64,000 nucleotides of DNA from an uncultured Solirubrobacterales bacterium. GTDB lineage: Bacteria > Actinomycetota > Thermoleophilia > Solirubrobacterales > 70-9. Below are positions 1 through 64,000 of this stretch, one piece after another (within the stretch, counting starts at the first letter, position 1; each line of letters begins with the position of its first letter). A program made the position numbers and the translations under genes. The notes below the pieces were generated by a model, which was given only the letters and a program-made list of their open reading frames with translations, ran no database searches and was not told the DNA's origin. Location: contig OY970384.1 of NCBI GenBank assembly GCA_963719435.1, forward strand, positions 2,623,835-2,687,834. Reading direction: 5' to 3'.

Positions 1-1
1 C

Positions 2-913
2 GTGCGCGGCACGGCGATGGTCGCCGCCGACCCGATCGGGCCGCCGGGGGACGAGGGCCGGACGATCGACGAGTTCCTCGCCTTCTGCGCCGGGCGCGGC
101 TGGCGGGTCGCCTTCTTCGCCGTGCGCGAGGCCGACGCCGACCTCTACCGGGCGCGCGGGATGCGCGTGATCTACCTCGGCGACGAGGCGATCCTGCGCT
201 GCGACGAGTTCAGCCTCGACGGCGCCGGCATGAAGGCGGTCCGGACCGCGGTCAAGCACGTCGGCAAGGACCACTCCTTCGAGCTGATCGCCGAGCCCGA
301 GGCGAGCCCGGAGCTGATCGCCGAGCTGAACGAGATCAGCGCCGAGTGGCGCGAAGGGGCACCCGAGCGCGGCTTCACGATGGAGCTGGGCGAGGACGTC
401 GAGGGTGCGCAGCCCGACTTCGTGATCGCCATCGCGCGCGAGCGGCAGGGCGGCCGCGTCGCCGGCTTCCTCCGCTTCGTCCCCGTCTACGGCGACGAAC
501 CCGGCTACTCGCTGGACCTGATGCGGCGCCGGCCCGACTGCGCCAACGGCCTCACCGAGTACCTGATCGCCGAGGCGGCGCTGGCCCTGGGCGCGCGCGG
601 CTTCAAGCGGCTCTCGCTCAACTTCGCCGCCTGGGGGCGGCTGCTCGACAGCGCCGAGGACGCCGGCCTCTCCGGCCGCCTGCAGCGGCTGATGGCGAAA
701 GGCCTGAACCCGTTCTTCCAGATCCAGAGCCTGCGCGACTTCAACCAGAAGTTCGGCCCCGAATGGGTGCCGCGCTCGGTCGTGATCGACGACGCCTCCG
801 ACCTGCCGCGGCTGGCGATGCTCTACGCCAGCGTCGAGGGCTTCCTCGAGGTGCCGGTGCTGAGCCGTGTGCTGGAGCCGCCGATCCGCCAGCGGGTCGA
901 CGCCGCGAAGTAA
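2..913 (+). CDS. DUF2156 / aminoacyl-phosphatidylglycerol synthase C-terminal domain protein (MprF/LysX type), 5' end cut by the window
   Basis: ORF is open at the left edge. Translation carries MprF C-terminal domain hallmarks (GFTMELG, SLDLMRRRPD, NPFFQIQSLRDFNQKFGPEWVPR) and strong third-position G+C. Confidence 0.75.
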   Translation: MRGTAMVAADPIGPPGDEGRTIDEFLAFCAGRGWRVAFFAVREADADLYRARGMRVIYLGDEAILRCDEFSLDGAGMKAVRTAVKHVGKDHSFELIAEPEASPELIAELNEISAEWREGAPERGFTMELGEDVEGAQPDFVIAIARERQGGRVAGFLRFVPVYGDEPGYSLDLMRRRPDCANGLTEYLIAEAALALGARGFKRLSLNFAAWGRLLDSAEDAGLSGRLQRLMAKGLNPFFQIQSLRDFNQKFGPEWVPRSVVIDDASDLPRLAMLYASVEGFLEVPVLSRVLEPPIRQRVDAAK

Positions 914-1018
914 CCTGAGCGCATCCTCGCCGACTTCTGGGAGAACCTCGAGCAGCACCACGAGCAGGGCCTGTTCCTGGTCCTCGTCGGCTTCATCCTC
1001 TCCTTCGCCTTCATCCGC

Positions 1019-1771
1019 ATGAGCACGCGGATCATCCGCAGCGAAAGCGTCTCCTGGTGGCCGGGGAACATCGAAAGCGACAGCGGCGTCCACCTCCACC
1101 ACCTGGTCTTCGGGATCGTCACGATGATGGTCTCCGGGGTGCTGCTCGCCTTCGCCCTCGGCGAAACGCCGCTGACCGAGATCGCCGCGCTCGGCTTCGG
1201 GGTCGGCGCCGGGCTGACGATCGACGAGTTCGCCCTCTGGGTCCACCTCGACGACGTCTACTGGGCCGAGGAGGGGCGCAGCTCGATCGACGCGACCGTG
1301 ATCGCGGCGGCGGCGATGATGCTGATGCTGGTCGGCGCGAGCCCGCTGGCGATCGAGACCGGCTCCGCCTCAGCCGTGATCGGCACGATCGCCAGCGCCG
1401 CGATCGTCTTCGCCTGCGTCGCCGCCAGCCTGCTCAAGGGCAGGATCCTGCACGGCGTAATCGGCTTCTTCTTCGTTCCGGTGGCGATCTACGCGACCTG
1501 CCGGATCGGCAAGCCCAACTCGGCCTGGGCGCGGCGCCGCTACGGCGCGCGGCGGCCGAAGAAGCAGGCGAAGGCCGAAGCCCGGTTCCGGCCGGATCGG
1601 CGCACGGAGCGCTTCAAGAACGCCTTCCGCGACGTCGTCGGCGGCAAGCCCAGCGAGGGCCTGGACGCGGCGCGCGACGAGGCGATCGCGGCGACCCGCG
1701 AGGCGACCGCGGAAGTGCGGCAGCGGGCCGAACAGGTCGCGGCCGGCGAAAAGCCGACCGGCAAGCACTGA
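1019..1771 (+). CDS. integral membrane protein of unknown function (paralogue of 1784..2839)
   Basis: ORF from ATG 1019 with several hydrophobic helices and a basic C-terminal tail. It shares the H-x-HH ... G-x-G-x-G-x-x-IDE pattern with the convergent neighbour. The real N-terminus probably lies upstream of 1019 (see finding at 911-1021). Confidence 0.6.
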   Translation: MSTRIIRSESVSWWPGNIESDSGVHLHHLVFGIVTMMVSGVLLAFALGETPLTEIAALGFGVGAGLTIDEFALWVHLDDVYWAEEGRSSIDATVIAAAAMMLMLVGASPLAIETGSASAVIGTIASAAIVFACVAASLLKGRILHGVIGFFFVPVAIYATCRIGKPNSAWARRRYGARRPKKQAKAEARFRPDRRTERFKNAFRDVVGGKPSEGLDAARDEAIAATREATAEVRQRAEQVAAGEKPTGKH

Positions 1772-1783
1772 GCGCCGCGCCGC

Positions 1784-2839
1784 TCAGTCCGGGAGGCGGC
1801 GGCGCTCCTGCCTGGCCATCAGCCGCACCGAGATCAGCAGCAGGACGTCGACCGCGAGGCCGAACACGGCGCCGAACTGGGACTCGACGAAGGTGAAGAC
1901 GCGGGTGACGAAGATCGAGACCAGCAGCGCCCGGCTGAGCCAGGCGTAGGCATCGAGGCGGTCGCCGCGCAGCAGCCGCTCGAGGCCGACGACGACCAGG
2001 GTGGCGGAGACGGCGGTCGAGGCCAGGGTCGCCCAGTTGATGAAGTTGAGGTGGGAGACCGAGTCCTCCTCGAAGCCGGCGCGGGCGGCGTCGCCGGCGA
2101 AGCCGAAGGAGAGGACGAGGCCGAGGATCGCGGCGACCGAGGCCAGGGCCCAGAGGGCGAAGACGGCGATCACGAGGCGGTGGAACCAGCGCCGTTCGGA
2201 CCAGCGCCCGTAACGGGCGGCGACGGCGTCGGCGAAGCGCCGGTACCAGGGCGGGTTCGGGTTGGGCGTGGTGTCGATCTGCTCGGCGACGCCCAGCAGC
2301 GGGTCGCGCAGCGGCTGCGTCGCCGGGACCTCGCGCAGCAGCGCCAGCGCCTGGTCGCGGTATTCGACCTTGAAGGGGCCGCGGGTCGCCTCGCCGATCA
2401 GCTCGACCGCGTTGCGCACCTTCTCGGCGTCGTCGAGGCCACGGTGGCGCTGGAAGGCGCGCGAGCCGAGGTAGAGGCCGATGAAGATCAGGTAGATGAT
2501 CCCCGCCGCCGGCTTGTAGAAGTAGTCGTTGTCGGCGGTGATGAACTTGCCGAGCTCGTCGATGAAGAAGCCGAAGCCGACGCCGGCGACCAGGGCCGCT
2601 ACCTGGCGGGCGCGGCGGCCGAGGAAGCTGAGCAGGATCGCCAGCGCGACGACCATGAAGAGGCCGCCCCAGAGCAGGTGGGCGATGTGCAGGCCGTGGC
2701 CACCGAGCTGCGGGTAGTGGGTCAGGTAGAGCTGGGTGCGGATGCAGAGCTCGGTGGCGATCGCGGTGACGAAGAAGGTGAGGTGGAGCGCCCCGAGGTT
2801 GGCGTTGCGCGGCGCCCGCTGCAGCAGGTGGACGTTCAC
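1784..2839 (-). CDS. integral membrane protein of unknown function (paralogue of 1019..1771)
   Basis: This is the C-terminal 351 codons of the 897-aa track ORF. GTG at 2839 overlaps the permease stop (GTGA). The rest of the track ORF is an Arg/Pro-rich shadow frame over the permease gene. Motifs present: HGLHIAHLLWGG and GVGFGFFIDE. Confidence 0.6.
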   Translation of the reverse strand: MNVHLLQRAPRNANLGALHLTFFVTAIATELCIRTQLYLTHYPQLGGHGLHIAHLLWGGLFMVVALAILLSFLGRRARQVAALVAGVGFGFFIDELGKFITADNDYFYKPAAGIIYLIFIGLYLGSRAFQRHRGLDDAEKVRNAVELIGEATRGPFKVEYRDQALALLREVPATQPLRDPLLGVAEQIDTTPNPNPPWYRRFADAVAARYGRWSERRWFHRLVIAVFALWALASVAAILGLVLSFGFAGDAARAGFEEDSVSHLNFINWATLASTAVSATLVVVGLERLLRGDRLDAYAWLSRALLVSIFVTRVFTFVESQFGAVFGLAVDVLLLISVRLMARQERRRLPD

Positions 2840-4341
2840 GCGCCGCTCTCCTCCGGAGCCGGTTCCGGCCGGCTGGTGATGCCGGCGGCGATCGTCGCCA
2901 TCTTCTTGCTGCTGTGGGCGCGGGCGTAGAAGAAGTAGACGCAGAGGCCGATCGCGGCCCAGACCGCGAGCCGGATCCAGGTGTCGCCGGGGAGCGTCGC
3001 CATCAGCGCCAGCGAGGAGACGATCGCGGTGCCGGCGACCAGCGGCAGCGCCGGCACCCGGAAGGGCCGCGGCAGGTCGGGATAGCGGCGGCGCAGGGTG
3101 AGGACGCCGGCGGAGACGATGATGAAGGCGAGCAGGGTCCCGATCGAGATCAGTTCGCCGAGCACCGAGAGCGGCACCAGGCCGGCGACGATGCCGCCGA
3201 CGATCCCGCAGAGGACGATCGAGAACTGGGGCGTCTTGGTGCGGCCGCTGACCTTGCCGAAGGCCGGCGGCAGCATCCCGTCCTCCGACATCCGCATGAA
3301 GATCCGGGTCTGGCCGTAGAGGGTGACCAGCACGGTCGAGGCGAGGCCGACGACGGCGGCGAAGTCGGTCAGCTTCAGCAGCCAGTCGAGATCGCGGCCG
3401 CCGGCCTGGAGCGCGACCGCGATCGGATCGGCGACGCCGAGGTCGCGGTAGTCGACCATGCCGGTGAGGACGAAGCCGACGGCGATGTAGACGACGGTGG
3501 CGATGATCACCGTGCCGAGCAGCCCGATCGGGACGGTGCGGCGAGGGTTGCGGGCCTCGGCCGCGGCGGTGGAGACGGCGTCGAAGCCGATGTAGGCGAA
3601 GAAGACGATGCCGGCGCCACGGAAGACGCCGCTCCAGCCGAAGTCGCCGAACCCCCCCTCCGCCGCCGGCAGGAACGGCTTCAGGTTGGAGGAGGAGACG
3701 TAGAAGATGCCGACCACGACGACCAGCAGCAGGATCGAGAGCTTCAGCAGGACCATCGAGTTGTTGGCGACCGCCGACTCGCGGGTGCCGAGCCAGAGCG
3801 CCCCCGAGGTGAGGAACATGATCGCCATTGCCGGCAGGTTGATGATCCCGGGGTCGTCGCCGAACGGGGCGGTGACGAGGGCGTGCGGGAGGTGGACCCC
3901 GAACGAGTCGAGCAGGCTGACGAAGTAGCCCGACCAGCCGACCGCCACGGTCGAGGCGGCGAACAGGTACTCGAGCAGCAGGTCCCAGCCGATGAACCAG
4001 CCGACGAAGGAGCCGAAGGCGGCGAAGGCATAGGAGTAGGTGCTGCCGGCGGCCGGGATCATCGAGGCCAGCTCCGCGTAACAGAGGGCGGTCAGCCCGG
4101 CGACTATGCCGGCGAGGACGAAGGAGATCAGCACCGCCGGCCCCGCGTAGTGGGCGGCGGCGTCGCCGGTGACGACGAAGATCCCGGCGCCGACGACGCT
4201 GGCGACGCCGAGCAGGGTGAGGCTGAAGGCGCCGAGGGCGGTGGAGTTGAGCCGGGTGCGGTCGTGCTCGGCCGTCGCCAGGATCGCGTCGAGGTTGCCG
4301 CGATCCGGCCCGGGGTCGCTCATCGGCCGTGATCCTGCCAC
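2836..4341 (-). CDS. APC-superfamily (cationic) amino acid permease
   Basis: 501-aa ORF with 12-13 hydrophobic segments and the APC signature region GAFSLTLLGVASVVGAGIFVVTG...GPAVLISFVLAG. Start is either GTG 4341 or ATG 4323. Confidence 0.85.
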   Translation of the reverse strand: MAGSRPMSDPGPDRGNLDAILATAEHDRTRLNSTALGAFSLTLLGVASVVGAGIFVVTGDAAAHYAGPAVLISFVLAGIVAGLTALCYAELASMIPAAGSTYSYAFAAFGSFVGWFIGWDLLLEYLFAASTVAVGWSGYFVSLLDSFGVHLPHALVTAPFGDDPGIINLPAMAIMFLTSGALWLGTRESAVANNSMVLLKLSILLLVVVVGIFYVSSSNLKPFLPAAEGGFGDFGWSGVFRGAGIVFFAYIGFDAVSTAAAEARNPRRTVPIGLLGTVIIATVVYIAVGFVLTGMVDYRDLGVADPIAVALQAGGRDLDWLLKLTDFAAVVGLASTVLVTLYGQTRIFMRMSEDGMLPPAFGKVSGRTKTPQFSIVLCGIVGGIVAGLVPLSVLGELISIGTLLAFIIVSAGVLTLRRRYPDLPRPFRVPALPLVAGTAIVSSLALMATLPGDTWIRLAVWAAIGLCVYFFYARAHSSKKMATIAAGITSRPEPAPEESGA

Positions 4342-4370
4342 GGGGACCGGCGCGATTAGGGTCCGACCCG

Positions 4371-5054
4371 ATGACCGCCGAGCGCCCGAGTTCCCAGCTG
4401 CCGACCACGATCGCCGGCCTCGCCGCGGCGCTGCTCTGCAACTTCTGGGTGCTGGAAGGGCTGCTGGCCAAGCGCAACGACCTCTCGGGGGCCTGGATCA
4501 GCGACCTGGCGGCGCGCTCGCAGGCCTACGGCTGGCGCTTCCAGCTGCTCGAAGTCGCCGCCGGGCTGGCGATCGCCGGCTTCGCGGCGCTGTTGCTGCG
4601 GGGGGCGGGAGGCCGGCCCGCGGGCGCGGGCGACACGCAGCTGCTGCGCCGCGGCCTCCTCGCCCTGCTCGCCGCCGGGGCCCTCGCCGCGCTCGGAGGC
4701 GTTGCCCCGCTCAACTGCGCCGAAGCCCTGGAACGGACCTGCGACCTCAGCTACGACCCCTTCGACCTGCTCCACACCGTCGCCAACCTGCTCGAAGTCG
4801 TCGCCCTGGCGGCGGCCTTCGCCCTGGTCGGGATCGGCCTGGCGCGCGCCCAGCCGAGGCTGAGCCGGACGACGCTGACGATCGGCGCCCTCTGGCTGCT
4901 GCTGATGGCGCTGGCCGGGATCGGCTACCTGGTCGGCGACGTCGGCGCGGCCAAGGGCCTGTTCCAGCGCGGCGGCCAGCTCCTGCTCGGCGCCTGGCTG
5001 GCGCTGCTCGGGCTGAGCACTGCGCGCCTGGCGGGACCGGACGAGGGCCATTGA
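4371..5054 (+). CDS. DUF998-like integral membrane protein
   Basis: ORF 4329..5054; ATG at 4371 (MTAERP...) is the preferred start. Multi-pass hydrophobic protein, divergent from the permease gene. Confidence 0.55.
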   Translation: MTAERPSSQLPTTIAGLAAALLCNFWVLEGLLAKRNDLSGAWISDLAARSQAYGWRFQLLEVAAGLAIAGFAALLLRGAGGRPAGAGDTQLLRRGLLALLAAGALAALGGVAPLNCAEALERTCDLSYDPFDLLHTVANLLEVVALAAAFALVGIGLARAQPRLSRTTLTIGALWLLLMALAGIGYLVGDVGAAKGLFQRGGQLLLGAWLALLGLSTARLAGPDEGH

Positions 5055-5231
5055 CCCTCGCTTGCGTAGGACCTGCGTATGAATGCGCAGGCCTCCTTTA
5101 CTGCAATTCGTCCAAAAAGCGACAAGCAGCCTTGCCTTTTCGTTCCCTCAAGTTGGCCCTGGATGGCGCCGATGGGAGGACTTAGCCGGGATCGAGTTCC
5201 CGGCGTCAATCTTTAAAAAGGAGACAAAAGT

Positions 5232-5702
5232 ATGAATTTAGTTACCAAACGAGGTGCCCTGACTGCTCTTGCCGGCGTTTGCGTCCTCGCCATCGCCGCC
5301 GGCGCTTACGCGTACTTCACGACCACCGGCTCGGGCACGGCGACCGCCACCGTAGGCACCAGCTCTGCCGTGACTTTGAAAGGGACCATCGCCGGGAACC
5401 TCTATCCCGGGTCGTCCTCGCCGGTCACGCTGACGGTCGACAACCCGTCCGCGGGGAAACAGCGCGTGGGCACGATCTCGCTGGAAAAAATCACCGCTGA
5501 CGCCGGCCACGCGAGCTGCAGCGTCGTCACCACCGGCGGCAACCCGGACTTCACGATGGCCGACGTCGTCGTCAACAAAACGTACGCGACCGGCAACAAC
5601 CAGGCCGTGACGCCCAGCGGGACGCTGGCGATGAACGACACCGGGGTCAACCAGGACGCCTGCCAGGGCGCAACCCTGACGCTGACCCTGAAAAACAACT
5701 AG
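5232..5702 (+). CDS. small secreted TasA/camelysin-superfamily protein with a SipW-type signal motif
   Basis: Good RBS (AAAGGAGAC) 7 nt upstream of the ATG. The signal anchor is followed by AYAYFTTTGSG (compare TasA WAAFNDIKS). NLYPGSSSPVTLTVDNPSAG and C-terminal NQDACQGATLTLTLK parallel TasA NLKPGDKLTKDFQFENNGS and NKYQGNSIKLQFSF. Confidence 0.7.
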   Translation: MNLVTKRGALTALAGVCVLAIAAGAYAYFTTTGSGTATATVGTSSAVTLKGTIAGNLYPGSSSPVTLTVDNPSAGKQRVGTISLEKITADAGHASCSVVTTGGNPDFTMADVVVNKTYATGNNQAVTPSGTLAMNDTGVNQDACQGATLTLTLKNN

Positions 5703-5724
5703 CGCGTCAGGCCGCTGACCGGCC

Positions 5725-6645
5725 ATGTCTCCTGGCCGCAAGGCGATCAGCCGCGCAAGCGCGATCAGGGCGATCCTCGCCCTGATCGCGCTCTCCGCCT
5801 GCTTCGGGGCAGCCGCGTACGCGGCCACCCGTCCCACGCATCCGGCGCCCGCCCTGGGGGGAAGCAAGCCGGTCGAGGTCGCGCCCCAGCAGGGGAGCGA
5901 CGGACCACGGAACAAGAAGGACGAACCGTTGCTGCAGCCCCGCTTCATCGAATATCCAGAGGCGGTCTCGGCCGAGACCGAGACCCAGTTCCGTTTCCAC
6001 GTGCCGTCGCGGCGTGCGGCGCAGCCGGGCCCGCCACAACCCGGAGCGGCGGCCCCGACGCAACCACGGCCCTTCCAGTGCAGGCTCGACGGCAGCAGGT
6101 GGACGGCCTGCGAATCTCCCCACCGCCTCGACCGCCTCTCCCCCGGCGGCCATACCTTCGCGGTCCGTGCCCTCAATCGCGGCGACCTGCCCGGACCGGT
6201 GATCAGCTACTCCTGGCAGCGGGTCGAGCCCGAGACCCGCGATGGTGGAGTGGACCGGAATGACGAGGTCGGCCCGAGTGTCGAGGTGGACCCGAAGCCG
6301 TTCTCGGTCGAGCTCGGCGGCCAGCTCGAGGAGCTGCATCCAGGCGATCCCGCGCAGGAGCTGCCGGTCCTGATCACGAATCCGAACGCCGTTCCGATCG
6401 AGGTCACGAGCCTCGCCGTCGCCATCGCCGGCGAGCCGCCGGAATGCGGCGCCGAGAACTTCTCGCTGAGCCCTTCGAGCGCATCCGCGGCAACCCCGAT
6501 CACGGTGCCGGCGAACGACTCGGTCAGCCTGCCGACGGCCACCGTCGCGGCCCCGACGATCGCCATGCTCAACCTTCCGGTCAACCAGGACTCCTGCCGC
6601 GGTGTCGACATCCCCCTCGCCTTCGCGGGTGAGGCAGGCGGATGA
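5725..6645 (+). CDS. secreted protein: FxCxLDG Ig-like domain plus a C-terminal TasA-like domain
   Basis: Starts 22 nt after the previous gene. Has a signal peptide and the domain PFQCRLDGSRWTACESPHRLDRLSPGGHTFAVRA. The C-terminal ELHPGDPAQELPVLITNPN ... NQDSCRGVDIPLAF resembles gene 5232..5702. Confidence 0.7.
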   Translation: MSPGRKAISRASAIRAILALIALSACFGAAAYAATRPTHPAPALGGSKPVEVAPQQGSDGPRNKKDEPLLQPRFIEYPEAVSAETETQFRFHVPSRRAAQPGPPQPGAAAPTQPRPFQCRLDGSRWTACESPHRLDRLSPGGHTFAVRALNRGDLPGPVISYSWQRVEPETRDGGVDRNDEVGPSVEVDPKPFSVELGGQLEELHPGDPAQELPVLITNPNAVPIEVTSLAVAIAGEPPECGAENFSLSPSSASAATPITVPANDSVSLPTATVAAPTIAMLNLPVNQDSCRGVDIPLAFAGEAGG

Positions 6646-8507
6646 AGCGCCTCTGCAGAGCCGGCCTCGCGGCAACCCTGTTGGCGACCCTCCTCGCCGC
6701 CATCGGCGGCAGTGCCCTTGCCTATTTCTCCAGCACCGGGAGCGGCACCGCCTCGGCGGCGGTGACGAAACTGAATGCGCCGACGATCAGCGCCGCAACC
6801 GCCGCGGCGGGCGGCACCGTCACCCTGACCTGGGGAGCCGTGACGCCTCCGGGCGCCGGGTCGGTCACCTACTACGTCACCCGCGACGGCGGCAATCCCG
6901 CCGGCACCTGCCCGACCGCGGCGGCTTCGACGACCGTGGTCACCTGCAAAGACGCCGGCCTCGCAATCGGCGAGCACGTCTACAAGGTGACGGCGCTGTG
7001 GGAGACCTGGAGCGCTGCGGGAGCGACCAAAACGGCCAACGTGACGGTTGGCGAAACGACCAAGTTCACGATCTCGGGCAGCACCGCGACCCCCGTCGCG
7101 GGCGGCGCGGTAAATCTCACGATCACCGCCAAAGACGTCAACAACAGCACCGTCACGACCTACACCGGTGCGCACAGCCTGGTCTTCTCCGGCGCCTCAT
7201 CCAGCCCGGCCGGCAACGCCCCCACGGTGGCGAACAGCTCCGGTTCCGCGGTCAACTTCGGCAGCGCCACCGCACTCACCTTCACGTCCGGAGTCGCCAC
7301 CGTCAGCACGACCAAAAACGGCGTCTTGAAAATCTACAAAGTGGGAGCCGCCAACATCGTGGCCAGCGAGGGCTCGGTGACGACGCCGACGCCACTGGCC
7401 CTGACCGTCAGCCACGCCGCGACCTCGAAATACCTGCTCGCCGCGGCGAGCGCCGCGCCCGCGGCCGGTGCCGACGACAACCTCACGATCACCGCCCAGG
7501 ACGCCTACGGCAATCTTGCGACCGGCTACACCGGATCCCACGGCCTCGTCTTCTCCGGCGCATCCGCCAGCACCGGCGGCAACCTGCCGACCGTGTCCGA
7601 CTCGAGCGGTGTCGACGTCGCCTTCGGCGCCGCCACCACGATCGCCTTCGAAGAAGGCGTCGCCGTCGCGGCCGACGGCGATGGCGGCACGATGAAGCTT
7701 CCCCGCAGCGGCTCGACCGCGGTCAAAGCGACCGAGGTGGCGATCGTCACCCCGACCGCCGTGACCGTGACCGTGGCCCCGGGCGCGGCGACGAAACTCG
7801 TGCTCACCGCGTCCACCGCGACCCCGGTGGCGGCGGCGAACTTCAACCTCACGACCACCGCGCAGGATGTCTACGGCAACACGGCGACGTCCTATGCCGG
7901 CGCGAAGAGCATCACCTTCTCTGGTGCTTCCGCCAGTCCCAGCGGAGCCCTGCCGACGGTGGTCAACAACGCCGGCACGGCGACCGCCTTCGGCAGCGTC
8001 ACCGCGCTCACCTTTACCGCCGGCGTCGCCGCCGTCGCCTCCTCGAAAAACGGCTACGCGAAACTGAGCAAAGCCGGTGCGACGAGCGTCTCGGCGACCG
8101 ACGGCACGCTAACGACGGCGGCTCCCCTGGCATTGACGGTTGCGACCGGCTCGGCCTCGCGGGTCGCCTTCCTCGAACTCGTCGCCAGCGCCGGCTCGGT
8201 CGGCTCGCCCTGCCTCTTCACCTGCCCGGTCACGGCGCTCGGCAACTCCGGCACGGTCAAAGCCGATGTCGGGATCACCGACAGCGCCGGCAACCCGATC
8301 TCCAACGTCGGAGCGATCAAAACCGTCACGATCGGCGTCACCACCGGCGGCACGATCAGCGGCTCGCCGCTGACGATCCCCGCCACCGGGCCAGCCGTCT
8401 CCGAAACGGAATTCACCTACACCGCGCCGGCCAGCGGCGCCTTCAGCCACACGATCACGGCAGCCTCCACGGGCTACACCAGCGCCACCTCGGCAGTGAC
8501 CAAATAG
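6642..8507 (+). CDS. secreted multi-domain protein: SipW-type signal motif, FN3-like domain and four Ig-like (Big_1/invasin-like) repeats
   Basis: ATGA overlap with the previous gene. Signal peptide followed by LAYFSSTGSGTASAAV. Contains four tandem units of about 120 aa each (see repeat feature). Confidence 0.8.
   Translation: MKRLCRAGLAATLLATLLAAIGGSALAYFSSTGSGTASAAVTKLNAPTISAATAAAGGTVTLTWGAVTPPGAGSVTYYVTRDGGNPAGTCPTAAASTTVVTCKDAGLAIGEHVYKVTALWETWSAAGATKTANVTVGETTKFTISGSTATPVAGGAVNLTITAKDVNNSTVTTYTGAHSLVFSGASSSPAGNAPTVANSSGSAVNFGSATALTFTSGVATVSTTKNGVLKIYKVGAANIVASEGSVTTPTPLALTVSHAATSKYLLAAASAAPAAGADDNLTITAQDAYGNLATGYTGSHGLVFSGASASTGGNLPTVSDSSGVDVAFGAATTIAFEEGVAVAADGDGGTMKLPRSGSTAVKATEVAIVTPTAVTVTVAPGAATKLVLTASTATPVAAANFNLTTTAQDVYGNTATSYAGAKSITFSGASASPSGALPTVVNNAGTATAFGSVTALTFTAGVAAVASSKNGYAKLSKAGATSVSATDGTLTTAAPLALTVATGSASRVAFLELVASAGSVGSPCLFTCPVTALGNSGTVKADVGITDSAGNPISNVGAIKTVTIGVTTGGTISGSPLTIPATGPAVSETEFTYTAPASGAFSHTITAASTGYTSATSAVTK
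7056..8504 (+). repeat. four tandem coding repeats of about 365 nt (Ig-like domains) inside CDS 6642..8507
   Basis: Units are approximately 7056-7421, 7422-7790, 7791-8153 and 8154-8504. Shared pattern: T-K-[FLY]-x-[IL]...NLT[IT]TA[KQ]D.YGN...Y.G...[LI].FSGAS.S..G..PTV....G....FG..T...F..GVA. The fourth unit is divergent. Confidence 0.8.
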
Positions 8508-8516
8508 GCGCCCGCG

Positions 8517-8954
8517 TCAGTTCTTCTCGACGACCTCGACGGTGCCGTGCATGTCGGGATGGAAGTCGCAGACGTAGGCGTAGGTGCCCGCCTGCTTGAA
8601 GGTCTCCGACTTGAGCTTGCCTTCCTCCAGCGAGCCGGTGTCGAAGCTGCCGTCCTCGGCGGTGGCCGTGTGGGCGTCCGCATCCTGGTTGAGCCAGGTC
8701 ACCTTGCCGCCGACCTGGACCGTGACCGGGTCGGGGTCGTAGGCGAAGTCGACGATCTCGACCTTGGCCGAGCGTTCGGCCTCACCACTTGGGGCGGGCG
8801 CGTTGCCGCCGCTCTCCTCGCCGGAGTCGGTCGACTCCGACTCGGTCACGGTCGCGGTGCTGGTGGAGGAGTCGTCGTCTCCACCTCCGCAGGCGGCGAG
8901 ACCCAGCGCCAAGAGGATGAGCAGAACCGCTGCGAGTGGTGCTTTGGCTTTCAT
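8517..8954 (-). CDS. cupredoxin (amicyanin/plastocyanin-like) lipoprotein
   Basis: Lipobox LGLAAC. Type-1 copper ligands are present: H in DADAHTA and C-x2-H-x2-M in YVCDFHPDMHG, the amicyanin-like spacing. Its start overlaps the stop of the upstream USP-like gene (ATGA). Confidence 0.8.
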   Translation of the reverse strand: MKAKAPLAAVLLILLALGLAACGGGDDDSSTSTATVTESESTDSGEESGGNAPAPSGEAERSAKVEIVDFAYDPDPVTVQVGGKVTWLNQDADAHTATAEDGSFDTGSLEEGKLKSETFKQAGTYAYVCDFHPDMHGTVEVVEKN

Positions 8955-9568
8955 CCCCCCGCCCTACCCTCGATGGCGAGACGGGAACCAGGCGGGGCGC
9001 CTGCAGCTCGTGATCCGTTCGCGGTCACGAACAGCCTGTCCTCCGGCCCCGGTCGCAGGATCAGTACCTCGGCTGGAGCCCTCTCCAGGAGCCAGACGAG
9101 ATCGTCGCCCGAGAATCCGGCGCCGGCCTCGGCCGTCGCCGGCACTACGACGCGATCGAAGCTCTCGCGGGAGAGCAGCCGCTCCAGGGCATGACGATAG
9201 GAGCGCCCTCGCTCGATGCGGGCGTCCACCGAGACGTCCTGGGATGCGGCGCGCTGCTCGATCGCCTCGAGCATCGGCATCGCCTTCGCCGCCTCGGATG
9301 GGATCGAGCAGTCGAGCGGCAGTCGCTTCGGCACCGCTGCCAGGTACGCCGGCATCAGCGTCGCCTCCTCCGCTCGCGCCAGACGCAACGCCGCATCGAG
9401 CGCTCGCCGCGAGATCTCCGTGCCGGTGAAGGGAAGGAGGATCTGATGGATGGCCTGCGGCCGCTCGGATCGGCGGCCGCGGAGCCGCGAACGGGCAATC
9501 AGGTGGCCGCCCATCAAGCCAGCGGCGAGCGCAACGAAGATCAGGACATGCACGATCCTCACCGTCAC
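8951..9568 (-). CDS. membrane-anchored universal-stress-protein-like protein
   Basis: GTG start overlaps the stop of the KdpD N-terminal gene (GTGA). N-terminal TM helix followed by a USP-like alpha/beta domain (ILLPFTGTEISRRALDAALRLA...VVVPA). Confidence 0.55.
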   Translation of the reverse strand: MTVRIVHVLIFVALAAGLMGGHLIARSRLRGRRSERPQAIHQILLPFTGTEISRRALDAALRLARAEEATLMPAYLAAVPKRLPLDCSIPSEAAKAMPMLEAIEQRAASQDVSVDARIERGRSYRHALERLLSRESFDRVVVPATAEAGAGFSGDDLVWLLERAPAEVLILRPGPEDRLFVTANGSRAAGAPPGSRLAIEGRAGG

Positions 9569-10677
9569 CGCTCCTCCTTTCCCATACGGCGAGCGACGAT
9601 CCGCACATCTACCCCAGCCGGCGTCGCCCGCATCAGCCGCTGCGGCAGCGGCTCCCGCAGCCGCGCCAGGCCGCGCGGCGGCTCGGACTCCCCGACCATG
9701 ATGTAGGTGATGCCGCGCTCGCGGACCACCTGCGCGACACCCTCCACGAGGCTGTCGCTCTCCTCGATCAGGAAGGTCGCGCCGAGGACCGAGGCGAGAT
9801 GGCGCAGGGCCGTCACCTGGCGCTCAACCTCGCCCTCGATCGGCTGGTTCGGCGGCTTCACCCAAAGCAGGTCGAGGCCGGTGCCGAGCCGCTGCGCGGA
9901 GCGCCAGGCGCGGCGCACAAGACGCTGCGAGCTCGGCTGCGGCCGGACCAGCGCCAGCAACCGCTCGCCCACCGCCTGCGCCACCTCGGCCGAGACCCGC
10001 TCCTCGCGGGTGCCAAGCGGAGCCTCGACCACCAGCCGCCTGGCCTCGACCTCCTGGGCGACCTGGCGCAGCGCGACCTCGCGCAGGGCCAGCAGGTTCT
10101 CGACGGTGAAGAAGTTGCGCAGCGCCGCCTCGACGTTCTCCCCCGGGTAGACCTTGCCGGCCCGCAGGCGCTCGATCAGCGCCTCGGGGGTGAGGTCGAT
10201 CAGGACCACCTCGTCGGCCTCCCCCAGCACCGCGTCGGGGATCGTCTCCCGCACCCGCGTCCCGGTCAGCTCCGCGACCTGGTCGTTCAGCGACTCGAGG
10301 TGCTGGACGTTGACGGTGGAGAAGACGTCGATGCCGGCGGCCAGCACCTCGCGCACGTCTTCGTGGCGCTTGGGGTGCTCGGCGCCGACCGCGTTGGTGT
10401 GGGCCAGCTCGTCGATCAGCGCCAGCTCGGGCGCTCGGGCCAGGAGCGCCGGCAGGTTCATCTCCTCCAGGTCGGTGCCGCGATAGGCGAGGCGCCGCCG
10501 GGGGACCGTCTCCAGGCCCTCGGCCAAAGCCGAGGTCTGCGGCCGCCGATGCGGCTCCATGTAGCCGATCGCCACGTCGCGGCCGGACTCCTGCTCGGCC
10601 TGGCCCTCCTGGAGCATCCGGTAGGTCTTGCCGACCCCGGCCGCCATGCCGATGAAGACCTTGAGGCGGCCGGCCAT
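9565..10677 (-). CDS. kdpD: stand-alone KdpD N-terminal sensor domain (KdpD + Usp domains), no TM or kinase part
   Basis: 370 aa. Walker-A-like GMAAGVGKTYRML, LIDELAHTN and a USP-type C-terminal half, as in the cytoplasmic N-terminal portion of E. coli KdpD. Begins 4 nt after the kdpB stop. Confidence 0.85.
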   Translation of the reverse strand: MAGRLKVFIGMAAGVGKTYRMLQEGQAEQESGRDVAIGYMEPHRRPQTSALAEGLETVPRRRLAYRGTDLEEMNLPALLARAPELALIDELAHTNAVGAEHPKRHEDVREVLAAGIDVFSTVNVQHLESLNDQVAELTGTRVRETIPDAVLGEADEVVLIDLTPEALIERLRAGKVYPGENVEAALRNFFTVENLLALREVALRQVAQEVEARRLVVEAPLGTREERVSAEVAQAVGERLLALVRPQPSSQRLVRRAWRSAQRLGTGLDLLWVKPPNQPIEGEVERQVTALRHLASVLGATFLIEESDSLVEGVAQVVRERGITYIMVGESEPPRGLARLREPLPQRLMRATPAGVDVRIVARRMGKEER

Positions 10678-10681
10678 CGGC

Positions 10682-12760
10682 TCATGCTCCGAGCAGGTTG
10701 TGAATCACCAGGTCTATGAGCTTGATCCCGACGAAGGGGACGATCAAGCCGCCGAGGCCGAAGATCAGCATGTTGCGGCGCAGGAGCGCCGTGGCGCCGA
10801 TCGGCCGGTAGCGGACCCCGCGCAGCGCGAGCGGCACCAGCAGCGGGATCACCAGGGCGTTGAAGACGATCGCCGAGAGGATCGCCGAGGCCGGGGTCCC
10901 CAGCTCCATGACGTTGAGCGCGTCGAGCGGCCCGCGCTCGCCGGGACCGGCGGCGTAGGTGAAGGCAAAGATCGCCGGCAGGATGGCGAAGTACTTGGCG
11001 ACGTCGTTGGCGATCGAGAAGGTGGTCAGCGCTCCGCGGGTGATGAGGAGCTGCTTGCCGATCTCCACGACCTCGATCAGCTTCGTCGGGTTGGAGTCGA
11101 GGTCGACCATGTTGCCCGCCTCGCGCGCGGCCTGGGTGCCGGTGTTCATCGCCACCCCCACGTCGGACTGCGCCAGCGCCGGGGCGTCGTTGGTCCCGTC
11201 GCCGGCCATCGCCACCATCCGGCCTTCGGCCTGGTGCCCGCGGATCAGCTCCAGCTTCTGCTCGGGGGTCGCTTCGGGGAGGAAGTCGTCGACCCCGGCC
11301 TCCTCGGCGATCTTCGCGGCGGTGAGCCGGTTGTCGCCGGTGACCATCACGGTCGAGATCCCCATCCGCCGCAGTTCGTCGAAGCGGGCGCGCATCCCCT
11401 CCTTGACGATGTCCTTCAGGTAGACGACGCCGAGGACGTGGTTGTCGCGGCAAACCGCCAGCGGCGTGCCGCCCTCACGGCCGATCAGGTCGAGCTGCTC
11501 CTGCAGCTCGACCGGCGGGCGGCCGCCCTGCTCTTCGACGTAGCGGATGATCGCGTCCCCGGCGCCCTTGCGGAACTGGTTGCCGTTGACGTCGACCCCA
11601 CTCATCCGGGTTGCGGCGGAGAAGGGGACGAAGGTGGCGGCGTGGGTGTCCAGCTCCCGCTCGCGGATGCCGTACTCGCTCTTGGCGAGGACGACGATCG
11701 AGCGCCCCTCGGGCGTCTCGTCGGCCAGCGAGGAGAGCTGCGCCGCCTCGGCCAGCTCGGAGTCCTCGATTCCCGGCATCGGGATGAACCGCGTCGCCTC
11801 GCGGTTGCCGAGCGTGATCGTGCCGGTCTTGTCGAGCAGCAGCACGTCCACGTCGCCAGAGGCCTCGACCGCGCGGCCGGAGAGGGCGAGCACGTTGTGG
11901 CGGACGAGGCGGTCCATGCCGGCGATCCCGATCGCCGAGAGCAGGGCGCCGATCGTGGTCGGGATCAGCGCCACCAGCAGCGCGATCAAAGTGACCACCG
12001 AGGCGTCGGTGCCGGAGAACTCGGCGAAGGGCCGCAGCGCGACGACCACGGCGACGAAGACGAGGGTGAGCCCGGCGAGCAGGATGTTGAGGGCGATCTC
12101 GTTCGGCGTCTTGCGTCGCTCCGCCCCCTCGACCAGGGCGATCATCCGGTCGAGGAAGCTCTGCCCCGGCTCCTGCGTGATCTCGACCACGATCCGGTCG
12201 GAGAGGACGCGGGTGCCGCCGGTGACCGCGCTGCGATCGCCGCCGGACTCGCGCACCACCGGCGCCGACTCGCCGGTGATCGCCGACTCGTCGACCGAGG
12301 CGATGCCCTCGATCACGGTGCCGTCGCCGGGGATCGCCTCCCCGGCCTCGACCACGACCACGTCGCCGCGATGAAGCTCGGAGGCCGGCTTCTCGCCGCC
12401 GTCGCGCAACCGTGCCACGGTTTCGCTGCGCATCGAGCGCAATGCATCGGCCTGCGCCTTGCCCCGCCCCTCGGCGATCGCCTCGGCGAAGTCGGCGAAG
12501 ACGACGGTGAGCCAGAGCCAGACGCCGATCGAGAAGGCAAACCAGGCGGGCTCGTCGCCGCCGCCCAGCGGCGCACCTCCGAAGACCTGGATCAGCCAGC
12601 CGGCGGTGACGATCGCGGCGCCGATCTCGACCACGAACATGACCGGGTTGTGGAACTGGTGGCGCGGATCGAGCTTGCGCAGCGAGTCGAGCGCGGCGCG
12701 CAGGAGGATCGGCCGGTCGAGCAGCGAGCGCGGTTCGTTGCGCAGCGTCTCGTCGGTCAT
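10682..12760 (-). CDS. kdpB: potassium-transporting P-type ATPase, catalytic subunit KdpB
   Basis: 692 aa. Contains DKTGTIT phosphorylation motif, TGDN and [10 protein letters not shown]. Confidence 0.95.
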
Positions 12761-13353
12761 TCGGCGGCTCCCTGGTCGAGGGCGAGGTTGAGCTCGAGGA
12801 CGTTCACGCCGGGCTCGCCGAACAGCCCGAGGAAGCGGCCGTCGGTGTGCTCGTCGACGAGACTGAGAACGGCCGCGGGCGGCAGCTCGCGCACCGCCGC
12901 GACCCGGCGCGCCTGGATGCGGGCGTTGGCGAGCGAGATGTGGGGATCGACCCCCGAGGCGGAGGTGGTGACCGCGTCGACCGGCACCTCCCCGGCGCGC
13001 AGGCCGGGTTCATAGGGGCGCTCGCGCTTCAGGTAGGTGGCGAGCTGTTCGGCGAAGAAGTCGGAGAGCTCGCGGCTGTTGGGCCCGAGGTTGTCGAAGA
13101 AGGTGACGCTGCCGCTGTATTCGGTCGCCGACGGGCGGCTCTGGAAGTAGCGCGGCAGGCCCTCGAAGTCCTGGCCGATCAGCTTCGAGCCGACGATCCT
13201 GCCGTCCTGCTCGATCCTGCTGCCGCTGGCGGCGCCGGGGAAGACCAGCTGCGCGACCCCGGTCGTCAGCAGCGGATAGGCGACGCCGAGCACCAGCGTC
13301 AGGAAGAAGATCGCCACGGCGGCAGTGACCAGGTCTTTTCGCAGGCCGTTCAT
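12757..13353 (-). CDS. kdpC: potassium-transporting ATPase subunit KdpC
   Basis: 198 aa with a single N-terminal TM helix. Contains [20 protein letters not shown] and [20 protein letters not shown], which are KdpC signatures. Confidence 0.9.
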
Positions 13354-13354
13354 C

Positions 13355-15109
13355 TCAGAAGAGCTGGTGGGTAAGCCCCTGCACGACGGGTCCGAGCAGG
13401 AGGGCGGGGAAGAAGGTCAGCGCGGCGACGATCACGACCACGCCGATCAGCAGCACGACGAAGGTGGGCGAGTCCGCCCGGAAGGTGCCGGCGCCGACCG
13501 GGGCGACCCGCTTGCCGGCCAGCGAGCCCGCCACCGCGAGCGCCGCGATCATCGGCAGGAAGCGGGCGAGGATCATCACCAGGCCGCCGAGCAGGTTGGC
13601 GAAGCTGAACGCTTCGGCGCCGACGTTGCCCGGCGCGTTCGGCTGCACGAAGCCGGTGTAGCCGGCGAAGGCGGAGCCGTTGTTGTTCGCCTGCGACATG
13701 TAGGCGTAGAGCGACTCCGAGAATCCCTGCGGGCCGTGGTTGTAGATCGACTGCGTGCCGTCCGGGCTAGCAACCGCAAAGGCGGTCGCGAATAGCACCA
13801 GCAGCGGCGTAACCAGGACGCCGACGAGGACCAGCTTCACCTCCCGCGACTCGATCTTCTTGCCGAGGAACTCCGGGGTGCGGCCGACCATCAGCCCGGC
13901 GATGAAGACGGTCAGGAGGACGAACAGCAGCATGTAATAGAGGCCCGAGCCGACCCCGCCGAAGACCACCTCGCCGGTCCCCATGCTCGCCAGCGGCACC
14001 AAGCCGCCGATCCCGGTCAGCGAGTCGAGCGCGGCGTTGACCGCGCCGCAGGAGGTCACGGTCGTCACCGCCGTCCACAGCGAGGACTCGGCGATCCCGA
14101 AGCGCTGCTCCTTGCCCTCCATGTTGCCGCCGGTCGAGCCTTCGATCGAGGCGGTCAGGACCCCGGCGTGGTGCTGGGCCGGGCTGCCGTGCTGCTCGGC
14201 GGCGAAGACGACCGCGACGGCGACGATGAACATCGCCATCATCGCCCCGTAGAGCGCCCAGCCCTGGCGGCGGTTGCCGACCATGTGGCCGAAGGTGGAG
14301 GTGAGGCTGGCTGGGATCAGGAGGATCAGCAGCAGCTCGACCATGTTGGTGAAGGCGCTCGCGTTCTCGAACGGGTAGGCGCTGTTGACGTTGAAGAAGC
14401 CGCCGCCGTTGGTCCCCAGCTCCTTGATCGCCTCCTGCGAGGCGACCGGCCCGAGCGCCAGCGTCTGCGTTCCCCCCGCGAGCGTGTGGAAGGTCTGGGA
14501 GCCGTCGAAGGTCTGGATCACCCCCTGGGAGACGAGCACCAGCGCGGCCACGAGCGAGATCGGCAGCAGCAGGTAGAGGTTGATCCGGATCAGGTCGGAC
14601 CAGAAGTTGCCGAGCGCCGCTCCCGAGCGGGCGGCGAAGCCGCGGATCACGGCGGCGAGGACCGCGATCCCGACCGCGGCCGAGACGAAGTTCTGCACCG
14701 TCAGGCCGACCATCTGGACGAAGTAGCTGAGCGTCGTCTCGCCGCCGTAGTACTGCCAGTTGGTGTTGGTGACGAATGAGGAGGCGGTGTTGAAGCTGAG
14801 GTTCCAGGGGCCCGACCCAAAGCCCTCGGGATTGAGCGGCTGGATGCTCTGGGTCCGCAGCAGCAGGTAGACCGCGAGCCAGGAGAGCAGGCTGAAGACG
14901 ACGATCGAGCGCGCGTAGCCCTTCCAGTCCTGCCCCTCCTCCGGCCGCACCCGCAGCAGCCGATAGGCGAAGCGCTCGAGCGGGCCGAGGAGCGGCGAGA
15001 GGAAGACCCGCTCGCCGCGGAAGACCTTGGCGATGTAGGAGCCGACCAGCGGCACCAACGCCGTCAGCACGATCAGGAAGACGACGATCTGAACCCAGCC
15101 CTGGGCCAC
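13355..15109 (-). CDS. kdpA: potassium-transporting ATPase subunit KdpA
   Basis: 584 aa polytopic protein with KdpA selectivity-filter-like segments (NTNWQYYGGE, GTNGGGFF, SCGAVNAA, NNGSAFAG). GTG start at 15109. Confidence 0.95.
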   Translation of the reverse strand: MAQGWVQIVVFLIVLTALVPLVGSYIAKVFRGERVFLSPLLGPLERFAYRLLRVRPEEGQDWKGYARSIVVFSLLSWLAVYLLLRTQSIQPLNPEGFGSGPWNLSFNTASSFVTNTNWQYYGGETTLSYFVQMVGLTVQNFVSAAVGIAVLAAVIRGFAARSGAALGNFWSDLIRINLYLLLPISLVAALVLVSQGVIQTFDGSQTFHTLAGGTQTLALGPVASQEAIKELGTNGGGFFNVNSAYPFENASAFTNMVELLLILLIPASLTSTFGHMVGNRRQGWALYGAMMAMFIVAVAVVFAAEQHGSPAQHHAGVLTASIEGSTGGNMEGKEQRFGIAESSLWTAVTTVTSCGAVNAALDSLTGIGGLVPLASMGTGEVVFGGVGSGLYYMLLFVLLTVFIAGLMVGRTPEFLGKKIESREVKLVLVGVLVTPLLVLFATAFAVASPDGTQSIYNHGPQGFSESLYAYMSQANNNGSAFAGYTGFVQPNAPGNVGAEAFSFANLLGGLVMILARFLPMIAALAVAGSLAGKRVAPVGAGTFRADSPTFVVLLIGVVVIVAALTFFPALLLGPVVQGLTHQLF

Positions 15110-15198
15110 TACAACCGCTCTCCTCGAAACAGGGCGTAGCCCAGATAGGCGAAGACCGTCGCCGCGACGATCAGGCCGAAGAGCTCAGCGGCGCTCAT
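15109..15198 (-). CDS. kdpF: KdpF micropeptide (29 aa)
   Basis: MSAAELFGLIVAATVFAYLGYALFRGERL matches the KdpF pattern (single TM helix, YL.YAL.RPE+F-like tail). Its stop overlaps the kdpA start by 1 nt. Confidence 0.8.
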   Translation of the reverse strand: MSAAELFGLIVAATVFAYLGYALFRGERL

Positions 15199-15275
15199 AC
15201 GCGGTCGATCGCCTCGATCAGCGCGTAGATCGCGCCGAAGGCGGCGAGTGCGAGGACGAGGGAGACGAGATCCAT
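15195..15275 (-). CDS. hydrophobic 26-aa micropeptide translationally coupled to kdpF (candidate)
   Basis: ATG at 15275. Translation by hand gives MDLVSLVLALAAFGAIYALIEAIDRV. Its TGA overlaps the kdpF ATG (ATGA). It is not listed in the ORF track because it is too short. Confidence 0.4.
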   Translation of the reverse strand: MDLVSLVLALAAFGAIYALIEAIDRV

Positions 15276-15353
15276 GCGGTGATCGTGCGCCCCACCCCGT
15301 CAAGGCCGCATGAAGAAACGCGGCCTCCGTATACAGATTTCGTAAAGGTGCGC

Positions 15354-16034
15354 TTAGCCCGCGAAGCGGTAGCCGACGCCCGGATCGGTGCGGATGTAGC
15401 GCGGGCCGCCGGGGGGCTCGATCTTGCTCCGCAGGTTGGCGACGTGGGCGCGCAGTACCTGCACGTCGTCTTCGTACTCGACCCCCCAGACCTCGACCAG
15501 TAGCGAGCGATGCGTCATCAGCCGGCCGCGGTTCTGGGCGAGGACCCGCAGCAGCTCGAACTCGGTCGGGGTCAGGTGGACCGCCTCGCCGTCGCGGCGC
15601 ACCGCCCGGGCCACGAGGTCGAGCTCAAGGCCCTCCGCCTCGATCACCGGCTCCGAGGCCTCGGGCCTCGCCCGCCTCAGCACCGCTTCCAAGCGCGCCA
15701 CCAGCTCCGCCGGCCCGAAAGGCTTGGTCACGTAGTCGTCGGCACCGGCGGCGAGCGCCCGCACCTTCGCCTCCTCCTCGCCGACCGCCGAGAGGACGAT
15801 GATCGGCATCTCGCTCCACTCGCGCAGCCGCTTCGTCACCTCGACCCCGTCGATGTCCGGCAGCATCAGGTCGAGGATCGCGCCGGCCGGGGGTTTCACC
15901 GCCGCGCGGTCCAGGGCCTCCTCGCCGGTGGAGGCGGTGACCGCCTCATAGCCGGCGTCTCTCAAGATCACGCGCAGGGCGCGAAGGATCTGCTCCTCGT
16001 CGTCGCAGACCAGGACCCTCGTCGGATCGCTCAC
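15354..16034 (-). CDS. kdpE: OmpR-family response regulator KdpE
   Basis: GTG 16034 overlaps the stop of the upstream kinase (GTGA). Receiver domain (VLVCDDE...DLMLPDIDG...KPF) plus winged-helix output domain (LTPTEFELLRVL...YIRTDPGVGYRF). Confidence 0.9.
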   Translation of the reverse strand: MSDPTRVLVCDDEEQILRALRVILRDAGYEAVTASTGEEALDRAAVKPPAGAILDLMLPDIDGVEVTKRLREWSEMPIIVLSAVGEEEAKVRALAAGADDYVTKPFGPAELVARLEAVLRRARPEASEPVIEAEGLELDLVARAVRRDGEAVHLTPTEFELLRVLAQNRGRLMTHRSLLVEVWGVEYEDDVQVLRAHVANLRSKIEPPGGPRYIRTDPGVGYRFAG

Positions 16035-17179
16035 GCCGCTTCTCCCCCGTGGGGCGGCAGGGTGACCACGAAGCTCGACCCCTGCCCCGGCAGCGACTCG
16101 ATCGCGATCTCGCCGCCGTTGGCCTCGATGAACCCCCTGGCGATCGCCAGGCCAAGCCCGGAGCCGGCGCTGGCGGCGTCGCCGTGCTGGAAGGGCTCGA
16201 AGATCCGCCCCCACTCGCTCTCGGGTATCCCCGGGCCCTGATCCACCACGCGCACGACGATATTGCCGCCGACCAGCCGCGAGCGAACCAGGACGGGGCG
16301 GCCGTCGCCGTAGCGCAGCCCGTTCTCGAGCAGGTTTGCGAAGGCGCGCTCGAGCTGCGCGGCGTCGGCCTCGACCATCGGCAGCTGCCCGTCGACCGCG
16401 AGCCGGATCGACTCCGCTCCCCCTCTCCCCTGTCGCGCCGCCTCCAGCACCTCGGCGAGATCGACCGGGCCGCGATGGGGCTCGGCCTTTCCCGCCTCCA
16501 GCCGGGAGAGGTCAAGCAGGTTCTCGACCAGCCGAGACAGTCGCCTCCCCTCGCCAACGATCCCCTTGCTCAGCTCGGCGCGCTCATCGGCGGTCAGAGT
16601 CTGCGACCCCAGCGCCGTCCCTCCCGCGATGATCGAGGTCAAGGGCGTGCGGAGGTCATGGGAGATGGAGCGCAGCAGCACGGTCTTCAGCTCGTCGCTG
16701 CGTCGCACCGCCTCGGCTTCCACCGCCTCGGCCTGCATCCGGTCTCGCTCGCGGGTCAGCGCCTCCAGCTCGGCCAGCGCCCGGTCGGCTTCCTCCCGCC
16801 GCCGCTCCGCCTCGACCGCACGGGCTCGCGCGAGCCCGGCGACAGTGCTGCTGACGATCGCCGCAATCACGAAGGCGGCCAACGCGACCCAGTTCTCCTC
16901 CTCGGCGATGGTGAAGCGATGCAGCGGCGGGATTTGGAAGAAGTTGAAGGCGGCCGCGCTGGCGATCGAGGCGAGCAGCCCCATGCGCAGTCCCCATACC
17001 GTCGAGATCAGCATGATCGCCGGCAGGTAGATGACCCCGAGGGAGACGACCGGCGCCACCGACTTGAGCGGGTAGACGAGGAGGGTGCCGGCCACGACTG
17101 CGGCGATCGAGGCCACGATCCCCAGCCAGGCGACTGGCGGCTCGATGCCAAGGCTGAGCTGACGTCGGCGCATCGACAT
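16031..17179 (-). CDS. kdpD: sensor histidine kinase, KdpD C-terminal type (DUF4118 TM domain + HisKA + HATPase), lacking the KdpD N-terminal sensor
   Basis: 382 aa. TM region with AAFNFFQIPPLHRFTI (DUF4118-like), H-box SISHDLRTPL, N-box LENGLRY and G-boxes. Confidence 0.85.
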   Translation of the reverse strand: MSMRRRQLSLGIEPPVAWLGIVASIAAVVAGTLLVYPLKSVAPVVSLGVIYLPAIMLISTVWGLRMGLLASIASAAAFNFFQIPPLHRFTIAEEENWVALAAFVIAAIVSSTVAGLARARAVEAERRREEADRALAELEALTRERDRMQAEAVEAEAVRRSDELKTVLLRSISHDLRTPLTSIIAGGTALGSQTLTADERAELSKGIVGEGRRLSRLVENLLDLSRLEAGKAEPHRGPVDLAEVLEAARQGRGGAESIRLAVDGQLPMVEADAAQLERAFANLLENGLRYGDGRPVLVRSRLVGGNIVVRVVDQGPGIPESEWGRIFEPFQHGDAASAGSGLGLAIARGFIEANGGEIAIESLPGQGSSFVVTLPPHGGEAA

Positions 17180-17334
17180 CAGGGTATGCCCGCGCCGCCG
17201 AGGTAGAGCGGGTGGCGACTGCCTTTCTATTGCCCACAGCGCCGCAGCGCCTTCGGAGGGTCAGGCTGGGGCTGTCGCGTTGCCCGGCCCCGTTGCCACA
17301 TATTCAGGATCCACCGTGCGCAATCCCATATCCG

Positions 17335-19053
17335 TCAATCGGGTCCGGCTTTCGCTGTGGCCGTTTCGTGAGTGGAGTCGACGATCCCCGACCGCAGGTA
17401 AGCAGTTTCGCGGAAGACGGTCCCGGCCGGGACGCCGTTCTCCGTCGTCGACGGCGAGCCGAAGATCATTTCGGCCTGGGCGAGGAGCTGGGAGGTGCGC
17501 GGGTCGAAGATGTAGCGACGGCCGAATCCCCGATCCCTGACCCAGGCGATCGCGTCGCCGCGGCGACCGGCGGCATCGGTCACGTCGCGTTCGAGCCCGA
17601 TGCCCGGTATTTCGGCGAGGGCGTCGAAGGCGGCGGCGCGCAGCGCCGGGGTCGAGAGCGGTTCGCTGAGGATCTCCAGCAGCCTTTCGACCGTCGCGCC
17701 TCCCCGCTGCGAGTCCGCCGGCGAGGCGGCGAGAGGTGCGCTGCCGCCGCGGCGGTGTTCGACCGCCAGGCGCAGGGCTTCCGGCTCGGTCGGAAGCTCG
17801 GAAAGCCGGGACAGGTAGGTGAATTCGCGGCGGCCGCGGAAAGCCTTGGATGCGAAGTCCTTCACGGCGCGCCCGGAGCCGTCGCGGCCGACGTCGTGTT
17901 CGGCGGGGTCGTAGGCCCAGGGCGGCGGCGAGCCCGCGCCTTCCCAGCGCCGTTGATCGACTGCATCGAGGAAGGCGACCCGGCCGAGGGTTTCGCGCTC
18001 GCGCGTCTTACCGTCCGGGGCCGTCCAGACCTGCTTCAGCGTCGGCACGAGGGCGGGCATCGCGTTGCCGTCGGAGCCCAGCTGCCTGTCCGTGAAATAC
18101 CGCGGGTGTGCCTTCGAGCCGGAGGGCGGGCCGTCCGGGTCCCAGGCTTCGAGGTGGACCTCCTTCGTCTCCGTATAGAGGAGCTGACCGGAACCGGGCG
18201 GCGCCTCGACCTGGAGGTCGGACGACCGGGCTGCGGCGGCCGTGCGGTGCAGCTCGGCAGCGATGGCGGCTTGGCTCAGGGCATCGTCGCCGCGGGGGGC
18301 GTAGGCGGGTCCGCCGCCGGGGCTGAACCCGAACGGCCCACCGCTGCCGCTCGGCAACGCCGGGACCGGCTTGCAGGGTTCCACCGGTCCTTCGGCCACT
18401 CCCATGTTCGTGATGCTCCCGCCTTCGGGGTCGCCGGCGTAGGGGACGGGCGTGCCGGAAATGACCACGCTCTGATCGGGGCGGAACGCCTTGGGGTCGA
18501 GGTTGACGTTGGCTGCCAAGCTGCGCATTTCGGCGTTGGAGATTTCCCCGCGTATGTATTTCCCGGAGAGTTCGCGCGAGGCCTTGGTGCTGCCGATGCC
18601 GATCGTGATCCCGCCGGGACCGCTCATGCTCCCCCCACCGAGCGATCCGCCTCCGGGAAGGTGCACGCGCGAGGGCGTGTAGTGGGGTTCGCGGCAGACC
18701 TTGCCGGCCGGCAGCCAGGTCACCTGAGCCTTGATCCCGGCTTCCTCCAGGGCCGCTTCGAGGCCGGCGGCGTCTTCGAGGCTGTAGATCTTGATCGTCA
18801 CGCCGCCGCCCTCCCGGGGTTCGACCGCGAAGGCCGCCGGAGTGTTGTCACCGCCGGCGCTGACGATCAGCGCGGCCGCGAGGGCGGCGAGAGCGAGAGC
18901 GCCACCGAAGGCCAGGCGCGGACCGCGGCGACGCCAGGAGGGCTTGGGCCGGCCGGCCGCAGAGCCGACGGATTCCACCAGAGCCGCGCGGCGCGCCTTC
19001 AGGGTCGCGTCGTCGGGAAGCAGCGGCGAGAGGTCGGACTCGGGCTTTTTCAC
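17335..19053 (-). CDS. putative anti-sigma factor / membrane-anchored extracytoplasmic protein
   Basis: 572 aa. 4-nt overlap with the upstream ECF sigma gene. Short cytoplasmic N-terminus, one TM helix (LAFGGALALAALAAALIV) and a large external domain of unknown fold. Confidence 0.6.
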   Translation of the reverse strand: MKKPESDLSPLLPDDATLKARRAALVESVGSAAGRPKPSWRRRGPRLAFGGALALAALAAALIVSAGGDNTPAAFAVEPREGGGVTIKIYSLEDAAGLEAALEEAGIKAQVTWLPAGKVCREPHYTPSRVHLPGGGSLGGGSMSGPGGITIGIGSTKASRELSGKYIRGEISNAEMRSLAANVNLDPKAFRPDQSVVISGTPVPYAGDPEGGSITNMGVAEGPVEPCKPVPALPSGSGGPFGFSPGGGPAYAPRGDDALSQAAIAAELHRTAAAARSSDLQVEAPPGSGQLLYTETKEVHLEAWDPDGPPSGSKAHPRYFTDRQLGSDGNAMPALVPTLKQVWTAPDGKTRERETLGRVAFLDAVDQRRWEGAGSPPPWAYDPAEHDVGRDGSGRAVKDFASKAFRGRREFTYLSRLSELPTEPEALRLAVEHRRGGSAPLAASPADSQRGGATVERLLEILSEPLSTPALRAAAFDALAEIPGIGLERDVTDAAGRRGDAIAWVRDRGFGRRYIFDPRTSQLLAQAEMIFGSPSTTENGVPAGTVFRETAYLRSGIVDSTHETATAKAGPD

Positions 19054-19634
19054 AGCGCCTCCTCGGCCGGAGTTGAATCGGAGATCGTTTCGGGAAAGGC
19101 GTCGCCGAGGCGCTCGCGGGCGCGCGCCAGGCGCGAGCGCACGGTGCCGAGCGGGAGCTCGAGCGCCGCGGCGATCTCCTTGTAGGAGAGATCGCTCCAG
19201 GCGAGCAGGGAGAGCACCTCGCGCTCGCGTCGCGGAAGCCGGCGAATGGCTTCACCGCCCTGGCGCAGCTGCTGGATCGCATCGAGCCGTGCCACCGCCT
19301 CTCCCTCCAGATCTGTCGGCAGGGGCGGGGCGACGTTTTGGAGCCGCACGAGCGCGTCGCGGTGGCGGCGCTGGCTCCGCCACTGATGGCGGATCACGTT
19401 GTTGGCGATCCCCAGCAGCAGCGAAGCGGCACTGTCGGCGGTCAGCTCGAGGCCCCGCCGCCCGCGCCAGGCCTCGAGGAAGACGGTCGCGGTCGCATCC
19501 TCGGCACCCTGCAGGTCTGCGGTGCGCCAGAGGCAGTAGGACTGGACGGCGCGGGCATGGCGCTCGTAGAGGTCGCCAAATGCCTCGGCGTCGCCGGCGC
19601 GGGTCCGCTCCCAAAGTTCTGCGTCAGTTGCCAT
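19050..19634 (-). CDS. ECF-type RNA polymerase sigma-70 family factor
   Basis: 194 aa. Region 2 (FGDLYERHARAVQSYCLWR...DATATVFLEAW) and region 4 HTH (REREVLSLLAWSDLSYKEIAAALELPLGTVRSRLARAR). Confidence 0.9.
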   Translation of the reverse strand: MATDAELWERTRAGDAEAFGDLYERHARAVQSYCLWRTADLQGAEDATATVFLEAWRGRRGLELTADSAASLLLGIANNVIRHQWRSQRRHRDALVRLQNVAPPLPTDLEGEAVARLDAIQQLRQGGEAIRRLPRREREVLSLLAWSDLSYKEIAAALELPLGTVRSRLARARERLGDAFPETISDSTPAEEAL

Positions 19635-19696
19635 CGGAGGTACATGCCCGCAGGGCGGGAATCGGTTCCCGGGTTCTTGTCAGACCCGGATCGGGT

Positions 19697-21469
19697 CTAG
19701 CGGTGCGCTCGTCGCGGCTTCGGGCCAAGCCTCAGGCTGACCTCGCCGTTCTCAGACACAGCACCCGCGGCGGGGGTCGATGACTTGACGACGAGCGGCC
19801 GGGGCCCTTTGCGACTCGTCCAGCGCGGCCTCAGGACCTTGCCGAGCTTGCAGCCGGCCGCGTTCAGCGCGTCCTTCGCCCGCGCCAGGGTCTTGCCGGC
19901 GAGTTTCGGGACGGTGCATATGAGGTGTGCAGGCGGGTCGCCATGTCCGGCATCGGGGTCGGTCCGCGGGCCAGGGTCGCCCACCAGATCATCCGCGTGC
20001 TGGTACGTCGCCTTACTGGTCGAGCACCCCGAGGTATTGCCGGCGGCGTCGGTCGCGGTTGCGTAGACGGTCGTGGTCGAGCCAGCGACGACGGTGATCT
20101 GCAGGCCGGGCGACGCGAAGGTTCCCGCGCTGCCGGTGGCGCGCGATAGCCCCGTGCACGTCGCGTTGTCGTATAGCCGCACGGTCGAGCCGGCCTCAGC
20201 GGTCCCGGCGATCCGGGGCGTCAGGCTGGATGACGGGGACGCGGGGGTCGAGGCCAGGCCGCTCGGCGCAGCGGGCGCGGCGGTGTCGACGGTGATCGAA
20301 AAGGCCTGCGTATCCGGACTGAAGACGTCGTTGGTCGCGCTCACCACGCCGGTGTAGGTGCCGTCCGCGGTCGGGGTGCCGCTCAGCAGTCCGGTCGCTT
20401 CGTCGAGGCTCAGACCGGGCGGGAACGAGCCGCTGCTGAGGAAGAAGCGGATGGGCAGATTGCCGCCTCCACCCGGCGAGGGTTTAGCGGTGTAGGTGTG
20501 CGAGAACGGCCCGACCCCGATCAGAGATGGCGCCGCGGCGCTGTCGATGACGGGCGAGCCTCCCAGCTGGCCGGCGACATGACTGCCCCAGCACCTGACG
20601 GTTTCGTCGGTTTTGATCGCGCACGTGTGGTAGAGGCCGGCGCTGATCTCGGTGACGGTGCCGATGTCGGATGGGAGCCAAGGCTGGGGACCGATGGGGG
20701 CTTTCCGCCCCCAGCAGACCGGAGTGCCGTCGGTCTTGATCGCGCAGGTGTGCCATTCGCCGACGGCGATCTGGGTGACGGTGCCGATGCCAGCGGGGAT
20801 CGTGACCTCGCCCATGTCGTCGTCGCCCCAACAGACCGGGGTACCGTCGGTCTTGATCGCGCAGGTGTGCCCTTCGCCGGCGGTGGCGATCTGGGTGACG
20901 GTGCCGATGCCAGCGGGGATCGTGCTCTGCCCGTCGCTGTCATCGCCCCAGCAGATCGGGGTGCCGTCGGTTTCAACGGCGCAGGTGTTGTAGGTCCCGG
21001 CGGAGATCTGGGTGACCGTGCCGATGGCCGCCGGCAGCGTGCTCTGCCCCCACTCGTCGTCGCCCCAGCAGACCGGGGTGCCGTCGGTCTTGACGGCGCA
21101 GGTGTGCCATTCACCGGCGGTGATCTGGCTGACGGTGCCGATTCCCGCGGGGAGCGTGCTCTGCCCCTTGCTGTCGTCGCCCCAGCAGGCCGGCGTGTCG
21201 TCGGTCTTGATAGCGCAGTCGTGCTGGCCGCCGGCGGTAACCTGCTCCACGCTGCCAAGGTCCGCGGGGACCTGGGGCTGCCCGCTCCAGCAGACAAGCG
21301 TGTCGTCCGCCTTGATCACACACGACTGCCCGGCACCGGCCGCCACCCGACCCGACTCAGAGGCAAGCGCACCGTCGGCCCAGCATCCCATCGCCGCCAG
21401 CAGCAGGAGCAGGAGGGACGCCATCGAACGCGCCCGACCAGGAAGACGTTTATCGAACGAGCTGTTCAC
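19697..21469 (-). CDS. secreted RCC1-repeat beta-propeller protein with cadherin-like Ig, Ig-like and C-terminal PASTA-like domains
   Basis: GTG start preceded by GGAGGGGGA. Signal peptide followed by about 7 repeats of ...CWGDD..GQST.PAGIGTVTQI.AG..HTCA.KTDGTPVCWG. Also has PPGLSLDEATGLLSGTP and a tail CTVPKLAGKTLARAKDALNAAGCKLGKV...VVKSSTPAAG. Confidence 0.85.
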   Translation of the reverse strand: MNSSFDKRLPGRARSMASLLLLLLAAMGCWADGALASESGRVAAGAGQSCVIKADDTLVCWSGQPQVPADLGSVEQVTAGGQHDCAIKTDDTPACWGDDSKGQSTLPAGIGTVSQITAGEWHTCAVKTDGTPVCWGDDEWGQSTLPAAIGTVTQISAGTYNTCAVETDGTPICWGDDSDGQSTIPAGIGTVTQIATAGEGHTCAIKTDGTPVCWGDDDMGEVTIPAGIGTVTQIAVGEWHTCAIKTDGTPVCWGRKAPIGPQPWLPSDIGTVTEISAGLYHTCAIKTDETVRCWGSHVAGQLGGSPVIDSAAAPSLIGVGPFSHTYTAKPSPGGGGNLPIRFFLSSGSFPPGLSLDEATGLLSGTPTADGTYTGVVSATNDVFSPDTQAFSITVDTAAPAAPSGLASTPASPSSSLTPRIAGTAEAGSTVRLYDNATCTGLSRATGSAGTFASPGLQITVVAGSTTTVYATATDAAGNTSGCSTSKATYQHADDLVGDPGPRTDPDAGHGDPPAHLICTVPKLAGKTLARAKDALNAAGCKLGKVLRPRWTSRKGPRPLVVKSSTPAAGAVSENGEVSLRLGPKPRRAHR

Positions 21470-21625
21470 AGATCCCCCTCCAAGTCAATATCTCGAAGAG
21501 AAACGAATCCCTTCGCAGAGACGAGTCTCCTATGAGGATGGGGTGAAATCAAATTGAGCGATCTTGATGGCCCCGCCGGCTCTCGAAATCCCACGAGCCC
21601 GCGCCCCAAAGCGGAATTACCTCAG

Positions 21626-21699
21626 CGCGCCAGACAGGATTCGAACCTGTGACCTTCGGTTTCGTAGACCGACGCTCTATCCGGCTGAGCTACTGGCGC
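21626..21699 (-). tRNA. tRNA-Arg (anticodon ACG)
   Basis: Cloverleaf read by eye: acceptor GCGCCAG/CTGGCGC, D-arm TAGCTCAGCCGGATAGAGC, anticodon loop CTACGAA, T-arm GGTTCGAATCC. No encoded CCA. Confidence 0.9.
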
Positions 21700-21750
21700 G
21701 AGTTGGGGCCGGGCGGCCCGCGGGGCGATTCTAGGGGTTCGGCAGGGTGG

Positions 21751-22257
21751 TTAGGCGGCGGCCGGTTTGTTGAGCCGGACGTGCCAGCGCACGGTGGCGC
21801 TGGCGACCTGGGTGCCGTCGGCATCGGTGAGGACGACCTCGCAGGGGAACTCGACCTTGCCGTCGCGGTCGAGGGTGGCCAGGGCCTCGTCCTTGTCGAT
21901 GCCGAGCACGGCCTTGGCGGTGATCGGGCCCCTGGCGATCTTTTCGTAGGCGATCTCGGCGCTGCGGGCGAGCGGGGTGATCTCCCCCATGCGCTCGACG
22001 AAGGCGCCGACGAAGGCCGCGCCGGAGGCGTTCTCGGCGGCGGTGAATAGCGAGCCGGCGTGCTGGGAGCCGACGTGGTTGGTCAGCTCGGTCCGCTCGG
22101 GGAGGACGACGGTCGCCTCGCCGGCGGCGATCTCGGTGATCTCCAGGCCGAGGTAGCCGGCGAACGGCACCGCCTGGCTCATCCCCGCCGCGATCGCATC
22201 GAAGTCGGTCACGGGCGAAACCCTACCGGCGGAAGATTGAGGACTTAACGCCGCCAT
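21751..22257 (-). CDS. hotdog-fold thioesterase (PaaI/DUF4442-like)
   Basis: 168-aa ORF containing VPFAGYLGLEITEIAAGEATVVLP...NHVGSQHAGSLFTAAE. The start is uncertain: ATG 22257 lies in the loop of a 16-bp hairpin, and GTG 22212 is the alternative. Confidence 0.7.
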   Translation of the reverse strand: MAALSPQSSAGRVSPVTDFDAIAAGMSQAVPFAGYLGLEITEIAAGEATVVLPERTELTNHVGSQHAGSLFTAAENASGAAFVGAFVERMGEITPLARSAEIAYEKIARGPITAKAVLGIDKDEALATLDRDGKVEFPCEVVLTDADGTQVASATVRWHVRLNKPAAA

Positions 22258-22276
22258 AGGGGCGTTAAGTCCTCAA
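22237..22276. repeat. perfect 16-bp palindrome (TTGAGGACTTAACGCC / GGCGTTAAGTCCTCAA) with an 8-nt loop
   Basis: Read directly from the sequence. Lies between the crotonase stop (22283) and the thioesterase gene. On the minus strand the loop reads CCTATGGC and contains the candidate ATG. Confidence 0.85.
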
Positions 22277-22282
22277 CGAAGC

Positions 22283-23065
22283 TCAGCGCCCCTCGAAGGT
22301 GGCGTGTCCGGGGCCGCCGTGCTCGAGGAAGGTCTTGACCGCGTTCTGCAGATCCTCGCTGGCGAAGAGGTCGGCGGCTTCGGTGCGAACCGCCTCGTCG
22401 GCGGCCGGCATCCCGCCCTCGCGGAAGCGTTTGAGGATGTGCTTGGTCATCGCGTGCGCCTTGGTCGGACCGGACGCCAGCTCGGCGGCGAGGGCACGGG
22501 CGCTGGCCTCGAACTCGTCGGCCGGGTAGATCGTGTTGACGACGCCCCAGCGCTCCATCTCCTCCGCCCCGAAGATGCCGCCGCTCATCACGAACTGGCG
22601 GGCGCGGCCGCTGCCGGCGCGCTCGGCCAAGCGCTGGGTGCCGCCCATCGACGGCGTCAGCCCGACCACCTTCTCGACCAGGCCGAACTTCGCCCCCGGG
22701 CTGGCGACGATCAGGTCGCAGGCGAGGGCGATCTCGAAGGCGGCGGTCAGGGTCAGGGCGTGGGCGGCGAAGACGATCGGCGCCGGCAGCGCCTCCAGCT
22801 GGTCGATCGTCCCCAGCAGCTCGCCCCACAGCTGGCTCCCCTGCTCCGGGGTCAGCCCGTCGAAGACGTGGACGTCGACGCCGCCGGAGACGGCGCGGCC
22901 CTCGGCCCGGATCAGCAGCGCCCGCGGCGGCTCCGCGGCGAGGTCGGCGATCGCCGCCTGGAAGTCGTCGATCATCCGCTGGTCGAAGAGGTTGAGCGGC
23001 GGGCTGTCGAACGTCAGCACCGCCAGGCCCCCCTCCTCGCGCTCCATGCGTGCCGCCGGGCTCAT
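22283..23065 (-). CDS. enoyl-CoA hydratase/isomerase (crotonase) family protein
   Basis: 260 aa with a crotonase fold pattern (LTFDSPPLNLFD...AEGRAVSGGVDV...FAAHALTLTAAFEIALACD). 4-nt overlap with the pyk stop. Confidence 0.85.
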   Translation of the reverse strand: MSPAARMEREEGGLAVLTFDSPPLNLFDQRMIDDFQAAIADLAAEPPRALLIRAEGRAVSGGVDVHVFDGLTPEQGSQLWGELLGTIDQLEALPAPIVFAAHALTLTAAFEIALACDLIVASPGAKFGLVEKVVGLTPSMGGTQRLAERAGSGRARQFVMSGGIFGAEEMERWGVVNTIYPADEFEASARALAAELASGPTKAHAMTKHILKRFREGGMPAADEAVRTEAADLFASEDLQNAVKTFLEHGGPGHATFEGR

Positions 23066-24486
23066 CGCTCCGGCACCCTATGGACCTCGAACAGGTTCGT
23101 GCCCAGATCCTGGCCGTCGAGCCCGGCGGTGATCGCCACCAGCTCGCCGGGCGCGGCGACGCCGTGGTCGGCGGCGAGGCCGGCGCAGTGGCCGAGTAGG
23201 CCGCGCAGCTCGGTTCCGAAGTCGCTCTGCACCGCGGTGACGCCGAACAGCAGGTTGAGCCGCCGCACCGTCTCTATGTAGGGGGAGATCGCCAGCACCG
23301 GCACGTCGGGCCGGTGGGCGGAGACGAGGCGGGCGGTGCGGCCGCTGTTGGTCGGTACCACGATTGCCTTCAGCCCCAGCCGGTAGACCGCGCCGACGGC
23401 ACCCTGGGCGACCGAGTCGGCGACGTCCTGGGTCCCCTGATCGGTGCGGCTGAACAGCCACTCGCCGTAGCGCAGGTCGGGCTCGGTGGCGCGGGCGATC
23501 CGGTCCATCACCCGCACCGCCTCGACCGGGTTCTGGCCGACCGCGGTCTCCTCGGAGAGCATCACCGCGTCGGTTCCGTCGTAGATCGCGTTGGCGACGT
23601 CGGTCACCTCGGCCCGGGTCGGGCGCCGCGCGGTCACCATCGAGGCCAGCATCTGGGTGGCGGTTATCGCCGGCTTCGAGGCCTTGCCGGCGGCGCGGAT
23701 CAGCCGCTTCTGCACGACCGGCACCTGCTCCAGCGGCACTTCGATCCCGAGGTCGCCGCGGGCGACCATGATCCCGCCGCCGGCGACGCGGACGATCTCC
23801 TCGGCGTTGGCCGCCGCCTCCTGCTTCTCGATCTTGGCGATCAGCGGGATCCGCGAGTCGAGCTCCCGCAGCCGCCGCGCCACCGGCTCCAGGTCGGCGG
23901 CGCTGGAGACGAAGGAGACGGCGAGCAGGTCGACGCCGTGCTCGACCGCGAACTCGACCCAGCCGAGGTCGACGCCGGTGGTCGCCGGCAGGTCGGTGCC
24001 GCCGGGAATGTTCATCCCCTTGTGCGAGGTCAGGGTGCCGCCGACCTCGATCTCGCAGTCGACCTCGCCCTGGTCGGGGTCGTTGACCCGCAGCCGGATC
24101 GCGCCGTCGGCCAGGTAGACCAGCTGGTCCTCGCGCAGGTCGGTGATCCCCGGCCAGGAGACCGGGATCGTCTCGCGGTCGCCCTCGACCTCGCGTGGGG
24201 TCAGGGTCACATGCATCCCCGTCTCCAGCTCGGCGAAGTCGTCGCGCAGGGAGCCGATCCGCAGCTTCGGCCCCGGCAGGTCGCCGAGCACCGCGACCTC
24301 GCGGCCGACCTGCTCGGCGGCGGCGCGGATCGCCTCGATCGACTGCGCCTGCCGCTCCGGGGTCGCGTGGGAGAAGTTGAGGCGGAAGACGTCGGCGCCG
24401 GCCTCGATCAGCTGCTCGAGCACGGACGGGTCCCAGCTCGCCGGCCCGACCGTGGCGATGATCTTGGTGCGCCGCTCCGAGTGCAT
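23062..24486 (-). CDS. pyk: pyruvate kinase
   Basis: Starts at ATG 24486 (MHSERRTKIIATVGPAS...FRLNFSHA...). Contains MVARGDLGIE. The 47 codons upstream in the track ORF lack similarity. Confidence 0.9.
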   Translation of the reverse strand: MHSERRTKIIATVGPASWDPSVLEQLIEAGADVFRLNFSHATPERQAQSIEAIRAAAEQVGREVAVLGDLPGPKLRIGSLRDDFAELETGMHVTLTPREVEGDRETIPVSWPGITDLREDQLVYLADGAIRLRVNDPDQGEVDCEIEVGGTLTSHKGMNIPGGTDLPATTGVDLGWVEFAVEHGVDLLAVSFVSSAADLEPVARRLRELDSRIPLIAKIEKQEAAANAEEIVRVAGGGIMVARGDLGIEVPLEQVPVVQKRLIRAAGKASKPAITATQMLASMVTARRPTRAEVTDVANAIYDGTDAVMLSEETAVGQNPVEAVRVMDRIARATEPDLRYGEWLFSRTDQGTQDVADSVAQGAVGAVYRLGLKAIVVPTNSGRTARLVSAHRPDVPVLAISPYIETVRRLNLLFGVTAVQSDFGTELRGLLGHCAGLAADHGVAAPGELVAITAGLDGQDLGTNLFEVHRVPER

Positions 24487-24532
24487 CGACTGACTGTAGT
24501 CACGCCGTGGGCGGGGCGGTAATCTCGGCGCC

Positions 24533-25939
24533 GTGAGCACCGCTACGCAGCCATCCGCCGGCCTGGTCGGCGCCGCGCCCGCCTCCCCCGCCGGACCGAT
24601 AGAGGCGGCAGCGCTCGCCGATCTCACCTACCCGCCGAGCATCCAGCTGCCGCGGCTGGTGCAGGCGCTGCGCTTCAACCAGCGCCAGATCGAGTTCGTC
24701 TTCGGCGCCCGCCGCCGGCTCGGCGAAGTCTTCCGCATGCACGGCGCCACCGAGGACGCGGTGATTGTCACCAGCCACCCCGACCACGTGCGCTCGCTGT
24801 TCACCGCCAGCCCCGAGCAGGCGCCCTCGCTGACCGGCGAGTCGCCGCTGCGGCCGATCGTCGGCCCGGACTCGGTCCTGACCGCGGTCGGCCCGCGCCA
24901 CATGCGCCAGCGCAAACTGCTGCTGCCGCCCTTCCACGGCGAGGCGATCGAGGCCTACACGCAGATGATCTCCGAGGCGACCGAACGCGAGATCGACCGC
25001 TGGCCGGTCGGCGAGGCGATGGCGCTGGCGCCGCGGATGCAGGCGATCACCCTCGACGTGATCATGGCCGGGATCTTCGGCATCGAGGGCAAGCCGCAGC
25101 GCGGCACCCCCGAGCACGGGCTGCGGCAGATGATCCGCCGCCTGGTCAACGCCTCGACCCAGCCGGCGGCGCAGATCGGCGAGCTGCTGCACATCGGCCG
25201 CGACGAGGCGATGGGCCCGATGAAGGCGGGGCTGAACCTGCTCGACAAGCAGGTCTACGGGGTGATCAAGGCGCGCCGCCGCGCCGCCGACCTCGGCGAG
25301 CGCCGCGACATCCTCTCGCTGCTGCTGCAGGCGCGGACCGAGGAGGGCGAGGAGCTGAGCGACAAAGAACTGCGCGACGAGCTCCTGGTCCTCGTCCTCG
25401 CCGGCCACGAGACCACCGCCAACTCACTGGCCTGGGCCTGGGAGCGGCTGGTCCGCACCCCCGCCGCGCACGAGGCGCTGCTGGGCGCGGTCCGCTCCGG
25501 CGACGGCGCCGAGGAGCAGATCGAGGCGACGATCGTCGAGGCGATGCGCTCGCGCCCGGTGATCCCGCTGATCGGCCGCCGCGTCACCGTGCCCTGGCAG
25601 CTGGGCGAGTTCGGCGTCCCCGCCGGCACCGCGGTGACGATGAGCATCCTCCTCGTCCACCACCGCGAGGATCTCTACCCCCGCCCCTTCGAGTTCGTGC
25701 CCGAGCGCTGGCTTGGCAGCAAGCCCGGAACCTACGAGTGGATCCCCTTCGGCGGCGGCATCCGCCGCTGCCTCGGCGCCGCCCTGGCGATGGCCGAGCA
25801 GCGCGTCGTCCTCGAGGCAATGGCCCGCCGCCTCGACCTCGAAGCCGAGGACCCCGCCCCCGAGCGCGCCCTGCACCGCAACGTGACGATGATCCCCGCC
25901 CGCGGCGGCCGAGTCGTCGTGCGCGCCAAGGACGACTGA
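24533..25939 (+). CDS. cytochrome P450
   Basis: 468 aa. I-helix AGHETTA, ExxR (EAMR) and the heme-binding loop FGGGIRRCLGAALA. Confidence 0.9.
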   Translation: MSTATQPSAGLVGAAPASPAGPIEAAALADLTYPPSIQLPRLVQALRFNQRQIEFVFGARRRLGEVFRMHGATEDAVIVTSHPDHVRSLFTASPEQAPSLTGESPLRPIVGPDSVLTAVGPRHMRQRKLLLPPFHGEAIEAYTQMISEATEREIDRWPVGEAMALAPRMQAITLDVIMAGIFGIEGKPQRGTPEHGLRQMIRRLVNASTQPAAQIGELLHIGRDEAMGPMKAGLNLLDKQVYGVIKARRRAADLGERRDILSLLLQARTEEGEELSDKELRDELLVLVLAGHETTANSLAWAWERLVRTPAAHEALLGAVRSGDGAEEQIEATIVEAMRSRPVIPLIGRRVTVPWQLGEFGVPAGTAVTMSILLVHHREDLYPRPFEFVPERWLGSKPGTYEWIPFGGGIRRCLGAALAMAEQRVVLEAMARRLDLEAEDPAPERALHRNVTMIPARGGRVVVRAKDD

Positions 25940-25979
25940 ACCCCGCCGGGACCGAGCACGCCCGTAATAGGGTCGGCCG

Positions 25980-26414
25980 ATGGAGGCGATCTTCGGACTG
26001 CTGGGGGTGCTGGTCGGCAGCGCGATCACCTGGGGCATCGAGGTGTGGCGAGCCCGGCGGCACGATTCCGACGAGGGCCGGGTCGCGGCCCGGCTCGTGA
26101 TCGACGAGCTGCGCGCCATCGCCAACGTCCGCACGGCCGCCGAGCCCGAATTCCCGGAGCAGCGCAAGCTGGCCATGGAACAGAGCGCCTGGCTCGCCCA
26201 GCGCGCGATCCTCGCCCGCGAGCTGACCCACGCGAACTGGAGAGACGTCAGACTCGCCTACGACGCCCTCTCTGAGGCTCAGCACTCACCCGCGGGCGAG
26301 CGCTACGTCGACGGCCAATTCGAAAAGGCGATGGAGGCCCTGCAACCGCTCGCCTCCCGCCACCGCTACTGGTGGCAGCGCCTTCGCGCCAAGCTGCGGC
26401 CAGCGGCGGCGTGA
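25980..26414 (+). CDS. hypothetical protein with an N-terminal TM helix
   Basis: 144-aa ORF with host-like codon bias (G/C at third positions). No recognisable domain. Ends 4 nt before the left copy of the tRNA-Ser direct repeat. Confidence 0.5.
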   Translation: MEAIFGLLGVLVGSAITWGIEVWRARRHDSDEGRVAARLVIDELRAIANVRTAAEPEFPEQRKLAMEQSAWLAQRAILARELTHANWRDVRLAYDALSEAQHSPAGERYVDGQFEKAMEALQPLASRHRYWWQRLRAKLRPAAA

Positions 26415-26418
26415 CGCG

Positions 26419-26433
26419 ACGGAGAGGGAGGGA
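26419..26433. repeat. direct repeat ACGGAGAGGGAGGGA (left copy; a degenerate copy of the tRNA-Ser 3' end)
   Basis: Identical 15-mer at 27199..27213, where it forms the 3' acceptor/T-arm of tRNA-Ser(GCT). Weaker similarity continues for about 13 more nt (CGAAGCTCGA vs TTCGAACCCTCGA). Confidence 0.8.
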
Positions 26434-27198
26434 CGAAGCTCGAACTTGATCGCGCGAGGGAGTGGATCAGGAGATTGCATGCCGAGCGCTTCGGCCCGCG
26501 CTGATCGCGCCACGTTGCTCGGATAACTGTTTCCTCGATTCCTTCTGCTACTGTCCAAGCTATGCCTTTTGAGACGTTCAAGCGGAACAGCATGGTGTCG
26601 CTGCAAAAGCCTGCGGTTACCATTCAGAAGCGCGGGGCTCTGTCTTTTAATGCTGCCGCGTATGAAGCTTTGGAGAATCCCAAGCACGTCGTGCTGTTGT
26701 ACGACCGCGACAACGAACTCATGGGCATTCAGAAGACCTCCGCATCTACCCCTCACGCTTATGTCGTGCGAGGGGTTGGCAACAACCGGGCCACCCATGT
26801 CGTGTCCGGCAAAGCCTTCCTGAACTACTACGGCATTTCCCGCGACGTGGCCCGCCGCTGGACCGCCAAGATGGAAGACGACGTGCTGGTAATAGACCTT
26901 AAGCGGCCGGGATTTGAGGTCTCCGGCCACAGCAGTCGCATCCACAAGGAGGACGACTAAAGAGCTTCCTGGGGACACCCCCCTCGTTTCGTTTTCGAGG
27001 GGATTCCACTGGTTCCCGGAAGGGTTGAGGGGCGGAGTAGTGGCTCCGTCCCTCTTCCTCATGCCAATCTACCTCAAGCTGAATAGCTTTCTCGCTCTCG
27101 GCTCGGCGAGGCATGAATCGTGCAACGCCAGATCAAACCTCCTTATCCCGATCCGGCGACCGGAAGTGCCGTAGCTCGGCAAGCTATCCCCGGCCAAT
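26434..27198. mobile_element. candidate remnant of a tRNA-Ser-integrated element (islet with no integrase)
   Basis: Bounded by the 15-bp direct repeat. Abuts the 3' end of tRNA-Ser(GCT). Visibly more A+T-rich than the flanks. Contains a single plausible ORF with atypical codon usage. Confidence 0.45.
26562..26960 (+). CDS. hypothetical protein encoded in the low-G+C islet
   Basis: 132-aa ORF (MPFETFKRNSMVSLQKPAVTIQKRGALSFNAAAYEAL...). Composition differs from the neighbours. Followed by the hairpin CCCCTCG-N9-CGAGGGG (26980-27002). No family recognised. Confidence 0.5.
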   Translation: MPFETFKRNSMVSLQKPAVTIQKRGALSFNAAAYEALENPKHVVLLYDRDNELMGIQKTSASTPHAYVVRGVGNNRATHVVSGKAFLNYYGISRDVARRWTAKMEDDVLVIDLKRPGFEVSGHSSRIHKEDD

Positions 27199-27213
27199 AC
27201 GGAGAGGGAGGGA
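27199..27213. repeat. direct repeat ACGGAGAGGGAGGGA (right copy, inside the tRNA-Ser 3' end)
   Basis: Identical to 26419..26433. Confidence 0.8.
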
Positions 27214-27288
27214 TTCGAACCCTCGAGAGAGCTTGCGCCCCCTACTCGCTTAGCAGGCGAGTGCCTTCAGCCACTCGGCCACCTCTCC
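27200..27288 (-). tRNA. tRNA-Ser (anticodon GCT)
   Basis: Acceptor GGAGAGG/CCTCTCC, anticodon stem-loop CTCGC-CTGCTAA-GCGAG, long variable arm, T-arm GGGTTCGAATCCC. Confidence 0.9.
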
Positions 27289-27347
27289 GGGCACCGCGGC
27301 CCCGATTGTAGGAACTAACGGGGCACGGCGGGGATAGGCTGACGCGG

Positions 27348-28559
27348 GTGTCCGCTCCGCCCAACCAGTCGCACGAGCGCTACGAGCGCATCTTCGCGGA
27401 GGTCGAGGCGCCGTTCGCCTTCGTCGACCTCGACGCGATGTGGGCCAACGCGGCGGCGATGCTGGAGCGCGCCGGGGAGAAGCCGATCCGGGTCGCCAGC
27501 AAGTCGATCCGCTGCCGGGCGCTGCTGGAAGCGATCCTGAAGCGGGACCAGCGCTTCCGCGGGCTGATGACCTTCACCCTGCCGGAGACCCTGTGGCTGG
27601 CCGAGCAGGGGTTCGAAGACCTGCTGCTCGCCTACCCGACGGTCGACTCCGAGGCGCTGGGCGAGCTGGCGCTGCGCTCGGCCGCGCATCCGCAGGGGGC
27701 GCCGATCGTGATGGTCGACTGCGTCGAGCACCTCGACGCGATCGAGGCCGTGCTCGGCACCGGCGCCGCCCCGGTCCGGGTCTGCATCGATCTCGACGCC
27801 GGCTGGTGGGCGCTGGGCGGGCGGATCAAGGTCGGGCCGAAGCGCTCGCCGATCCACACGGTCGAGCAGGCGGTGGCGCTGGCGCGGGAGATCGAGCGCC
27901 GGCCGCAGATCGAACTGGACGCGCTGATGTCCTACGAGGGCCAGATCGCCGGCGTCGGCGACCGGCCGCCGGGACGGCGCCTGCGCGGCGCCGCGATCCG
28001 CTTCATGCAGCGCCGCTCCGCCGCCGAGCTGGCCGCGCGGCGCGGGGCCGTCGCCGCCGCCCTGGCCGAGTTCGTCGAGCTCGAGATCGTCAACGGCGGC
28101 GGCACCGGCAGCCTCGAGCTGACCGGAGCCGAGGAGGCGGTGACCGAGGTCACCGCCGGCTCCGGCTTCTACGCCCCCACCCTGTTCGACCATTACAGCC
28201 GCTTCAGCCTGACTCCCGCCGCCGGCTTCGCGCTGCCGATCGTGCGCAAGCCGAGCCCCGCGGTCGCCACCGCGCTCGGCGGCGGCTACCTCGCCTCCGG
28301 CGGCGGCGACCCGGCGCGACTGCCGGGGCCCTGGCTGCCCCCCGGCCTCGCCCTCGACCCCGAGGAGGGCGCCGGCGAGGTGCAGACGCCGCTGCTCGGC
28401 GCGCCGGCGGCGCAGCTGCGGGTCGGCGACCGCGCCTACCTGCGCCATGCCAAGGCAGGCGAGCTCTGCGAGCGCTTCGACGCCCTGCACCTTGTCGCGG
28501 GCGAGGAGATCGTCGACGTCGTCCCCACTTACCGGGGCGACGGCAAGGCGTTCCTCTAA
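27348..28559 (+). CDS. PLP-dependent alanine-racemase-fold enzyme (D-amino-acid deaminase/aldolase-like)
   Basis: 403 aa, GTG start. N-terminal TIM-barrel pattern with the candidate PLP lysine in IRVASKSIRC. Confidence 0.65.
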   Translation: MSAPPNQSHERYERIFAEVEAPFAFVDLDAMWANAAAMLERAGEKPIRVASKSIRCRALLEAILKRDQRFRGLMTFTLPETLWLAEQGFEDLLLAYPTVDSEALGELALRSAAHPQGAPIVMVDCVEHLDAIEAVLGTGAAPVRVCIDLDAGWWALGGRIKVGPKRSPIHTVEQAVALAREIERRPQIELDALMSYEGQIAGVGDRPPGRRLRGAAIRFMQRRSAAELAARRGAVAAALAEFVELEIVNGGGTGSLELTGAEEAVTEVTAGSGFYAPTLFDHYSRFSLTPAAGFALPIVRKPSPAVATALGGGYLASGGGDPARLPGPWLPPGLALDPEEGAGEVQTPLLGAPAAQLRVGDRAYLRHAKAGELCERFDALHLVAGEEIVDVVPTYRGDGKAFL

Positions 28560-28571
28560 GCGCCCGACAAA

Positions 28572-29894
28572 CTATGGGCCGAGCACGCGCTCGGCGTACT
28601 CGTTGGCGAAGACCCGGCCCGGGTCGAGCTCGTCGCGGGCGGCCTGGAACCGCTCCCAGGCCGGGTAGCGCGGCGCCAGGGTCGCGGCGGTCTGGAAGTG
28701 GCGCTTGCCCCAGTGCGGGCGGCCGCCGTACTCGTCCATGATCGCCTCGACCGCCTCGAAGTAGGGCCGCCACTCCATGCCGCGGTACTGGTGCACGGCG
28801 ATGTAGGCGGTGTCGCGCTCGTGCGAGGGGCTGAGCAGGGCGTCGTCGCCGGCCGCGACCCGCATCTCGATCGGGAAGAAGACCGGGTAGCGGTTGGAGC
28901 GCACCCACTCGATCACCCGCCGCACCGCCTCCGGCCCCCGCTCGCGCGGCACCCCGTACTCCATCTCGGTGAAGCGGACGCGGCGGTCGTTGGCGAAGAC
29001 GCGGTCGCTGCGGTCGACCGTACGGCTGCCCGAGGCGAGCCGGCCGGCGAGGCGCGAGAGCGAGGGGATCGTCCCCGGGAAGCGCCTGCCGGTGGCCGAG
29101 AGCGCCCCCAGCGCCCAGTTCTCGAGGACGACGTCGTTGAGGTAGGCGGCGACGCGGCCGCGCGGGCTCGGCGGCGCCTCGGTGCGGTTGCGCTCCAGGA
29201 CCAGGGCGCTGTCGGCGTAGGGGAAGGTGAAGAGCTCGAAGTGGTCGTGGGCGTCGGCGCTCTCCTGGAAGGAGTCGAGCACCTGCTCGCGCGGGCGCGG
29301 GGCGTCGACGCGGTCGAGGACGAAGGCGGGGACGCAGCGCAGGGTGACGGCGGAGAGCGCGCCGAGGGCGCCGATCCCGACCCGGGCCGCGCGCAGCAGC
29401 TCGGGGTGGGAGGCGGCGCTGAGCTCGCGCACGCTGCCGTCGCCGAGGACCAGCTCCACCCCCTCGACCTGGGCCGAGATGTTGCGCAGCCGGGCGCCGG
29501 TGCCGTGGGTGCCGGTGGAGATCGCGCCGGCGATCGTCTGGCTGTCGATGTCGCCGAGGTTCTCCATCGCCAGGCCGAGCCGGGCCAGCTCCTCGTTGAG
29601 GTCGGCGAGCACGGTCCCGGCCCCGACCCGGACCAGGCCCGAGGCGGGGTCGGCGTCGACCACGCCCTTCAGCGCCTCGATCCGCAGCATCGTCCCGTCG
29701 GTCATCGCCGCCTCGGTGAAGGAGTGCCCGGAGCCGGCGACGCTGACCTTGCGGCCAGCGGCCGCGGCGACGACGATCGCCGCCGCCAGCTCCTCGCGGT
29801 TGGCCGGGCGCACCTGCTCGGCCGGGCGGCAGGTCTGGTCGCCCGCCCAGTTCGCCCAGGCGCCGGTCTCGCCCGCTTGCGCTCGTCTGGCCAT
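28572..29894 (-). CDS. FAD-linked D-arabinono-1,4-lactone / L-gulonolactone oxidase family oxidoreductase
   Basis: 440 aa. FAD-binding PCMH-type N-terminus (VSVAGSGHSFT) and an ALO C-terminal domain with GGRPHWGKRHF. Confidence 0.85.
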   Translation of the reverse strand: MARRAQAGETGAWANWAGDQTCRPAEQVRPANREELAAAIVVAAAAGRKVSVAGSGHSFTEAAMTDGTMLRIEALKGVVDADPASGLVRVGAGTVLADLNEELARLGLAMENLGDIDSQTIAGAISTGTHGTGARLRNISAQVEGVELVLGDGSVRELSAASHPELLRAARVGIGALGALSAVTLRCVPAFVLDRVDAPRPREQVLDSFQESADAHDHFELFTFPYADSALVLERNRTEAPPSPRGRVAAYLNDVVLENWALGALSATGRRFPGTIPSLSRLAGRLASGSRTVDRSDRVFANDRRVRFTEMEYGVPRERGPEAVRRVIEWVRSNRYPVFFPIEMRVAAGDDALLSPSHERDTAYIAVHQYRGMEWRPYFEAVEAIMDEYGGRPHWGKRHFQTAATLAPRYPAWERFQAARDELDPGRVFANEYAERVLGP

Positions 29895-29903
29895 CGAGCC
29901 AGC

Positions 29904-31064
29904 CTAACCCCCGGCCACCGGGGCGGCCGTCGGCGCGGAGGGCAGGGTGCGGAAGGCGTAGGCGACGGTGACCGCCAGCAGCACGGCGATGGCGATGCTG
30001 GGCGCGGCGTTGCCGGTGAGCGTGGCGACGACGCCGCCGCCGATGCCGCCGACCACCTGGCCCGAGGCCCAGGCCATGTTCGAGAGGCCGGCGGCGAAGC
30101 CCTGGTGCAGCCGGCTGGCGTCGGCGATGTCGGAGAGCAGGGTCAGCGCCGGGGCGAAGCAGAGGCCGGCGCCGAGCGAGGTCAGGATCAGCGCCGCCAG
30201 GATCGCTCCGAGGCTCTGCGCCAGCGCCACCGCGACCATCGCCACGGCGCAGATCGTCAGCCCGACCACGTAGGGCATGCGACGGCCGACGCGGTCGGAG
30301 AGGCGGCCGGCGAGCGGCGCCAGCACCGCCTCCAGGGCGGCACCGGCGATGAAGCCGGCGGCGATCACCGCGTGGCCGCCGCCGAGCGCGTCGATCCGCA
30401 GCGGCACCAGCACCTCGATCGCGCCGAACATCACCGAGGGGACGGCGACGAAGGCGACGCCGGCGAGGACCGGGCGGGTCCTCATCGTCGCCAGCACCTC
30501 GCGCACCGGCTGCCCTTCGGGCGCCTCCGCCTCCGGCAGGCGCGCCGCGGCGAGGGCGAGGATCGCGGTGATGACCAGCACCGAGCCGAAGACCGGCCCG
30601 GTGCCGATCGAAGCGGCGGCCGCGCCCAGCGCCGGCCCCAGCAGGGCGCCGGCGACGGCGGTGCCGAGCGCGGTGCCGATCACCCGGCCGCGGCTCTCCT
30701 CGGGGGCGGAGGTGATCAGCCAGGTCAGCGCCCCGGACCAGATCAGCGCCCCCGCCACCCCCTGGGTGAAGCGCGAGGCGTCGAGCAGGTTGATCTCCTC
30801 GACCAGGCCGAAGACGAGGCTGGAGACGCCGAGTAGCAGCAGGCCCCAGATCACGCAGCGCTTCGGCCCGACCCGGCTGGCGACGAACCCCGCCGGCAGC
30901 GAGGCGATCAGGGTGCCGGCCGCGTAGGAGGCGGAGAGCAGCCCCGCCTGCGCCTTGCTGAGACCGAGGTCGTCGACGTACCCCGGCAGCAGCGGGGCGA
31001 TGGCGGCGAAGAAGGCGACGTCGAAGAAGATCATCGCCGACGCCAACAGCAGCAGCCGGCGCAT
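29904..31064 (-). CDS. MFS transporter
   Basis: 386 aa with 12 hydrophobic segments. MFS loop motifs: GFVASRVGPKR and GRLSDRVGRR. Confidence 0.85.
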   Translation of the reverse strand: MRRLLLLASAMIFFDVAFFAAIAPLLPGYVDDLGLSKAQAGLLSASYAAGTLIASLPAGFVASRVGPKRCVIWGLLLLGVSSLVFGLVEEINLLDASRFTQGVAGALIWSGALTWLITSAPEESRGRVIGTALGTAVAGALLGPALGAAAASIGTGPVFGSVLVITAILALAAARLPEAEAPEGQPVREVLATMRTRPVLAGVAFVAVPSVMFGAIEVLVPLRIDALGGGHAVIAAGFIAGAALEAVLAPLAGRLSDRVGRRMPYVVGLTICAVAMVAVALAQSLGAILAALILTSLGAGLCFAPALTLLSDIADASRLHQGFAAGLSNMAWASGQVVGGIGGGVVATLTGNAAPSIAIAVLLAVTVAYAFRTLPSAPTAAPVAGG

Positions 31065-31137
31065 GGGCTGAATCCAATCAGTGCAAGCCAGGCTGAGTGG
31101 ACGGCAGGCCCTCTAGCATCCGCACTTACCGACACTC

Positions 31138-31226
31138 GGAGGGGTGGCAGAGCGGTTGAATGCGCCGGTCTTGAAAACCGGTGGCCCTCGCAAGGGGGCT
31201 CGTGGGTTCGAATCCCACCCCCTCCG
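31138..31226 (+). tRNA. tRNA-Ser (anticodon TGA)
   Basis: Acceptor GGAGGGG/CCCCTCC, anticodon stem-loop CCGGT-CTTGAAA-ACCGG, long variable arm, T-arm GTGGGTTCGAATCCCAC. Confidence 0.9.
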
Positions 31227-31275
31227 CTGAGCGCCGCGGAGCAGGAAAGCAGCTGACGCGGCCGAACGACCCTGG

Positions 31276-32004
31276 ATGGACAGGGCCGCCATCAGCGCCC
31301 GTTCGCGCCAGCGCTGGCTCTCGCGGGCCGAGCAGGTCAGCGACGCCTTCGGCCTCGTCTTCCTGTTGGTCCTGACGACCTACGTGCTGACCTCGCTGCT
31401 GGCCAACCACGGCTGGCCGGCGGTCGTCCTCACTGTCGCCACCAGCGCCACCTCGATCGTCGCGCTGATCAGCTCCCACGCCCCCCGCCGCCTGATCCGG
31501 GTGGCGATCTGGCTCTCCGCCCTGACCGTGCTGCTGGCGGCGATCGCCGCGCTGGCCGACCAGCGCACCTGGCTCAACCTCGCCTCGGTGATCCAGATCA
31601 CCCTGCTGGCGGTGGCGATGGGGGCGGTCCTGGCCCGGGTCGTGACCTCGGCCGAAGTCGCGTTCCGGACGATCCTCGGCGCGCTCAGCGTCTACACCGT
31701 GCTCGGCATCCTCTTCACCTTCCTCTACGGGACGATCGACCGGATCCAGGGCGGGCCGTTCTTCGAAGGCGTCGCCAGCCCGGACGGCAGCGACTTCATC
31801 TTCTTCAGCTACACGACGCTGACCACGACCGGCTTCGGCAATCTCGTCCCCGCGGGCCAGCCGGGGCGGATGATCTCCGGCCTGGAGATGATGGTCGGCC
31901 AGATCTTCCTCGTCACCCTGGTCGCCGGCCTGGTCAGCCTCTGGCGACCGGGCGAGGGCCTGCGCCGGCGCCAGGAAAGGCGCTCTGAGAGTCCCTCCGC
32001 TTAG
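31276..32004 (+). CDS. ion-channel (Ion_trans_2 / K-channel-like) membrane protein with a non-canonical filter
   Basis: 242 aa. Several TM helices followed by a pore-loop FFSYTTLTTTGFGNLVP and a final TM helix. Confidence 0.7.
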   Translation: MDRAAISARSRQRWLSRAEQVSDAFGLVFLLVLTTYVLTSLLANHGWPAVVLTVATSATSIVALISSHAPRRLIRVAIWLSALTVLLAAIAALADQRTWLNLASVIQITLLAVAMGAVLARVVTSAEVAFRTILGALSVYTVLGILFTFLYGTIDRIQGGPFFEGVASPDGSDFIFFSYTTLTTTGFGNLVPAGQPGRMISGLEMMVGQIFLVTLVAGLVSLWRPGEGLRRRQERRSESPSA

Positions 32005-32012
32005 GCATAGGC

Positions 32013-32048
32013 GCCCCCGCCGCCGAGGGTGGCTCGGCGGCGGGGGGC
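32013..32048 (+). terminator. GC-rich stem-loop after the channel gene (terminator-like, no U tract)
   Basis: GCCCCCGCCGCCGAG-GGTGG-CTCGGCGGCGGGGGGC, about 15 bp with one bulged G, starting 9 nt after the stop codon. Confidence 0.4.
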
Positions 32049-32226
32049 TGAGCGCCTGGCACGAGTTCGTCGTTCCCCTGCCACTGGTGGCGTGTTGCCG
32101 GCGATCGAACTTGCCGGATGTCGCGGTCTACTCGCCTGGGTTGGCAACTACTGTCCCGGCGGACCGCAACACCTGTCCGAATGGTCTGTTTCGGACGGTG
32201 TGAGTAATACCAACAAGCGACCGCAG

Positions 32227-32748
32227 ATGTCAAGAAGCCACCGACTCTCAGCCACCTCCTACATCGTCCTCAGCCTGATCGACGCCGCCGGCGAGGCGAC
32301 CCCCTACGACCTCAAACGGGCGGTGGCGCTGGCGCTCGGCAACTTCTGGTCGGTGCCGCACGCCCAGGTCTACGCCGAGCCCGAGCGGCTCTCGGAAGCC
32401 GGCTTCCTCAGCGAGCGCCGCGAGCAGGGCGGCCGTCGCCGTCGCTATTACAAGCTGACCGCGAAAGGCGAGAAGGCGCTGGCCGCCTGGCTCGCCGAGC
32501 CGACCGCGGAGATGGCCGAGCTGCGCGATCCCGGCATCCTCAAGCTCTTCTTCGGCGGCGACCCGGTGCCGCTGGCCACAGCCCAGCTCAGCGTCCACCG
32601 CGAGCGCCTGGCCGAACTGGAAGAGCTGGCGCGACGGGTCGACGGCAACACTCCCGCCGGCTTCGAGCTGACCATGCTCGCCGGCCTCGGCCACGAGCGC
32701 GAGTGGGTGCGCTTCTGGGAACGGGTGGAGAAGGGCGAGCGGCCCTGA
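32227..32748 (+). CDS. PadR-family transcriptional regulator
   Basis: ATG 32227 (MSRSHRLSATSYIVLSLI...). Winged HTH PYDLKRAV...SVPHAQVYAEPERLSEAGFL...RRRRYYKLTAKG plus a PadR C-terminal domain. Confidence 0.85.
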   Translation: MSRSHRLSATSYIVLSLIDAAGEATPYDLKRAVALALGNFWSVPHAQVYAEPERLSEAGFLSERREQGGRRRRYYKLTAKGEKALAAWLAEPTAEMAELRDPGILKLFFGGDPVPLATAQLSVHRERLAELEELARRVDGNTPAGFELTMLAGLGHEREWVRFWERVEKGERP

Positions 32749-32763
32749 GCCGCTTGCCCCGAG

Positions 32764-33222
32764 CTACTCGGAGAGCTCGACGCGCTCGATCGTCTGCGGC
32801 TCGAGCGGCTTGTCGGAGCCGTCGGTCGGCGTCGACTCGATCGCGTCGACGACGTCCATCCCCTCGGTGACGGTGCCGAAGACGGTGTGCTTGCCGTCCA
32901 GCCAGGGCGCCGCGCCGGTGGTGACGATGAAGAACTGCGAGCCGTTGGTGTTGGGGCCGGCGTTGGCCATCGCCAGCGCGCCGCGCACGACCTTGTGGTC
33001 GTTGAACTCGTCCTCGAAGGTGTAGCCGGGACCGCCGCGGCCGGTCCCCTCGGGGCAACCGCCCTGGATCATGAAGTCGGGGATGATGCGGTGGAAGATC
33101 AGGGTGTCGTAGAAGCCGTCGGCGGCGAGCTTGCGGAAGTTCTCGACCGTCTTCGGAGCCTCGTCGTCGTGCAGCTCGAGCACGATCGGCCCGGCGCTGG
33201 TGTGAAGGGTTGCCTGCGACAT
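32764..33222 (-). CDS. ppiA: peptidyl-prolyl cis-trans isomerase (cyclophilin type)
   Basis: 152 aa from ATG 33222. Contains [32 protein letters not shown] and [10 protein letters not shown]. It is the tail of the 1080-aa shadow ORF. Confidence 0.9.
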
Positions 33223-33233
33223 CGGCCACCACC

Positions 33234-35504
33234 CTACCGGCCGCTGACGCGGATCGTCAGCGGGCGCGAGGAACCGGGCGCGTAGGGCCAGCGCTCCTCC
33301 GCCAGGGCCGTCGCCCGCAGCCGAATCGAGGCGCTGCCGTCGACGTAGCGGAAGCGGTAGCGGGCGCGGAAGCGGCCGCCGTGGTCGCTGCGGGTGACCA
33401 GCACCGGGCGCCAGCGATTCGTCGCCGCCTCCAGGTACTGGATGGCGACCAGCTTGCCGCGGCGGGGGATCGCCGCGCCGCGGCCACGGACCCGGCCGCT
33501 GAGGTGGACGACCTGGCCGGTGCGCAGCGACAGCGGCGCGGCACCGAGCGAGATCCCGCTGCGGACGCGGAGCTCGAGCGCGGCCCGGCGCGCCGGCTCC
33601 AGGCCGCCGTCGCCCGCGAAGACGACGGCGATCCGCCGCGACGGCCCCGGCTCCAACCGCAGCTCGAAGCCGCCGCGCTCGCCGGTGCCGGCGGTCGCGC
33701 TCGCCGCCGGCGCCAGGGCGCCGTGCGAGGGGCGGGAGACGATGCGCAGCTGCCGCCCGGAGATACCGGCGCCGTCGGCGCGGGTGAGGCGGCCACTGAG
33801 CAGGGCCGGGGCGGCGAAGGGAACAGTCAGCGCGTCGCCGCGACCGTGACCGCCGCGCAGGCGGGCGAACAGGCGGGTCTTGGCGCGGGGCGCGGCCGGC
33901 TTGGCGGCAGTCGCGGACCTGGCCGGCGCCACCGCGGCCGGGGTCTTGCGCAGCGCCATCTCGGTGCCGTCGGCGCGCAGCGTGGTGGTGCTGGCGTTGC
34001 CGGCCCCGTCCACTGCCTCGGCGCGGAAGACGTAGGTGCCGGGCGCCAGCTCGGGGGTGCGGGCGACGAGCCGCGCGCGCCCGGCGGCCTCGGCCTGCAG
34101 CCGGGTCGGCAGCTCGGTCCACTCGGCGGCGTTGAGGCGACGGTAGGAGATCGTCCCGCCGGCCGGGCCCGAGTGGGCGTCGACGACCGTCGCCTCGACC
34201 TGCTCCGGGATCTCGGCGGCGGTGCCGGGCGCGAAGGCCAGACCGGGCGGCACGTCGTCGAAGCGCAGCGGCAGCTCCAGGGCCGAGGAGGGCGCGTCGT
34301 TGCCGGCTTCGTCGCGCAGCCAGAGGTGGAGCGCGTAGAGGCCGGGAGCGGGCACGAAGCGATCGGGAAGGGCGGCGACCTCGCGTCCGCCCTCGAACTG
34401 GACGCCGCTGTCGTAGCCGGCGGGTCCGGTGATCCGCCAGTAGGCGCCCCAGATCGGGCTCGCCCCACCCTGGTCGGGGTTGGCCCAGGAGAGATCGAAG
34501 TCGTCGACCCGGCGCCAGCCCTCGCCGCCGGCGAGAGTCAGGTTGCGCGGGTGGGCCGGCGGGTTGTTGTCGATGCCGACCGGCTGGTCGGGGCTGCAGC
34601 CGACGTTGCCGGCGAAGTCGGTGACGCAGTGGTGGATCCAGTGGTTGCCGTCGCTGAAGCGGCGGCTGTCGAGGCTGGCGCCGCCGGAGACGCCGGTGAG
34701 GCAGGGCTGCATCCGCGTCGCCCGCCACTCGCCGCCGATGCTGACCTTCTCGCAGGGGTACTCGACGAGGTCGACGCGGGCGCCGTCGAGGAAGGTCTCG
34801 CCGTAACGGATGCCGGCACCCTGCTCGTTGCCGCCGGAGAAGGAGATGCCCTGGACCCCGTGGCGCCAGCCGCCGCCGAGCAGCTCGCCGCCGAGCCAGG
34901 CCGACGGGGTGGAGTCGTCCTGGAGGGTGAGCGTCACCGCCCGCAGGCCCGACCAAGAGCCGGCGTCGAGCGAGCACCACTTGCTCTCGGCCCGGGCGCA
35001 GAGCAGGCGGTCCTCGATCGCCGCCGCGGCGGGGGCGAAGCCGGCGACGAACTCGCGCGGGGTCGTGTCGGTGCCGTCGGCGGCGAGGAACGGTTCGAAG
35101 CCGCCGCCCCAGTTGACGCCGCCGAGGCGCTGCTCGATGCCGTCGTGGAGGGCGTGCCACCAGGTGCCGCGGACCTGGACGATGCCGGTCCCGGGCGGCG
35201 CGGTCCAGCGCCAGCGGGCAAAGCGGGTGCCGGAGACGGTGCCCTGCCCATCGCGGGTGAAGCTCTTGAGGTGGGCGCCGTCGAAGGGGTCGGCCCCCGC
35301 CGGTGGCACGCAGTAGCCGTCGGGCCGGAACTTGGCGCCGCCGGTGGTGTCGGCCCAGTCGGCGTCGGCGCCCACGTACCAGCCGCACTGGGCGACCGCG
35401 TACTGCCCCGCCCGCGCCTCGCCCGCGACCAGCAGCAGCAGCGCCACCGCCAGGCAGATCCCCATCGCCAGCAACCGCGCCAGTCCACCCCTCGTCCCCG
35501 ACAT
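33234..35504 (-). CDS. large secreted protein of unknown function
   Basis: Preferred start is ATG 35504 ([32 protein letters not shown] signal peptide). About 756 aa, Cys-containing N-terminal part, Ig/carboxypeptidase-regulatory-like C-terminal segments. No family recognised. Confidence 0.6.
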
Positions 35505-35507
35505 CCG

Positions 35508-35587
35508 CCCCTCCGATCGCTCGTTTGCGTAGGGGGCGCCAAGACCCGCGGCGGGCGGATCTCTCCCCCCTGCGAGCGGATCGGGGG
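35508..35587. repeat. long imperfect hairpin in the divergent promoter/5' region
   Basis: CCCCTCCGATCGCTCG pairs with CGAGC(G)GATCGGGGG (about 14 bp with one bulge). An inner AGGGGG/CCCCCT stem encloses about 29 nt. Confidence 0.5.
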
Positions 35588-35611
35588 TGCCGCGTGCAGC
35601 GCTTTGCGAGA

Positions 35612-36769
35612 ATGACCGCGATGGCACTTCCGACCAAGGACCAGATCACCGAGCAGCTGCGCGCGGTCATCGACCCCGAGCTGCGCAAGAACATCGTCGA
35701 GCTCGGCATGGTGCGCTCGATCGACGTCCAGGAGAGCGGCCGGGTCGAGGTGATCGTCTCGCTGACCACCGCCGGCTGCCCGATCCGCTCCCACTTCGAA
35801 CAGGCGGTCGCCGGGCAGGTCTCCGCGCTGGAGGGCGTGACCTCCGTCGGCGTCGGCTTCGACGTCCTCTCCGACGACGAGAAAGGCGCGCTGCAGCAGA
35901 GCCTGGGCCGCGGCAAGCTGCCGCAGGGGGCGCTGGCCAAGGTCAAGAACGTGATCTGCATCTCCTCCGGCAAGGGCGGTGTCGGCAAGTCGACGATGAC
36001 CGCCAACCTGGCGGCGGCGCTGACCGCCGAAGGGCACGCCGCCGGCGCCCTCGACGCCGACGTCTACGGCTACTCGATCCCGCGCATGCTCGGGGTCAAC
36101 CACAAGCCGGAGGTGAACGGCGAGCGCAAGATCCTGCCGCTGGACAGCCCCAGCGGGGTCAAGGTGATGTCGATCGGCTTCTTCGTCGAGGACAACGCGG
36201 CGGTCGTCTGGCGCGGCCCGATGCTGCACAAGGCGATCCAGCAGTTCCTCGAGGACGTCGCCTGGGACGAGCTGGAGTACCTCCTCCTCGACCTGCCGCC
36301 CGGCACCGGCGACGTCTCGATGACGCTCGCCCAGCTATTGCCGCAGGCCAAGTTCGTCGTCGTCACCACGCCGCAGCCGGCGGCCCAGTCGGTGGCCCGG
36401 CGCGGGGCCGAGATGGCGGCCAAATTCGACCTCGAGATCCTCGGCGTGATCGAGAACATGTCCGGCTTCACCACCCCCGACGGCGAGCGCTTCACGATCT
36501 TCGGCGAGGGCGGCGGCCAGCTGCTGGCCGACGAGCTCGACGTGCCGCTGCTGGGCAAGGTGCCGCTCTCCGAGCCGCTGCGCGAGCACGCCGACTCCGG
36601 CTCACCGCTGGTCCTCGCCGAGCCCGATGCCCCCGCCTCCCAGGCGATCCGCCAGGCCGCCCGCGGCATCATCGCGGCGACCCCGCAGGAGCTGCCGGTG
36701 CTGCAGGCGACGCCGAGCCCGGCCGAAGCGCCGCCGGTCAGCGGGACGCCGCTTCCCGTCGTTCAGTAA
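35612..36769 (+). CDS. apbC: Mrp/ApbC/NBP35-family Fe-S cluster carrier ATPase
   Basis: ATG 35612. N-terminal MIP18/DUF59-like domain ([16 protein letters not shown]), deviant Walker [13 protein letters not shown] and the CxxC-type region. Confidence 0.9.
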
Positions 36770-36808
36770 GCGCTGCGCCGTCGGTCGTTCGAGACGAGGG
36801 CCAGTGAG

Positions 36809-36954
36809 GGAGGGGTCTGGTCGTCCTCTGGGCGAATTTAGTCGCGCGCCCTTCGGGCGCAGCTCCGGATGTTGGAGCGCGCCTATGGCGCGCAAATAAC
36901 AGATTGCATATCGCCGCTGCGCGACATTCGCCCAGAGGACGACCAGACCCCTCC
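36809..36954 (+). repeat. element E1: perfect 29-bp outer stem enclosing an 88-nt conserved, internally structured core (candidate structured RNA or palindromic mobile element)
   Basis: Arms are 36809-36837 GGAGGGGTCTGGTCGTCCTCTGGGCGAAT and 36926-36954 (exact reverse complement). The core holds the GTCGCGC/GCGCGAC stem and the hairpins GCGCCC-TTC-GGGCGC and GCGCGCC-TAT-GGCGCGC. Confidence 0.85.
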
Positions 36955-37070
36955 AACGACACGCACTGTCAGGACGGCCAAGGATGCGGGACCTCTTCAG
37001 CGAAGAAGCCACGCCCCGCACCTTCTAAGTGGGGACCGAGGGTTCTTACGTCTGCCGGAGTTCGCTCCGT

Positions 37071-37222
37071 GGGACGGGTGTCGGTACTCCCCCGCGGGAA
37101 TGTCGCGAAGCGGCGGAAATGCAATTCGATTCCTGCCCGCCATAGGCGGGCACAACCATCCGGAGCCGCCCGCGACAGCGGGCGCGACTCAATTCACGCG
37201 GGGGAGTACCGACACCCGTCCC
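37071..37222 (-). repeat. element E2: perfect 26-bp outer stem enclosing a 100-nt core homologous to E1 in inverted orientation
   Basis: Arms are 37071-37096 GGGACGGGTGTCGGTACTCCCCCGCG and 37197-37222 (exact reverse complement). The reverse-complemented core aligns with the E1 core: GAATTGAGTCGCGC...GCTCCGGATG...GCCCGCCTATGGCGGGC...ATTGCAT...GCCGCTTCGCGACATTC. Confidence 0.85.
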
Positions 37223-37240
37223 CCGCAACCCTCCCGGCAC

Positions 37241-37270
37241 AAAAAAAGGGCCGCCCGGAGGCGACCCTTT
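37241..37270 (-). terminator. rho-independent terminator of fdxA
   Basis: Minus strand reads AAAGGGTCGCC-TCCG-GGCGGCCCTTT followed by TTTTGTG, 25 nt after the fdxA stop. Confidence 0.7.
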
Positions 37271-37294
37271 CGAAGCTGGTGCGCGGCGCGGCTA

Positions 37295-37564
37295 CTAAGC
37301 GGCTTTGCTCTTGTAGTAGTTCGCGTTGATCTCCGCGTATTTGGCCCACTCGGCCGGGAGCTGGTCCTCGGCGAAGCAGGCGTCGACCGGGCAGGCCTCG
37401 ACGCAGGCGTCGCAGTCGATGCACTCGTCCGGGTCGATGTAGAGCATCTCCACCGAGTCGTAGTCGGGCTCGTCCGGCGTCGGGTGGATGCAGTCGACAG
37501 GGCATACCTCGACGCACGAGTTGTCCTTTTGGCCGATGCATGGCTCGGCGATGACGTAGGTCAT
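37295..37564 (-). CDS. fdxA: 7Fe (3Fe-4S/4Fe-4S) ferredoxin
   Basis: 89 aa from ATG 37564, preceded by AGGAGAAG. Cysteine pattern CIGQKDNSCVEVCPVDC...CIDCDACVEACP. It is the tail of a 1365-aa shadow ORF. Confidence 0.9.
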   Translation of the reverse strand: MTYVIAEPCIGQKDNSCVEVCPVDCIHPTPDEPDYDSVEMLYIDPDECIDCDACVEACPVDACFAEDQLPAEWAKYAEINANYYKSKAA

Positions 37565-37690
37565 TCGAATGCTTCTCCTAAGTCGGTTTCCGGGTGCCCG
37601 CCGGGGACCCCGGCCAAGCGCTAGCGCCCATTTTAGGGATTGGCACCCGTGCCACGGTGCGCGGGGTCGGAGAAGTAGCCATAAATCGTC

Positions 37691-40294
37691 TTGAGCGGCA
37701 GCAGCAGGGGCCTTATCGTGCACTCCCCCGTGTCTCGTCCCGGCCTCTCGATCCTTGCCGCCGCGTTGGCCCTGCTCGCCGCCGCGCCCGCTGCCGTCGC
37801 CGGCGAGCACGCGGCGGCGCCGGAGGGCGCGCCGGCCACCGCTCCCACCGTCTTCGCCCCCGGCGACGTGATCGTGCAGTGGGCGGCGGGCGCCGGCCAC
37901 GCGGACAAGGTCGACGCGCGCGTCGACGCCGATGTCCGCTTCAGCGCCGATCTCGGCAGCCGCAACTTCCAGCTGGTCGCGGTCGAAGCCGGTCAGTCCA
38001 CGGCCGAGGCGGTCGCCACGCTGGCAACCGACCCCGCGGTCGCGGTGGCCGAACGCGACGGCTACCGGAGCACCGACGCGGTCCCCAACGACGAACTCTT
38101 CCCGCAGCTCTGGGGGCTGCAGAACCAGGGCCTGGGGATCGACGGCTTCGCCGGCGCGCTCGCCGGCGCCGACGTCGGCGCGGTCAGCGCCTGGGACCGC
38201 ACCATCGGGACGCCGACGACCGTCGTCGCCGACATCGACTCCGGCTACCGCTTCGACCATCCCGACCTGGCGAACGTGGCCTGGACCAACCAGACCGAGG
38301 CCGCTGGGGTCGCGGGGGTCGACGACGACGCCAACGGGGTGATCGACGACCTGCACGGGGCCGACTTCATCGGCGCCAACGGGGAAGCGCCGGTGACCGA
38401 CGGCGACCCGACCGACGACGACTTCCTCACCGGCGGCCACGGCGTCCACACGGCCGGCACGATCGGCGCCCAGGGCGACAACGGCATCGGCATCACCGGC
38501 GTCGCCCAGGACGTCCGCATCATGCCGCTGCGCGCCTGCTCGCGCTACCCCGCGCTCGAAGACGGCCGCTGCCGGATCTCCTCGGTGGTCGCCGCGATCA
38601 ACTATGCCGACGCGATGGGCGCGCGGGTGGTGAACATGTCGCTGGGAGGCAACACCGCCTTCCAGACCGAAGTCAACGCGATCGCCGCGGCCAAGGACAT
38701 GCTGTTCGTGATCTCGGCCGGCAACGACGGCTCCGACAACGACGGCGGCGGCGCGGCGCCAGCCGGGCACCATTACCCCTGCGACTACGAACCGGTGACC
38801 CAGGCTTCGCCCGCGGTGCCGGGGGCGATCGACAACATCGTCTGCGTCGCCGCGACCGACCAGGCCGACGGGCTCGCCGGCTTCTCCGATTGGGGCGCGA
38901 CCTCGGTCGACGTGGGCGCACCGGGCACCGAGACCCTCAGCACCTATCCCTTCGTCACCCCTCTCGAAGAGAGCTTCGCGGTCGACGACTTCGCCTCGAA
39001 ATGGCCCGCCAGCGGCGTCAGCGGCGGCTTCGAGCGCACCAACCAGGCGCCCCTGACCTCCTTCGGGATGACCGACTCGACCGCCGCGCCGCTCGCCGGC
39101 AGCGTGCGGGAGACGACCTCGACGGCGGTCACGGTGCCGCCCAACGCCGGCTGCAGGCTGAACCAGACGCGGCGCGTCGTCCGGCCCGGGGCCGAGCGCT
39201 ACCGCTACTCGGTGCTGCTCAACGGGGTCGAGCAGGCCCTCACCGTCTTCGAACCCGCCGGCACCGCGGGAACGGGTCTGGAGCGGCGCTTCCTCGACCT
39301 CCCCGCCGCCTTCAAAGCCGGTGGCTCGGTGCAGGTCCGGTTCCGCTTCACCGCCGGGGCCACGCCGTCGCCCACCGCGGGCGTCTGGCTCGACGACGTC
39401 TCGATCGTCTGTGCGCAGGCACTCGGCCAGGCCTCTGCCTACGGCCTGCTGCAGGGGACCTCGATGGCGGCCCCGCACGTGACCGGCGCCGCCGGACTGC
39501 TGTTCTCCAAAGAACCCGCGGCGACCGTGACCGAGGTGCGCGACGCCCTGCTCGCCGGCGTCGACGCGATCCCGTCGCTGACGAGCCGGACGACCACCGG
39601 GGGACGGCTGGACATCCCCAAGGCCCTCGACAGCCTCGAAGGCCTGACCGTCGACCACGTCGCGCCGCCGAAACCGCTCCTCACCGGGACCGTGCCCGGC
39701 TCCGGATCCGACGACAACCACCCCAGGATCAGGGGATCGGCCGAGGCCGGGGCGACCGTCACCCTGTTCAAGAGCCTGGGCTGCACCGGGTCGCCGATCG
39801 CCAGCGGGACCGCCGCCGAACTCGCCGGGGCGGGGATTCCCGTCACGGTGACGGACAACTCGATCACCTTCCTCACCGCAAGCGCGACCGACGCGGCGCG
39901 CAACAGGTCGTCCTGCTCCGCGGCCACCTCCTACCTCGAGGACACGCCGCCGCCCGGTGAAGGCGGGGGCGGCGGTGGCGGGAACGGCGGTGGCGGTGGA
40001 AGCGGAGACAGCGGTGGCGGGATCACCCCGCCTCCCAGCGCACCCCCCACCGCGCCCGTACCCCCCGTCTGCAAGGTCCCGAAGCTGGCCGGCCTCTCGC
40101 TCGCCAAAGCCAAATCGGCGCTGACGGGAGCGCACTGCACGCTCGGCAAGATCACGCAGCCGAAAGCCAGGAAAGGCCACAGGCTCGGCGCCCTCATCGT
40201 CAAGTCCTCGAGCCCGGCCGCCGGCGCCACCGCCGCCGGGGCGGTCAGCCTCACCCTCGGCCCGAAGCCGAAGCCAAAGCCGCCCCGCCACTAG
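37691..40294 (+). CDS. secreted S8 subtilisin-family serine protease with Ig-like and C-terminal PASTA-like domains
   Basis: Catalytic triad contexts VVADIDSGY, HGVHTAGTIGA and GTSMAAPHVTGAAGLL. Signal peptide, Gly-rich linker and tail CKVPKLAGLSLAKAKSALTGAHCTLGKI...IVKSSSPAAG. Start is TTG 37691 or GTG 37718. Confidence 0.9.
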   Translation: MSGSSRGLIVHSPVSRPGLSILAAALALLAAAPAAVAGEHAAAPEGAPATAPTVFAPGDVIVQWAAGAGHADKVDARVDADVRFSADLGSRNFQLVAVEAGQSTAEAVATLATDPAVAVAERDGYRSTDAVPNDELFPQLWGLQNQGLGIDGFAGALAGADVGAVSAWDRTIGTPTTVVADIDSGYRFDHPDLANVAWTNQTEAAGVAGVDDDANGVIDDLHGADFIGANGEAPVTDGDPTDDDFLTGGHGVHTAGTIGAQGDNGIGITGVAQDVRIMPLRACSRYPALEDGRCRISSVVAAINYADAMGARVVNMSLGGNTAFQTEVNAIAAAKDMLFVISAGNDGSDNDGGGAAPAGHHYPCDYEPVTQASPAVPGAIDNIVCVAATDQADGLAGFSDWGATSVDVGAPGTETLSTYPFVTPLEESFAVDDFASKWPASGVSGGFERTNQAPLTSFGMTDSTAAPLAGSVRETTSTAVTVPPNAGCRLNQTRRVVRPGAERYRYSVLLNGVEQALTVFEPAGTAGTGLERRFLDLPAAFKAGGSVQVRFRFTAGATPSPTAGVWLDDVSIVCAQALGQASAYGLLQGTSMAAPHVTGAAGLLFSKEPAATVTEVRDALLAGVDAIPSLTSRTTTGGRLDIPKALDSLEGLTVDHVAPPKPLLTGTVPGSGSDDNHPRIRGSAEAGATVTLFKSLGCTGSPIASGTAAELAGAGIPVTVTDNSITFLTASATDAARNRSSCSAATSYLEDTPPPGEGGGGGGGNGGGGGSGDSGGGITPPPSAPPTAPVPPVCKVPKLAGLSLAKAKSALTGAHCTLGKITQPKARKGHRLGALIVKSSSPAAGATAAGAVSLTLGPKPKPKPPRH

Positions 40295-40306
40295 CATCGG
40301 CAGCTC

Positions 40307-41194
40307 ATGCTGCTGCTGACGGGGGCAACTGGAAGCATCGGGTCGCGGCTGCTGCCGCTGCTGCTGGAGAGCGGCGAGGACGTGCGCTGCCTGGTGCGCG
40401 AGCCGCGGCGGCTGGGGGCGCGGCGGGTCGACGTGCAGATCGCCCTCGGCGACCTCGGTGAGATGTCGGACCCCTACCTGGTGCGGCAGGCGCTGCGCGG
40501 GGTCGACACCGTGATCCACCTGGCGGCGACGATCCGCGACCAGCCGCCGAAACGGATCGAGGAGCTGAACGGGCTGGCGACGGTTCGCCTCTTGCGGGCG
40601 GCCGAGCGCAGCGGCGTCGAGCGCTTCCACTTCTTCAGCGCCCTCGACGCCTACGCCGCCCAGCGCACCCGCTTCTTCCGCGCCAAGTGGCTGGCCGAGC
40701 AGGCCGTCACCTCCTCGCCGCTGGCGAGCGCCGTCTTCGCGCCCTCGATCGTCTACGACCACAGCGACCCCTGGATCACGCTGCTGCGCCGCTTCTCCTT
40801 CCTGCCGGTGCTGCCGGTCTCCGGCACGGGCGAGGCCCGCTTCCAGCCGATCTGGGCCGAGGACGTGGCCCGCTGCGTGGTCGCGGCGCTGGCCGCCGGC
40901 GAGGCGCGGCCGCGCTACGAGCTGGCCGGGCCGGAGACGCTCAGCTACGACCAGATGTCGGACCTGGTCAGCCGCGTCGCCGGCCGGCCGCGGCCACTGG
41001 TCCACCTGCCGCTGGGGCTGGTGCGCTCGGGCCTGATCGGGCTCCGCTCCGTTTTCGGCGAGGCCGTGTTTGCAACCTGGGAGGAGGCCGAGCTGATGGA
41101 GGTCTCCATGGTCAGCGAGCGTGGAACCGCCGATGTGCAGGCGCTCGGAGTCGAGCCGCGAAGGATGAGCGATGTCTTGGAGGGCCCTCAGTAG
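40307..41194 (+). CDS. NAD(P)H-binding Rossmann-fold protein (NmrA/NDUFA9-like, atypical SDR)
   Basis: 295 aa. N-terminal LLTGATGSIGSRLL glycine motif. Confidence 0.7.
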   Translation: MLLLTGATGSIGSRLLPLLLESGEDVRCLVREPRRLGARRVDVQIALGDLGEMSDPYLVRQALRGVDTVIHLAATIRDQPPKRIEELNGLATVRLLRAAERSGVERFHFFSALDAYAAQRTRFFRAKWLAEQAVTSSPLASAVFAPSIVYDHSDPWITLLRRFSFLPVLPVSGTGEARFQPIWAEDVARCVVAALAAGEARPRYELAGPETLSYDQMSDLVSRVAGRPRPLVHLPLGLVRSGLIGLRSVFGEAVFATWEEAELMEVSMVSERGTADVQALGVEPRRMSDVLEGPQ

Positions 41195-42335
41195 AGCCGC
41201 AGCGCTGGCGACCGCGATGGTCGTCCTCGGCGTCGCCCCCGCCGGGGCGATGAGCCTGGTGCCGCCGAAACCGAGCGTGTTCCTCGGCGTCAGCGACAGC
41301 GGCAGCACCCAGGAGTTCAACGAATTCGCCGAATTCACCGGCAAGCGCCCGGCCCTGCTGCAGACCTTCCACCCCTGGGGCAATAGCCTCAACGCCGCCT
41401 ACGAACGCTGGCGCGAAACCTGGACGCGGCCGATCCTGGCGATCTCCACCGCCGACGACCAGACCCTGGCGGAGATCATCACCCCCGAACAGATCGCGCT
41501 CGGCGGCGGCGACGACTACCTGCTGCAGCTGAACGACTTCTTCGCCAAAAAAGGGCTGCCCGCCTACATCCGCCCGCTCGGCGAGCCCAACCGCTGCCTC
41601 AACCTCTGGTCGGCGGTCAACTGCGACGGCAGCCAGAAAGGCGGTTCGCACAGCACCGGCTGGTACAAGCAGGCCTTCCGCCGCATCGCCGCGATCGTCC
41701 GCGGCGGTCAGACGCTGGAAGGGATCAACGCGACCCTGGCCGAAATCGGCTTGCCGCCGCTGAACCGGACCAAGGGCCCGAATCCCGAAAGCCTGCCGGC
41801 GGCGCCGGTGAGCATCGTCTGGAGCCCGCTGCCGGGCGGCTCGCCGCGGGTCAAAGGCAACTTCCCCGGCAACTACTGGCCCGGCAGCCGCTGGGTCGAC
41901 TGGGTCGGCACCGACTTCTACTCGCAGTATCCGGTCTGGAAAGACCTCAACCGCTTCTACGCCGGCGTGCAGTGGAAGTCCAAGCCGGTGGCGGTGACCG
42001 AGTGGGCGGTCTCGGCGATCGACGAACCGCGCTTCGTCAAACAGCTGATCGCCTGGGTGGTCAAGCGCCAGCGGGTGCGGATGCTCGTCTACTACAGCGG
42101 CGTCGGCCCCGGCAACCAGTACGACCTCAAGCTCTACCCGCGCACCGCCAACACCCTGCGCCTGAAGATCCGCCGCGCCAACTTCCTCTCCTCCGCCGAC
42201 TACAACGCCGGCCTGCTGCCCGCGCTGCCGCCGAAGCCGAAGAAAACGACGCCGAAACCCGCGCCGGCTCCCACTCCGGCACCCGCGCCAGCACCGGTGC
42301 CGGAAACGCCGCCGGCGCCCGAACCGACCCCATAG
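41172..42335 (+). CDS. secreted glycoside hydrolase, GH26-like, with a Pro/Ala/Thr-rich tail
   Basis: AAGGA RBS precedes the ATG. Signal peptide, RPLGEPN, WVDWVGTDFY and AVTEWA motifs (GH26-like). 23-nt overlap with the upstream gene. Confidence 0.65.
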   Translation: MSWRALSRAAALATAMVVLGVAPAGAMSLVPPKPSVFLGVSDSGSTQEFNEFAEFTGKRPALLQTFHPWGNSLNAAYERWRETWTRPILAISTADDQTLAEIITPEQIALGGGDDYLLQLNDFFAKKGLPAYIRPLGEPNRCLNLWSAVNCDGSQKGGSHSTGWYKQAFRRIAAIVRGGQTLEGINATLAEIGLPPLNRTKGPNPESLPAAPVSIVWSPLPGGSPRVKGNFPGNYWPGSRWVDWVGTDFYSQYPVWKDLNRFYAGVQWKSKPVAVTEWAVSAIDEPRFVKQLIAWVVKRQRVRMLVYYSGVGPGNQYDLKLYPRTANTLRLKIRRANFLSSADYNAGLLPALPPKPKKTTPKPAPAPTPAPAPAPVPETPPAPEPTP

Positions 42336-42344
42336 GCACTGCTC

Positions 42345-42379
42345 TTGTCCTTTGTAACCCTCTGGGTGACAAAGGACAA
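42345..42379. repeat. palindrome TTGTCCTTTGT-N13-ACAAAGGACAA
   Basis: Read directly from the sequence, 10 nt after the stop of 41172..42335. Shares the GTCCTTTGT/ACAAAGGAC core with the palindrome at 54193..54237. Confidence 0.8.
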
Positions 42380-42433
42380 AGGCGTGGGTCCAGGGGCGTG
42401 ATGCGAGCGCGGAGAGGCGGCGCGGGCGCGGGC

Positions 42434-42467
42434 AAAAAGAGGGCCCCGGCGCTTGCCGGGGCCCTCT
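42434..42467 (-). terminator. rho-independent terminator of groEL
   Basis: Minus strand reads AGAGGGCCCCGGC-AAGC-GCCGGGGCCCTCT followed by TTTTTG, 25 nt after the groEL stop. Confidence 0.75.
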
Positions 42468-42491
42468 GGAACAGCAGTCGCGGAAGGCGAC

Positions 42492-44135
<1,644 letters not shown>

Positions 44136-44179
44136 GTGTATTCAGTCCTCCTTGGTTCTTCTAGGTCCGATGGGGAAGG

Positions 44180-44470
44180 TCAGCTGATCTTGGCGAGGAT
44201 GTCCGACTCTTTGACCACGAGCAGATCCTCTCCGTCGACAGTGACCTCGTTGACGGAGTACTTGGAGAACAGCACCTCGTCGCCCTCGCTCACGTCGAGC
44301 TCGCGGCGGCTGCCGTCTTCCTTGAGTTCGCCATTTCCCACGGCGAGGACCTTGCCTCTTTCGGGCTTCTCCTTCGACGCCGTGTCGGGGAGCACCAGGC
44401 CGCTGGCGGTCGTCTGCTCCTCCTCGATGGGCTTGACGATCACTCGGACCCCTAGGGGCTTCAACTTCAT
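44180..44470 (-). CDS. groES: co-chaperonin GroES
   Basis: 96 aa from ATG 44470 (MKLKPLGVRVIVKPIEEEQTTASGLVLP...). Confidence 0.95.
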   Translation of the reverse strand: MKLKPLGVRVIVKPIEEEQTTASGLVLPDTASKEKPERGKVLAVGNGELKEDGSRRELDVSEGDEVLFSKYSVNEVTVDGEDLLVVKESDILAKIS

Positions 44471-44553
44471 CCGTGAACCTCCGTTATCGGTGCGTGTTTT
44501 GCTGTCAAAGTCAGGAATTGCCGCTGGGGAGCCGATTTCGGCGCCGCGCGGCG

Positions 44554-44580
44554 TTGGCACTCTCACAGGTGGAGTGCCAA
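44554..44580. promoter_or_regulatory. CIRCE operator (HrcA-binding inverted repeat) upstream of groES
   Basis: TTGGCACTC-N9-GAGTGCCAA compared with the consensus TTAGCACTC-N9-GAGTGCTAA. Located 84 nt upstream of the groES ATG. Confidence 0.85.
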
Positions 44581-44633
44581 CAGAGGTGAAAGATAGCGAG
44601 GTCGGCGTCGCGGTCAAGCGCCGCCGGCTGAAT

Positions 44634-45110
44634 TCAGTCCGTGGCCAGCAGCCTGCAACCGAGCAACCGGGCGATCCCCTCGCCGCCGCGCGCCATCACC
44701 CAGTCGTGGTTCCACTCGAAGGCCGGCCGCAGCAGCGGCGCCAGCGTGTTCATCCACGGCTTCGTCGTCTTCACGTTCCACTCGTAGAGGACCGCGGTGA
44801 TGCCGCCCTGCTCGTAGAGGCGCCAGCGCCCGATCCCCTCCAGCTCCCCGACCGCGTGGCCTTCGAGCAGGTGCGGGTGCTCGACCCGGGTCGTCGTCAC
44901 CTCGAACTCGACCCGGTAGGGCAGCAGGCTCTTCCAGACCATGCGCGAGACGGTGCCGACGTCGGCACCGTCGGGCGGGCGGCTCAGCTCCTCGGCCGCC
45001 TCGACCCCGCGCCACCACCGCGGCCAGCGCTCCTGGTCGTGGATCGCCTCCCAGACCGGCTGGCGCGGGGAATCGAGCAGCCAGGTCGTCAGGAACGCGT
45101 ACTCCGCCAT
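44634..45110 (-). CDS. SRPBCC (START/polyketide cyclase-like) superfamily protein
   Basis: 158 aa. Pattern LDSPRQPVWEAIHDQERWPRWW...YRVEFEVTTTRVE...GIGRWRL is typical of the SRPBCC fold. Confidence 0.7.
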   Translation of the reverse strand: MAEYAFLTTWLLDSPRQPVWEAIHDQERWPRWWRGVEAAEELSRPPDGADVGTVSRMVWKSLLPYRVEFEVTTTRVEHPHLLEGHAVGELEGIGRWRLYEQGGITAVLYEWNVKTTKPWMNTLAPLLRPAFEWNHDWVMARGGEGIARLLGCRLLATD

Positions 45111-45514
45111 CAGTTGCGGTGCGGCGTCTCCCCGTTGCCGATGTGCGGCTTCGGCGACTCGGTGATCTGCGAGAAGCGGATCACGGTGACGGCGTCCTCT
45201 TCGAGGATCGGCCGGCTGTAGATCTGCTCGAGGAACTTGCGCTCGTCCTCGAGCCGGCGGAACTCGGGGTTGTCGTGCTCGATGTCGCGCCGCGAGAGGT
45301 CCTTGAGCTTCTTCACCTCGACGTCGTCGATCACCGCGGCGAAGATTTTCTCGCGCGGGCTGTGGCGGAAGCCGACCGTGACCCAGACGACCTGGCCGCG
45401 CTCGTACTTGCCGCTCTTGTCGCCGAGCCGGATCGTCGCGGTCTTGCGCCCTCGCTTCAGCTGGTCGACGAAGACCGCTGAGTAGAAGTTCAAGACATAG
45501 GTGCCGCCCTTCAT
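45110..45514 (-). CDS. ASCH-domain protein
   Basis: 134 aa from ATG 45514, containing FVDQLKRGRKTATIRLGD...G. Its stop overlaps the SRPBCC start by 1 nt. It is the tail of an 808-aa shadow ORF. Confidence 0.55.
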   Translation of the reverse strand: MKGGTYVLNFYSAVFVDQLKRGRKTATIRLGDKSGKYERGQVVWVTVGFRHSPREKIFAAVIDDVEVKKLKDLSRRDIEHDNPEFRRLEDERKFLEQIYSRPILEEDAVTVIRFSQITESPKPHIGNGETPHRN

Positions 45515-45619
45515 GCGCCGCGAGCGTATAGGACGGCGTCGTCCGGCCGTGTGGACACCTGTTCTACCCAAATCTGGGAACCATTCGAGTTTTGCGGCGA
45601 GCGGCCGATGGAGGGAGTC

Positions 45620-47539
45620 ATGACCACCTCCAGACTCGATTTCCGCCTGCTCCTCGCCCTCCTCACCTGCGCCTGCGGGCTGCTGCTGGTCCCGCTGGCG
45701 GGATTGGCCGCGGCCAAGAGCTGCAACGGCAAGCACGTGACGATCATGGGAACCCCCGGCAACGACACGATCGTCGGCAAGGCCGCCAGCGACGTGATCG
45801 ACGGCGGCGGTGGCGACGACGTCATCACCGGCGGCCCCAACGGCAACGACACGATCTGCGGCGGCCCCGGCAACGACTCGATTCACGCCGGGCGCGGCTT
45901 CGACTCGGTCTTCGGCGACTCCGGCGAGGACCAGCTGTTCGGCGAAACCGGCTCCGACATGATCGACGGCGGCGAGGGCGACGACACCGTCAACGGCGCC
46001 AAGGGCGCCGACGCCCTCCACGGCGGTCCCGGCAACGACGCCCTGATCGGCGCCAAGGGACCGGACACGCTCGGCGGCGACGCCGGCTCGGACTTCGTCG
46101 ACGGCCAGCAGGGCAGCGACGAGATCGACGGCGGTGGCGACGGCGACCAGCTGTTCGGCGACAAGGGCAACGACAAGGTCGACGGTGGCGCCGGCGACGA
46201 CAAGGTCGACGGTGGCGCCGGCGACGACAGCGACCTCGACGGCGGCGGCGGCTCCGACACGGTGGTCGGCGGCGCCGGCACCGACGACGCGAGCGGCGGC
46301 GACGGCGACCACGACGTGGTCCGCGGCGACGCCGGCACCGACACCCTCTCTGGCGGCGGCGGCAGCGACGACATCGTCTCCTACGCCACCGCGACCCGCG
46401 GCGGCGTCAAGGTCAGCCTCGGCGCCAACCAGGCCAAGGGCGACGGGCACGACGGCCTCGACGGCTTCGAGGACGTGGTCGGCTCGCCCCAGGGCGACAC
46501 GATCGTCGGCGACGGCAACGCCAACAAGCTCGACGGTGGCGTCGGCGACGACACGCTCGAGAGCGGCGGTGGCGGTGGCGTCGCCTACGGCGGGCCCGGC
46601 ACCGACAGCTGCAGCGGCTTCTCGATCGAAGACTCCTGTGGCCCGGAAACGGGCCCCCCGCCCGGAGCCGCCTTCGTGATCCTCAACCAGGGCCTCGACG
46701 GCTCCAGCCTCGTGGTCCAGGGCGGCAGCGGCCCCGACCGCATGCAGATCGCCCGCAACGGCAGTTGGACCGTCTCCGACGACCAGCCCGTCTACGCCGG
46801 CGACGGCTGCGAGAACCCCGGCGGCAGCACCGCCAGCGTCAGCTGCGCCGCCGACGCCGCCCTGGTCGTGGTCACCGGCGGCGACGGCGACGACGACCTG
46901 ACGATCGACCCCAGCGTCCCCGGCAGCGCCAAGGTCCGGATCAACGGCAACGACGGCAGCGACCGCCTCGTCGGCGGCCCCGAGGACGACGTGCTGGAAG
47001 CGGGCGAGAACTACAACGGCCCCGACAACGGCAGCGACGTGCTCGACGGCAACGGCGGCAACGACGTCCTCTACGCCGACCCGGGTGGCGACCAGCTCAG
47101 CGGCGGCGACGGCGAGGACCTGCTGGTCTCCTCCGTCGTCACCTGCCAGGGCCACCGCTTCGACGGCGGCGCCGGCGAGGACACGGTCTCCTACGCGCGC
47201 TCCAACGACAACCTGCGGATCACCCTGAACGGGACCGGCGGCCCCGAGGGCTGCGGCAACCTCGACCAGGTCCTCGGCGACAACGAGAGCCTCGAGGGCT
47301 CCGACGGCCCCGACGTCCTGACCGGCGACAACGGCGAGAACAGCCTGCTCGGCCACCTCGGCGCCGACACCTTCTTCGCCAAGGGCGGCGACGACTTCAT
47401 CGACGCCGCCGACGGCCAGCGCGACAAGGAGATCGTCTGCGGCGGTGGCGAGGACGAAGTCGTCAAGGACGGGGCCGACCCGACCTCCGGCTGCACGGGC
47501 GGACCCGGCCCCGCCGGACGCTCCGCCCGGCGTCACTGA
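45620..47539 (+). CDS. secreted calcium-binding RTX (hemolysin-type GGxGxD nonapeptide) repeat protein
   Basis: GGAGG lies 5 nt upstream of ATG 45620. Signal peptide, then dozens of GGxGxDxhx units (GGGGDDVITGGPNGNDTICGGPGNDSIHAG...). Confidence 0.85.
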   Translation: MTTSRLDFRLLLALLTCACGLLLVPLAGLAAAKSCNGKHVTIMGTPGNDTIVGKAASDVIDGGGGDDVITGGPNGNDTICGGPGNDSIHAGRGFDSVFGDSGEDQLFGETGSDMIDGGEGDDTVNGAKGADALHGGPGNDALIGAKGPDTLGGDAGSDFVDGQQGSDEIDGGGDGDQLFGDKGNDKVDGGAGDDKVDGGAGDDSDLDGGGGSDTVVGGAGTDDASGGDGDHDVVRGDAGTDTLSGGGGSDDIVSYATATRGGVKVSLGANQAKGDGHDGLDGFEDVVGSPQGDTIVGDGNANKLDGGVGDDTLESGGGGGVAYGGPGTDSCSGFSIEDSCGPETGPPPGAAFVILNQGLDGSSLVVQGGSGPDRMQIARNGSWTVSDDQPVYAGDGCENPGGSTASVSCAADAALVVVTGGDGDDDLTIDPSVPGSAKVRINGNDGSDRLVGGPEDDVLEAGENYNGPDNGSDVLDGNGGNDVLYADPGGDQLSGGDGEDLLVSSVVTCQGHRFDGGAGEDTVSYARSNDNLRITLNGTGGPEGCGNLDQVLGDNESLEGSDGPDVLTGDNGENSLLGHLGADTFFAKGGDDFIDAADGQRDKEIVCGGGEDEVVKDGADPTSGCTGGPGPAGRSARRH

Positions 47540-47545
47540 GCGCCC

Positions 47546-48187
47546 CTAGAACCCCTCCTCGCCGACCAGCGGCACGAAGCGGCAGGGGCCGATCGCCTCG
47601 GTCTCGACCCGCTCGCCGCGGCGGCGCAGCACGGTCAGCAGGTCGGTCTCCTCGTTCTCGCTGATCGGGACGACGAGGCGGCCGCCCGCGGCCAGCTGGG
47701 AGATCAGCGCCGGCGGCGCGGCCGGGGCGGCGGCGTGGACGGCGATCGCCGCGAACGGCGCCCGCTCGGGGACGCCGCGGCTGCCGTCGCCGAGCGCCAG
47801 CTCGACGTTGCCGACCCCGAGCCCGGCCAGCGCCTTCCGCGCGCCCCGGGCGAGGCCGCGGTGGCGCTCGATGCTGACCACCTCGGCCGCCAGCCGGGCC
47901 AGGACCGCGGCCGAGTAGCCGGAGCCGGTGCCGACCTCCAGCACCCGCTCGTCCCCCCGCAGCTCCAGCGCCTGGCAGATCGCGGCGACGATCCAGGGCT
48001 GGGAGATCGTCTGCCCGGCGGCGATCGGCAGGGCCGAGTCGGCGTAGGCGCGGCGCCGCAGCCGCGCCGGCACGAAGACCTCGCGCGGCACCGCCGCCAT
48101 CGCCGCCAGCACCCGCTCGTCCTCGATCCCGTGCCCGCGCAGCTGCCGCTCCACCATCCTCGTGCGGAGGGCGGCGAAGTCGGCCAT
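47546..48187 (-). CDS. pcm: protein-L-isoaspartate O-methyltransferase
   Basis: 213 aa containing QTISQPWIVA and the SAM motif VLEVGTGSGY. Confidence 0.9.
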   Translation of the reverse strand: MADFAALRTRMVERQLRGHGIEDERVLAAMAAVPREVFVPARLRRRAYADSALPIAAGQTISQPWIVAAICQALELRGDERVLEVGTGSGYSAAVLARLAAEVVSIERHRGLARGARKALAGLGVGNVELALGDGSRGVPERAPFAAIAVHAAAPAAPPALISQLAAGGRLVVPISENEETDLLTVLRRRGERVETEAIGPCRFVPLVGEEGF

Positions 48188-48189
48188 GG

Positions 48190-48885
48190 TTAGAAGATGT
48201 AGTTGCCGAGCTTGCCGGAATCGAGCACGGTGACCCGGCCGCGGCCGGAGCGGACGACGCCGGCGCGCTCGAGGTCGGCGAGGAAGCGGCTGACGCTCTC
48301 CCGCGAGGTGCCGGCGAGCTGGGCCAGGTCGGCCTGGTTCATGCGGATCGTCACCTCTCCCCCCTCGCCGCTGCGGGTTTCGGAGACCAGCTGCGAGAGC
48401 ACGCCGGCGACGCGGCTGGGCACGGTCTGGAAGGACTGGCGCGAGATCCGCTCGTTGGCCTCGCGCAGGCGCCGCACCAGCGCCGCCACCAGCTTCAGCG
48501 AGATCTCCGGGTGGCGGGCGAGCAGGCTCCTGACGTCGGTCGCCGGCAGCGCCAGCAGCTCACCGTCGCTGAGCGCTTCGGCGCTGGCCGAGCGCAGGTC
48601 GCCGTCGAGCATCGCCAGCTCGCCGAAGACCTCGCCGGGGCCGAGCGTGGCGAGGGTGATGGCGCGGCCGTCGGAGTGCTCGCGGGTGACCCGGAAGCTG
48701 CCCTCGCTGACGATGTAGCAGGCGTCCGAGCGGTCGCCCTCGTGGAAGACGCGGGTGCCAGCGGGGAAGGAACGGGGCACGGCGACCCGCGAGAACCGCT
48801 CCAGCTCCTCCGCTTCGAGGTCGGCGAAGAGCGGCACGCTGCGCAGCAGCCCGATCGCGCCCTGGCTATTCCCGGAGTTCCCCAC
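48190..48885 (-). CDS. Crp/Fnr-family transcriptional regulator
   Basis: 231 aa. cNMP-binding domain (FGELAMLDG..RSASA) and a C-terminal HTH (QADLAQLAGTSRESVSRFL). Confidence 0.9.
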   Translation of the reverse strand: MGNSGNSQGAIGLLRSVPLFADLEAEELERFSRVAVPRSFPAGTRVFHEGDRSDACYIVSEGSFRVTREHSDGRAITLATLGPGEVFGELAMLDGDLRSASAEALSDGELLALPATDVRSLLARHPEISLKLVAALVRRLREANERISRQSFQTVPSRVAGVLSQLVSETRSGEGGEVTIRMNQADLAQLAGTSRESVSRFLADLERAGVVRSGRGRVTVLDSGKLGNYIF

Positions 48886-48959
48886 TACCGGGGATTATCG
48901 CTCCTGCCGGTCAGCCGCAGCGTTTGCGAGCCCGGCTGATTGCTTAGTCATTCTCTACT

Positions 48960-48965
48960 TATAAG
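48960..48965 (+). promoter_or_regulatory. candidate -10 box (TATAAG) for a leaderless transcript of 48974..49561
   Basis: A+T-rich patch with TATAAG 8 nt upstream of the ATG and no Shine-Dalgarno sequence. The -35 match is poor. Confidence 0.3.
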
Positions 48966-48973
48966 GTTGCTCG

Positions 48974-49561
48974 ATGACCGCTATCCGCGGCATCGCGGCC
49001 GCATCTCTGGGTTGCCTGGCCCTACTCGCGGGCAGCGCCGACGCCGGCGGCGCGACCTACCGGTGGGGGACCAAGCACGTTCGCGTCTGCGATCGCAGCG
49101 GCTACCGGCCGGTGCTGAGCATGGCGATCGACTGGTGGAACCGCACCCCGGCCTCGGTACGCCTCTCCCAGTCCTGCTCGAATCCGCAGATCGTCGTCTA
49201 CCGCTACAGCCGCGACACCCCGCACAAGAGCGGCTTCGCCTACTACCCGCCGGACGGCCGGACCTTTCTGAACCACTATTGGATGGGGCGCATGGGGCGC
49301 ACCCAGCGGGCCGACACCGTCGCCCACGAGCTCGGCCACGCGCTGGGGCTGCCGCACCTGCGGGGATGCGCGGTGATGTACGGGGGGCCTGGCTTCGGCA
49401 GCCACTGCCACGAGTCCCCCGGCAGGTCTGCCTGCGGTCCGCAGCGGCACGACGCGCGAGCGCTGATCCGACTCTACGGCGGTCGGCTGGGAGGGTTTCG
49501 AGGCTATTCCTGCGGCACCCCGGCGCCGCCAGAGGTCGTGGCTACCGAGACGAGACGCTGA
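48974..49561 (+). CDS. secreted zinc metalloprotease (metzincin/matrixin-like)
   Basis: 195 aa with a signal peptide and the HELGHALGLPH (HExxHxxGxxH) motif followed by a Met-containing turn (CAVMYG). Confidence 0.65.
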   Translation: MTAIRGIAAASLGCLALLAGSADAGGATYRWGTKHVRVCDRSGYRPVLSMAIDWWNRTPASVRLSQSCSNPQIVVYRYSRDTPHKSGFAYYPPDGRTFLNHYWMGRMGRTQRADTVAHELGHALGLPHLRGCAVMYGGPGFGSHCHESPGRSACGPQRHDARALIRLYGGRLGGFRGYSCGTPAPPEVVATETRR

Positions 49562-52500
49562 GCTTGCGCGGGCCGCGGCTGAAGCCGGCGCCGATCAGCG
49601 CCTCCTCGTGGCCGCAGCCGATCACCGCCTCGCCGTCGAGCTTCTCGACCGCGAGCTTCGGCAGCTGACCGGCGCTGACCGCCTCGGCGAGGGCGCGCAT
49701 CGCCGCTTCCAGCTCCGCACCCTCGAGTGGCTGCAGGCGCAGGATGCCGCGGCCGCCGCGCTCGAGGAAGACGACCGGCTCGCCGTCGCGCAGCAGCAGG
49801 TGGGCGCCGGGGGTGCGGCCGGGTCGGCGGCCGCCCTCCAGCTTCGGCCAGGGCAGCGAGGCACCGTAGGGGTTGGCCGGGTCGGTGGCGGCGAGCAGGG
49901 TGTAGGAGCCGTCGGCTTCCGGCAGCGAGCGCAGGCGCTCGACCGCGCCGGGGAGCGCGAACTGGGCGCCGCCGAGGCCCTCGACGAAGTAGCCGCGGCG
50001 GGCGGTGCCGAGCAGCTCGAGGTTGCCGAGCTCCGCGTAGAGGGTGGCGAAGCCGCCGGGGATGCCCTCGGCCAGCACGGTCTCGCGGGTGACGATGCCG
50101 TAGCGCTCCAGCATCAGCTCGGCCTGGGCGCGGAGGCGGGCGCCGGGGCCGGGAGCGTTGGCGAAGAGCGGCTCGGTCAGCGACCAGCGGCCCTGCACGG
50201 CGGCGCCGGCGTTGGCGCGGCGGCGGGCGAAGCGGCGGCCGCCGCGGTCGGCCGAGGAGACCGCGCGCAGGCGCGGCGCCCGCAGCGGCGAGAAGGCGTC
50301 GTTGGTCACCCCGCCGCTCCAGGCGAGGTCCCAGAGCGCGTTGTGCAGCTCCTCCGCCGGGTGGTCGAGGTCGGCCAGCAGGTCGAGCCAGAACGAGGGG
50401 CCGGCGGCGAGGCGCTCGCGGATCGCCGCGTGGACCTCACCGCTCGGCGCCTCCAGCTTGGCGTTGGCCGGCGGCGGCCCGGCGAGGCGGACGTCCTCGC
50501 GGAAGTAGAGGGCGACGCGGCCGTCGCTGCGGCCGCGGGCGCCGGCGCCGACCCAGACCAGCTCGCCGCTGGTGCAGAGTTCGTCGAGCCAGGCGGGCGA
50601 GTAGGTGCCGAGCCGGCGCGGCAGCACGTCCGCCTCCCAGACCTTGGGCGTCAGGGCGACGCCCTGCAGCGGCACCAGCGCCTCGCGCAGGCGGTCGGGG
50701 CCGGCCCCGGCGGGGCGGAAGGCGTCGACGTTCTGCCAGCTCGGCAGGAAGCGGGCCAGCTCGCTGCGGTCGGCCGCCTCGACCTCCTTGCGCAGGCGGG
50801 CGAGGCTGGCGCGGCGGACCCGGCGCAGGACTTCGGAGTCGCACCACTCGCGCTCGGTCCCCTGCGGCAGCAGCTCGCCGCGGACCAGCGCCCCTTCGCT
50901 CTCCAGCTCGCGCAGGGGCGGCAGCGGGTCGACGCCGTAGCGCTCGGCCAGCTGCGCGGTCGGGAAGGGGCCGTGGGTGCGGGCGTAGCGGCGGACCAGG
51001 GCCCGCATCGCGTCCGGGTGGTCCTCGAGGAAGGTCTCCGGCAGGCCGGCCGGCGGCGGCACCCCGAGCGCGTCGCGGTAGAGGCCGGCGTCCTCGGCGG
51101 CGATGTAGCGCTCCTCGCCGGCGACCCGGACCTTGGCGACGCGGCGCTCGGCGACCAGCTTCTCCAGCATCGAGGCGGCCGAGTAGCCCTCGGTGACCCG
51201 CTCGTCGCACTCGGCCGCGGTCATGTCGCCGAGGTTGCGCAGCAGCTGCTGCAGGGCGTCGCGGTCGCCGGCGCCGCCGGCCTCGGTCCGGTGCTGCAGC
51301 TGCTCCTCGACCTCGACCAGGGCCTCGGGGTCGATCAGCTCGCGCAGCTCCTCCTGGCCCAGCAGCTCGCGCAGGAGGTCGCGGTCGAGGGCCAGCGCCG
51401 CCGCCCGCCGCTCGGCGTTCGGGGTGTCCCCCTCGTACATGTAGGTGGCGACGTAGTCGAACAGCAGCGAGGAGGCGAAGGGCGAGGCGGTCGGGGTCTC
51501 GACCTCGACCAGGCTGATCTGGCGCGCGTGCAGCTTGCCCAGGAGGTCGGCCAGGCCCGGCAGGTCGAGCACGTCCTGCAGGCACTCGCGGTAGGTCTCG
51601 AGGATGACCGGGAAGCGGGGGAAGTCCCGCGCCACTTCGAGCAGGCTCTGCGACTTCAGCCGCTGCTGCCAGAGCGGCGTGCGCTTGCCCGGGTAGGCGC
51701 GCGGGATCAGGAGCGAGCGGGCGGCGTTCTCGCGGAAGCGGGCGCCGAACAGGGCCGAGCCGGAGAGCTCGCTGACGATCAGGTCCTCGATTTCCTCGGG
51801 ATCGATCAGGACCATGTCGCTGGGCGGCGCCTCGTCGGCGTCGGGCAGGTGGATGACGATGCCGTCGTCGGACCAGATCGCGTCGGCCTCGAGGTCGTGC
51901 TCGGCGCGGATCTTGGCGGCGAGGGCGAGGCCCCAGGCGGAGTGGACGCGACCGCCGTAGGGGGAGAGGATGCAGAGCCGCCAGTCGCCGATCTCGTCGC
52001 GGAAGCGCTCGACCACGATCGTCTCGTCGGAGGGGACGACCCGGGTCGCCTGCTGCTGCTCGCGCAGGTAGGTGACGAGGTTGTTGGCGGCGCGCTCGTC
52101 GAGGTCGTACTCGGCCGCCAGCTCGCTCGGCTCGCGCGAGACCGCCTCGCGCGAGAAGGCCCCGATCGCCCGCCCCAGCTCGGCCGGGCGGCCGATCCCG
52201 TCGCCCTTCCAGAAGGGGACGGCGCCGGGGGCGCCGGGGGCCGGGGTGACGATCACCCGGTCGCGGGTGATTTCCTCGATCCGCCAGGTGGTGGCGCCGA
52301 GCAGGAAGGTCTGGCCCGGGCGCGCCTCGTAGACCATCTCCTCGTCGAGCTCGCCGACCCGGCGCCCGTCCGGGAGGTTGACGCTGTAGAGCCCGCGGTC
52401 GGGAATCGTGCCGGCGTTGGTGACGACCAGCGAGCGCGCGCCTTTGCGGCCGTGGATCGTGCCCTGGGTGCGGTCCCAGACGATCCGCGGCCGCAGCTCG

Positions 52501-54167
52501 GCGAAGCGGTCGGAGGGATAGCGGCCGTCGAGCATGTCGAGCACGTTCTCCAGCTGCTCACGCGAGAGCTCGCGGAAGGACTCGGTGGCGGTGACCAGGC
52601 GCTCGACCTCGTCGACCTCCCACTCGTCCAGGGCGGCCATCGAGACCAGGTGCTGGGCGAGCACGTCGAGTGGGTTCTGCGGGATCACCGTCTCCTCGAT
52701 CTCGCCTTCGCGCATGCGCCGCGCGACCACCGCGCACTCGAGCAGGTCGCCGCGGTATTTGGGGAAGATCCGCCCTTTCGAGGTCTCGCCCAGCCCGTGC
52801 CCAGCGCGCCCGATCCTCTGCAGGCCGCGGGTCACCGACTTCGGCGACTCGACCTGGATCACCAGGTCGACCGCGCCCATGTCGATGCCGAGCTCCAGCG
52901 ACGACGTCGCCACCAGGCAGGGCAGCTGGCCGGACTTGAGCATCTCCTCGACCAGGGTCCGCTCCTCGTGGGATAGGGAGCCGTGGTGGGCACGGGCGAT
53001 CTCCTCGTAGGCATCCTGAGGAGATCCGGGGGAGGATCCTGCGGGCGGGGACGGGGTCTCCGTTCTCGGACCCTCCCCCGAATCTCCCGAGCTCGCGGCG
53101 TGACCGCCGTGCTCGGTCGCGGGCAGCTCCCCTTCGAGTTCTCCGTTAGCAAGCTCGTTCAGGCGCTTTGCCAAGCGCTCGGAGGCCCTTCTGTTGTTGA
53201 CGAAGATGATCGTCGAGGTGTGCTCCTGGACCAGCTCCAGCAGCTTCGGGTAGATCGCCGGCCAGATCGAGCGGATGTGGGCGCTGGGCTCGACTTCCGT
53301 CGGGGGAGGGCCGTCTTCGCTGGGATAGGCGGGCGCCCCCGGGTCCGACATGTCCTCCACCGGCACCACGATCTCCAGGTCCAAATCCTTGGTCCGCCCC
53401 GCGTCGACAATCCGGCATTTGCGCTTCGGGCCCACCAGGAACTGCGCGATCCGCTCCAACGGCCGCTGCGTCGCTGACAGCCCGATCCGCTGGATCCCTG
53501 ACCCAGGCCCCCGTGGGGAGGAGTCAGGGGAGGACTCTGACGAGCCTCCCCGCTGTTGCTCGGCAGAGTCCTCCCCTGAGGCTTCCCCGCCGGCACCTTG
53601 AACAAGGTCATCCAACCGCTCCAGCGTCAACGCCAGGTGCGCCCCCCGCTTGGTCTGGGCAACGGCATGAATCTCGTCGACGATCACCGCTTCGGTCGTG
53701 GCGAGGATCTCGCGCACGCCGGAGGAGAGCATCAGGTAGAGCGACTCGGGGGTGGTGATGAGGATGTCCGGCGGCGTTTTCTGCATCTTGCGCCGCTCCG
53801 ACTGGGGCGTGTCGCCGGTCCGCAGGCCGACCGAGATCTCCGCCCCGATCCCGCGCAGCGGCGCCCGCAGGTTGCGCTCGATGTCGTAGGAGAGCGCCTT
53901 CAGCGGCGAGACGTAGACCAGGCGCACGCCCTGCCCCAGCTCCTCGGAGCGGGCCAGCTTGTCGATCCCCCAGAGGAAGCTGGCCAGGGTCTTCCCGGAC
54001 CCCGTCGGCGCGCAGATCAGCGCGTTGTCGCCCCCCGAGATCGCCTCCCAGCCCCCCGCCTGCGCCGGCGTCGGCCCCTCGAACGAGGCCTCGAACCACC
54101 TACGCACCGGCGCACTGAACGGCGCCAACGGATCAGGTTTCGCACTCTTCTTCGCCTTGGTCACCAA
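49542..54167 (-). CDS. lhr: Lhr-family ATP-dependent DExH-box helicase (large helicase-related protein)
   Basis: 1541 aa. Motif I APTGSGKT, motif II VDEIH, SAT, QRIGRAGH, and the long Lhr-type C-terminal extension. Confidence 0.9.
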   Translation of the reverse strand: MVTKAKKSAKPDPLAPFSAPVRRWFEASFEGPTPAQAGGWEAISGGDNALICAPTGSGKTLASFLWGIDKLARSEELGQGVRLVYVSPLKALSYDIERNLRAPLRGIGAEISVGLRTGDTPQSERRKMQKTPPDILITTPESLYLMLSSGVREILATTEAVIVDEIHAVAQTKRGAHLALTLERLDDLVQGAGGEASGEDSAEQQRGGSSESSPDSSPRGPGSGIQRIGLSATQRPLERIAQFLVGPKRKCRIVDAGRTKDLDLEIVVPVEDMSDPGAPAYPSEDGPPPTEVEPSAHIRSIWPAIYPKLLELVQEHTSTIIFVNNRRASERLAKRLNELANGELEGELPATEHGGHAASSGDSGEGPRTETPSPPAGSSPGSPQDAYEEIARAHHGSLSHEERTLVEEMLKSGQLPCLVATSSLELGIDMGAVDLVIQVESPKSVTRGLQRIGRAGHGLGETSKGRIFPKYRGDLLECAVVARRMREGEIEETVIPQNPLDVLAQHLVSMAALDEWEVDEVERLVTATESFRELSREQLENVLDMLDGRYPSDRFAELRPRIVWDRTQGTIHGRKGARSLVVTNAGTIPDRGLYSVNLPDGRRVGELDEEMVYEARPGQTFLLGATTWRIEEITRDRVIVTPAPGAPGAVPFWKGDGIGRPAELGRAIGAFSREAVSREPSELAAEYDLDERAANNLVTYLREQQQATRVVPSDETIVVERFRDEIGDWRLCILSPYGGRVHSAWGLALAAKIRAEHDLEADAIWSDDGIVIHLPDADEAPPSDMVLIDPEEIEDLIVSELSGSALFGARFRENAARSLLIPRAYPGKRTPLWQQRLKSQSLLEVARDFPRFPVILETYRECLQDVLDLPGLADLLGKLHARQISLVEVETPTASPFASSLLFDYVATYMYEGDTPNAERRAAALALDRDLLRELLGQEELRELIDPEALVEVEEQLQHRTEAGGAGDRDALQQLLRNLGDMTAAECDERVTEGYSAASMLEKLVAERRVAKVRVAGEERYIAAEDAGLYRDALGVPPPAGLPETFLEDHPDAMRALVRRYARTHGPFPTAQLAERYGVDPLPPLRELESEGALVRGELLPQGTEREWCDSEVLRRVRRASLARLRKEVEAADRSELARFLPSWQNVDAFRPAGAGPDRLREALVPLQGVALTPKVWEADVLPRRLGTYSPAWLDELCTSGELVWVGAGARGRSDGRVALYFREDVRLAGPPPANAKLEAPSGEVHAAIRERLAAGPSFWLDLLADLDHPAEELHNALWDLAWSGGVTNDAFSPLRAPRLRAVSSADRGGRRFARRRANAGAAVQGRWSLTEPLFANAPGPGARLRAQAELMLERYGIVTRETVLAEGIPGGFATLYAELGNLELLGTARRGYFVEGLGGAQFALPGAVERLRSLPEADGSYTLLAATDPANPYGASLPWPKLEGGRRPGRTPGAHLLLRDGEPVVFLERGGRGILRLQPLEGAELEAAMRALAEAVSAGQLPKLAVEKLDGEAVIGCGHEEALIGAGFSRGPRKLSVSSR

Positions 54168-54192
54168 CCCATTGATCCTACGGACTCGCCGA

Positions 54193-54237
54193 TGCGGCAG
54201 TCCTTTGTGGACCTATGCGACACAAAGGACTGCCGCA
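54193..54237. repeat. 17-bp palindrome TGCGGCAGTCCTTTGTG-N11-CACAAAGGACTGCCGCA
   Basis: Read directly from the sequence, 26-70 nt upstream of the lhr start. Loop is GACCTATGCGA. Shares its core with the palindrome at 42345..42379. Confidence 0.85.
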
Positions 54238-54246
54238 CTCGGACGA

Positions 54247-54358
54247 GCCCTGTCCCGGTAGGGGTGAAGCGTCTTGTACTTTTTCGCGGCTGTGCCCCGG
54301 GGCGACAGCCGGCGGCGATCCCCGAAAAAGTTAAGCGAAACCCCTACCGGGACAGGGC
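54247..54358. repeat. 112-nt nested palindrome (19-bp perfect outer stem)
   Basis: Outer stem GCCCTGTCCCGGTAGGGGT / ACCCCTACCGGGACAGGGC. Inner stems are CTTTTTCG/CGAAAAAG, CGGCTGT/ACAGCCG and GCCCC/GGGGC. Ends 1 nt from the stop codon of gene 54360..55508. Confidence 0.85.
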
Positions 54359-54359
54359 C

Positions 54360-55508
54360 CTACGGCGTCCCGCCAGCGAACTTCACGTACGCGTACCAAG
54401 CCTTCTTCGGCACGAACCCGGGGCCGAAGAGGCCGGAGCCGTTGCAGAAGTTGCAGATCCCCTCCTGGTCGTCGACCGAGAACCAGTAGATCCGCTGCAG
54501 CTTCCATTTCAGCTGGTTGGCGACCAGCAGCTTGAAGGCGCCTTTGAGCTGGGTGGCCTGGCCGGCCGGGCCCTTGGCGAAGATGTTGCGCAGCGGGTCC
54601 GGCGGCTGCGAGCTCCAGCCGAGCTCGGTGATCCAGAGGCCCTTGGCGGCGTCTTTGTTCTCGGCCAGGACGGCGCGGAATTCTTCGATCTCCGGCCTCA
54701 GGTCCTGGTACTTGCCGGTATAGGGATGCAGGGCGACGCCCTCGAACTTCGACTTGATCCCCGGCGTCTTTTCGTACATCAGGTCGAGGAAGTCGGCGGC
54801 GCAGTAGTTCTGCTTCGGCAGCTGCTTCGAGCGGCAGCCCTTCGGCAGCGCGAACATCCCGCCGAGGATGACCTGGGAGCCCGGATCGGCGGCTTTCAGC
54901 GCCGTGTGGGAGAGCTTGACCAGCTTCCCGTATTCGATCGGGTTCGGCTTGGCGGCGAAGTACTTGAAGTTCTCCTCGTTCCAGATCTGCCAGGCGCGGA
55001 TCGGGCGCTTGGGCACGATCGGGTTCTCGGCCCAGAAGCTGCCGTTGGGGCCGTAGCGGGCGACCGCGCCTTTGAGCAGGCTCGACCAGGCGCTGGCGGC
55101 GGGGCCGGTGATCGGCAGGCGGCCGGGCGCTTTCGCGGTCTGGCCGGTGCCGGGGACGAAGATCGGTGGCACCGCCCAGGCCGGGGCGCCGCTGACGAAC
55201 GGCAGCACCTCGACGCCGGCGTTGGCGGCGCGGCGGACGATGCCGTCGACGCCGCTCCAGTTGAGCGGGCCGCCGGCGTCGGGCTGGATCGCGCCCCACT
55301 CGATCGGGATGCGGATGCTGTCGACGCCGCCGCCCTTGAGCAGCTGGAACTGTTCGTCGCTGGGCGTTTCCTGCGGCACCACGCCCCAGAATTTGGCCGG
55401 CACCGCCTGCGCGGAGGCGGCGAAGGCGGACATGCCGAGCAGCGCCATGGCCAGAATCGCCGTCCAGGCGCGTGCTCCTCTGCTGATTTGCATCGTCGCT
55501 TTGGACAT
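54360..55508 (-). CDS. secreted TIM-barrel glycoside hydrolase (GH5/GH39-like)
   Basis: 382 aa. Signal peptide, then WQIWNEEN (acid/base Glu) and WITELGW (nucleophile Glu) motifs. Confidence 0.6.
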   Translation of the reverse strand: MSKATMQISRGARAWTAILAMALLGMSAFAASAQAVPAKFWGVVPQETPSDEQFQLLKGGGVDSIRIPIEWGAIQPDAGGPLNWSGVDGIVRRAANAGVEVLPFVSGAPAWAVPPIFVPGTGQTAKAPGRLPITGPAASAWSSLLKGAVARYGPNGSFWAENPIVPKRPIRAWQIWNEENFKYFAAKPNPIEYGKLVKLSHTALKAADPGSQVILGGMFALPKGCRSKQLPKQNYCAADFLDLMYEKTPGIKSKFEGVALHPYTGKYQDLRPEIEEFRAVLAENKDAAKGLWITELGWSSQPPDPLRNIFAKGPAGQATQLKGAFKLLVANQLKWKLQRIYWFSVDDQEGICNFCNGSGLFGPGFVPKKAWYAYVKFAGGTP

Positions 55509-55512
55509 CGTC

Positions 55513-56085
55513 TCAGCTCGCCTTGGGCGAGACCTGGCCGCCGGGCGAGCGCCGCTGGCGGCGCTGCCTGATCACGACCGCGGCGATCGAGATCGCCGCC
55601 AGGGCGGCTACCGCGAGCAGAATCGGGACCAAGGGAGAAGAAGAGCTGTCGTCGGCGGTCGTGGTGCCGACCGCTTCGCCACCGCCAACGGAGCCGTTGC
55701 CGGCCTGGTTGGTCGTGCCGTTGCCTGGGCTACCCTTGCCGGGATTGCCGACCCCGCCCGTGCTTGGATTGCCGTTGGTCGACGATCCTCCCCCAGACGC
55801 AGACCCCGAACCAGATCCGGAGGCTCCCGAATTTTCCCCCCCAGTTGGAGACGAACCCCCGGTCGAGGAACTTCCGGCGCCCGGGTTGTTGTTACCACCA
55901 CCACCGTTGGCGACCGGGCTGGTGTGGCCCTTGACGGTCGGCACTTCGGTTTCGTACTCGGGCACACCCGCTTCGGCCTGAGCCAGCACCGGGAAAGCAG
56001 CCAATGCCAGCAGAGCAAGCACTGACATCAGCAAGAAAACAGGTAGGGCCGAGCTCCGGCCGGGGTGGTGGCGCATCCCATTCAT
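55513..56085 (-). CDS. secreted Gly/Ser/Asn-rich low-complexity protein with a C-terminal TM anchor
   Basis: Signal peptide LPVFLLMSVLALLALAAFPVLAQA, about 110 aa of G/S/N/T-rich sequence, then a TM helix and RQRRQRR. Start is uncertain (ATG 56109, 56085 or 56076). Confidence 0.55.
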   Translation of the reverse strand: MNGMRHHPGRSSALPVFLLMSVLALLALAAFPVLAQAEAGVPEYETEVPTVKGHTSPVANGGGGNNNPGAGSSSTGGSSPTGGENSGASGSGSGSASGGGSSTNGNPSTGGVGNPGKGSPGNGTTNQAGNGSVGGGEAVGTTTADDSSSSPLVPILLAVAALAAISIAAVVIRQRRQRRSPGGQVSPKAS

Positions 56086-56114
56086 GGCGCGCAAGGTTAG
56101 AGGAATCATCGGCG

Positions 56115-58022
56115 TTGATCGCGCCGCTGGCCCTGATCGTAGGCCTGGCGCTGGCTGGAGGCGGTGGATTCGACCTGAGCGCTCGACATATTGCGGGCCT
56201 CGCCGCCTGGCTCGTGATCGTGAGCCTGCTGGCGCTTGGAGCCGCCGCCCGCGCGACCCTGGGGCGGCCGTTCTACTGGGCGAGTGGGCTGATCTTGGGG
56301 CTGGCGCTTTTGTCTGCAATCTCGTCTCTCTGGTCGGGATCGGTTGAGCTGAGCGTCACCGAGGCGGACCGCGTCCTGGCCTACCTCGGGTTCTTCCTTG
56401 CCGCATTCCTGATCGCCCAAACCGACCAAAGGCGCCAACGTTTCGCTGAAGGGATCGCATTCGCCCTCGCCGCAATCGCCTTTGCGGCACTTTGCAGCCG
56501 CCTGATCCCCGACCTCGGCCTCGGCGCCGGGCTCGGAACCGGGCCGCGGCTGCGCTACCCGCTCGGCTACTGGAACGCCAACGGGCTCGCCTTCGGGATC
56601 GGGATCGCGCTGCTGCTCTGGGTCAGCCGCCACTCGCTGACGGCGGCGCTGCGCTGGCTCGCGGTCGCCTCGCTGCCGGCGCTGCTGCTGGCGCTCTACC
56701 TGACCTACTCGCGCGGCGGCCTGGTCTCCCTGCTCGTCGCCGGCGGCGTCCTGCTGGCGCTCTCGCACGACCGGCTCTGGCTGCTGGCGACGCTGGCGAT
56801 CGGCGCGGTCGGGGCGCTGCCGGCGCTGTTCGCGGTGCAGGCGAAGCAGACGATCGCCGACAACCTCTCCGCCTCCTCCACCGCCGGCGACGGGGTCACG
56901 GTGCTGCTGCTGCTGGCGGCGGGGACGGCGCTGGCGCTGGCGCTGTTCGCCGGCCTGTGCCGCCTGGAGCGGCGCGGCGGCGGCCTCACCGGCCGGGCGC
57001 TGGAGATCTCCCGCAACCCGACGGTGCTGAAGCGGCTGGCGCTGGGCGGCGCCCTGGTGGCGATCGCGGTGGCGATCGCGGTCAGCGGCCGCGCCTGGGA
57101 CCAGTTCACGGCCGGCGACGTGCAGTTCCCGAACGACCCCAAGCACCACTTCGGCTCCTTCTCCGGCGCCAACCGCGACGAGTTCTGGCGGGTCGCGGTC
57201 GACGCCTTCGACGAAAAGCCGCTGCTCGGCCACGGCAGTGGCACTTACCAGTTCTCCTGGGACGAACTGCGCACGATCCCGCTGCCGGTGCGCGATGCCC
57301 ACTCGCTCTACCTCGAGGCCTTCGCCGAGCTCGGCCTCGCCGGCGGCCTCCTGGTGCTGGCCCTGGTCGGGACCCTGCTGTGGACCGGCTTCGCCGCCTG
57401 GCGCGGCGCCAGCGGCGGGCAGCGGGAGCTCTGCGCCGCCCTGCTCGCCGCCCTCGTCGCCTTCGCCGTCGGCGCCGCGATCGACTGGTTCTGGGAGATC
57501 GCCACCCTCGGCGCGATCTTCTTCCTCGCCAGCGGCGTCCTCGTCGCCACCCGCTGCGCCCAGCTGCAGCAGCGGCGCGCCGCCGCCAACGGCCACGCCG
57601 TTCAGCGTCGCTACGGGCTCGCCGTAGCCGGCCTGGCGATCGCCTGGATCACCGCCCTGGCGCTGCTCGGACCGCTTCTGGTCGACCGTGAGATCGACGC
57701 CAGCAAAGCCGCGGCGGCCGACGGCAACGTCCCCAGCGCCGTCGAGCACGCCAACACGGCGCGGACGATCGAGCCCTGGGCCGCCTCCCCCTACGTGCAG
57801 CTGGGGCTGCTGGCCGACTTCGAGGGCGACTACGCGACCGCCAGCCAGCGACTGACGCAGGCGATCGACCGCGAAGACCGCAACTGGGTCCTCTACTACC
57901 TGCGGGCCAAGATCGAGAACGCCGGCGGCGACACCGCCGCGGCGCAGGCCGACATCGAGCGCGCCCGGCAGCTGAACCCGCTGGAGGAATGCCTGGGTGA
58001 AGGGTTCGAAGGCTGCGGATGA
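56115..58022 (+). CDS. O-antigen ligase/polymerase-like (Wzy_C) membrane protein with C-terminal TPR-like repeats
   Basis: Polytopic protein with a Wzy_C-like loop (LTYSRGGLVSL). Candidate TTG start at 56115 after AGGAAT. The track ORF starts at 56004 but overlaps the divergent gene. Confidence 0.7.
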   Translation: MIAPLALIVGLALAGGGGFDLSARHIAGLAAWLVIVSLLALGAAARATLGRPFYWASGLILGLALLSAISSLWSGSVELSVTEADRVLAYLGFFLAAFLIAQTDQRRQRFAEGIAFALAAIAFAALCSRLIPDLGLGAGLGTGPRLRYPLGYWNANGLAFGIGIALLLWVSRHSLTAALRWLAVASLPALLLALYLTYSRGGLVSLLVAGGVLLALSHDRLWLLATLAIGAVGALPALFAVQAKQTIADNLSASSTAGDGVTVLLLLAAGTALALALFAGLCRLERRGGGLTGRALEISRNPTVLKRLALGGALVAIAVAIAVSGRAWDQFTAGDVQFPNDPKHHFGSFSGANRDEFWRVAVDAFDEKPLLGHGSGTYQFSWDELRTIPLPVRDAHSLYLEAFAELGLAGGLLVLALVGTLLWTGFAAWRGASGGQRELCAALLAALVAFAVGAAIDWFWEIATLGAIFFLASGVLVATRCAQLQQRRAAANGHAVQRRYGLAVAGLAIAWITALALLGPLLVDREIDASKAAAADGNVPSAVEHANTARTIEPWAASPYVQLGLLADFEGDYATASQRLTQAIDREDRNWVLYYLRAKIENAGGDTAAAQADIERARQLNPLEECLGEGFEGCG

Positions 58023-59503
58023 GCCGCGCGACCGACACCGAGAAGGCGGCCCGCCAGGAGCCGGCCCCGGCCGAGGCGGTGCCGGTGCCGCTCGACTCGG
58101 CCGGGCGCCTGGGCCTGCGCGGCCCCGACGGCTCGCGCCGGCGCGGCGCCGTGCTGCGGCGGCTGCTGGCCAGCGGCGACTGGGTGGCGCTGGCCGGCTC
58201 GCTCTGCCTGGTCACGGCGACGACCTCGACCACCGACATCGCCACCCTGTTCTGGGCGATGCTCTTCAGCCCGGCCTGGATCCTCGTGATCAAGCTGCAC
58301 GGGCTCTACGACAACGACCACCGGCGGATCCGCCACAGCACCCTCGACGAGCTGCCCTCGCTGGTCTCGGCCAGCGTGCTGGGGACGCTCGTGCTCGACG
58401 GCCTGCTGGCGCTGAGCCCGGTCGGCCCCCTCTCCCCCGCCAGCGCGATCGCGCTCGGCCTCGGCGCCCTGCTCGGCAGCTTCTTCCTGCGCGGCATCCT
58501 GCGCTTCCTCTGGCACCGCCTGACCGGGCTCGCGGCCGGGTTGGTGATCGGGCCGGCGGCCGCGGTCGACATGGTGGCGCGGCGCGTCTCCACCCACCCG
58601 GAGACGCGGCTGGCGCTGGTCGGCTACCTCTCCACTGGCGAGGAGGCCGCGACCGAGCTGCCGCGGCTGGGGACGATCGCCGACATCTCCCGGGTCGCCC
58701 GCGAGCACGAGATCGAGCGCGTGGTGGTGACCGCGCAGGAGATGAGCGAGCCGGCGGCGGAGCGGCTGATCGAGGAGTGCAAGGAGGAGGGCCTGGCGCT
58801 GACCTTCCTGCCCCAGCACTACGGGCTGCTGGGGCCGGGAATCGAGCTCAACCGCCTGGCTGAGCTGCCGGTGCTCGACTTCCGCTTCAGCGATCCCTCG
58901 CGCTCGACCGTGGCGATGAAGCGGCTGATGGACGTGGTCGTCTCCGCCTTCCTGCTGCTGCTGCTCTCGCCGCTGCTGTTGGCGAGCGCCCTGGCGATCC
59001 TGCTCGACACGGGGCGCCCGGTGCTGTTCCGCCAGCGCCGCGCCGGCTTCGAAGGCGAGCCGTTCACGGTGCTGAAGTTCCGCACCATGGGCGTCGACGC
59101 CGAGGAGCGCCTGGGCGAGCTGGTCGACCTCGAAAAGCTCGACCAGCCCGCCTTCAAGATCCGCAACGACCCGCGCGTGACCCGGGTCGGGCGGCCGCTG
59201 CGGCGCTTCAGCCTCGACGAGCTGCCACAGCTGCTGAACGTGCTGCGCGGGGAGATGTCGCTGGTCGGGCCGCGGCCCGAGGAGGAGAGCGTCGTCGCCC
59301 TCTACGACGAGCGCCAGCGCGGCCGCCTGGCGATCAAGCCGGGGATGACCGGGCCGATGCAGGTCTACGGCCGCAGCGACCTCACCTTCGAGGAGCGGCT
59401 GGCGATGGAGCGCGACTACCTCGACAACCTCTCTCTGCTGACCGACCTGGCGATCCTGCTGCGCACGCCGCGGGCGGTCGTGCGCGGCGAAGGCGCCCAC
59501 TAG
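58019..59503 (+). CDS. polyprenyl-phosphate hexose-1-phosphate transferase (WbaP/EpsB-type priming sugar transferase)
   Basis: 494 aa. C-terminal bacterial sugar transferase domain (KRLMDVVVS..., FTVLKFRTM, DELPQLLNVLRGEMSLVGPRP). 4-nt overlap with the upstream gene. Confidence 0.9.
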   Translation: MSRATDTEKAARQEPAPAEAVPVPLDSAGRLGLRGPDGSRRRGAVLRRLLASGDWVALAGSLCLVTATTSTTDIATLFWAMLFSPAWILVIKLHGLYDNDHRRIRHSTLDELPSLVSASVLGTLVLDGLLALSPVGPLSPASAIALGLGALLGSFFLRGILRFLWHRLTGLAAGLVIGPAAAVDMVARRVSTHPETRLALVGYLSTGEEAATELPRLGTIADISRVAREHEIERVVVTAQEMSEPAAERLIEECKEEGLALTFLPQHYGLLGPGIELNRLAELPVLDFRFSDPSRSTVAMKRLMDVVVSAFLLLLLSPLLLASALAILLDTGRPVLFRQRRAGFEGEPFTVLKFRTMGVDAEERLGELVDLEKLDQPAFKIRNDPRVTRVGRPLRRFSLDELPQLLNVLRGEMSLVGPRPEEESVVALYDERQRGRLAIKPGMTGPMQVYGRSDLTFEERLAMERDYLDNLSLLTDLAILLRTPRAVVRGEGAH

Positions 59504-59514
59504 AGGGGGGCGAG

Positions 59515-60405
59515 ATGGCGGCGGCACCCGACCTCGAGGTCGTCATCGTCAGCCACGGCGCCGAAGCGCTGCTGCGCAACTGCCTGCGCTCGCTGCGGGA
59601 GCACCCGCCGGCCGGCGGGGCGATGCGGGTGACCGTGGTCGACAGCGGCAGCCCCGACGGGACGCCGGACATGGTCGCCCGTGAGTTCCCCGAGGTGCGA
59701 CTGCTGCGCCACGGCAACATCGGCTTCTCCGCCGCCAACAACCTCGTCCTGCGCGAGAGCGAGGCGGCGGCCCTGCTGCTGCTCAACCCCGATACCGAGG
59801 TCCGCGCCGGCACCCTCGACGCGGCCCTCGCCCGGCTCGGCGCCGAGCCGCGGATCGGCATGGTCGGGGTCAAGCTGGTGCTCGAGTCGGGCGAGCTCGA
59901 TCACGCCTGCAAGCGCTCCTTCCCGACCCCGCTCAGCGCCCTCGCCCACTTCACCGGGATCGGCCGCTCCGGCGACGGCGCCGGCTCCCTGAGCCAGTAC
60001 CGGGCGACCCACCTCGGCGACGACGAGGCGGGCGAGGTCGACGCCGTCAACGGCGCCTTCATGCTCTGCCGCCGCGAGGCGGTCCGCGAGGTCGGCCTGC
60101 TCGACGAGGGCTACTGGCTTTATATGGAGGACCTGGACTGGTGCCACCGCTTCTGGGACGCCGACTGGAAGGTCTTCTACGAGCCCGCCGGCGTCGCCCT
60201 GCACGTCAAGGGCGCCTCCAGCGGCGGCCGGCGGCGGCCGAAGCAGGAGGTCGCCTTCCACCGCGGCATGGCCCGCTTCTACCGCCGCTTCGACGCCCCC
60301 GAGCACAACCCGCTGCTGAACGCGGCGGTCTACGCGGGCGTCGCCGCCAAACTCGCCGTCAGCCTCACCCGCACCGCACTCGCGCCGGAGAAGTTGTCGA
60401 GTTGA
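59515..60405 (+). CDS. family 2 glycosyltransferase
   Basis: 296 aa containing VVIVSHG...VVDSGSPDGT...NIGFSAANN and the DxD-like EDLDW. Confidence 0.85.
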   Translation: MAAAPDLEVVIVSHGAEALLRNCLRSLREHPPAGGAMRVTVVDSGSPDGTPDMVAREFPEVRLLRHGNIGFSAANNLVLRESEAAALLLLNPDTEVRAGTLDAALARLGAEPRIGMVGVKLVLESGELDHACKRSFPTPLSALAHFTGIGRSGDGAGSLSQYRATHLGDDEAGEVDAVNGAFMLCRREAVREVGLLDEGYWLYMEDLDWCHRFWDADWKVFYEPAGVALHVKGASSGGRRRPKQEVAFHRGMARFYRRFDAPEHNPLLNAAVYAGVAAKLAVSLTRTALAPEKLSS

Positions 60406-60439
60406 TGACCCCAGAGAGTCACTAACTCGACAACTTCTC
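60388..60439. terminator. 16-bp perfect hairpin shared by two convergent genes (bidirectional terminator-like)
   Basis: GAGAAGTTGTCGAGTT-N20-AACTCGACAACTTCTC. The left arm is the last codons plus stop of the GT2 gene. The right arm reaches the rfbC stop codon. Confidence 0.5.
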
Positions 60440-60986
60440 AGAAGGGGAGCGTCTCGCCGATCTCGGCGAGGCTGGGCGCGGTCTTGTCGCGCTCGGAGAG
60501 CAACGGCTCGGAGACCTGCCAGTCGACCCCGACGTCGGGGTCGTCCCAGGCGATGCCGGCCTCGGTCAGCGGGTCGTAGAGGCTGGAGAGCAGGTAGGTG
60601 AAGTCGGCGACCTCGCTGAGCACGGCGAAGCCGTGGCCGAAGCCGACCGGGACGAAGAGCTGGCGGTGCTTCTCGTCGTCGAGCACGTGCGCCTCCCACT
60701 GCCCGTAGGTGGGCGACTCGCGGCGCAGGTCGACGGCGACGTCGAGCACGGCGCCGCGGGCGCAGCGGACCAGCTTCGCCTGGCCCGGCTCGGTCTGGAA
60801 GTGGATCCCGCGCAGCGTCCCCCTGGAGGAGCGCGAGTGGTTCTGCTGGACGAACTCGACCTCGACCCCGGCCTCGGCCCAGGTATCGCGGCTGAAAGTC
60901 TCGACCATGAAGCCGCGCTCGTCGCCGTGCACCACCGGCTCCAGCAGGACGACCCCGTCGAGCTTGGTCGGCAGTACGTGCGGCAT
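60438..60986 (-). CDS. rfbC: dTDP-4-dehydrorhamnose 3,5-epimerase
   Basis: 182 aa from ATG 60986, containing HGDERGFMVETF, RGIHFQ and FVPVGFGHGF. Confidence 0.9.
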   Translation of the reverse strand: MPHVLPTKLDGVVLLEPVVHGDERGFMVETFSRDTWAEAGVEVEFVQQNHSRSSRGTLRGIHFQTEPGQAKLVRCARGAVLDVAVDLRRESPTYGQWEAHVLDDEKHRQLFVPVGFGHGFAVLSEVADFTYLLSSLYDPLTEAGIAWDDPDVGVDWQVSEPLLSERDKTAPSLAEIGETLPF

Positions 60987-61972
60987 CAGCCGCCCAGGGC
61001 CTTGCCGTACTGCTTTTCGTAGTACTCGCGGTACTCGCCGGAGCGGATCGGGCCCCACCAGTCCTCGTTGTCGCGGTACCAGGCGACGGTTTTCTCCAGG
61101 CCCTCGGCAAAGTGGACCTGGGCCTCCCAGCCCAGCTCCTCCTTCAGCTTGGCGCTGGAGAGTGAGTAGCGGCGGTCGTGGCCGGGGCGGTCCTGCACGT
61201 ACTCGATCAGCGACTCGTCCTTGCCGGTGAGCTCGATCACGCGCTTGATCACCTCGATGTTCTCGCACTCGTCGGGGCCGCCGACGTTGTAGGCCTCGCC
61301 CGCCTTGCCCTTCATCAGCACCGTGTGGATGCCGCGGCAGAAGTCCTCGACGTAGAGCCAGTTGCGGACCTGCTTGCCGTCGCCGTAGACCGGCAGCGAG
61401 TCGCCGTGCAGGGCGTTGAGGGTGATCAGCGGGATCAGCTTCTCGGGATATTGGCGCGGCCCGTAGTTGTTGGAGCCGCGCACGATCGAGGCCTCGATCC
61501 CGTAGGTGTGGACGTGGGCGGTGACCAGCAGGTCGCCGGCCGCCTTGGTCGCCGAGTAGGGCGAGGAGGGGTCGAGCGGCGAGGTCTCGGTGAAGGAGCC
61601 GGACTCGATCGAGCCGTAGACCTCGTCGGTGGAGACCTGCAGGTAGCGCGGCACGCCGAGCTCGCGGGCGGCGTCGAGCAGGGTGCCGGTGCCGATCACG
61701 TGGGTGCGGGCGAAGGCGTCCTGGTCGTCGATCGAACGGTCGACGTGGGACTCGGCGGCGAAGTTGACGACCGCGTCGGCGCCCTGCATCGCCTCGCGCA
61801 CGATCTTCGGGTCCTCGATCGCCCCCTCGATCAGCTCGACCCCGGCGGGCAGGTTCTCCGGCCGGCCGGCGTAGGTGAGCTTGTCGAGGACGACGATCTC
61901 GTGCTCGTCGCCGGCGATGCGGACGTAGGTGGAACCGATGAAACCGGCGGCGCCGGTGACGAGCAGCTTCAT
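60986..61972 (-). CDS. rfbB: dTDP-glucose 4,6-dehydratase
   Basis: 328 aa from ATG 61972, containing MKLLVTGAAGFIGS, STDEVYG, YSATKAA and DRPGHDRRY. Confidence 0.92.
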   Translation of the reverse strand: MKLLVTGAAGFIGSTYVRIAGDEHEIVVLDKLTYAGRPENLPAGVELIEGAIEDPKIVREAMQGADAVVNFAAESHVDRSIDDQDAFARTHVIGTGTLLDAARELGVPRYLQVSTDEVYGSIESGSFTETSPLDPSSPYSATKAAGDLLVTAHVHTYGIEASIVRGSNNYGPRQYPEKLIPLITLNALHGDSLPVYGDGKQVRNWLYVEDFCRGIHTVLMKGKAGEAYNVGGPDECENIEVIKRVIELTGKDESLIEYVQDRPGHDRRYSLSSAKLKEELGWEAQVHFAEGLEKTVAWYRDNEDWWGPIRSGEYREYYEKQYGKALGG

Positions 61973-62820
61973 GCTGCCTCCCTCTCTGCTTGACGTTGGG
62001 CGAGATAGCCGGCCAGCCCGTCCTGCCAGGAGGGCAGCCGGATCGCGTGCTCGCGCTGGCTGGTCAGGGCCGAGAACGGCGGCCGCGGCGCGGGGCGGCC
62101 GAATTCCTCGGTGGTGATCGAGAGCACTTTGCACTCGACCTTGGCCTGCTCGAAGATCTCGCGGGCGAACTCGTACCAGGAGCACTGCCCGGACGCGGCC
62201 ATGTGGTGGAGGCCGTACTCGATCCCCTCGATCAGGCGCACGATCCCGTAGGCGAGGTGCCAGGTGTAGGTCGGCGAGCCGACCTGGTCGCGGACGACGA
62301 GGACCTCGCCGTGGTCTGTGGCCAGGCGCAGCATCGTCTCGACGAAGTTGGCGCCGCCGATCCCGAACAGCCAGGCCGAGCGGACGACGAAGTGGCGCTT
62401 GTTGGCGGCCACGGTCGCCTCCTCGCCGGCGAGCTTGGTGCGGCCGTAGGCGGAGAGCGGCGCGACCTGGTCGCTCTCCACGTAGGGCGCCGCCTTGGCG
62501 CCGTCGAAGACGTAGTCGCTGGAGACGTAGACGATGCCGGCGCCGACCTGCGCCGCGGCGGCGGCGACGTTGCCGGCGCCGGTGCCGTTGACCGCGAAGG
62601 CCGCCTCCTCGGCCGCCTCGGCGCCGTCGACGTCGGTCCAGGCGGCGCAGTTGATGACCACGTCGGGGCGCTCGAGGTCGAACTTCTTCGCCAGCGCGGC
62701 GGCATCGGTGATGTCGAGCTCGGCGCGGCCGAAGCCGACCACGTCGTGGCCGGCGTTGCCGGCGGCCAGCATCACGTCGCGGCCGAGCATGCCCGCGGCG
62801 CCGGTGACGAGGAGCTTCAC
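61969..62820 (-). CDS. rfbD: dTDP-4-dehydrorhamnose reductase
   Basis: 283 aa containing MKLLVTGAAGMLG, INCAAWTDVD and YGRTKLAGE. ATGA overlap with rfbB. Confidence 0.9.
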   Translation of the reverse strand: MKLLVTGAAGMLGRDVMLAAGNAGHDVVGFGRAELDITDAAALAKKFDLERPDVVINCAAWTDVDGAEAAEEAAFAVNGTGAGNVAAAAAQVGAGIVYVSSDYVFDGAKAAPYVESDQVAPLSAYGRTKLAGEEATVAANKRHFVVRSAWLFGIGGANFVETMLRLATDHGEVLVVRDQVGSPTYTWHLAYGIVRLIEGIEYGLHHMAASGQCSWYEFAREIFEQAKVECKVLSITTEEFGRPAPRPPFSALTSQREHAIRLPSWQDGLAGYLAQRQAEREAA

Positions 62821-62833
62821 GACGAAGCCCCCA

Positions 62834-63913
62834 CTAGACGATTTTGATCTCGCAGTTGTCGCCGACCAGCAGGCGCAGGGTTTTCGGCGGCCCGTCGCTG
62901 CGGGTCAGCTTGACGTTGCGGCCGAGCAGGCTCGCCTCCATCCGCGTTTCCAGGTCCTCGACCACGGAGTCGGCGAGGATGATCGAGTGCTCGACCTCGG
63001 AGCGGCGCACGTGGACGCCGCTGCCGATCGAGGTGTAGGGGCCGATGTAGGCGTCCTCGATGCAGGCGCCGGCGCCGATCACGGCCGGGCCGCGGACGAC
63101 CGAGCGGGTCAGCGTCGCGCCCTCCTCGATCACCACCCGGCCCTCGACCCGCGACTCCGCGTCGACCTCGCCGGCGAGGTCGCTCTCCAGCTCCTCGAGC
63201 ACGAGGCGGTTGGCCTCGAGCATGTCGGCGAGCTGGCCGGTGTCCTTCCACCAGCCGCGCACGACCTCGGACTGGACCTTGCGGCCGTCGTCGATCAGGC
63301 CCTGGATCGCCTCGGTGATCTCGAGCTCGCCGCGCCAGGAGGGCTCGAGCGCTTCCGAGGCGGTGAAGATCAGCGGGCTGAAGAGGTAGACGCCGACCAG
63401 GGCCAGGTTCGAGGGCGGGTCCTTGGGCTTCTCGATCAGGCGCAGGATGTGGCCGCCGTCGTCGAGCTCGGCGACGCCGTAGGACTGCGGGTCGTCGACC
63501 GGGGTGAGCAGGATCAGCGCGTCCGGTTCGTCCTCGCGGAAGGTCGAGACCAGGCCGCGCAGGCCGTCGCGCAGGAGGTTGTCGCCGAGGTACATGACGA
63601 AGGGCGAGTCGCCGATGAACGGCTTCGCGGTCAGCACCGCGTGGGCCAGCCCGGCCGGCTTGTCCTGGACGATGTAGGTGATCTTCGCCCCGAACCGGGA
63701 GCCGTCGCCGGCGGCCTCGCGGATCTCGTCGCCGGTCTCCGGCGCGATGATGATCCCGATCTCCTCGACGCCGGCGTCGACCAGCGCCTCGATCCCGTAG
63801 AAGAGCACGGGCTTGTTGGCGACGGGCACCAGCTGCTTGGCCGAGGTGTGCGTGATCGGTCGCAGCCGGGTGCCGGCGCCTCCCGAGAGGATGAGTCCCT
63901 TCAGTGGCTCCAT
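62834..63913 (-). CDS. rfbA: glucose-1-phosphate thymidylyltransferase, long form with a C-terminal left-handed beta-helix
   Basis: ATG 63913 (MEPLKGLILSGGAGTRLRPITHTSAKQLVPVANKP...). The C-terminal half has hexapeptide-repeat character. Confidence 0.88.
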   Translation of the reverse strand: MEPLKGLILSGGAGTRLRPITHTSAKQLVPVANKPVLFYGIEALVDAGVEEIGIIIAPETGDEIREAAGDGSRFGAKITYIVQDKPAGLAHAVLTAKPFIGDSPFVMYLGDNLLRDGLRGLVSTFREDEPDALILLTPVDDPQSYGVAELDDGGHILRLIEKPKDPPSNLALVGVYLFSPLIFTASEALEPSWRGELEITEAIQGLIDDGRKVQSEVVRGWWKDTGQLADMLEANRLVLEELESDLAGEVDAESRVEGRVVIEEGATLTRSVVRGPAVIGAGACIEDAYIGPYTSIGSGVHVRRSEVEHSIILADSVVEDLETRMEASLLGRNVKLTRSDGPPKTLRLLVGDNCEIKIV

Positions 63914-63946
63914 GCGAGGCTGCAACCCTACTGAGCCCACCGAGTT

Positions 63947-64000
63947 GTGCGACCCGCCGTCTACATCCCCAACTACAACGGCTCCGCCCGCCTGGGCCGG
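63947..64000 (+). CDS. start of a probable family 2 glycosyltransferase (3' end cut by the window)
   Basis: GTG 63947 followed by RPAVYIPNYNGSARLGR, the typical GT2 N-terminal strand (IPxYNG). Only 18 codons are visible. Confidence 0.4.
   Translation, partial: MRPAVYIPNYNGSARLGR

Follow-up and report, generated by a model that had tools for sequence, protein, structure and literature searches.

A conserved three-gene operon of uncultured soil Solirubrobacterales with the predicted parts of a TasA-like donor-strand fibre

Donor-strand exchange builds the fibres of TasA, with a complementing strand supplied by TapA (PMC9674648, PMC10151520). [quoted passage not shown] ABP pili, known from the archaeal AbpA/AbpB of Pyrobaculum calidifontis and their eight-gene locus, are reported to use a generic signal peptidase, and AbpB, the proposed strand donor, would carry distal beta-domains (PMC9245690). 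Subunits for the tip and for the anchor are part of haloarchaeal Tafi loci (PMC12337348). Tafi and AbpX-type loci usually code for a dedicated SPase I and DUF5305, often with LPXTG or SLH anchors, and their proteins are acidic and calcium-dependent.

The locus compared here with these systems lies in a 64-kb window, the whole stretch of DNA analysed, from a member of the Actinomycetota (Thermoleophilia). Its three co-oriented ORFs, g1, g2 and g3 (Table 1), have precisely the layout described in the earlier note, with a gap of 22 nt between g1 and g2 and a g2 stop codon that overlaps the g3 start as ATGA. Their GC3 of 0.85-0.88 supports their coding status. Of 80 Solirubrobacterales/Thermoleophilia species genomes, about 76 retain the gene order, with unrelated flanks, and the ATGA overlap is kept in 71 of 77 loci, which bears out the view of a unit conserved in relatives; g2 is absent from three loci (L034, L080 and L085). 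All 80 related loci come from Solirubrobacterales/Thermoleophilia MAGs, and the operon is a unit conserved more than by chance in uncultured soil Solirubrobacterales. A soil metatranscriptome holds g1-like RNA (two 151-nt contigs, ~92% identity).

Table 1. Features of the g1-g2-g3 locus (positions in the window)
Feature	Positions	Strand	Description	Basis
WhiG/sigma-28-type promoter-like element	5148..5175	+	-35 TCAA 5148-5151, 16-nt spacer, -10 GCCGATGG 5168-5175	
Leader hairpin	5185..5204	+	GCCGGGA-TCGAGT-TCCCGGC, between promoter and RBS	Read from sequence
g1 RBS (strong)	5217..5223	+	AAAGGAG, 9 nt before ATG	AAGGAGA conserved across loci
g1	5232..5702	+	156 aa	
g1 signal peptide	5232..5312	+	aa 1-27, ends in A-Y-A	Ala conservation; hhalign onto TasA/CalY signal
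g1 N-terminal strand segment	5313..5366	+	aa 28-45, YFTTTGSGTATATVGTSS, proposed donor strand	Conservation; AF2; shared with g3
g1 globular beta-sandwich	5367..5702	+	aa 46-156 and stop codon	AF2; homology to g2 C-terminal domain
g2	5725..6645	+	306 aa	
g2 signal peptide or anchor	5725..5823	+	aa 1-33, ends AAYA/ATRP (slash, predicted cleavage)	Alignment of 29 orthologs
g2 variable linker	5824..5940	+	aa 34-72, Pro/Gly/Lys/Arg-rich	Length and sequence vary among orthologs
g2 middle domain	5941..6234	+	aa 73-170, FxCxLDG..W..C.SP...G.H.F.VRA, two Cys	Conserved columns
g2 C-terminal g1-like domain	6298..6645	+	aa 192-306, Cys241 and Cys291, and stop codon; proposed acceptor-only	hhalign to g1
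g3	6642..8507	+	621 aa	
g3 signal peptide and strand	6642..6776	+	Signal aa 1-27 (A-L-A), strand aa 28-45, YFSSTGSGTASAAVTKLN; proposed donor-only	hhalign to g1 1-50
g3 N-proximal domain	6777..7031	+	aa 46-130, two conserved Cys, W64	Columns of 29-ortholog alignment
g3 tandem repeats	7032..8255	+	aa 131-538, about 3.3 copies of a 122-aa unit	Self-hhalign
g3 C-terminal domain	8256..8507	+	aa 539-621 and stop codon	Distinct from repeats

Protein g1 is a member of an unnamed and large family that comprises about 1400 clusters at 50% identity. Its most conserved part among 97 diverse relatives is the strand segment behind the signal peptide. Alanine occupies position -3 in 90 and position -1 in 93 of them, followed by Y/F at +1 (96/97), F/W at +2 (94/97), G at +6 (93/97) and G at +8 (91/97); the aromatic residue at mature position 2 is thus placed as in TasA-superfamily donor strands. 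The segment follows the pattern YF(T/S)xxGxGxAxAxV, in which small hydrophobic residues alternate, and is rich in Thr, Ser and Gly. The mature protein has 129 aa, a pI of 5.5 and only 5% Asp+Glu. AF2 models g1 with an overall pLDDT of 88 as an 8-strand beta-sandwich (pLDDT >92 in the domain). Cys96 and Cys144 are invariant in the family and one disulfide would stabilise the sandwich. The N-terminal segment is unpacked from the domain in this model (pLDDT 60-73), its strand not self-complemented.

The likeness of these proteins to TasA and camelysin, put forward in the earlier note, appears in the family and not in the window proteins themselves. The latter match neither PF12389 (Peptidase_M73, TasA/camelysin) nor TIGR04088, TIGR04089 or TIGR04090, the outcome of the HMM check being negative, and g1 of the window stays below all Pfam and NCBIfam thresholds. 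PF12389 is matched by 16 of the 97 g1 relatives (best E 4.5e-6; P0217 scores 22.3 bits for a cutoff of 22.5), the BsaA model TIGR04090 by seven and TIGR04088 by three. Comparison by hhalign of the g1 family with a CalY/TasA family alignment gives a full-length match of 149 columns at 83% probability, below the usual 95% level, and E 8.8e-6; the value against TasA alone is 12.8%. The alignment includes the two shared strand motifs that had been pointed out before, L.PG...N.G and the C-terminal NQD.C.G...L; PG...N.G also occurs in CARDB and PmoB-type domains. It superimposes the N-terminal strand of g1 on that of TasA/CalY and sets A-Y-A/Y-F-T on T-W-A/A-F-N of TasA, for which the mature chain in 8aur confirmed the cleavage site (A27/A28-F-N-D). 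A weak match to AbpX is found as well. The sandwich of g1 is predicted with confidence. Foldseek with this model is not specific and retrieves generic Ig-like sandwiches, all weak matches (E >0.03, TM <=0.46): the FimH pilin domain 1ze3, a donor-strand pilin, comes first and the TasA fibre 8aur 8th, with E 0.11. The post-signal motif resembles the SipW class to which it had been likened, but 0/97 relatives have at mature position 4 the acidic residue that TasA, CalY and AbpX typically carry. The profile comparisons indicate that g1 is a real, very remote TasA/camelysin relative, visible only at family level.

The other two proteins each share a different part of g1. BLASTP relates g1 to g2 with E 1e-4, on the NQD.C.G strand, and family-level hhalign aligns g1 46-155 with g2 192-302 at 97.8% and E 7e-13, in agreement with the proposed likeness to the C-terminal half of g2. 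Between g1 and g3 BLASTP gives E 7e-4 and hhalign of the families 95% and E 3e-8, limited to residues 1-50. This stretch contains the shared motif described in the earlier note, AYFTTTGSGT in g1 and AYFSSTGSGT in g3 (residues 27-36 in both), which follows the hydrophobic helix in each protein. The signal region of g2 lacks the YF..GxG strand in the alignment of 29 orthologs, and g3, whose N-terminal strand is conserved in 77 loci, lacks the g1-like domain, hhalign to g1 showing nothing beyond residues 1-50. Read from these alignments, the three proteins have complementary parts: strand and domain in g1, domain only in g2 and strand only in g3. In distant relatives too, g2 is acceptor-only (L084) and g3 bears the strand (L085).

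The remaining domains are less easily classified. The motif of the g2 middle domain is present and conserved (F117, C119, D122, W126, C129, G141 and H143), while its assignment to the Ig family is not confirmed by Pfam, where the domain matches no family; g2 of L084 does without it. The N-proximal domain of g3 has no Pfam match either. Self-hhalign of g3 at offsets of 122 residues (E 1e-68) and 244 residues (E 1e-36) replaces the four Ig-like repeats of the earlier note by the array and distinct C-terminal domain given in Table 1, and Pfam confirms neither the FN3 nor the Ig label. Repeat number varies and g3 orthologs range from 402 to 1359 aa. The best PDB sequence match of g3 is the invasin-like adhesin FdeC (4e9l), a weak one with E 0.0065. 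The carboxyl terminus of g3 has neither an LPXTG motif nor a membrane helix.

The operon probably codes for a self-contained extracellular fibre of the TasA-superfamily type, either a pilus or a matrix fibre, built by donor strands without a dedicated chaperone or peptidase. Sec would export all three proteins, and the cell's housekeeping type I signal peptidase would most likely cut them behind the conserved A-x-A. Mature g1 would be the repeating shaft subunit, its new amino terminus Y-F-T-x-x-G-S-G-T-A-T-A-T-V entering as a beta-strand the beta-sandwich of the neighbouring subunit. Having a sandwich and no strand, g2 could only accept and so would sit at the chain end where a free strand would be exposed; g3, with a strand and no sandwich, could only donate and so would cap the opposite end, where it would display a stalk of 122-aa repeats, probably as adhesin or spacer. 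The three genes would thus supply the smallest set of parts for a capped donor-strand fibre, from which we infer polymerisation itself, polarity and the adhesin role. The earlier reading of major subunit, accessory protein and adhesin-like component is strengthened by this strand/domain complementarity. The g1-g2 spacer mostly lacks a strong RBS; with g1 strongly initiated, g2 almost without RBS and g3 translationally coupled to g2, many g1 per g2 and g3 are predicted. The three proteins show no device for anchoring (LPXTG, SLH or C-terminal helix), which counts against the fibre reading.

The window encodes no S26 peptidase of SipW or LepB type in any frame, as anticipated, according to probes validated against NCBIfam (the TIGR02228-type probe reaches 232 bits against the SipW model). 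Likewise, 79 of 80 relatives have none within 10 kb, the sole S26 enzyme seen being a bacterial LepB type in one flank of L016. It is therefore likely that housekeeping SPase I processes the operon proteins. The predicted cleavage, at A-x-A before Y-F, falls inside the motif as it does in TasA, and is compatible with ordinary SPase I. Possibly, though we consider it unlikely, the fibre model holds with a dedicated SipW/ER-type signal peptidase encoded elsewhere that recognises [YF]-A-[YF]-[FW]-[TS]. The motif is like that of the SipW-cognate class and touches TIGR04088 and TIGR04090 in the relatives counted above, TasA, CalY, AbpX and Tafi usually go with a dedicated SPase I, and the search covered the 64-kb window and 20 kb in each relative. 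This is opposed by the canonical residues at -3 and -1, by the LepB type of the one enzyme seen, by the lack of a TIGR02228-type peptidase in the window and within 10 kb in 80/80 genomes, and by ABP pili being reported with a generic peptidase (PMC9245690).

It is rather improbable that the products are non-polymerising beta-sandwich proteins of an ordinary secreted or surface kind, in which the A-x-A-Y-F-T-x-x-G-S-G segment would serve only as a tag for export or processing, or as a Ser/Thr-rich site of O-glycosylation, and the likeness of g1 and g2 would reflect a simple domain duplication. The Thr/Ser/Gly-rich mature strand would suit such proteins, as would the generic Ig-like domains returned by the fold search, weak CARDB and Ig_VWA7 matches among g1 relatives and the lack of an anchor or assembly factor encoded nearby; polymerisation, moreover, is a prediction. 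However, g2 is exported with A-Y-A but without YF..GxG, so this segment is unnecessary for export. It is moreover the most conserved segment of g1 and the only part that g3 has in common with it, the strand-only, domain-only and combined pattern is retained in distant relatives, and the profile similarity to the fibre-forming CalY/TasA family is full-length. An active camelysin-like (M73) cell-surface metalloprotease, suggested by the name Peptidase_M73 of the nearest sequence family, is very improbable for g1, which has no HExxH or other conserved metal-binding motif, has as its only His a residue (H93) that the broader family does not conserve, has no counterpart to the central half of CalY and is related to proteins, TasA and CalY, treated as fibre proteins in the current literature. 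A type IV-like or sortase-assembled pilus, to which the N-terminal hydrophobic helix and the WhiG-driven type IV pili of Rubrobacter might point, is hardly credible in view of the missing class III signal (neither a conserved G/A ahead of the helix nor a Glu at +5), a conserved motif located after the helix, no C-terminal LPXTG, and no pilus ATPase, prepilin peptidase or sortase in the Pfam-read flanks.

As a donor-strand fibre, the system would resemble B. subtilis tapA-sipW-tasA and B. cereus CalY (PF12389) in being a three-gene secreted module, in the aromatic-rich strand directly after the signal peptide (TWA/AFND in TasA, AYA/YFTT in g1), and in the aligned L.PG...N.G and C-terminal (D/N)Q(N/D)x(F/C)QGxxLxL strands. 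It differs in the length of mature g1 (234 residues in TasA and about 170 in CalY), which lacks the central insert, in the disulfide pair and the missing acidic residue, in the absence of sipW from the operon and its surroundings, in the partners of g1, which in place of TapA would be one acceptor-only protein and one repeat protein that can only donate, and in the host phylum. With AbpA/AbpB it shares remote TasA homology detectable only by profile methods, A-x-A cleavage (predicted for g1) by a generic signal peptidase, a dedicated one not being encoded in the vicinity, and a proposed downstream strand donor and adhesin with distal beta-domains, the role proposed for g3; no g2-like acceptor-only subunit is described for the archaeal pili, whose structure is solved (PMC9245690), whereas g1-g2-g3 are known from sequence, with an AF2 model of g1. 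An aromatic residue at position 2 of the donor strand is common to Tafi and AbpX-type proteins (PMC12337348; bioRxiv 10.64898/2026.01.04.697558), from which g1 differs by its low acidity and the absence of linked SPase I. Bacterial loci of these kinds often adjoin c-di-GMP enzymes, as does the distant relative L085. Chaperone-usher pili (FimA/FimH) likewise have a shaft with an N-terminal donor strand, an incomplete Ig-like fold and one accept-only terminal subunit, and provide the top Foldseek match of g1; they show no sequence relationship to this operon, which has no chaperone or usher, belongs to a monoderm host and has in g3 a proposed donor-only cap.

The leader of g1 is A+T-richer with a strong RBS, as described earlier (GC 0.61 in 5001-5500 versus about 0.70 around). 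Its element TCAA-N16-GCCGATGG departs at 2 positions from the WhiG consensus published for actinobacteria, T(A/C)AA-N16-GCCGATAA (PMC12871210, PMC8325347). WhiG-type sites have a fixed position in relatives, 43-58 nt upstream of the g1 ATG, and a conserved central CGA; 32 of 80 loci have one with <=2 mismatches (background 0.55%) and 64 with <=3 (background 5.3%). The promoter scan found no sigma-70-type promoter. Hairpins occupy the same leader place in other loci with different stem sequences; RNAalifold on a MAFFT alignment gave no consensus and there was no Rfam match. A whiG gene is seen in one flank only, in one clade member, and RsiG was not found in flanks of relatives. WhiG and an RsiG with a single motif have been reported from Thermoleophilia, and the surface filament driven by the WhiG/RsiG/c-di-GMP switch in Rubrobacter is the type IV pilus (PMC8325347, PMC12871210). 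The g1 promoter fits the consensus of this actinomycetotal switch and its predicted target would again be a surface filament, here a TasA-like operon outside the reported target classes. Transcription of g1-g2-g3 would start from the WhiG (sigma-28)-type promoter, and its dependence on WhiG, which we infer, would subject the fibre to the c-di-GMP/RsiG/WhiG switch in Thermoleophilia.

The operon formed by genes g1, g2 and g3 was placed exactly in the earlier note, which also described correctly the tight linkage of the genes and the A+T-richer leader with a strong ribosome binding site (RBS). A gap of 22 nt separates g1 from g2, the stop codon of g2 overlaps the start codon of g3 in the sequence ATGA, and the leader has a GC content of 0.61 with AAAGGAG positioned 9 nt 5' of the g1 ATG. 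The three are real genes since their third-position GC is 0.85-0.88; the window sequence has 70% G+C.

Relatives of the g1 protein number 1365 in a 90%-clustered database, all of them 'hypothetical' and without Pfam domains, and those named come from Solirubrobacterales MAGs. An exhaustive HMMER scan gave 1402 clusters at the 50% level. Species-representative genomes, searched with the single g1 protein as query, yielded 80 loci, all from uncultured Solirubrobacterales/Thermoleophilia (Actinomycetota) and several lying on closed chromosomes of 2.5-3.1 Mb. Close g1 homologs have a mean column identity of 89%, and the positions invariant or nearly so among 97 diverse members of the family are A-x-A, Y/F-F/W-T/S, G33, G35, P59-G60, N71, C96, F107, Q141 and C144.

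Conservation of the operon as a unit, set as a check in the earlier note, was assessed by comparing g1, g2 and g3 with every ORF in the six frames of each locus. Where the sequence extends far enough downstream, essentially all loci keep gene order and orientation. The ATGA overlap between g2 and g3 is kept in 71/77 loci, and the g1-g2 gap is 15-25 nt throughout. The exceptions are two loci interrupted by contig ends (L043 and L044), one frameshifted assembly (L082) and two loci without g2 (L034 and L080). The cassette is flanked by entirely different genes from genome to genome, and therefore selection acts on the cassette itself. In the two Solirubrobacterales loci without g2 (L034 10463-12340 and L080 9949-13629) g1 is followed directly by g3; if the absence of g2 is real, the acceptor-only subunit would be dispensable in some lineages.

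The key anatomical result is that g1 has a strand and a domain, g2 a domain only and g3 a strand only. The internal similarities proposed from the sequence were recovered between g1 and the carboxyl terminus of g2 (E 1e-4) and between g1 and the first 41 residues of g3 (E 7e-4). In profile comparison with hhalign the C-terminal domain of g2 (192-302) is clearly homologous to the g1 sandwich (46-155; 97.8%, E 7e-13), with both cysteines kept, and the alignment begins past the position of the g1 N-terminal strand. The amino terminus of g2 reads AVAYA/ATRP (slash, predicted cleavage) and is followed by a variable Pro/Gly/Lys/Arg-rich linker, without a YF..GxG segment, and then by a conserved two-Cys FxCxLDG...HxFxVRA domain. 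The g3 protein aligns with g1 over its first 50 residues only (95%, E 3e-8). It lacks a g1-like domain and continues with a conserved domain close to the amino terminus, a 122-aa unit repeated about 3.3 times (131-538) and a domain at the carboxyl terminus. Pfam found no domain in diverse g2 and g3 orthologs, and the g2 profile retrieved nothing usable from the PDB.

The copy number of the 122-aa repeat sets the length of g3, which ranges from 402 to 1359 aa across genomes. Examples are found in L064 (11494-15558; 1354 aa) and L079 (11232-14192; 986 aa), while the 402-aa form in L074 (11576-12781) reaches the contig end and is probably truncated. Variation in length, here about three-fold between species, is typical of surface stalk and adhesin proteins.

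The same strand/domain logic is kept in distant members of the family. The gene after g1 in L084 is a g2 that retains only signal and acceptor domain; in L083 it is a g2-like gene, and in L085 a g3-like gene whose product carries AWA/SYASTGAGTG. In L085 the g3-like gene is split into three ORFs by the assembly and there is no g2.

The signal motifs quoted in the earlier note, AYFTTTGSGT in g1 and AYFSSTGSGT in g3, are each found at residues 27-36. They belong to a strand core common to both proteins, Y-F-[TS]-x-x-G-x-G-x-A-x-A-x-V, and the g1 strand is nearly invariant across loci. Positions -3 and -1 of the predicted A-x-A cleavage site are Ala in 90/97 and 93/97 g1 relatives, mature position 2 is aromatic (F/W) in 94/97, and an alternating A-x-A-x-V pattern follows. 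A predicted cleavable Sec signal succeeded directly by an amphipathic N-terminal strand with an aromatic residue at mature position 2 is a TasA-superfamily feature that is thus present in the g1 family. Mature position 4 is T, S, A, G or N in all 97 relatives and never D or E. In TasA, CalY and AbpX an acid at this position is the calcium or strand-locking residue. Donor strands of the TasA superfamily are described as amphipathic, with an aromatic second residue and usually an acidic fourth one, the latter being frequent and not universal (bioRxiv 10.64898/2026.01.04.697558).

An AlphaFold2 model of g1 computed with a shallow alignment (81-91% identity) had a pLDDT of 55 and was discarded. 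With the diverse alignment the monomer model reached a pLDDT of 88 overall, and more than 92 for residues 41-156. It consists of an eight-strand beta-sandwich from which the signal helix and residues 22-47 are unpacked. Foldseek searches of the PDB with this model returned weak generic matches only, all to Ig-like folds at E >0.03. The best match is the FimH pilin domain (1ze3_H), which is donor-strand-dependent, and the TasA fibre (8aur_A) ranks eighth (E 0.11, TM 0.32/0.24). The predicted g1 fold is compatible with that of TasA and not diagnostic of it.

The absence of a SipW peptidase nearby, remarked on in the earlier note, holds and can be generalised: no S26 peptidase was found in the 64-kb window, whichever frame was read, and the 10-kb flanks of the cassette yielded none in 79/80 genomes. 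The sole S26 enzyme near the cassettes is a true LepB-type protein encoded in the L016 flank (TIGR02227, 85 bits). The SipW probe used was validated by its own scores (NF046067, 232 bits at a cutoff of 190; TIGR02228, 163 bits), and it retrieved no SipW/ER-type (TIGR02228) peptidase when ORFs in all six frames were searched in the window and in the 80 loci with 10-kb flanks. Because no S26 enzyme is encoded nearby, Ala occupies positions -3 and -1 and the ABP system offers a precedent (PMC9245690), g1, g2 and g3 are most likely processed by the housekeeping SPase I. A dedicated SipW encoded elsewhere in the genome is a possible alternative. A motif S-[GS]-S-M-x-P in g2 of three loci (L001, L010 and L014) resembles the signal-peptidase catalytic-Ser box; as it falls within the variable part of g2 and is not conserved, it was judged to be a chance occurrence.

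The likeness to TasA and camelysin proposed in the earlier note finds no support in direct HMM searches with the window proteins. None of the three matches a Pfam or NCBIfam model at E<=1, including Peptidase_M73, TIGR04088, TIGR04089 and TIGR04090, and the window g1 does not reach the gathering threshold of PF12389 Peptidase_M73 (22.5 bits). A first batch of ten divergent g1 relatives also gave no Peptidase_M73 match. Among the 97 relatives, Peptidase_M73 is the Pfam family most often matched (16/97 at E<0.1, best 4.5e-6). Eight of these matches were inspected; they score 15.3-22.3 bits, below the cutoff of 22.5, and cover HMM positions 1-98 of 196, which correspond to the signal, the N-terminal strand and the first beta-strands. 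The NCBIfam matches are led by TIGR04090 'BsaA family SipW-dependent biofilm matrix protein' (7/97, best 0.0018), with TIGR04088 (3/97, best 0.0058) among the families that follow, all of these matches lying far below the cutoffs; TIGR04089 is not among the NCBIfam matches listed for the 97.

A PDB sequence search with g1 found no relative, and the family profile gave a weak touch (E 0.2) on AbpX, an archaeal TasA-superfamily protein. Local phmmer comparison of TasA with the g1 family was marginal. The hhalign match of the g1 family to TasA alone is weak (12.8%, E 0.002), with AYA/YFTT placed on TWA/AFND and LYPG..VDNPS on LKPGD..FENNGS; the start of mature TasA at A28 (TWA/AFND) was checked against PDB 8aur. 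Comparison of the 97-member family with a CalY/TasA alignment of 26 sequences (25 PF12389 proteins and TasA) gave a probability of 83.2%, below the customary level of 95%, with E 8.8e-6 over 149 columns. It spans the whole protein (g1 4-156 versus CalY 8-199) with the motifs in register, including the C-terminal strand, where NQDACQGATLTL faces DQNxFQGDxLxLEW. By this alignment the g1 family looks like a miniaturised TasA/CalY without the central insert. The profile evidence makes homology to the TasA superfamily quite probable. It is not proven because the hhalign probability is below the 95-97% used for AbpA, which was assigned to the superfamily by HH-type profile homology at 97% (PMC9245690), and because the PG...N.G strand motif occurs also in unrelated sandwiches, e.g. 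CARDB and PmoB.

Donor-strand complementation was shown for TasA (PMC9674648), AbpA (PMC9245690) and Tafi (PMC12337348). Polymerisation of g1 by the same principle is proposed here, and the complementarity of strands and domains in g1, g2 and g3 supports it indirectly. Following Sec export and A-x-A cleavage, the new N-terminal strand of g1 would insert into the sandwich of a neighbouring g1. The linear chain so formed would have an unfilled groove at one end and an unused strand at the other. As g3 would donate and could not accept a strand, it would fit the end with the unfilled groove; g2 would accept and could not donate, and would therefore fit the end with the unused strand. The g3 repeat stalk may be an adhesin or a spacer, a role paralleled by that proposed for AbpB (PMC9245690) and by the tip proteins of the Tafi (PMC12337348) and AbpX (bioRxiv 10.64898/2026.01.04.697558) loci. 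If its signal is uncleaved, g2 would parallel the Tafi anchors, which combine a helix with a jelly roll. Neither LPXTG or SLH nor a C-terminal helix was found in g1, g2 or g3.

Among the rival readings (ALTERNATIVES) is the view that the proteins are non-polymerising secreted sandwiches with a common export tag. Two points weaken this explanation: g2 lacks the tag and is exported all the same, and the pattern of strand only, domain only or both is conserved. A sortase pilus was rejected, as g1, g2 and g3 have no C-terminal LPXTG (an LP.[TSA]G occurs just once, inside g3 near residue 353) and no sortase was found in the Pfam-read flanks. The class III signal of a type IV pilin combines a short, basic leader and G/A at -1 with a hydrophobic helix that bears Glu at +5 and is kept on maturation; this reading was also rejected, since neither a Gly before the helix nor a Glu is conserved and the conserved motif lies after the helix. 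A camelysin-like metalloprotease activity of g1 was discarded for lack of HExxH and of a conserved His.

In the preferred model of a g1 fibre with g2 and g3 at its ends, an excess of g1 is predicted, since the g1 RBS is strong, the g1-g2 spacer is mostly without an RBS and g3 is coupled to g2. The public RNA data searched yielded solely two short contigs of 151 nt from a soil metatranscriptome (run X4), which match g1 at ~92% identity (window 5417-5695); nothing convincing was found on g2 or g3. They provide hints that g1-family genes are transcribed in soil.

The c-di-GMP/RsiG/WhiG switch controls sporulation in Streptomyces and flagella elsewhere. In Rubrobacter the WhiG switch drives type IV pili, and WhiG together with a single-motif c-di-GMP-binding RsiG was reported in Thermoleophilia (PMC12871210, PMC8325347). 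The actinobacterial WhiG consensus is a -35 element T(A/C)AA, N16 and a -10 element GCCGATAA whose central CGA is conserved (PMC12871210, PMC8325347). Promoters were defined by at most two mismatches, an intact central CGA and a location within 200 bp of the start codon (PMC8325347). By this published definition the window sequence qualifies: TCAA, N16 and GCCGATGG form an element with two mismatches, 56 nt 5' of the g1 ATG. This WhiG-type motif was absent from the earlier note. A bipartite motif is common to the leaders of L001-L082, 43-58 nt 5' of the g1 ATG, and its loose version occurs in 64/81 loci (~0.1 expected). The WhiG consensus is matched with at most two mismatches in 32/80 loci (background 0.55%) and with at most three in 64/80 (background 5.3%). 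Matches elsewhere in the flanks are at background level and reveal no regulon. No sigma-70-type promoter was found for the operon. These motifs raise the hypothesis that the operon may depend on WhiG.

No WhiG gene is present in the 64-kb window. A true WhiG gene (L023 1587-2366; NF004935, 346.5 bits, cutoff 343) is located ~8 kb upstream of the cassette on the closed chromosome OY969571 of one Solirubrobacterales-clade member. Search of the flanks for RsiG motifs gave nothing credible, and no RsiG-motif protein lies beside this WhiG. The distant member in L085 (2523-7785 and 8001-10581; 39% identity) lies directly 3' of a GGDEF diguanylate cyclase with an EAL-GAF protein near, and in L084 an OmpR-type response regulator is found upstream. 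The leader of the window operon features a hairpin, found at the same place with other stems in other clades (e.g. GGCCNCG/CGNGGCC and GGAGCG/CGCTC). It has no Rfam match, and RNAalifold gave no consensus on a MAFFT alignment.

The other genes of the window are ordinary (see the table). Within the Kdp cluster (9565-17179) the sensor appears split between a KdpD-like N-terminal protein without kinase domain (NF038185) and a separate kinase. A group of likely secreted proteins is encoded around 33234-47539, with which the two unassigned signal-peptide proteins of the table are counted. In L001 a cupredoxin gene is also found 3.5 kb downstream of the cassette, possibly by coincidence.

Coordinates of features in the window (empty cells, no entry)
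Feature	Position	Strand	Remarks
MprF-like fragment	2-913		
APC amino-acid permease	2836-4341	-	
DUF998 membrane protein	4329-5054		
Promoter-like element, -35 part	5148-5151		
Promoter-like element, -10 part	5168-5175		
Leader hairpin GCCGGGA/TCCCGGC	5185-5204		between promoter-like motif and RBS
g1	5232-5702	+	156 aa
Predicted mature g1 N-terminal peptide, semi-tryptic			YFTTTGSGTATATVGTSSAVTLK
g2	5725-6645	+	306 aa
g3	6642-8507	+	621 aa
Cupredoxin/amicyanin-like lipoprotein	8517-8954	-	converges on g3, 9 nt between stop codons
KdpD-like sensor, KdpC, KdpB, KdpA	9565-15109	-	
Histidine kinase matching KdpD C-terminal part	16031-17179	-	
CU044_5270-family protein	within 17335-19634	-	572 aa, likely anti-sigma factor
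ECF sigma factor	19050-19634	-	translationally coupled to CU044_5270-family protein
RCC1-repeat/He_PIG/PASTA protein	19697-21469	-	590 aa, adjoins ECF/CU044_5270 pair
Big_13 Ig-like protein	33237-35627	-	likely secreted
Subtilase S8	37691-40294		likely secreted
Protein with signal peptide	41172-42335		no family
RTX calcium-binding repeat protein	45551-47539		likely secreted
Protein with signal peptide	54360-55508	-	no family
GroEL, Lhr helicase, Wzy-type ligase			elsewhere in window

The g1 system probably belongs to the TasA superfamily as a very divergent member. By analogy the operon would work like the TasA/TapA, AbpA/AbpB and Tafi systems. It differs from them in a mature subunit of 129 aa with a disulfide and without the acidic strand residue, in explicit acceptor-only and donor-only partners with no dedicated peptidase seen, and in a WhiG-type promoter and a deep actinobacterial class as host. 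The central TasA cluster includes Actinomycetota, with nothing more specific noted (bioRxiv 10.64898/2026.01.04.697558), and the literature searched held no paper linking TasA to Thermoleophilia. A wider proposal, rather doubtful at present, is that a main structural target of the c-di-GMP/RsiG/WhiG switch in Thermoleophilia is a donor-strand fibre of minimal design, encoded by three genes, made of a TasA-derived 129-aa shaft, an acceptor-only end and a donor-only adhesin cap, and assembled without a dedicated peptidase, chaperone, usher or sortase. If true, the operon would encode the smallest complete pilus system of the TasA superfamily, and the WhiG switch would have a new output in an uncultured actinobacterial order that is among the most abundant in soil.

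Within the Actinomycetota of soil, Solirubrobacterales are one of the most abundant groups, and to our knowledge almost none have been cultured. The operon is found in at least 80 species-level genomes and the g1 family comprises about 1400 clusters at 50% identity, with every member 'hypothetical'; if the model is right, it would be the basis for new Pfam/NCBIfam models naming several thousand proteins. The three proteins would form a compact and easily expressed system with shaft, acceptor-only end and donor-only cap cleanly separated, which would make it useful for studies of chaperone-free donor-strand assembly, and possibly a protein-fibre scaffold. The TasA superfamily would then reach a deep class of actinobacteria, in a reduced form without central insert, acidic strand residue or SipW, and in Thermoleophilia a connection of WhiG/c-di-GMP signalling with matrix or adhesion fibres could be tested.

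Follow-up and report, generated by a model that had tools for sequence, protein, structure and literature searches.

A previously undescribed family of convergent branched-hairpin pairs, compared with REP/BIME and ERIC repeats, in uncultured Solirubrobacterales

Among described systems, the closest to the locus analysed here are the REP/BIME (REPIN) elements of Escherichia coli and Pseudomonas, extragenic palindromes that lie after genes, within operons and between convergent genes. Like the unit described below, they occur as inverted pairs with a spacer and have stems with compensated changes. Their 3'-UTR hairpins stabilise the upstream mRNA and attenuate read-through, as would be expected here by analogy, and REPs have been described as dual 3'-UTR terminators and stabilisers, convergent genes included (bioRxiv 10.64898/2026.03.23.713779). 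However, REPs are only ~35 nt long (palindrome of about 20–40 nt), bear a 5' GTAG-type tetranucleotide, occur hundreds of times per genome and are linked to a RAYT gene, whereas the modules here are about 146–190 nt long with a branched conserved core, carry no such tetranucleotide, were detected as only a few units per genome and have no transposase family, RAYT included, that recurs among the flanking genes of 91 loci. The two modules of the pair also belong to different subtypes, unlike in REPs. The ERIC/IRU repeats of enterobacteria are low-copy imperfect palindromes of about 127 bp, confined to transcribed intergenic regions and highly conserved across species; we know of no mobilising enzyme for them and of no settled function. 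The likeness to our unit lies in these traits, and sequence kinship is not expected; an ERIC is one palindrome rather than an obligate convergent pair and lacks a perfect 30-bp stem round a branched core. The Correia (NEMIS) elements of Neisseria, whose TIRs fold to long RNA hairpins that are processed by RNase III, are MITE-like repeats and likewise short, non-coding and intergenic, but their conserved TIRs, TA duplications and many near-identical copies have no counterpart in our family.

In architecture, the modules are reminiscent of AAV ITRs and Streptomyces telomere palindromes, with a long stem and small triloop hairpins in a T- or Y-shape, an inverted pair, strict Watson-Crick pairing, GNA-type loops on one strand and conserved boxes on the inner side of each hairpin. 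The resemblance is one of structure. Those palindromes sit at molecule ends or flank a replicon with Rep or terminal proteins, whereas the unit here is chromosome-internal, flanks only about 100–300 nt and has no Rep or terminal protein linked to it. Bidirectional intrinsic terminators are also GC-rich hairpins between convergent genes with stems constrained on both strands, and an increased conservation of shared terminators has been discussed (PMC5381666). In contrast to these, the unit has no A- or U-tract at the stem; its stem greatly exceeds the length required and has a conserved 96-nt core in its loop, and fdxA keeps a separate canonical terminator.

The window is a stretch of 64,000 nucleotides from an uncultured Solirubrobacterales bacterium, and the two hairpin modules, E1 and E2, lie in it between a convergent mrp/apbC-like gene and fdxA (Table 1). 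The identities of these genes, predicted as Mrp/ApbC and FdxA, were borne out, the protein at the Mrp position in relatives having FeS_assembly_P and ParA domains; no record matching the exact Mrp protein of the window, with either of two alternative starts, was found. Each module is in the sense orientation downstream of its own neighbour, in line with the common orientation noted originally. The arms of the E1 stem round 88 nt are 100% complementary, and the stem proposed for E2 was located as well, its extended arms (37068–37101 and 37192–37225, 34 nt) being 94% complementary. Also present as described are the two hairpins that keep their pairing with different letters, hairpin A (GCGCCC-TTC-GGGCGC in E1, CGCCCGC-TGTC-GCGGGCG in E2) and hairpin C (GCGCGCC-TAT-GGCGCGC and GCCCGCC-TAT-GGCGGGC), and the GTCGCG/CGCGAC stem with its TTA or TGA bulge. 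Reverse-complementing E2 shows the homology of the cores, with 75% identity over 60 nt and a mean column identity of 83% in the pairwise alignment. The original prediction erred in holding that the outer stems share no sequence, since they are ~65% identical once aligned and both fit one family consensus, GGGAGGGG-nnCCGGT-nCCCCTCC-GCGG. Chance is far exceeded: covariance-model E-values are ~1e-45 for the two modules, fold z-scores are -14 and -10, and 0 of 200 shuffles fold as well. Both hairpins continue outward as imperfect helices bearing conserved boxes, and in a fold of the whole region CACTG (36964–36968) can pair with CAGTG (36802–36806) in an outer imperfect helix. The 3' flank boxes of E1, AACGACACGC and CAGGACGGCCAAGG, are kept beside alpha modules of other genomes in the flank alignment.

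Table 1. Positions of the paired unit, its parts and its neighbours in the window.
Feature	Position	Strand	Details
mrp/apbC-like gene, left neighbour	35612..36769	+	from translation
E1 (alpha-type hairpin module)	36809..36954	+	covariance model (CM) 184.8 bits, E=2e-47; fold
E1 P1 stem	36809-36837 / 36926-36954		29 bp, perfect; falls in alpha cluster
E1 TTA bulge	36838-36840
E1 P2	36841-36846 / 36920-36925		GTCGCG / CGCGAC
E1 hairpin A	36847-36859
E1 core box	36862-36871		GCTCCGGATG
E1 hairpin C	36877-36893
E1 core box	36902-36909		GATTGCAT
Alpha 3' flank boxes	36955..36983	+	AACGACACGC 36955-36964, CAGGACGGCCAAGG 36970-36983
Inter-module spacer	36955..37067		113 nt; orthologous spacers elsewhere poorly conserved
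Beta 3' flank box	37054..37070	-	reads CCCACGGAGCGAACTCCGGC; family motif ACGnnnCGAGCTCCGG
E2 (beta-type hairpin module)	37068..37225	-	CM 177.4 bits, E=2e-45
E2 core	37195 down to 37098	-
E2 P1	37071-37096 / 37197-37222		26 bp, perfect; extends to 34 nt with 2 mismatches
fdxA intrinsic terminator, canonical	37241..37267	-	GGGTCGCC-TCCG-GGCGGCCC then T7; between fdxA stop and E2
fdxA, right neighbour	37295..37564	-	89-aa ferredoxin; convergent with mrp; stop codon 37295-37297

The mrp/apbC-like stop is 40 nt ahead of the E1 stem and there is no hairpin-plus-T-run terminator between them. Directly after the E1 and E2 stems there is no U-tract or T-run either, the 3' flank being CCAACGACACG, so that the modules do not qualify as intrinsic (Rho-independent) terminators. 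The canonical terminator of fdxA is kept in a relative (L005) that is without the unit, and groEL has a separate canonical terminator of its own (42435–42470). With its own terminators at fdxA and groEL and no U-tract at the modules, the unit is not the default terminator of the source genome. A consensus scan of the E1–E2 region found neither terminators nor promoters, and a by-eye search of the core and alpha flank for sigma-70 or ECF-like hexamers was unconvincing.

The mrp–fdxA pair is a single copy of a conserved, non-coding repeat unit that has not been described before, made of two inverted hairpin modules of ~155–180 nt round a short spacer; its family is specific to one uncultured Solirubrobacterales clade and is found in soil. 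At least 148 copies (covariance-model matches at E<=1e-19) are present in roughly 50 Solirubrobacterales/Thermoleophilia MAG species and in soil metagenomes. The genome scan returned 91 stretches, nearly all from Solirubrobacterales MAGs, and the metagenome scan 62 further ones; the loci were fetched by an exact-match pattern and the sample is therefore biased to conserved copies. Copy number is low, with 2–9 copies detected per MAG among the fetched loci. The length of the core is constant at about 94–104 nt and that of the module is about 146–190 nt. At the gathering score, Rfam 15 gave only tRNAs in the window and in 18 loci (>36 copies), and a permissive scan added only VA RNA (25.5 bits, cut-off 62) and Ms1 (18.3 bits, cut-off 162), both sub-threshold scores being due to the long stem. 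The family pattern was not found in viral contigs, nor the exact E1 arm in the metagenome collection, and a literature search on repeats or RNA motifs of Solirubrobacterales/Thermoleophilia found nothing relevant. The covariance-model and Rfam searches proposed along with the prediction thus uphold a genuine conserved, covarying structured family, with homologues elsewhere, without an Rfam match and without identical terminal repeats or target-site duplications.

The pair, not the lone element, is the real unit, a composite of E1, spacer and E2 of ~430 bp: adjacent copies are convergent (+,-) in 92 of 92 pairs and lie 80–320 nt apart. The original prediction had overlooked the pair as the unit. 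Each module combines a ~28–30-bp perfect stem with a second one, short and invariant, and with a branched core of ~96 nt that carries two triloop hairpins. The alpha module (E1 here) is conserved in sequence and its partner (beta, E2 here) is more variable, with the left/right asymmetry fixed across the family; where the partner core has decayed, the long stem is still kept. Spacers carry repeated GGAAGCT and GAAGCTTC motifs. At the tig locus alpha is the module nearer the gene in some species and the farther one in others. In tandem contexts its polarity is split 3 versus 2 units by a motif definition that caught too few of them.

By a crude GC3-based gene caller, 27 pairs sit in convergent, 22 in tandem and 0 in divergent contexts, and 54 of 63 pairs have the 3' end of a gene no more than 60 nt away. 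The neighbours are housekeeping genes (atpC, atpD, tig, clpP/clpX, rpoD, rnj, ftsY, ribH, ferritin), and single modules in the tandem contexts checked, for example at the atpC locus, are in sense downstream of the gene. At tig–clpP and atpC–M20 the next start codon follows after only about 30–40 nt, so there the unit must be transcribed through. Units recur at the same loci across species (4–10 species per locus), and at orthologous loci the modules are mostly 82–97% identical, like the flanking coding DNA, as against 27–77% for the spacers. The modules are thus retained at orthologous loci under purifying constraint. At mrp–fdxA, however, the unit is dispensable, since it is absent from ten relatives with identical FdxA; the site in these relatives has diverged too far for borders to be defined. 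In L003 another palindromic element with stem and core, different from ours, occupies this site.

All helices covary, also in RNAalifold. Paired cells amount to 96.3% versus 76.3% in shuffles (slid controls, 38–49%), changes on both sides are seen in 1298 cells versus 354 in shuffles and in 38 of the 47 pairs, and the covariation score is 0.496 versus 0.129. Stem arms are 53% identical across copies, and same-locus comparisons gave 119 compensated versus 53 uncompensated pair differences. Conserved junctions and loops are GAATT-n-A, GCT, CCTATGG, GATTGCAT and CGCCGCT. Of about 6900 cells, 6592 are Watson-Crick, only 47 (0.7%) are G-U and 83 (1.2%) are A-C. Compensated changes are 58% transversion-type, similarly to unpaired columns, where 35% of changes are transitions. 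For comparison, in RNA terminator stems of Bacillus cereus 79% of the switches are AU<->GC via G-U intermediates and G-U pairs make up 4% (PMC5381666). Both strands of E1 and E2 fold equally well, and on the opposite strand the loops of hairpin A become GNA triloops of the sort known from stable DNA hairpins. Of the traits expected generically of a single-strand RNA, compensation that keeps the helices is seen, but G-U tolerance and a dominance of AU<->GC switches are not. The proposed signature of a structured RNA therefore stands as regards a conserved, covarying structure and fails as regards the G-U and switch pattern, which is unlike selection on a single RNA strand. The accompanying caveat, DNA-level palindrome maintenance in view of the missing G-U pairs, has become the weightiest point: with Watson-Crick-only pairing and transversion-type switches, a DNA-level or both-strand constraint fits better than a one-strand RNA.

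What is the role of this unit then? It is closer in kind to REP/BIME and ERIC repeats than to a transposon or a classical RNA gene, and we tentatively favour, as the best reading, a REP/BIME/ERIC-like element that would be transcribed from either side and form 3'-end hairpins on both strands. Placed directly behind stop codons, the unit would be transcribed from either flank as a 3' UTR or intercistronic segment, and RNA of either strand would fold into two very stable hairpins. These may impede 3'->5' exonucleases and attenuate read-through, and would in this way punctuate the transcripts of highly expressed housekeeping genes. We propose that this DNA has to fold whichever strand is read, which would leave room for Watson-Crick pairs only; in addition, template switching between the arms at the DNA level might keep the palindromes perfect. 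A hairpin barrier could do without a ~96-nt core and its invariant loops; the core is accounted for only by a putative protein, be it a host factor or an enzyme that once mobilised the element, for which it would be the recognition site. Several observations do not sit easily with a REP-like element. Tandem contexts hold pairs though one hairpin would do, copy number is low, unlike that of REPs, the U-tract is missing while fdxA and groEL have terminators of their own, and relatives with identical FdxA manage without the unit at mrp–fdxA.

The strong sequence conservation of junctions and loops, the constant core length, the covariation in every helix, the constraint at orthologous loci and the sense orientation of the single modules behind genes would all suit a dedicated structured RNA, such as a cis-acting 3'-UTR regulator, a 3'-UTR-derived small RNA or a ribozyme, with the function residing in the conserved branched core and the long stem as a scaffold. 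We nevertheless consider this unlikely: G-U pairs are not tolerated and are fewer than A-C, the switch spectrum differs from that of RNA stems, both strands fold equally, neither a promoter-like site in the region scan nor an Rfam relative was found, and the modules always form inverted pairs, so that a single transcript carries one of them in antisense. Strict Watson-Crick pairing and the GNA triloops of the opposite strand would be in keeping with DNA hairpins, and the alpha and partner ends could be branched hairpins recognised as such, belonging to a non-autonomous, now largely immobile DNA element moved by a trans-acting enzyme encoded elsewhere (compare parvovirus ITRs, REPIN/RAYT and IS200/IS605). 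The dispersed multi-copy family with its fixed asymmetry, its absence from mrp–fdxA in the 10 relatives, the different palindrome of L003 at that site, the varying position of alpha at tig and the "safe" sites between convergent genes would agree with past mobility. The tests of mobility make it quite unlikely all the same. In 56 units the longest common substring of left and right flank is 3.02, versus 3.16 for mismatched flanks, and so the inspection for target-site duplications proposed originally revealed none. Best matches are 87% for E1 and 85% for E2, identity within genomes averages 71% with a maximum of 93%, and near-identical copies were not found, nor was the exact E1 arm in the metagenome collection. 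The genes next to the copies include no recurrent one for a transposase, Rep or reverse transcriptase, viral matches are lacking, and the retention and constraint at orthologous loci also speak against mobility. Of the two long spacers, one (L051, 1.39 kb) holds an independent, unrelated IS630-family IS with its own TIRs and TA target and the other (L147, 1.4 kb) two small genes, lipoprotein-like and membrane-protein-like by reading.

A site for DNA architecture or protein binding, as duplex or cruciform, for example for gyrase or a nucleoid protein, would relieve supercoiling between convergent transcription units, as proposed for BIMEs. The two-fold symmetry of the unit, its enrichment between convergent genes, the Watson-Crick-only pairing and the spacer motifs, which could be operators, fit such a role, but positive supercoiling between convergent genes disfavours cruciforms and the covarying small core hairpins imply intrastrand folding rather than merely duplex recognition, which makes it improbable. 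Finally, the branched core in its ruler-like perfect ~30-bp stem could be what a new nucleic-acid system recognises, either a hairpin-ended, ITR-like single-stranded DNA element maintained by a HUH- or recombinase-type enzyme in Solirubrobacterales or 3'-UTR RNAs of a new class that bind protein or process themselves and define where housekeeping transcripts end; we regard this as a rather doubtful prospect.

Known identities were rejected on more specific grounds. The family lacks the marks of a MITE, since neither target-site duplications nor conserved terminal inverted repeats nor near-identical copies were found. The stems of different copies are homologous and hence not derived from a target, which disposes of the "hairpin-targeting mobile element" raised originally. 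As autonomous copies, the long-spacer and wide-pair candidates fail, holding the IS630, the two small genes or, where two pairs lie 4–7 kb apart (L066, L101), ordinary housekeeping genes (clpX, clpP, tig). A hairpin-ended replicon or ITR-type element would have the inverted branched hairpins, but there is no Rep, terminal-protein or transposase cargo. Retron msr-msd is excluded by the lack of a reverse transcriptase, the neighbours being mrp and fdxA here and housekeeping genes elsewhere; integron attC by the lack of R boxes and arrays and by the inverted orientation; and an inverton by the mismatched stems that core–core recombination would produce. Hammerhead and twister ribozymes lack their core motifs and an Rfam match, 6S/Ms1 and Y RNA gave weak scores from the stem only, and a coding peptide within the core is contradicted by an ATG that is not conserved.

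Thorough studies of extragenic palindromic repeats are limited to proteobacteria and a few Firmicutes, and there is still debate on what the repeats do. The present family is a structurally far richer example, from an abundant uncultured lineage of soil actinobacteria, and combines compensated evolution in situ at orthologous loci with an obligate alpha-plus-partner pair and conservation at the level of coding DNA. It therefore offers a clean natural case for parting RNA-level selection from DNA-level palindrome maintenance, and its massive covariation without the G-U signature serves as a warning to RNA discovery by covariation. A dedicated protein that binds the core, if there is one, would make the family a lead to a new mobilising enzyme or 3'-end factor. 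For annotation of Solirubrobacterales MAGs, the units represent predicted transcript boundaries.

E1 and E2, the two inverted hairpin elements, are flanked by the Mrp/ApbC-like gene and an 89-aa ferredoxin gene, both converging on them. Much of the originally described architecture holds: the perfect pairing of both outer stems (Table), the enclosed cores, which match after reverse-complementing E2, hairpins A and C, the GTCGCG/CGCGAC stem (P2) and the 3-nt bulge were all found in the sequence. The outer stems (P1), however, had been called unrelated, which is wrong, as they align at ~65% identity with the differences mirrored on the opposite arm, and both match one family consensus. The folds reach -108 kcal/mol for E1 (z = -14) and -112 kcal/mol for E2 (z = -10), and in each element both strands are equally foldable.

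The elements had originally not been recognised as any named RNA family, and an Rfam search gave no match. A scan of one genome per species with the conserved-junction pattern GAATTnAGTCGCG...CGCGACATTC retrieved 91 stretches, nearly all from metagenome-assembled genomes (MAGs) of uncultured Solirubrobacterales or Thermoleophilia, and JGI metagenomes added 62 more; viral contigs contained no match to the pattern. A covariance model, as suggested originally but here built from 96 copies, did find homologues: at E<=1e-19 the fetched DNA, a sample biased to conserved copies by the exact-match pattern used to fetch it, yields 148 of them. Relatives with an identical FdxA protein are likewise Solirubrobacterales MAGs, which places the window in that group. 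The match in Sphingomonas sp. Y57 (L054) is a chance one, AT-rich and devoid of a stem. One good copy sits on a 5 kb contig of a Chloroflexota bin (L063, JBLMYD010000035.1), which suggests mis-binning or transfer, and two contigs of MAG MFD05537.bin.2.47 (L034 and L058) carry an identical unit and flanks, which probably reflects either duplication in the assembly or a recent duplication of the segment.

The covariance model places a partner beside nearly every copy. Adjacent copies are arranged as (+) then (-) in 92 of 92 cases, 80-320 nt apart, and the two modules of such a pair, which we call a unit, belong to different subtypes. In the alpha module, represented by E1, the stem GGAGGGGTCTGGTCRYCCTCYGGG is conserved and leads into AACGACACGC-n5-CGGGACGGCC-gAGG-TTCGGAAGCTC; the partner varies more, and its beta type, to which E2 belongs, has the stem GAGGGcTGTCGGTACCCCTCCGCG and then CAACGnAgCGAGCTCCGG. 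Spacers often contain repeated GGAAGCT motifs and are otherwise unalignable. Some partners keep the long stem around a decayed core: in L023, L096 and L098 they are strongly diverged, with a GGGAGGG...CCCTCC stem and a core starting with CCTCCGAACGTTTTGCG, which shows that a stem can outlast its core.

Both RNAalifold and direct counting of pairs point to four helices, namely P1 (24+4 bp, outer), P2 (invariant, 6 bp) and hairpins A and C, as would be expected of a dedicated structured RNA. Counted by sequence rather than by evolutionary event, 96.3% of cells are paired, against 76.3% in shuffles and 38-49% with partners slid, and 1298 cells are changed on both sides, against 354 in shuffles; identity among copies is 81% in the core and only 53% in the stem arms. 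This pairing is strictly Watson-Crick, with 6592 such cells, 47 G-U, 83 A-C and 169 transversion mismatches. Compensated changes are 58% transversion-type (GC<->CG, GC<->TA), a spectrum about that of unpaired columns. Among the switches in Bacillus cereus RNA terminator stems, 79% are AU<->GC, and the usual intermediate is G-U, at 4% of pairs (PMC5381666). Unlike in those stems, complementarity is thus not kept here as in one-strand RNA helices, and a dedicated structured RNA appears unlikely. Two explanations fit: constraint on both strands, or a putative DNA-level process in which one arm serves as template for its partner. The excess of A-C over G-U on the core strand, and hairpin A loops (TTC, TGC, TAC) that read as GNA triloops on the other, are weak hints in favour of the strand opposite the core strand. 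At P1 columns 33/213 of the family alignment A3, an A-C mismatch (GGTCATCC opposite GGACGACC), which the opposite strand would present as a G-U wobble, recurs at several loci, in at least 10 copies (e.g. L018, L019, L028, L036, L041, L043, L049, L080).

A hairpin-ended non-autonomous mobile element would account for dispersed palindromes, but the signs of an ordinary active one are missing. Target-site duplications, proposed originally as a mark of a MITE, were not found, nor was a recurrent transposase-like gene among unit neighbours. There are no near-identical copies (best matches 87% for E1 and 85% for E2; within genomes, mean 71% and maximum 93%), and the exact E1 arm had no match in the metagenome collection. 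Long "cargo" spacers occur only in L051, where the IS630-family insertion sequence is unrelated to the unit, and in L147, with a 1.4-kb segment of two small genes, lipoprotein-like and membrane-protein-like by reading. These results rule out an ordinary active MITE, while a non-autonomous element that is old and by now mostly static stays compatible with the data; as the main explanation we consider mobility rather unlikely. A DNA architectural site is a further reading, which we regard as improbable.

Other palindromes occur in the window and in fetched loci. A second family combines a long perfect stem (CCCTGTCCCGGTAGGGGT / ACCCCTACCGGGACAGGG) with a conserved core, TTCGCTTAAC-T5/6-[variable hairpin]-A5/6-GTACAAGACGCTTC. 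A third comprises small palindromes centred on GCCC-TGT-GGGC (e.g. TTAGCCCTGTGGGCGAATAAAGG, TTAGTCGCCCTGTGGGCGACCAAAG); two direct copies flank the two-gene segment between the E(+) and E(-) modules of L147.

Coordinates of elements and associated features in the window and in fetched loci (L numbers)
Feature	Sequence	Position	Description
E1 outer stem	window	36809-36837 / 36926-36954	29-nt arms, 100% complementary, 88 nt between
E2 outer stem	window	37068-37101 / 37192-37225	26 perfect pairs within 34-nt arms, 94% complementary
fdxA terminator	window	37241-37267	canonical hairpin-plus-T7, between stop codon and E2
Terminator after GroEL-like gene	window	42435-42470 (-)	canonical intrinsic, GC hairpin + T-run; protein ends ...MGGMM (stop)
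P1-like hairpin, no core	window	53519-53578	GGGGAGGACTCTG ... CAGAGTCCTCCCC, within 50-nt imperfect inverted repeat
Perfect 16-bp hairpin	window	54194-54236	GCGGCAGTCCTTTGTG ... CACAAAGGACTGCCGC, 11-nt loop with CCTATG; adjoins second-family element
Second family	window	54244-54365	
Second family	L003	3270-3395	in fdxA-mrp intergenic site, where window has E1/E2
fdxA	L001-L010	3001-3270	
Diverged partner	L023	1648-1794	
IS630-family element	L051	~620-1810	inside pair spacer; TIRs TAGTGGgCCTCCC...AAACG, TA target; 364-aa DDE_3 transposase
Third family	L147	2730-4170	
Third family	L052	near 4990-5040	

Units neighbour housekeeping genes (atpC/atpD, tig, clpP, clpX, rpoD, rnj, ftsY, ribH, ferritin, ABC and MMPL transporters) and recur at the same loci in 4-10 different species. 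With genes called crudely from GC3, 27 pairs are flanked by convergent genes, 22 by tandem and none by divergent ones, and a gene 3' end is <=60 nt away for 54 of 63 pairs. At orthologous loci, in comparisons that have some reference copies in common, module identity (mostly 82-97%) is similar to that of adjacent coding DNA (mostly 82-95%), spacer identity is 27-77%, and 119 pair changes are compensated vs 53 uncompensated. The atpC locus has a pair in some species and, in others, a single module in sense orientation 3' of atpC. Ten relatives have no unit between fdxA and mrp, an interval that is hypervariable among relatives with identical FdxA (68 bp to >1 kb); among the genes inserted there are a PemK toxin pair, one that matches the Pfam family DUF6036 faintly, one for a cation-efflux protein and several unknowns.

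No U-tract follows the E1 or E2 stems, and fdxA has its own terminator. The groEL terminator, a weak covariance-model match (14.5 bits) owed solely to its stem, indicates that this genome uses ordinary terminators. At the tig-clpP and atpC-M20 loci the next start codon is only ~30-40 nt away, so that the unit must be transcribed through. Together, these features point to a probable intercistronic or 3'-UTR hairpin rather than classical intrinsic termination.

Among known systems we tentatively liken the unit to REP/BIME and ERIC repeats, although here the module is much larger, the conserved core is branched and the copy number, as detected in the fetched loci, is low. REP/BIME palindromes lie outside genes, come in pairs and are transcribed, and from either side they shape the 3' ends of mRNAs (bioRxiv 10.64898/2026.03.23.713779). 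The REP-like, RNA, mobile-element and DNA-site readings are not mutually exclusive. On the REP-like reading, the core would be a putative protein-recognition site, the Watson-Crick-only pattern would reflect use of both strands together with DNA-level arm correction, and the hairpins may shape mRNA 3' ends from either flank.
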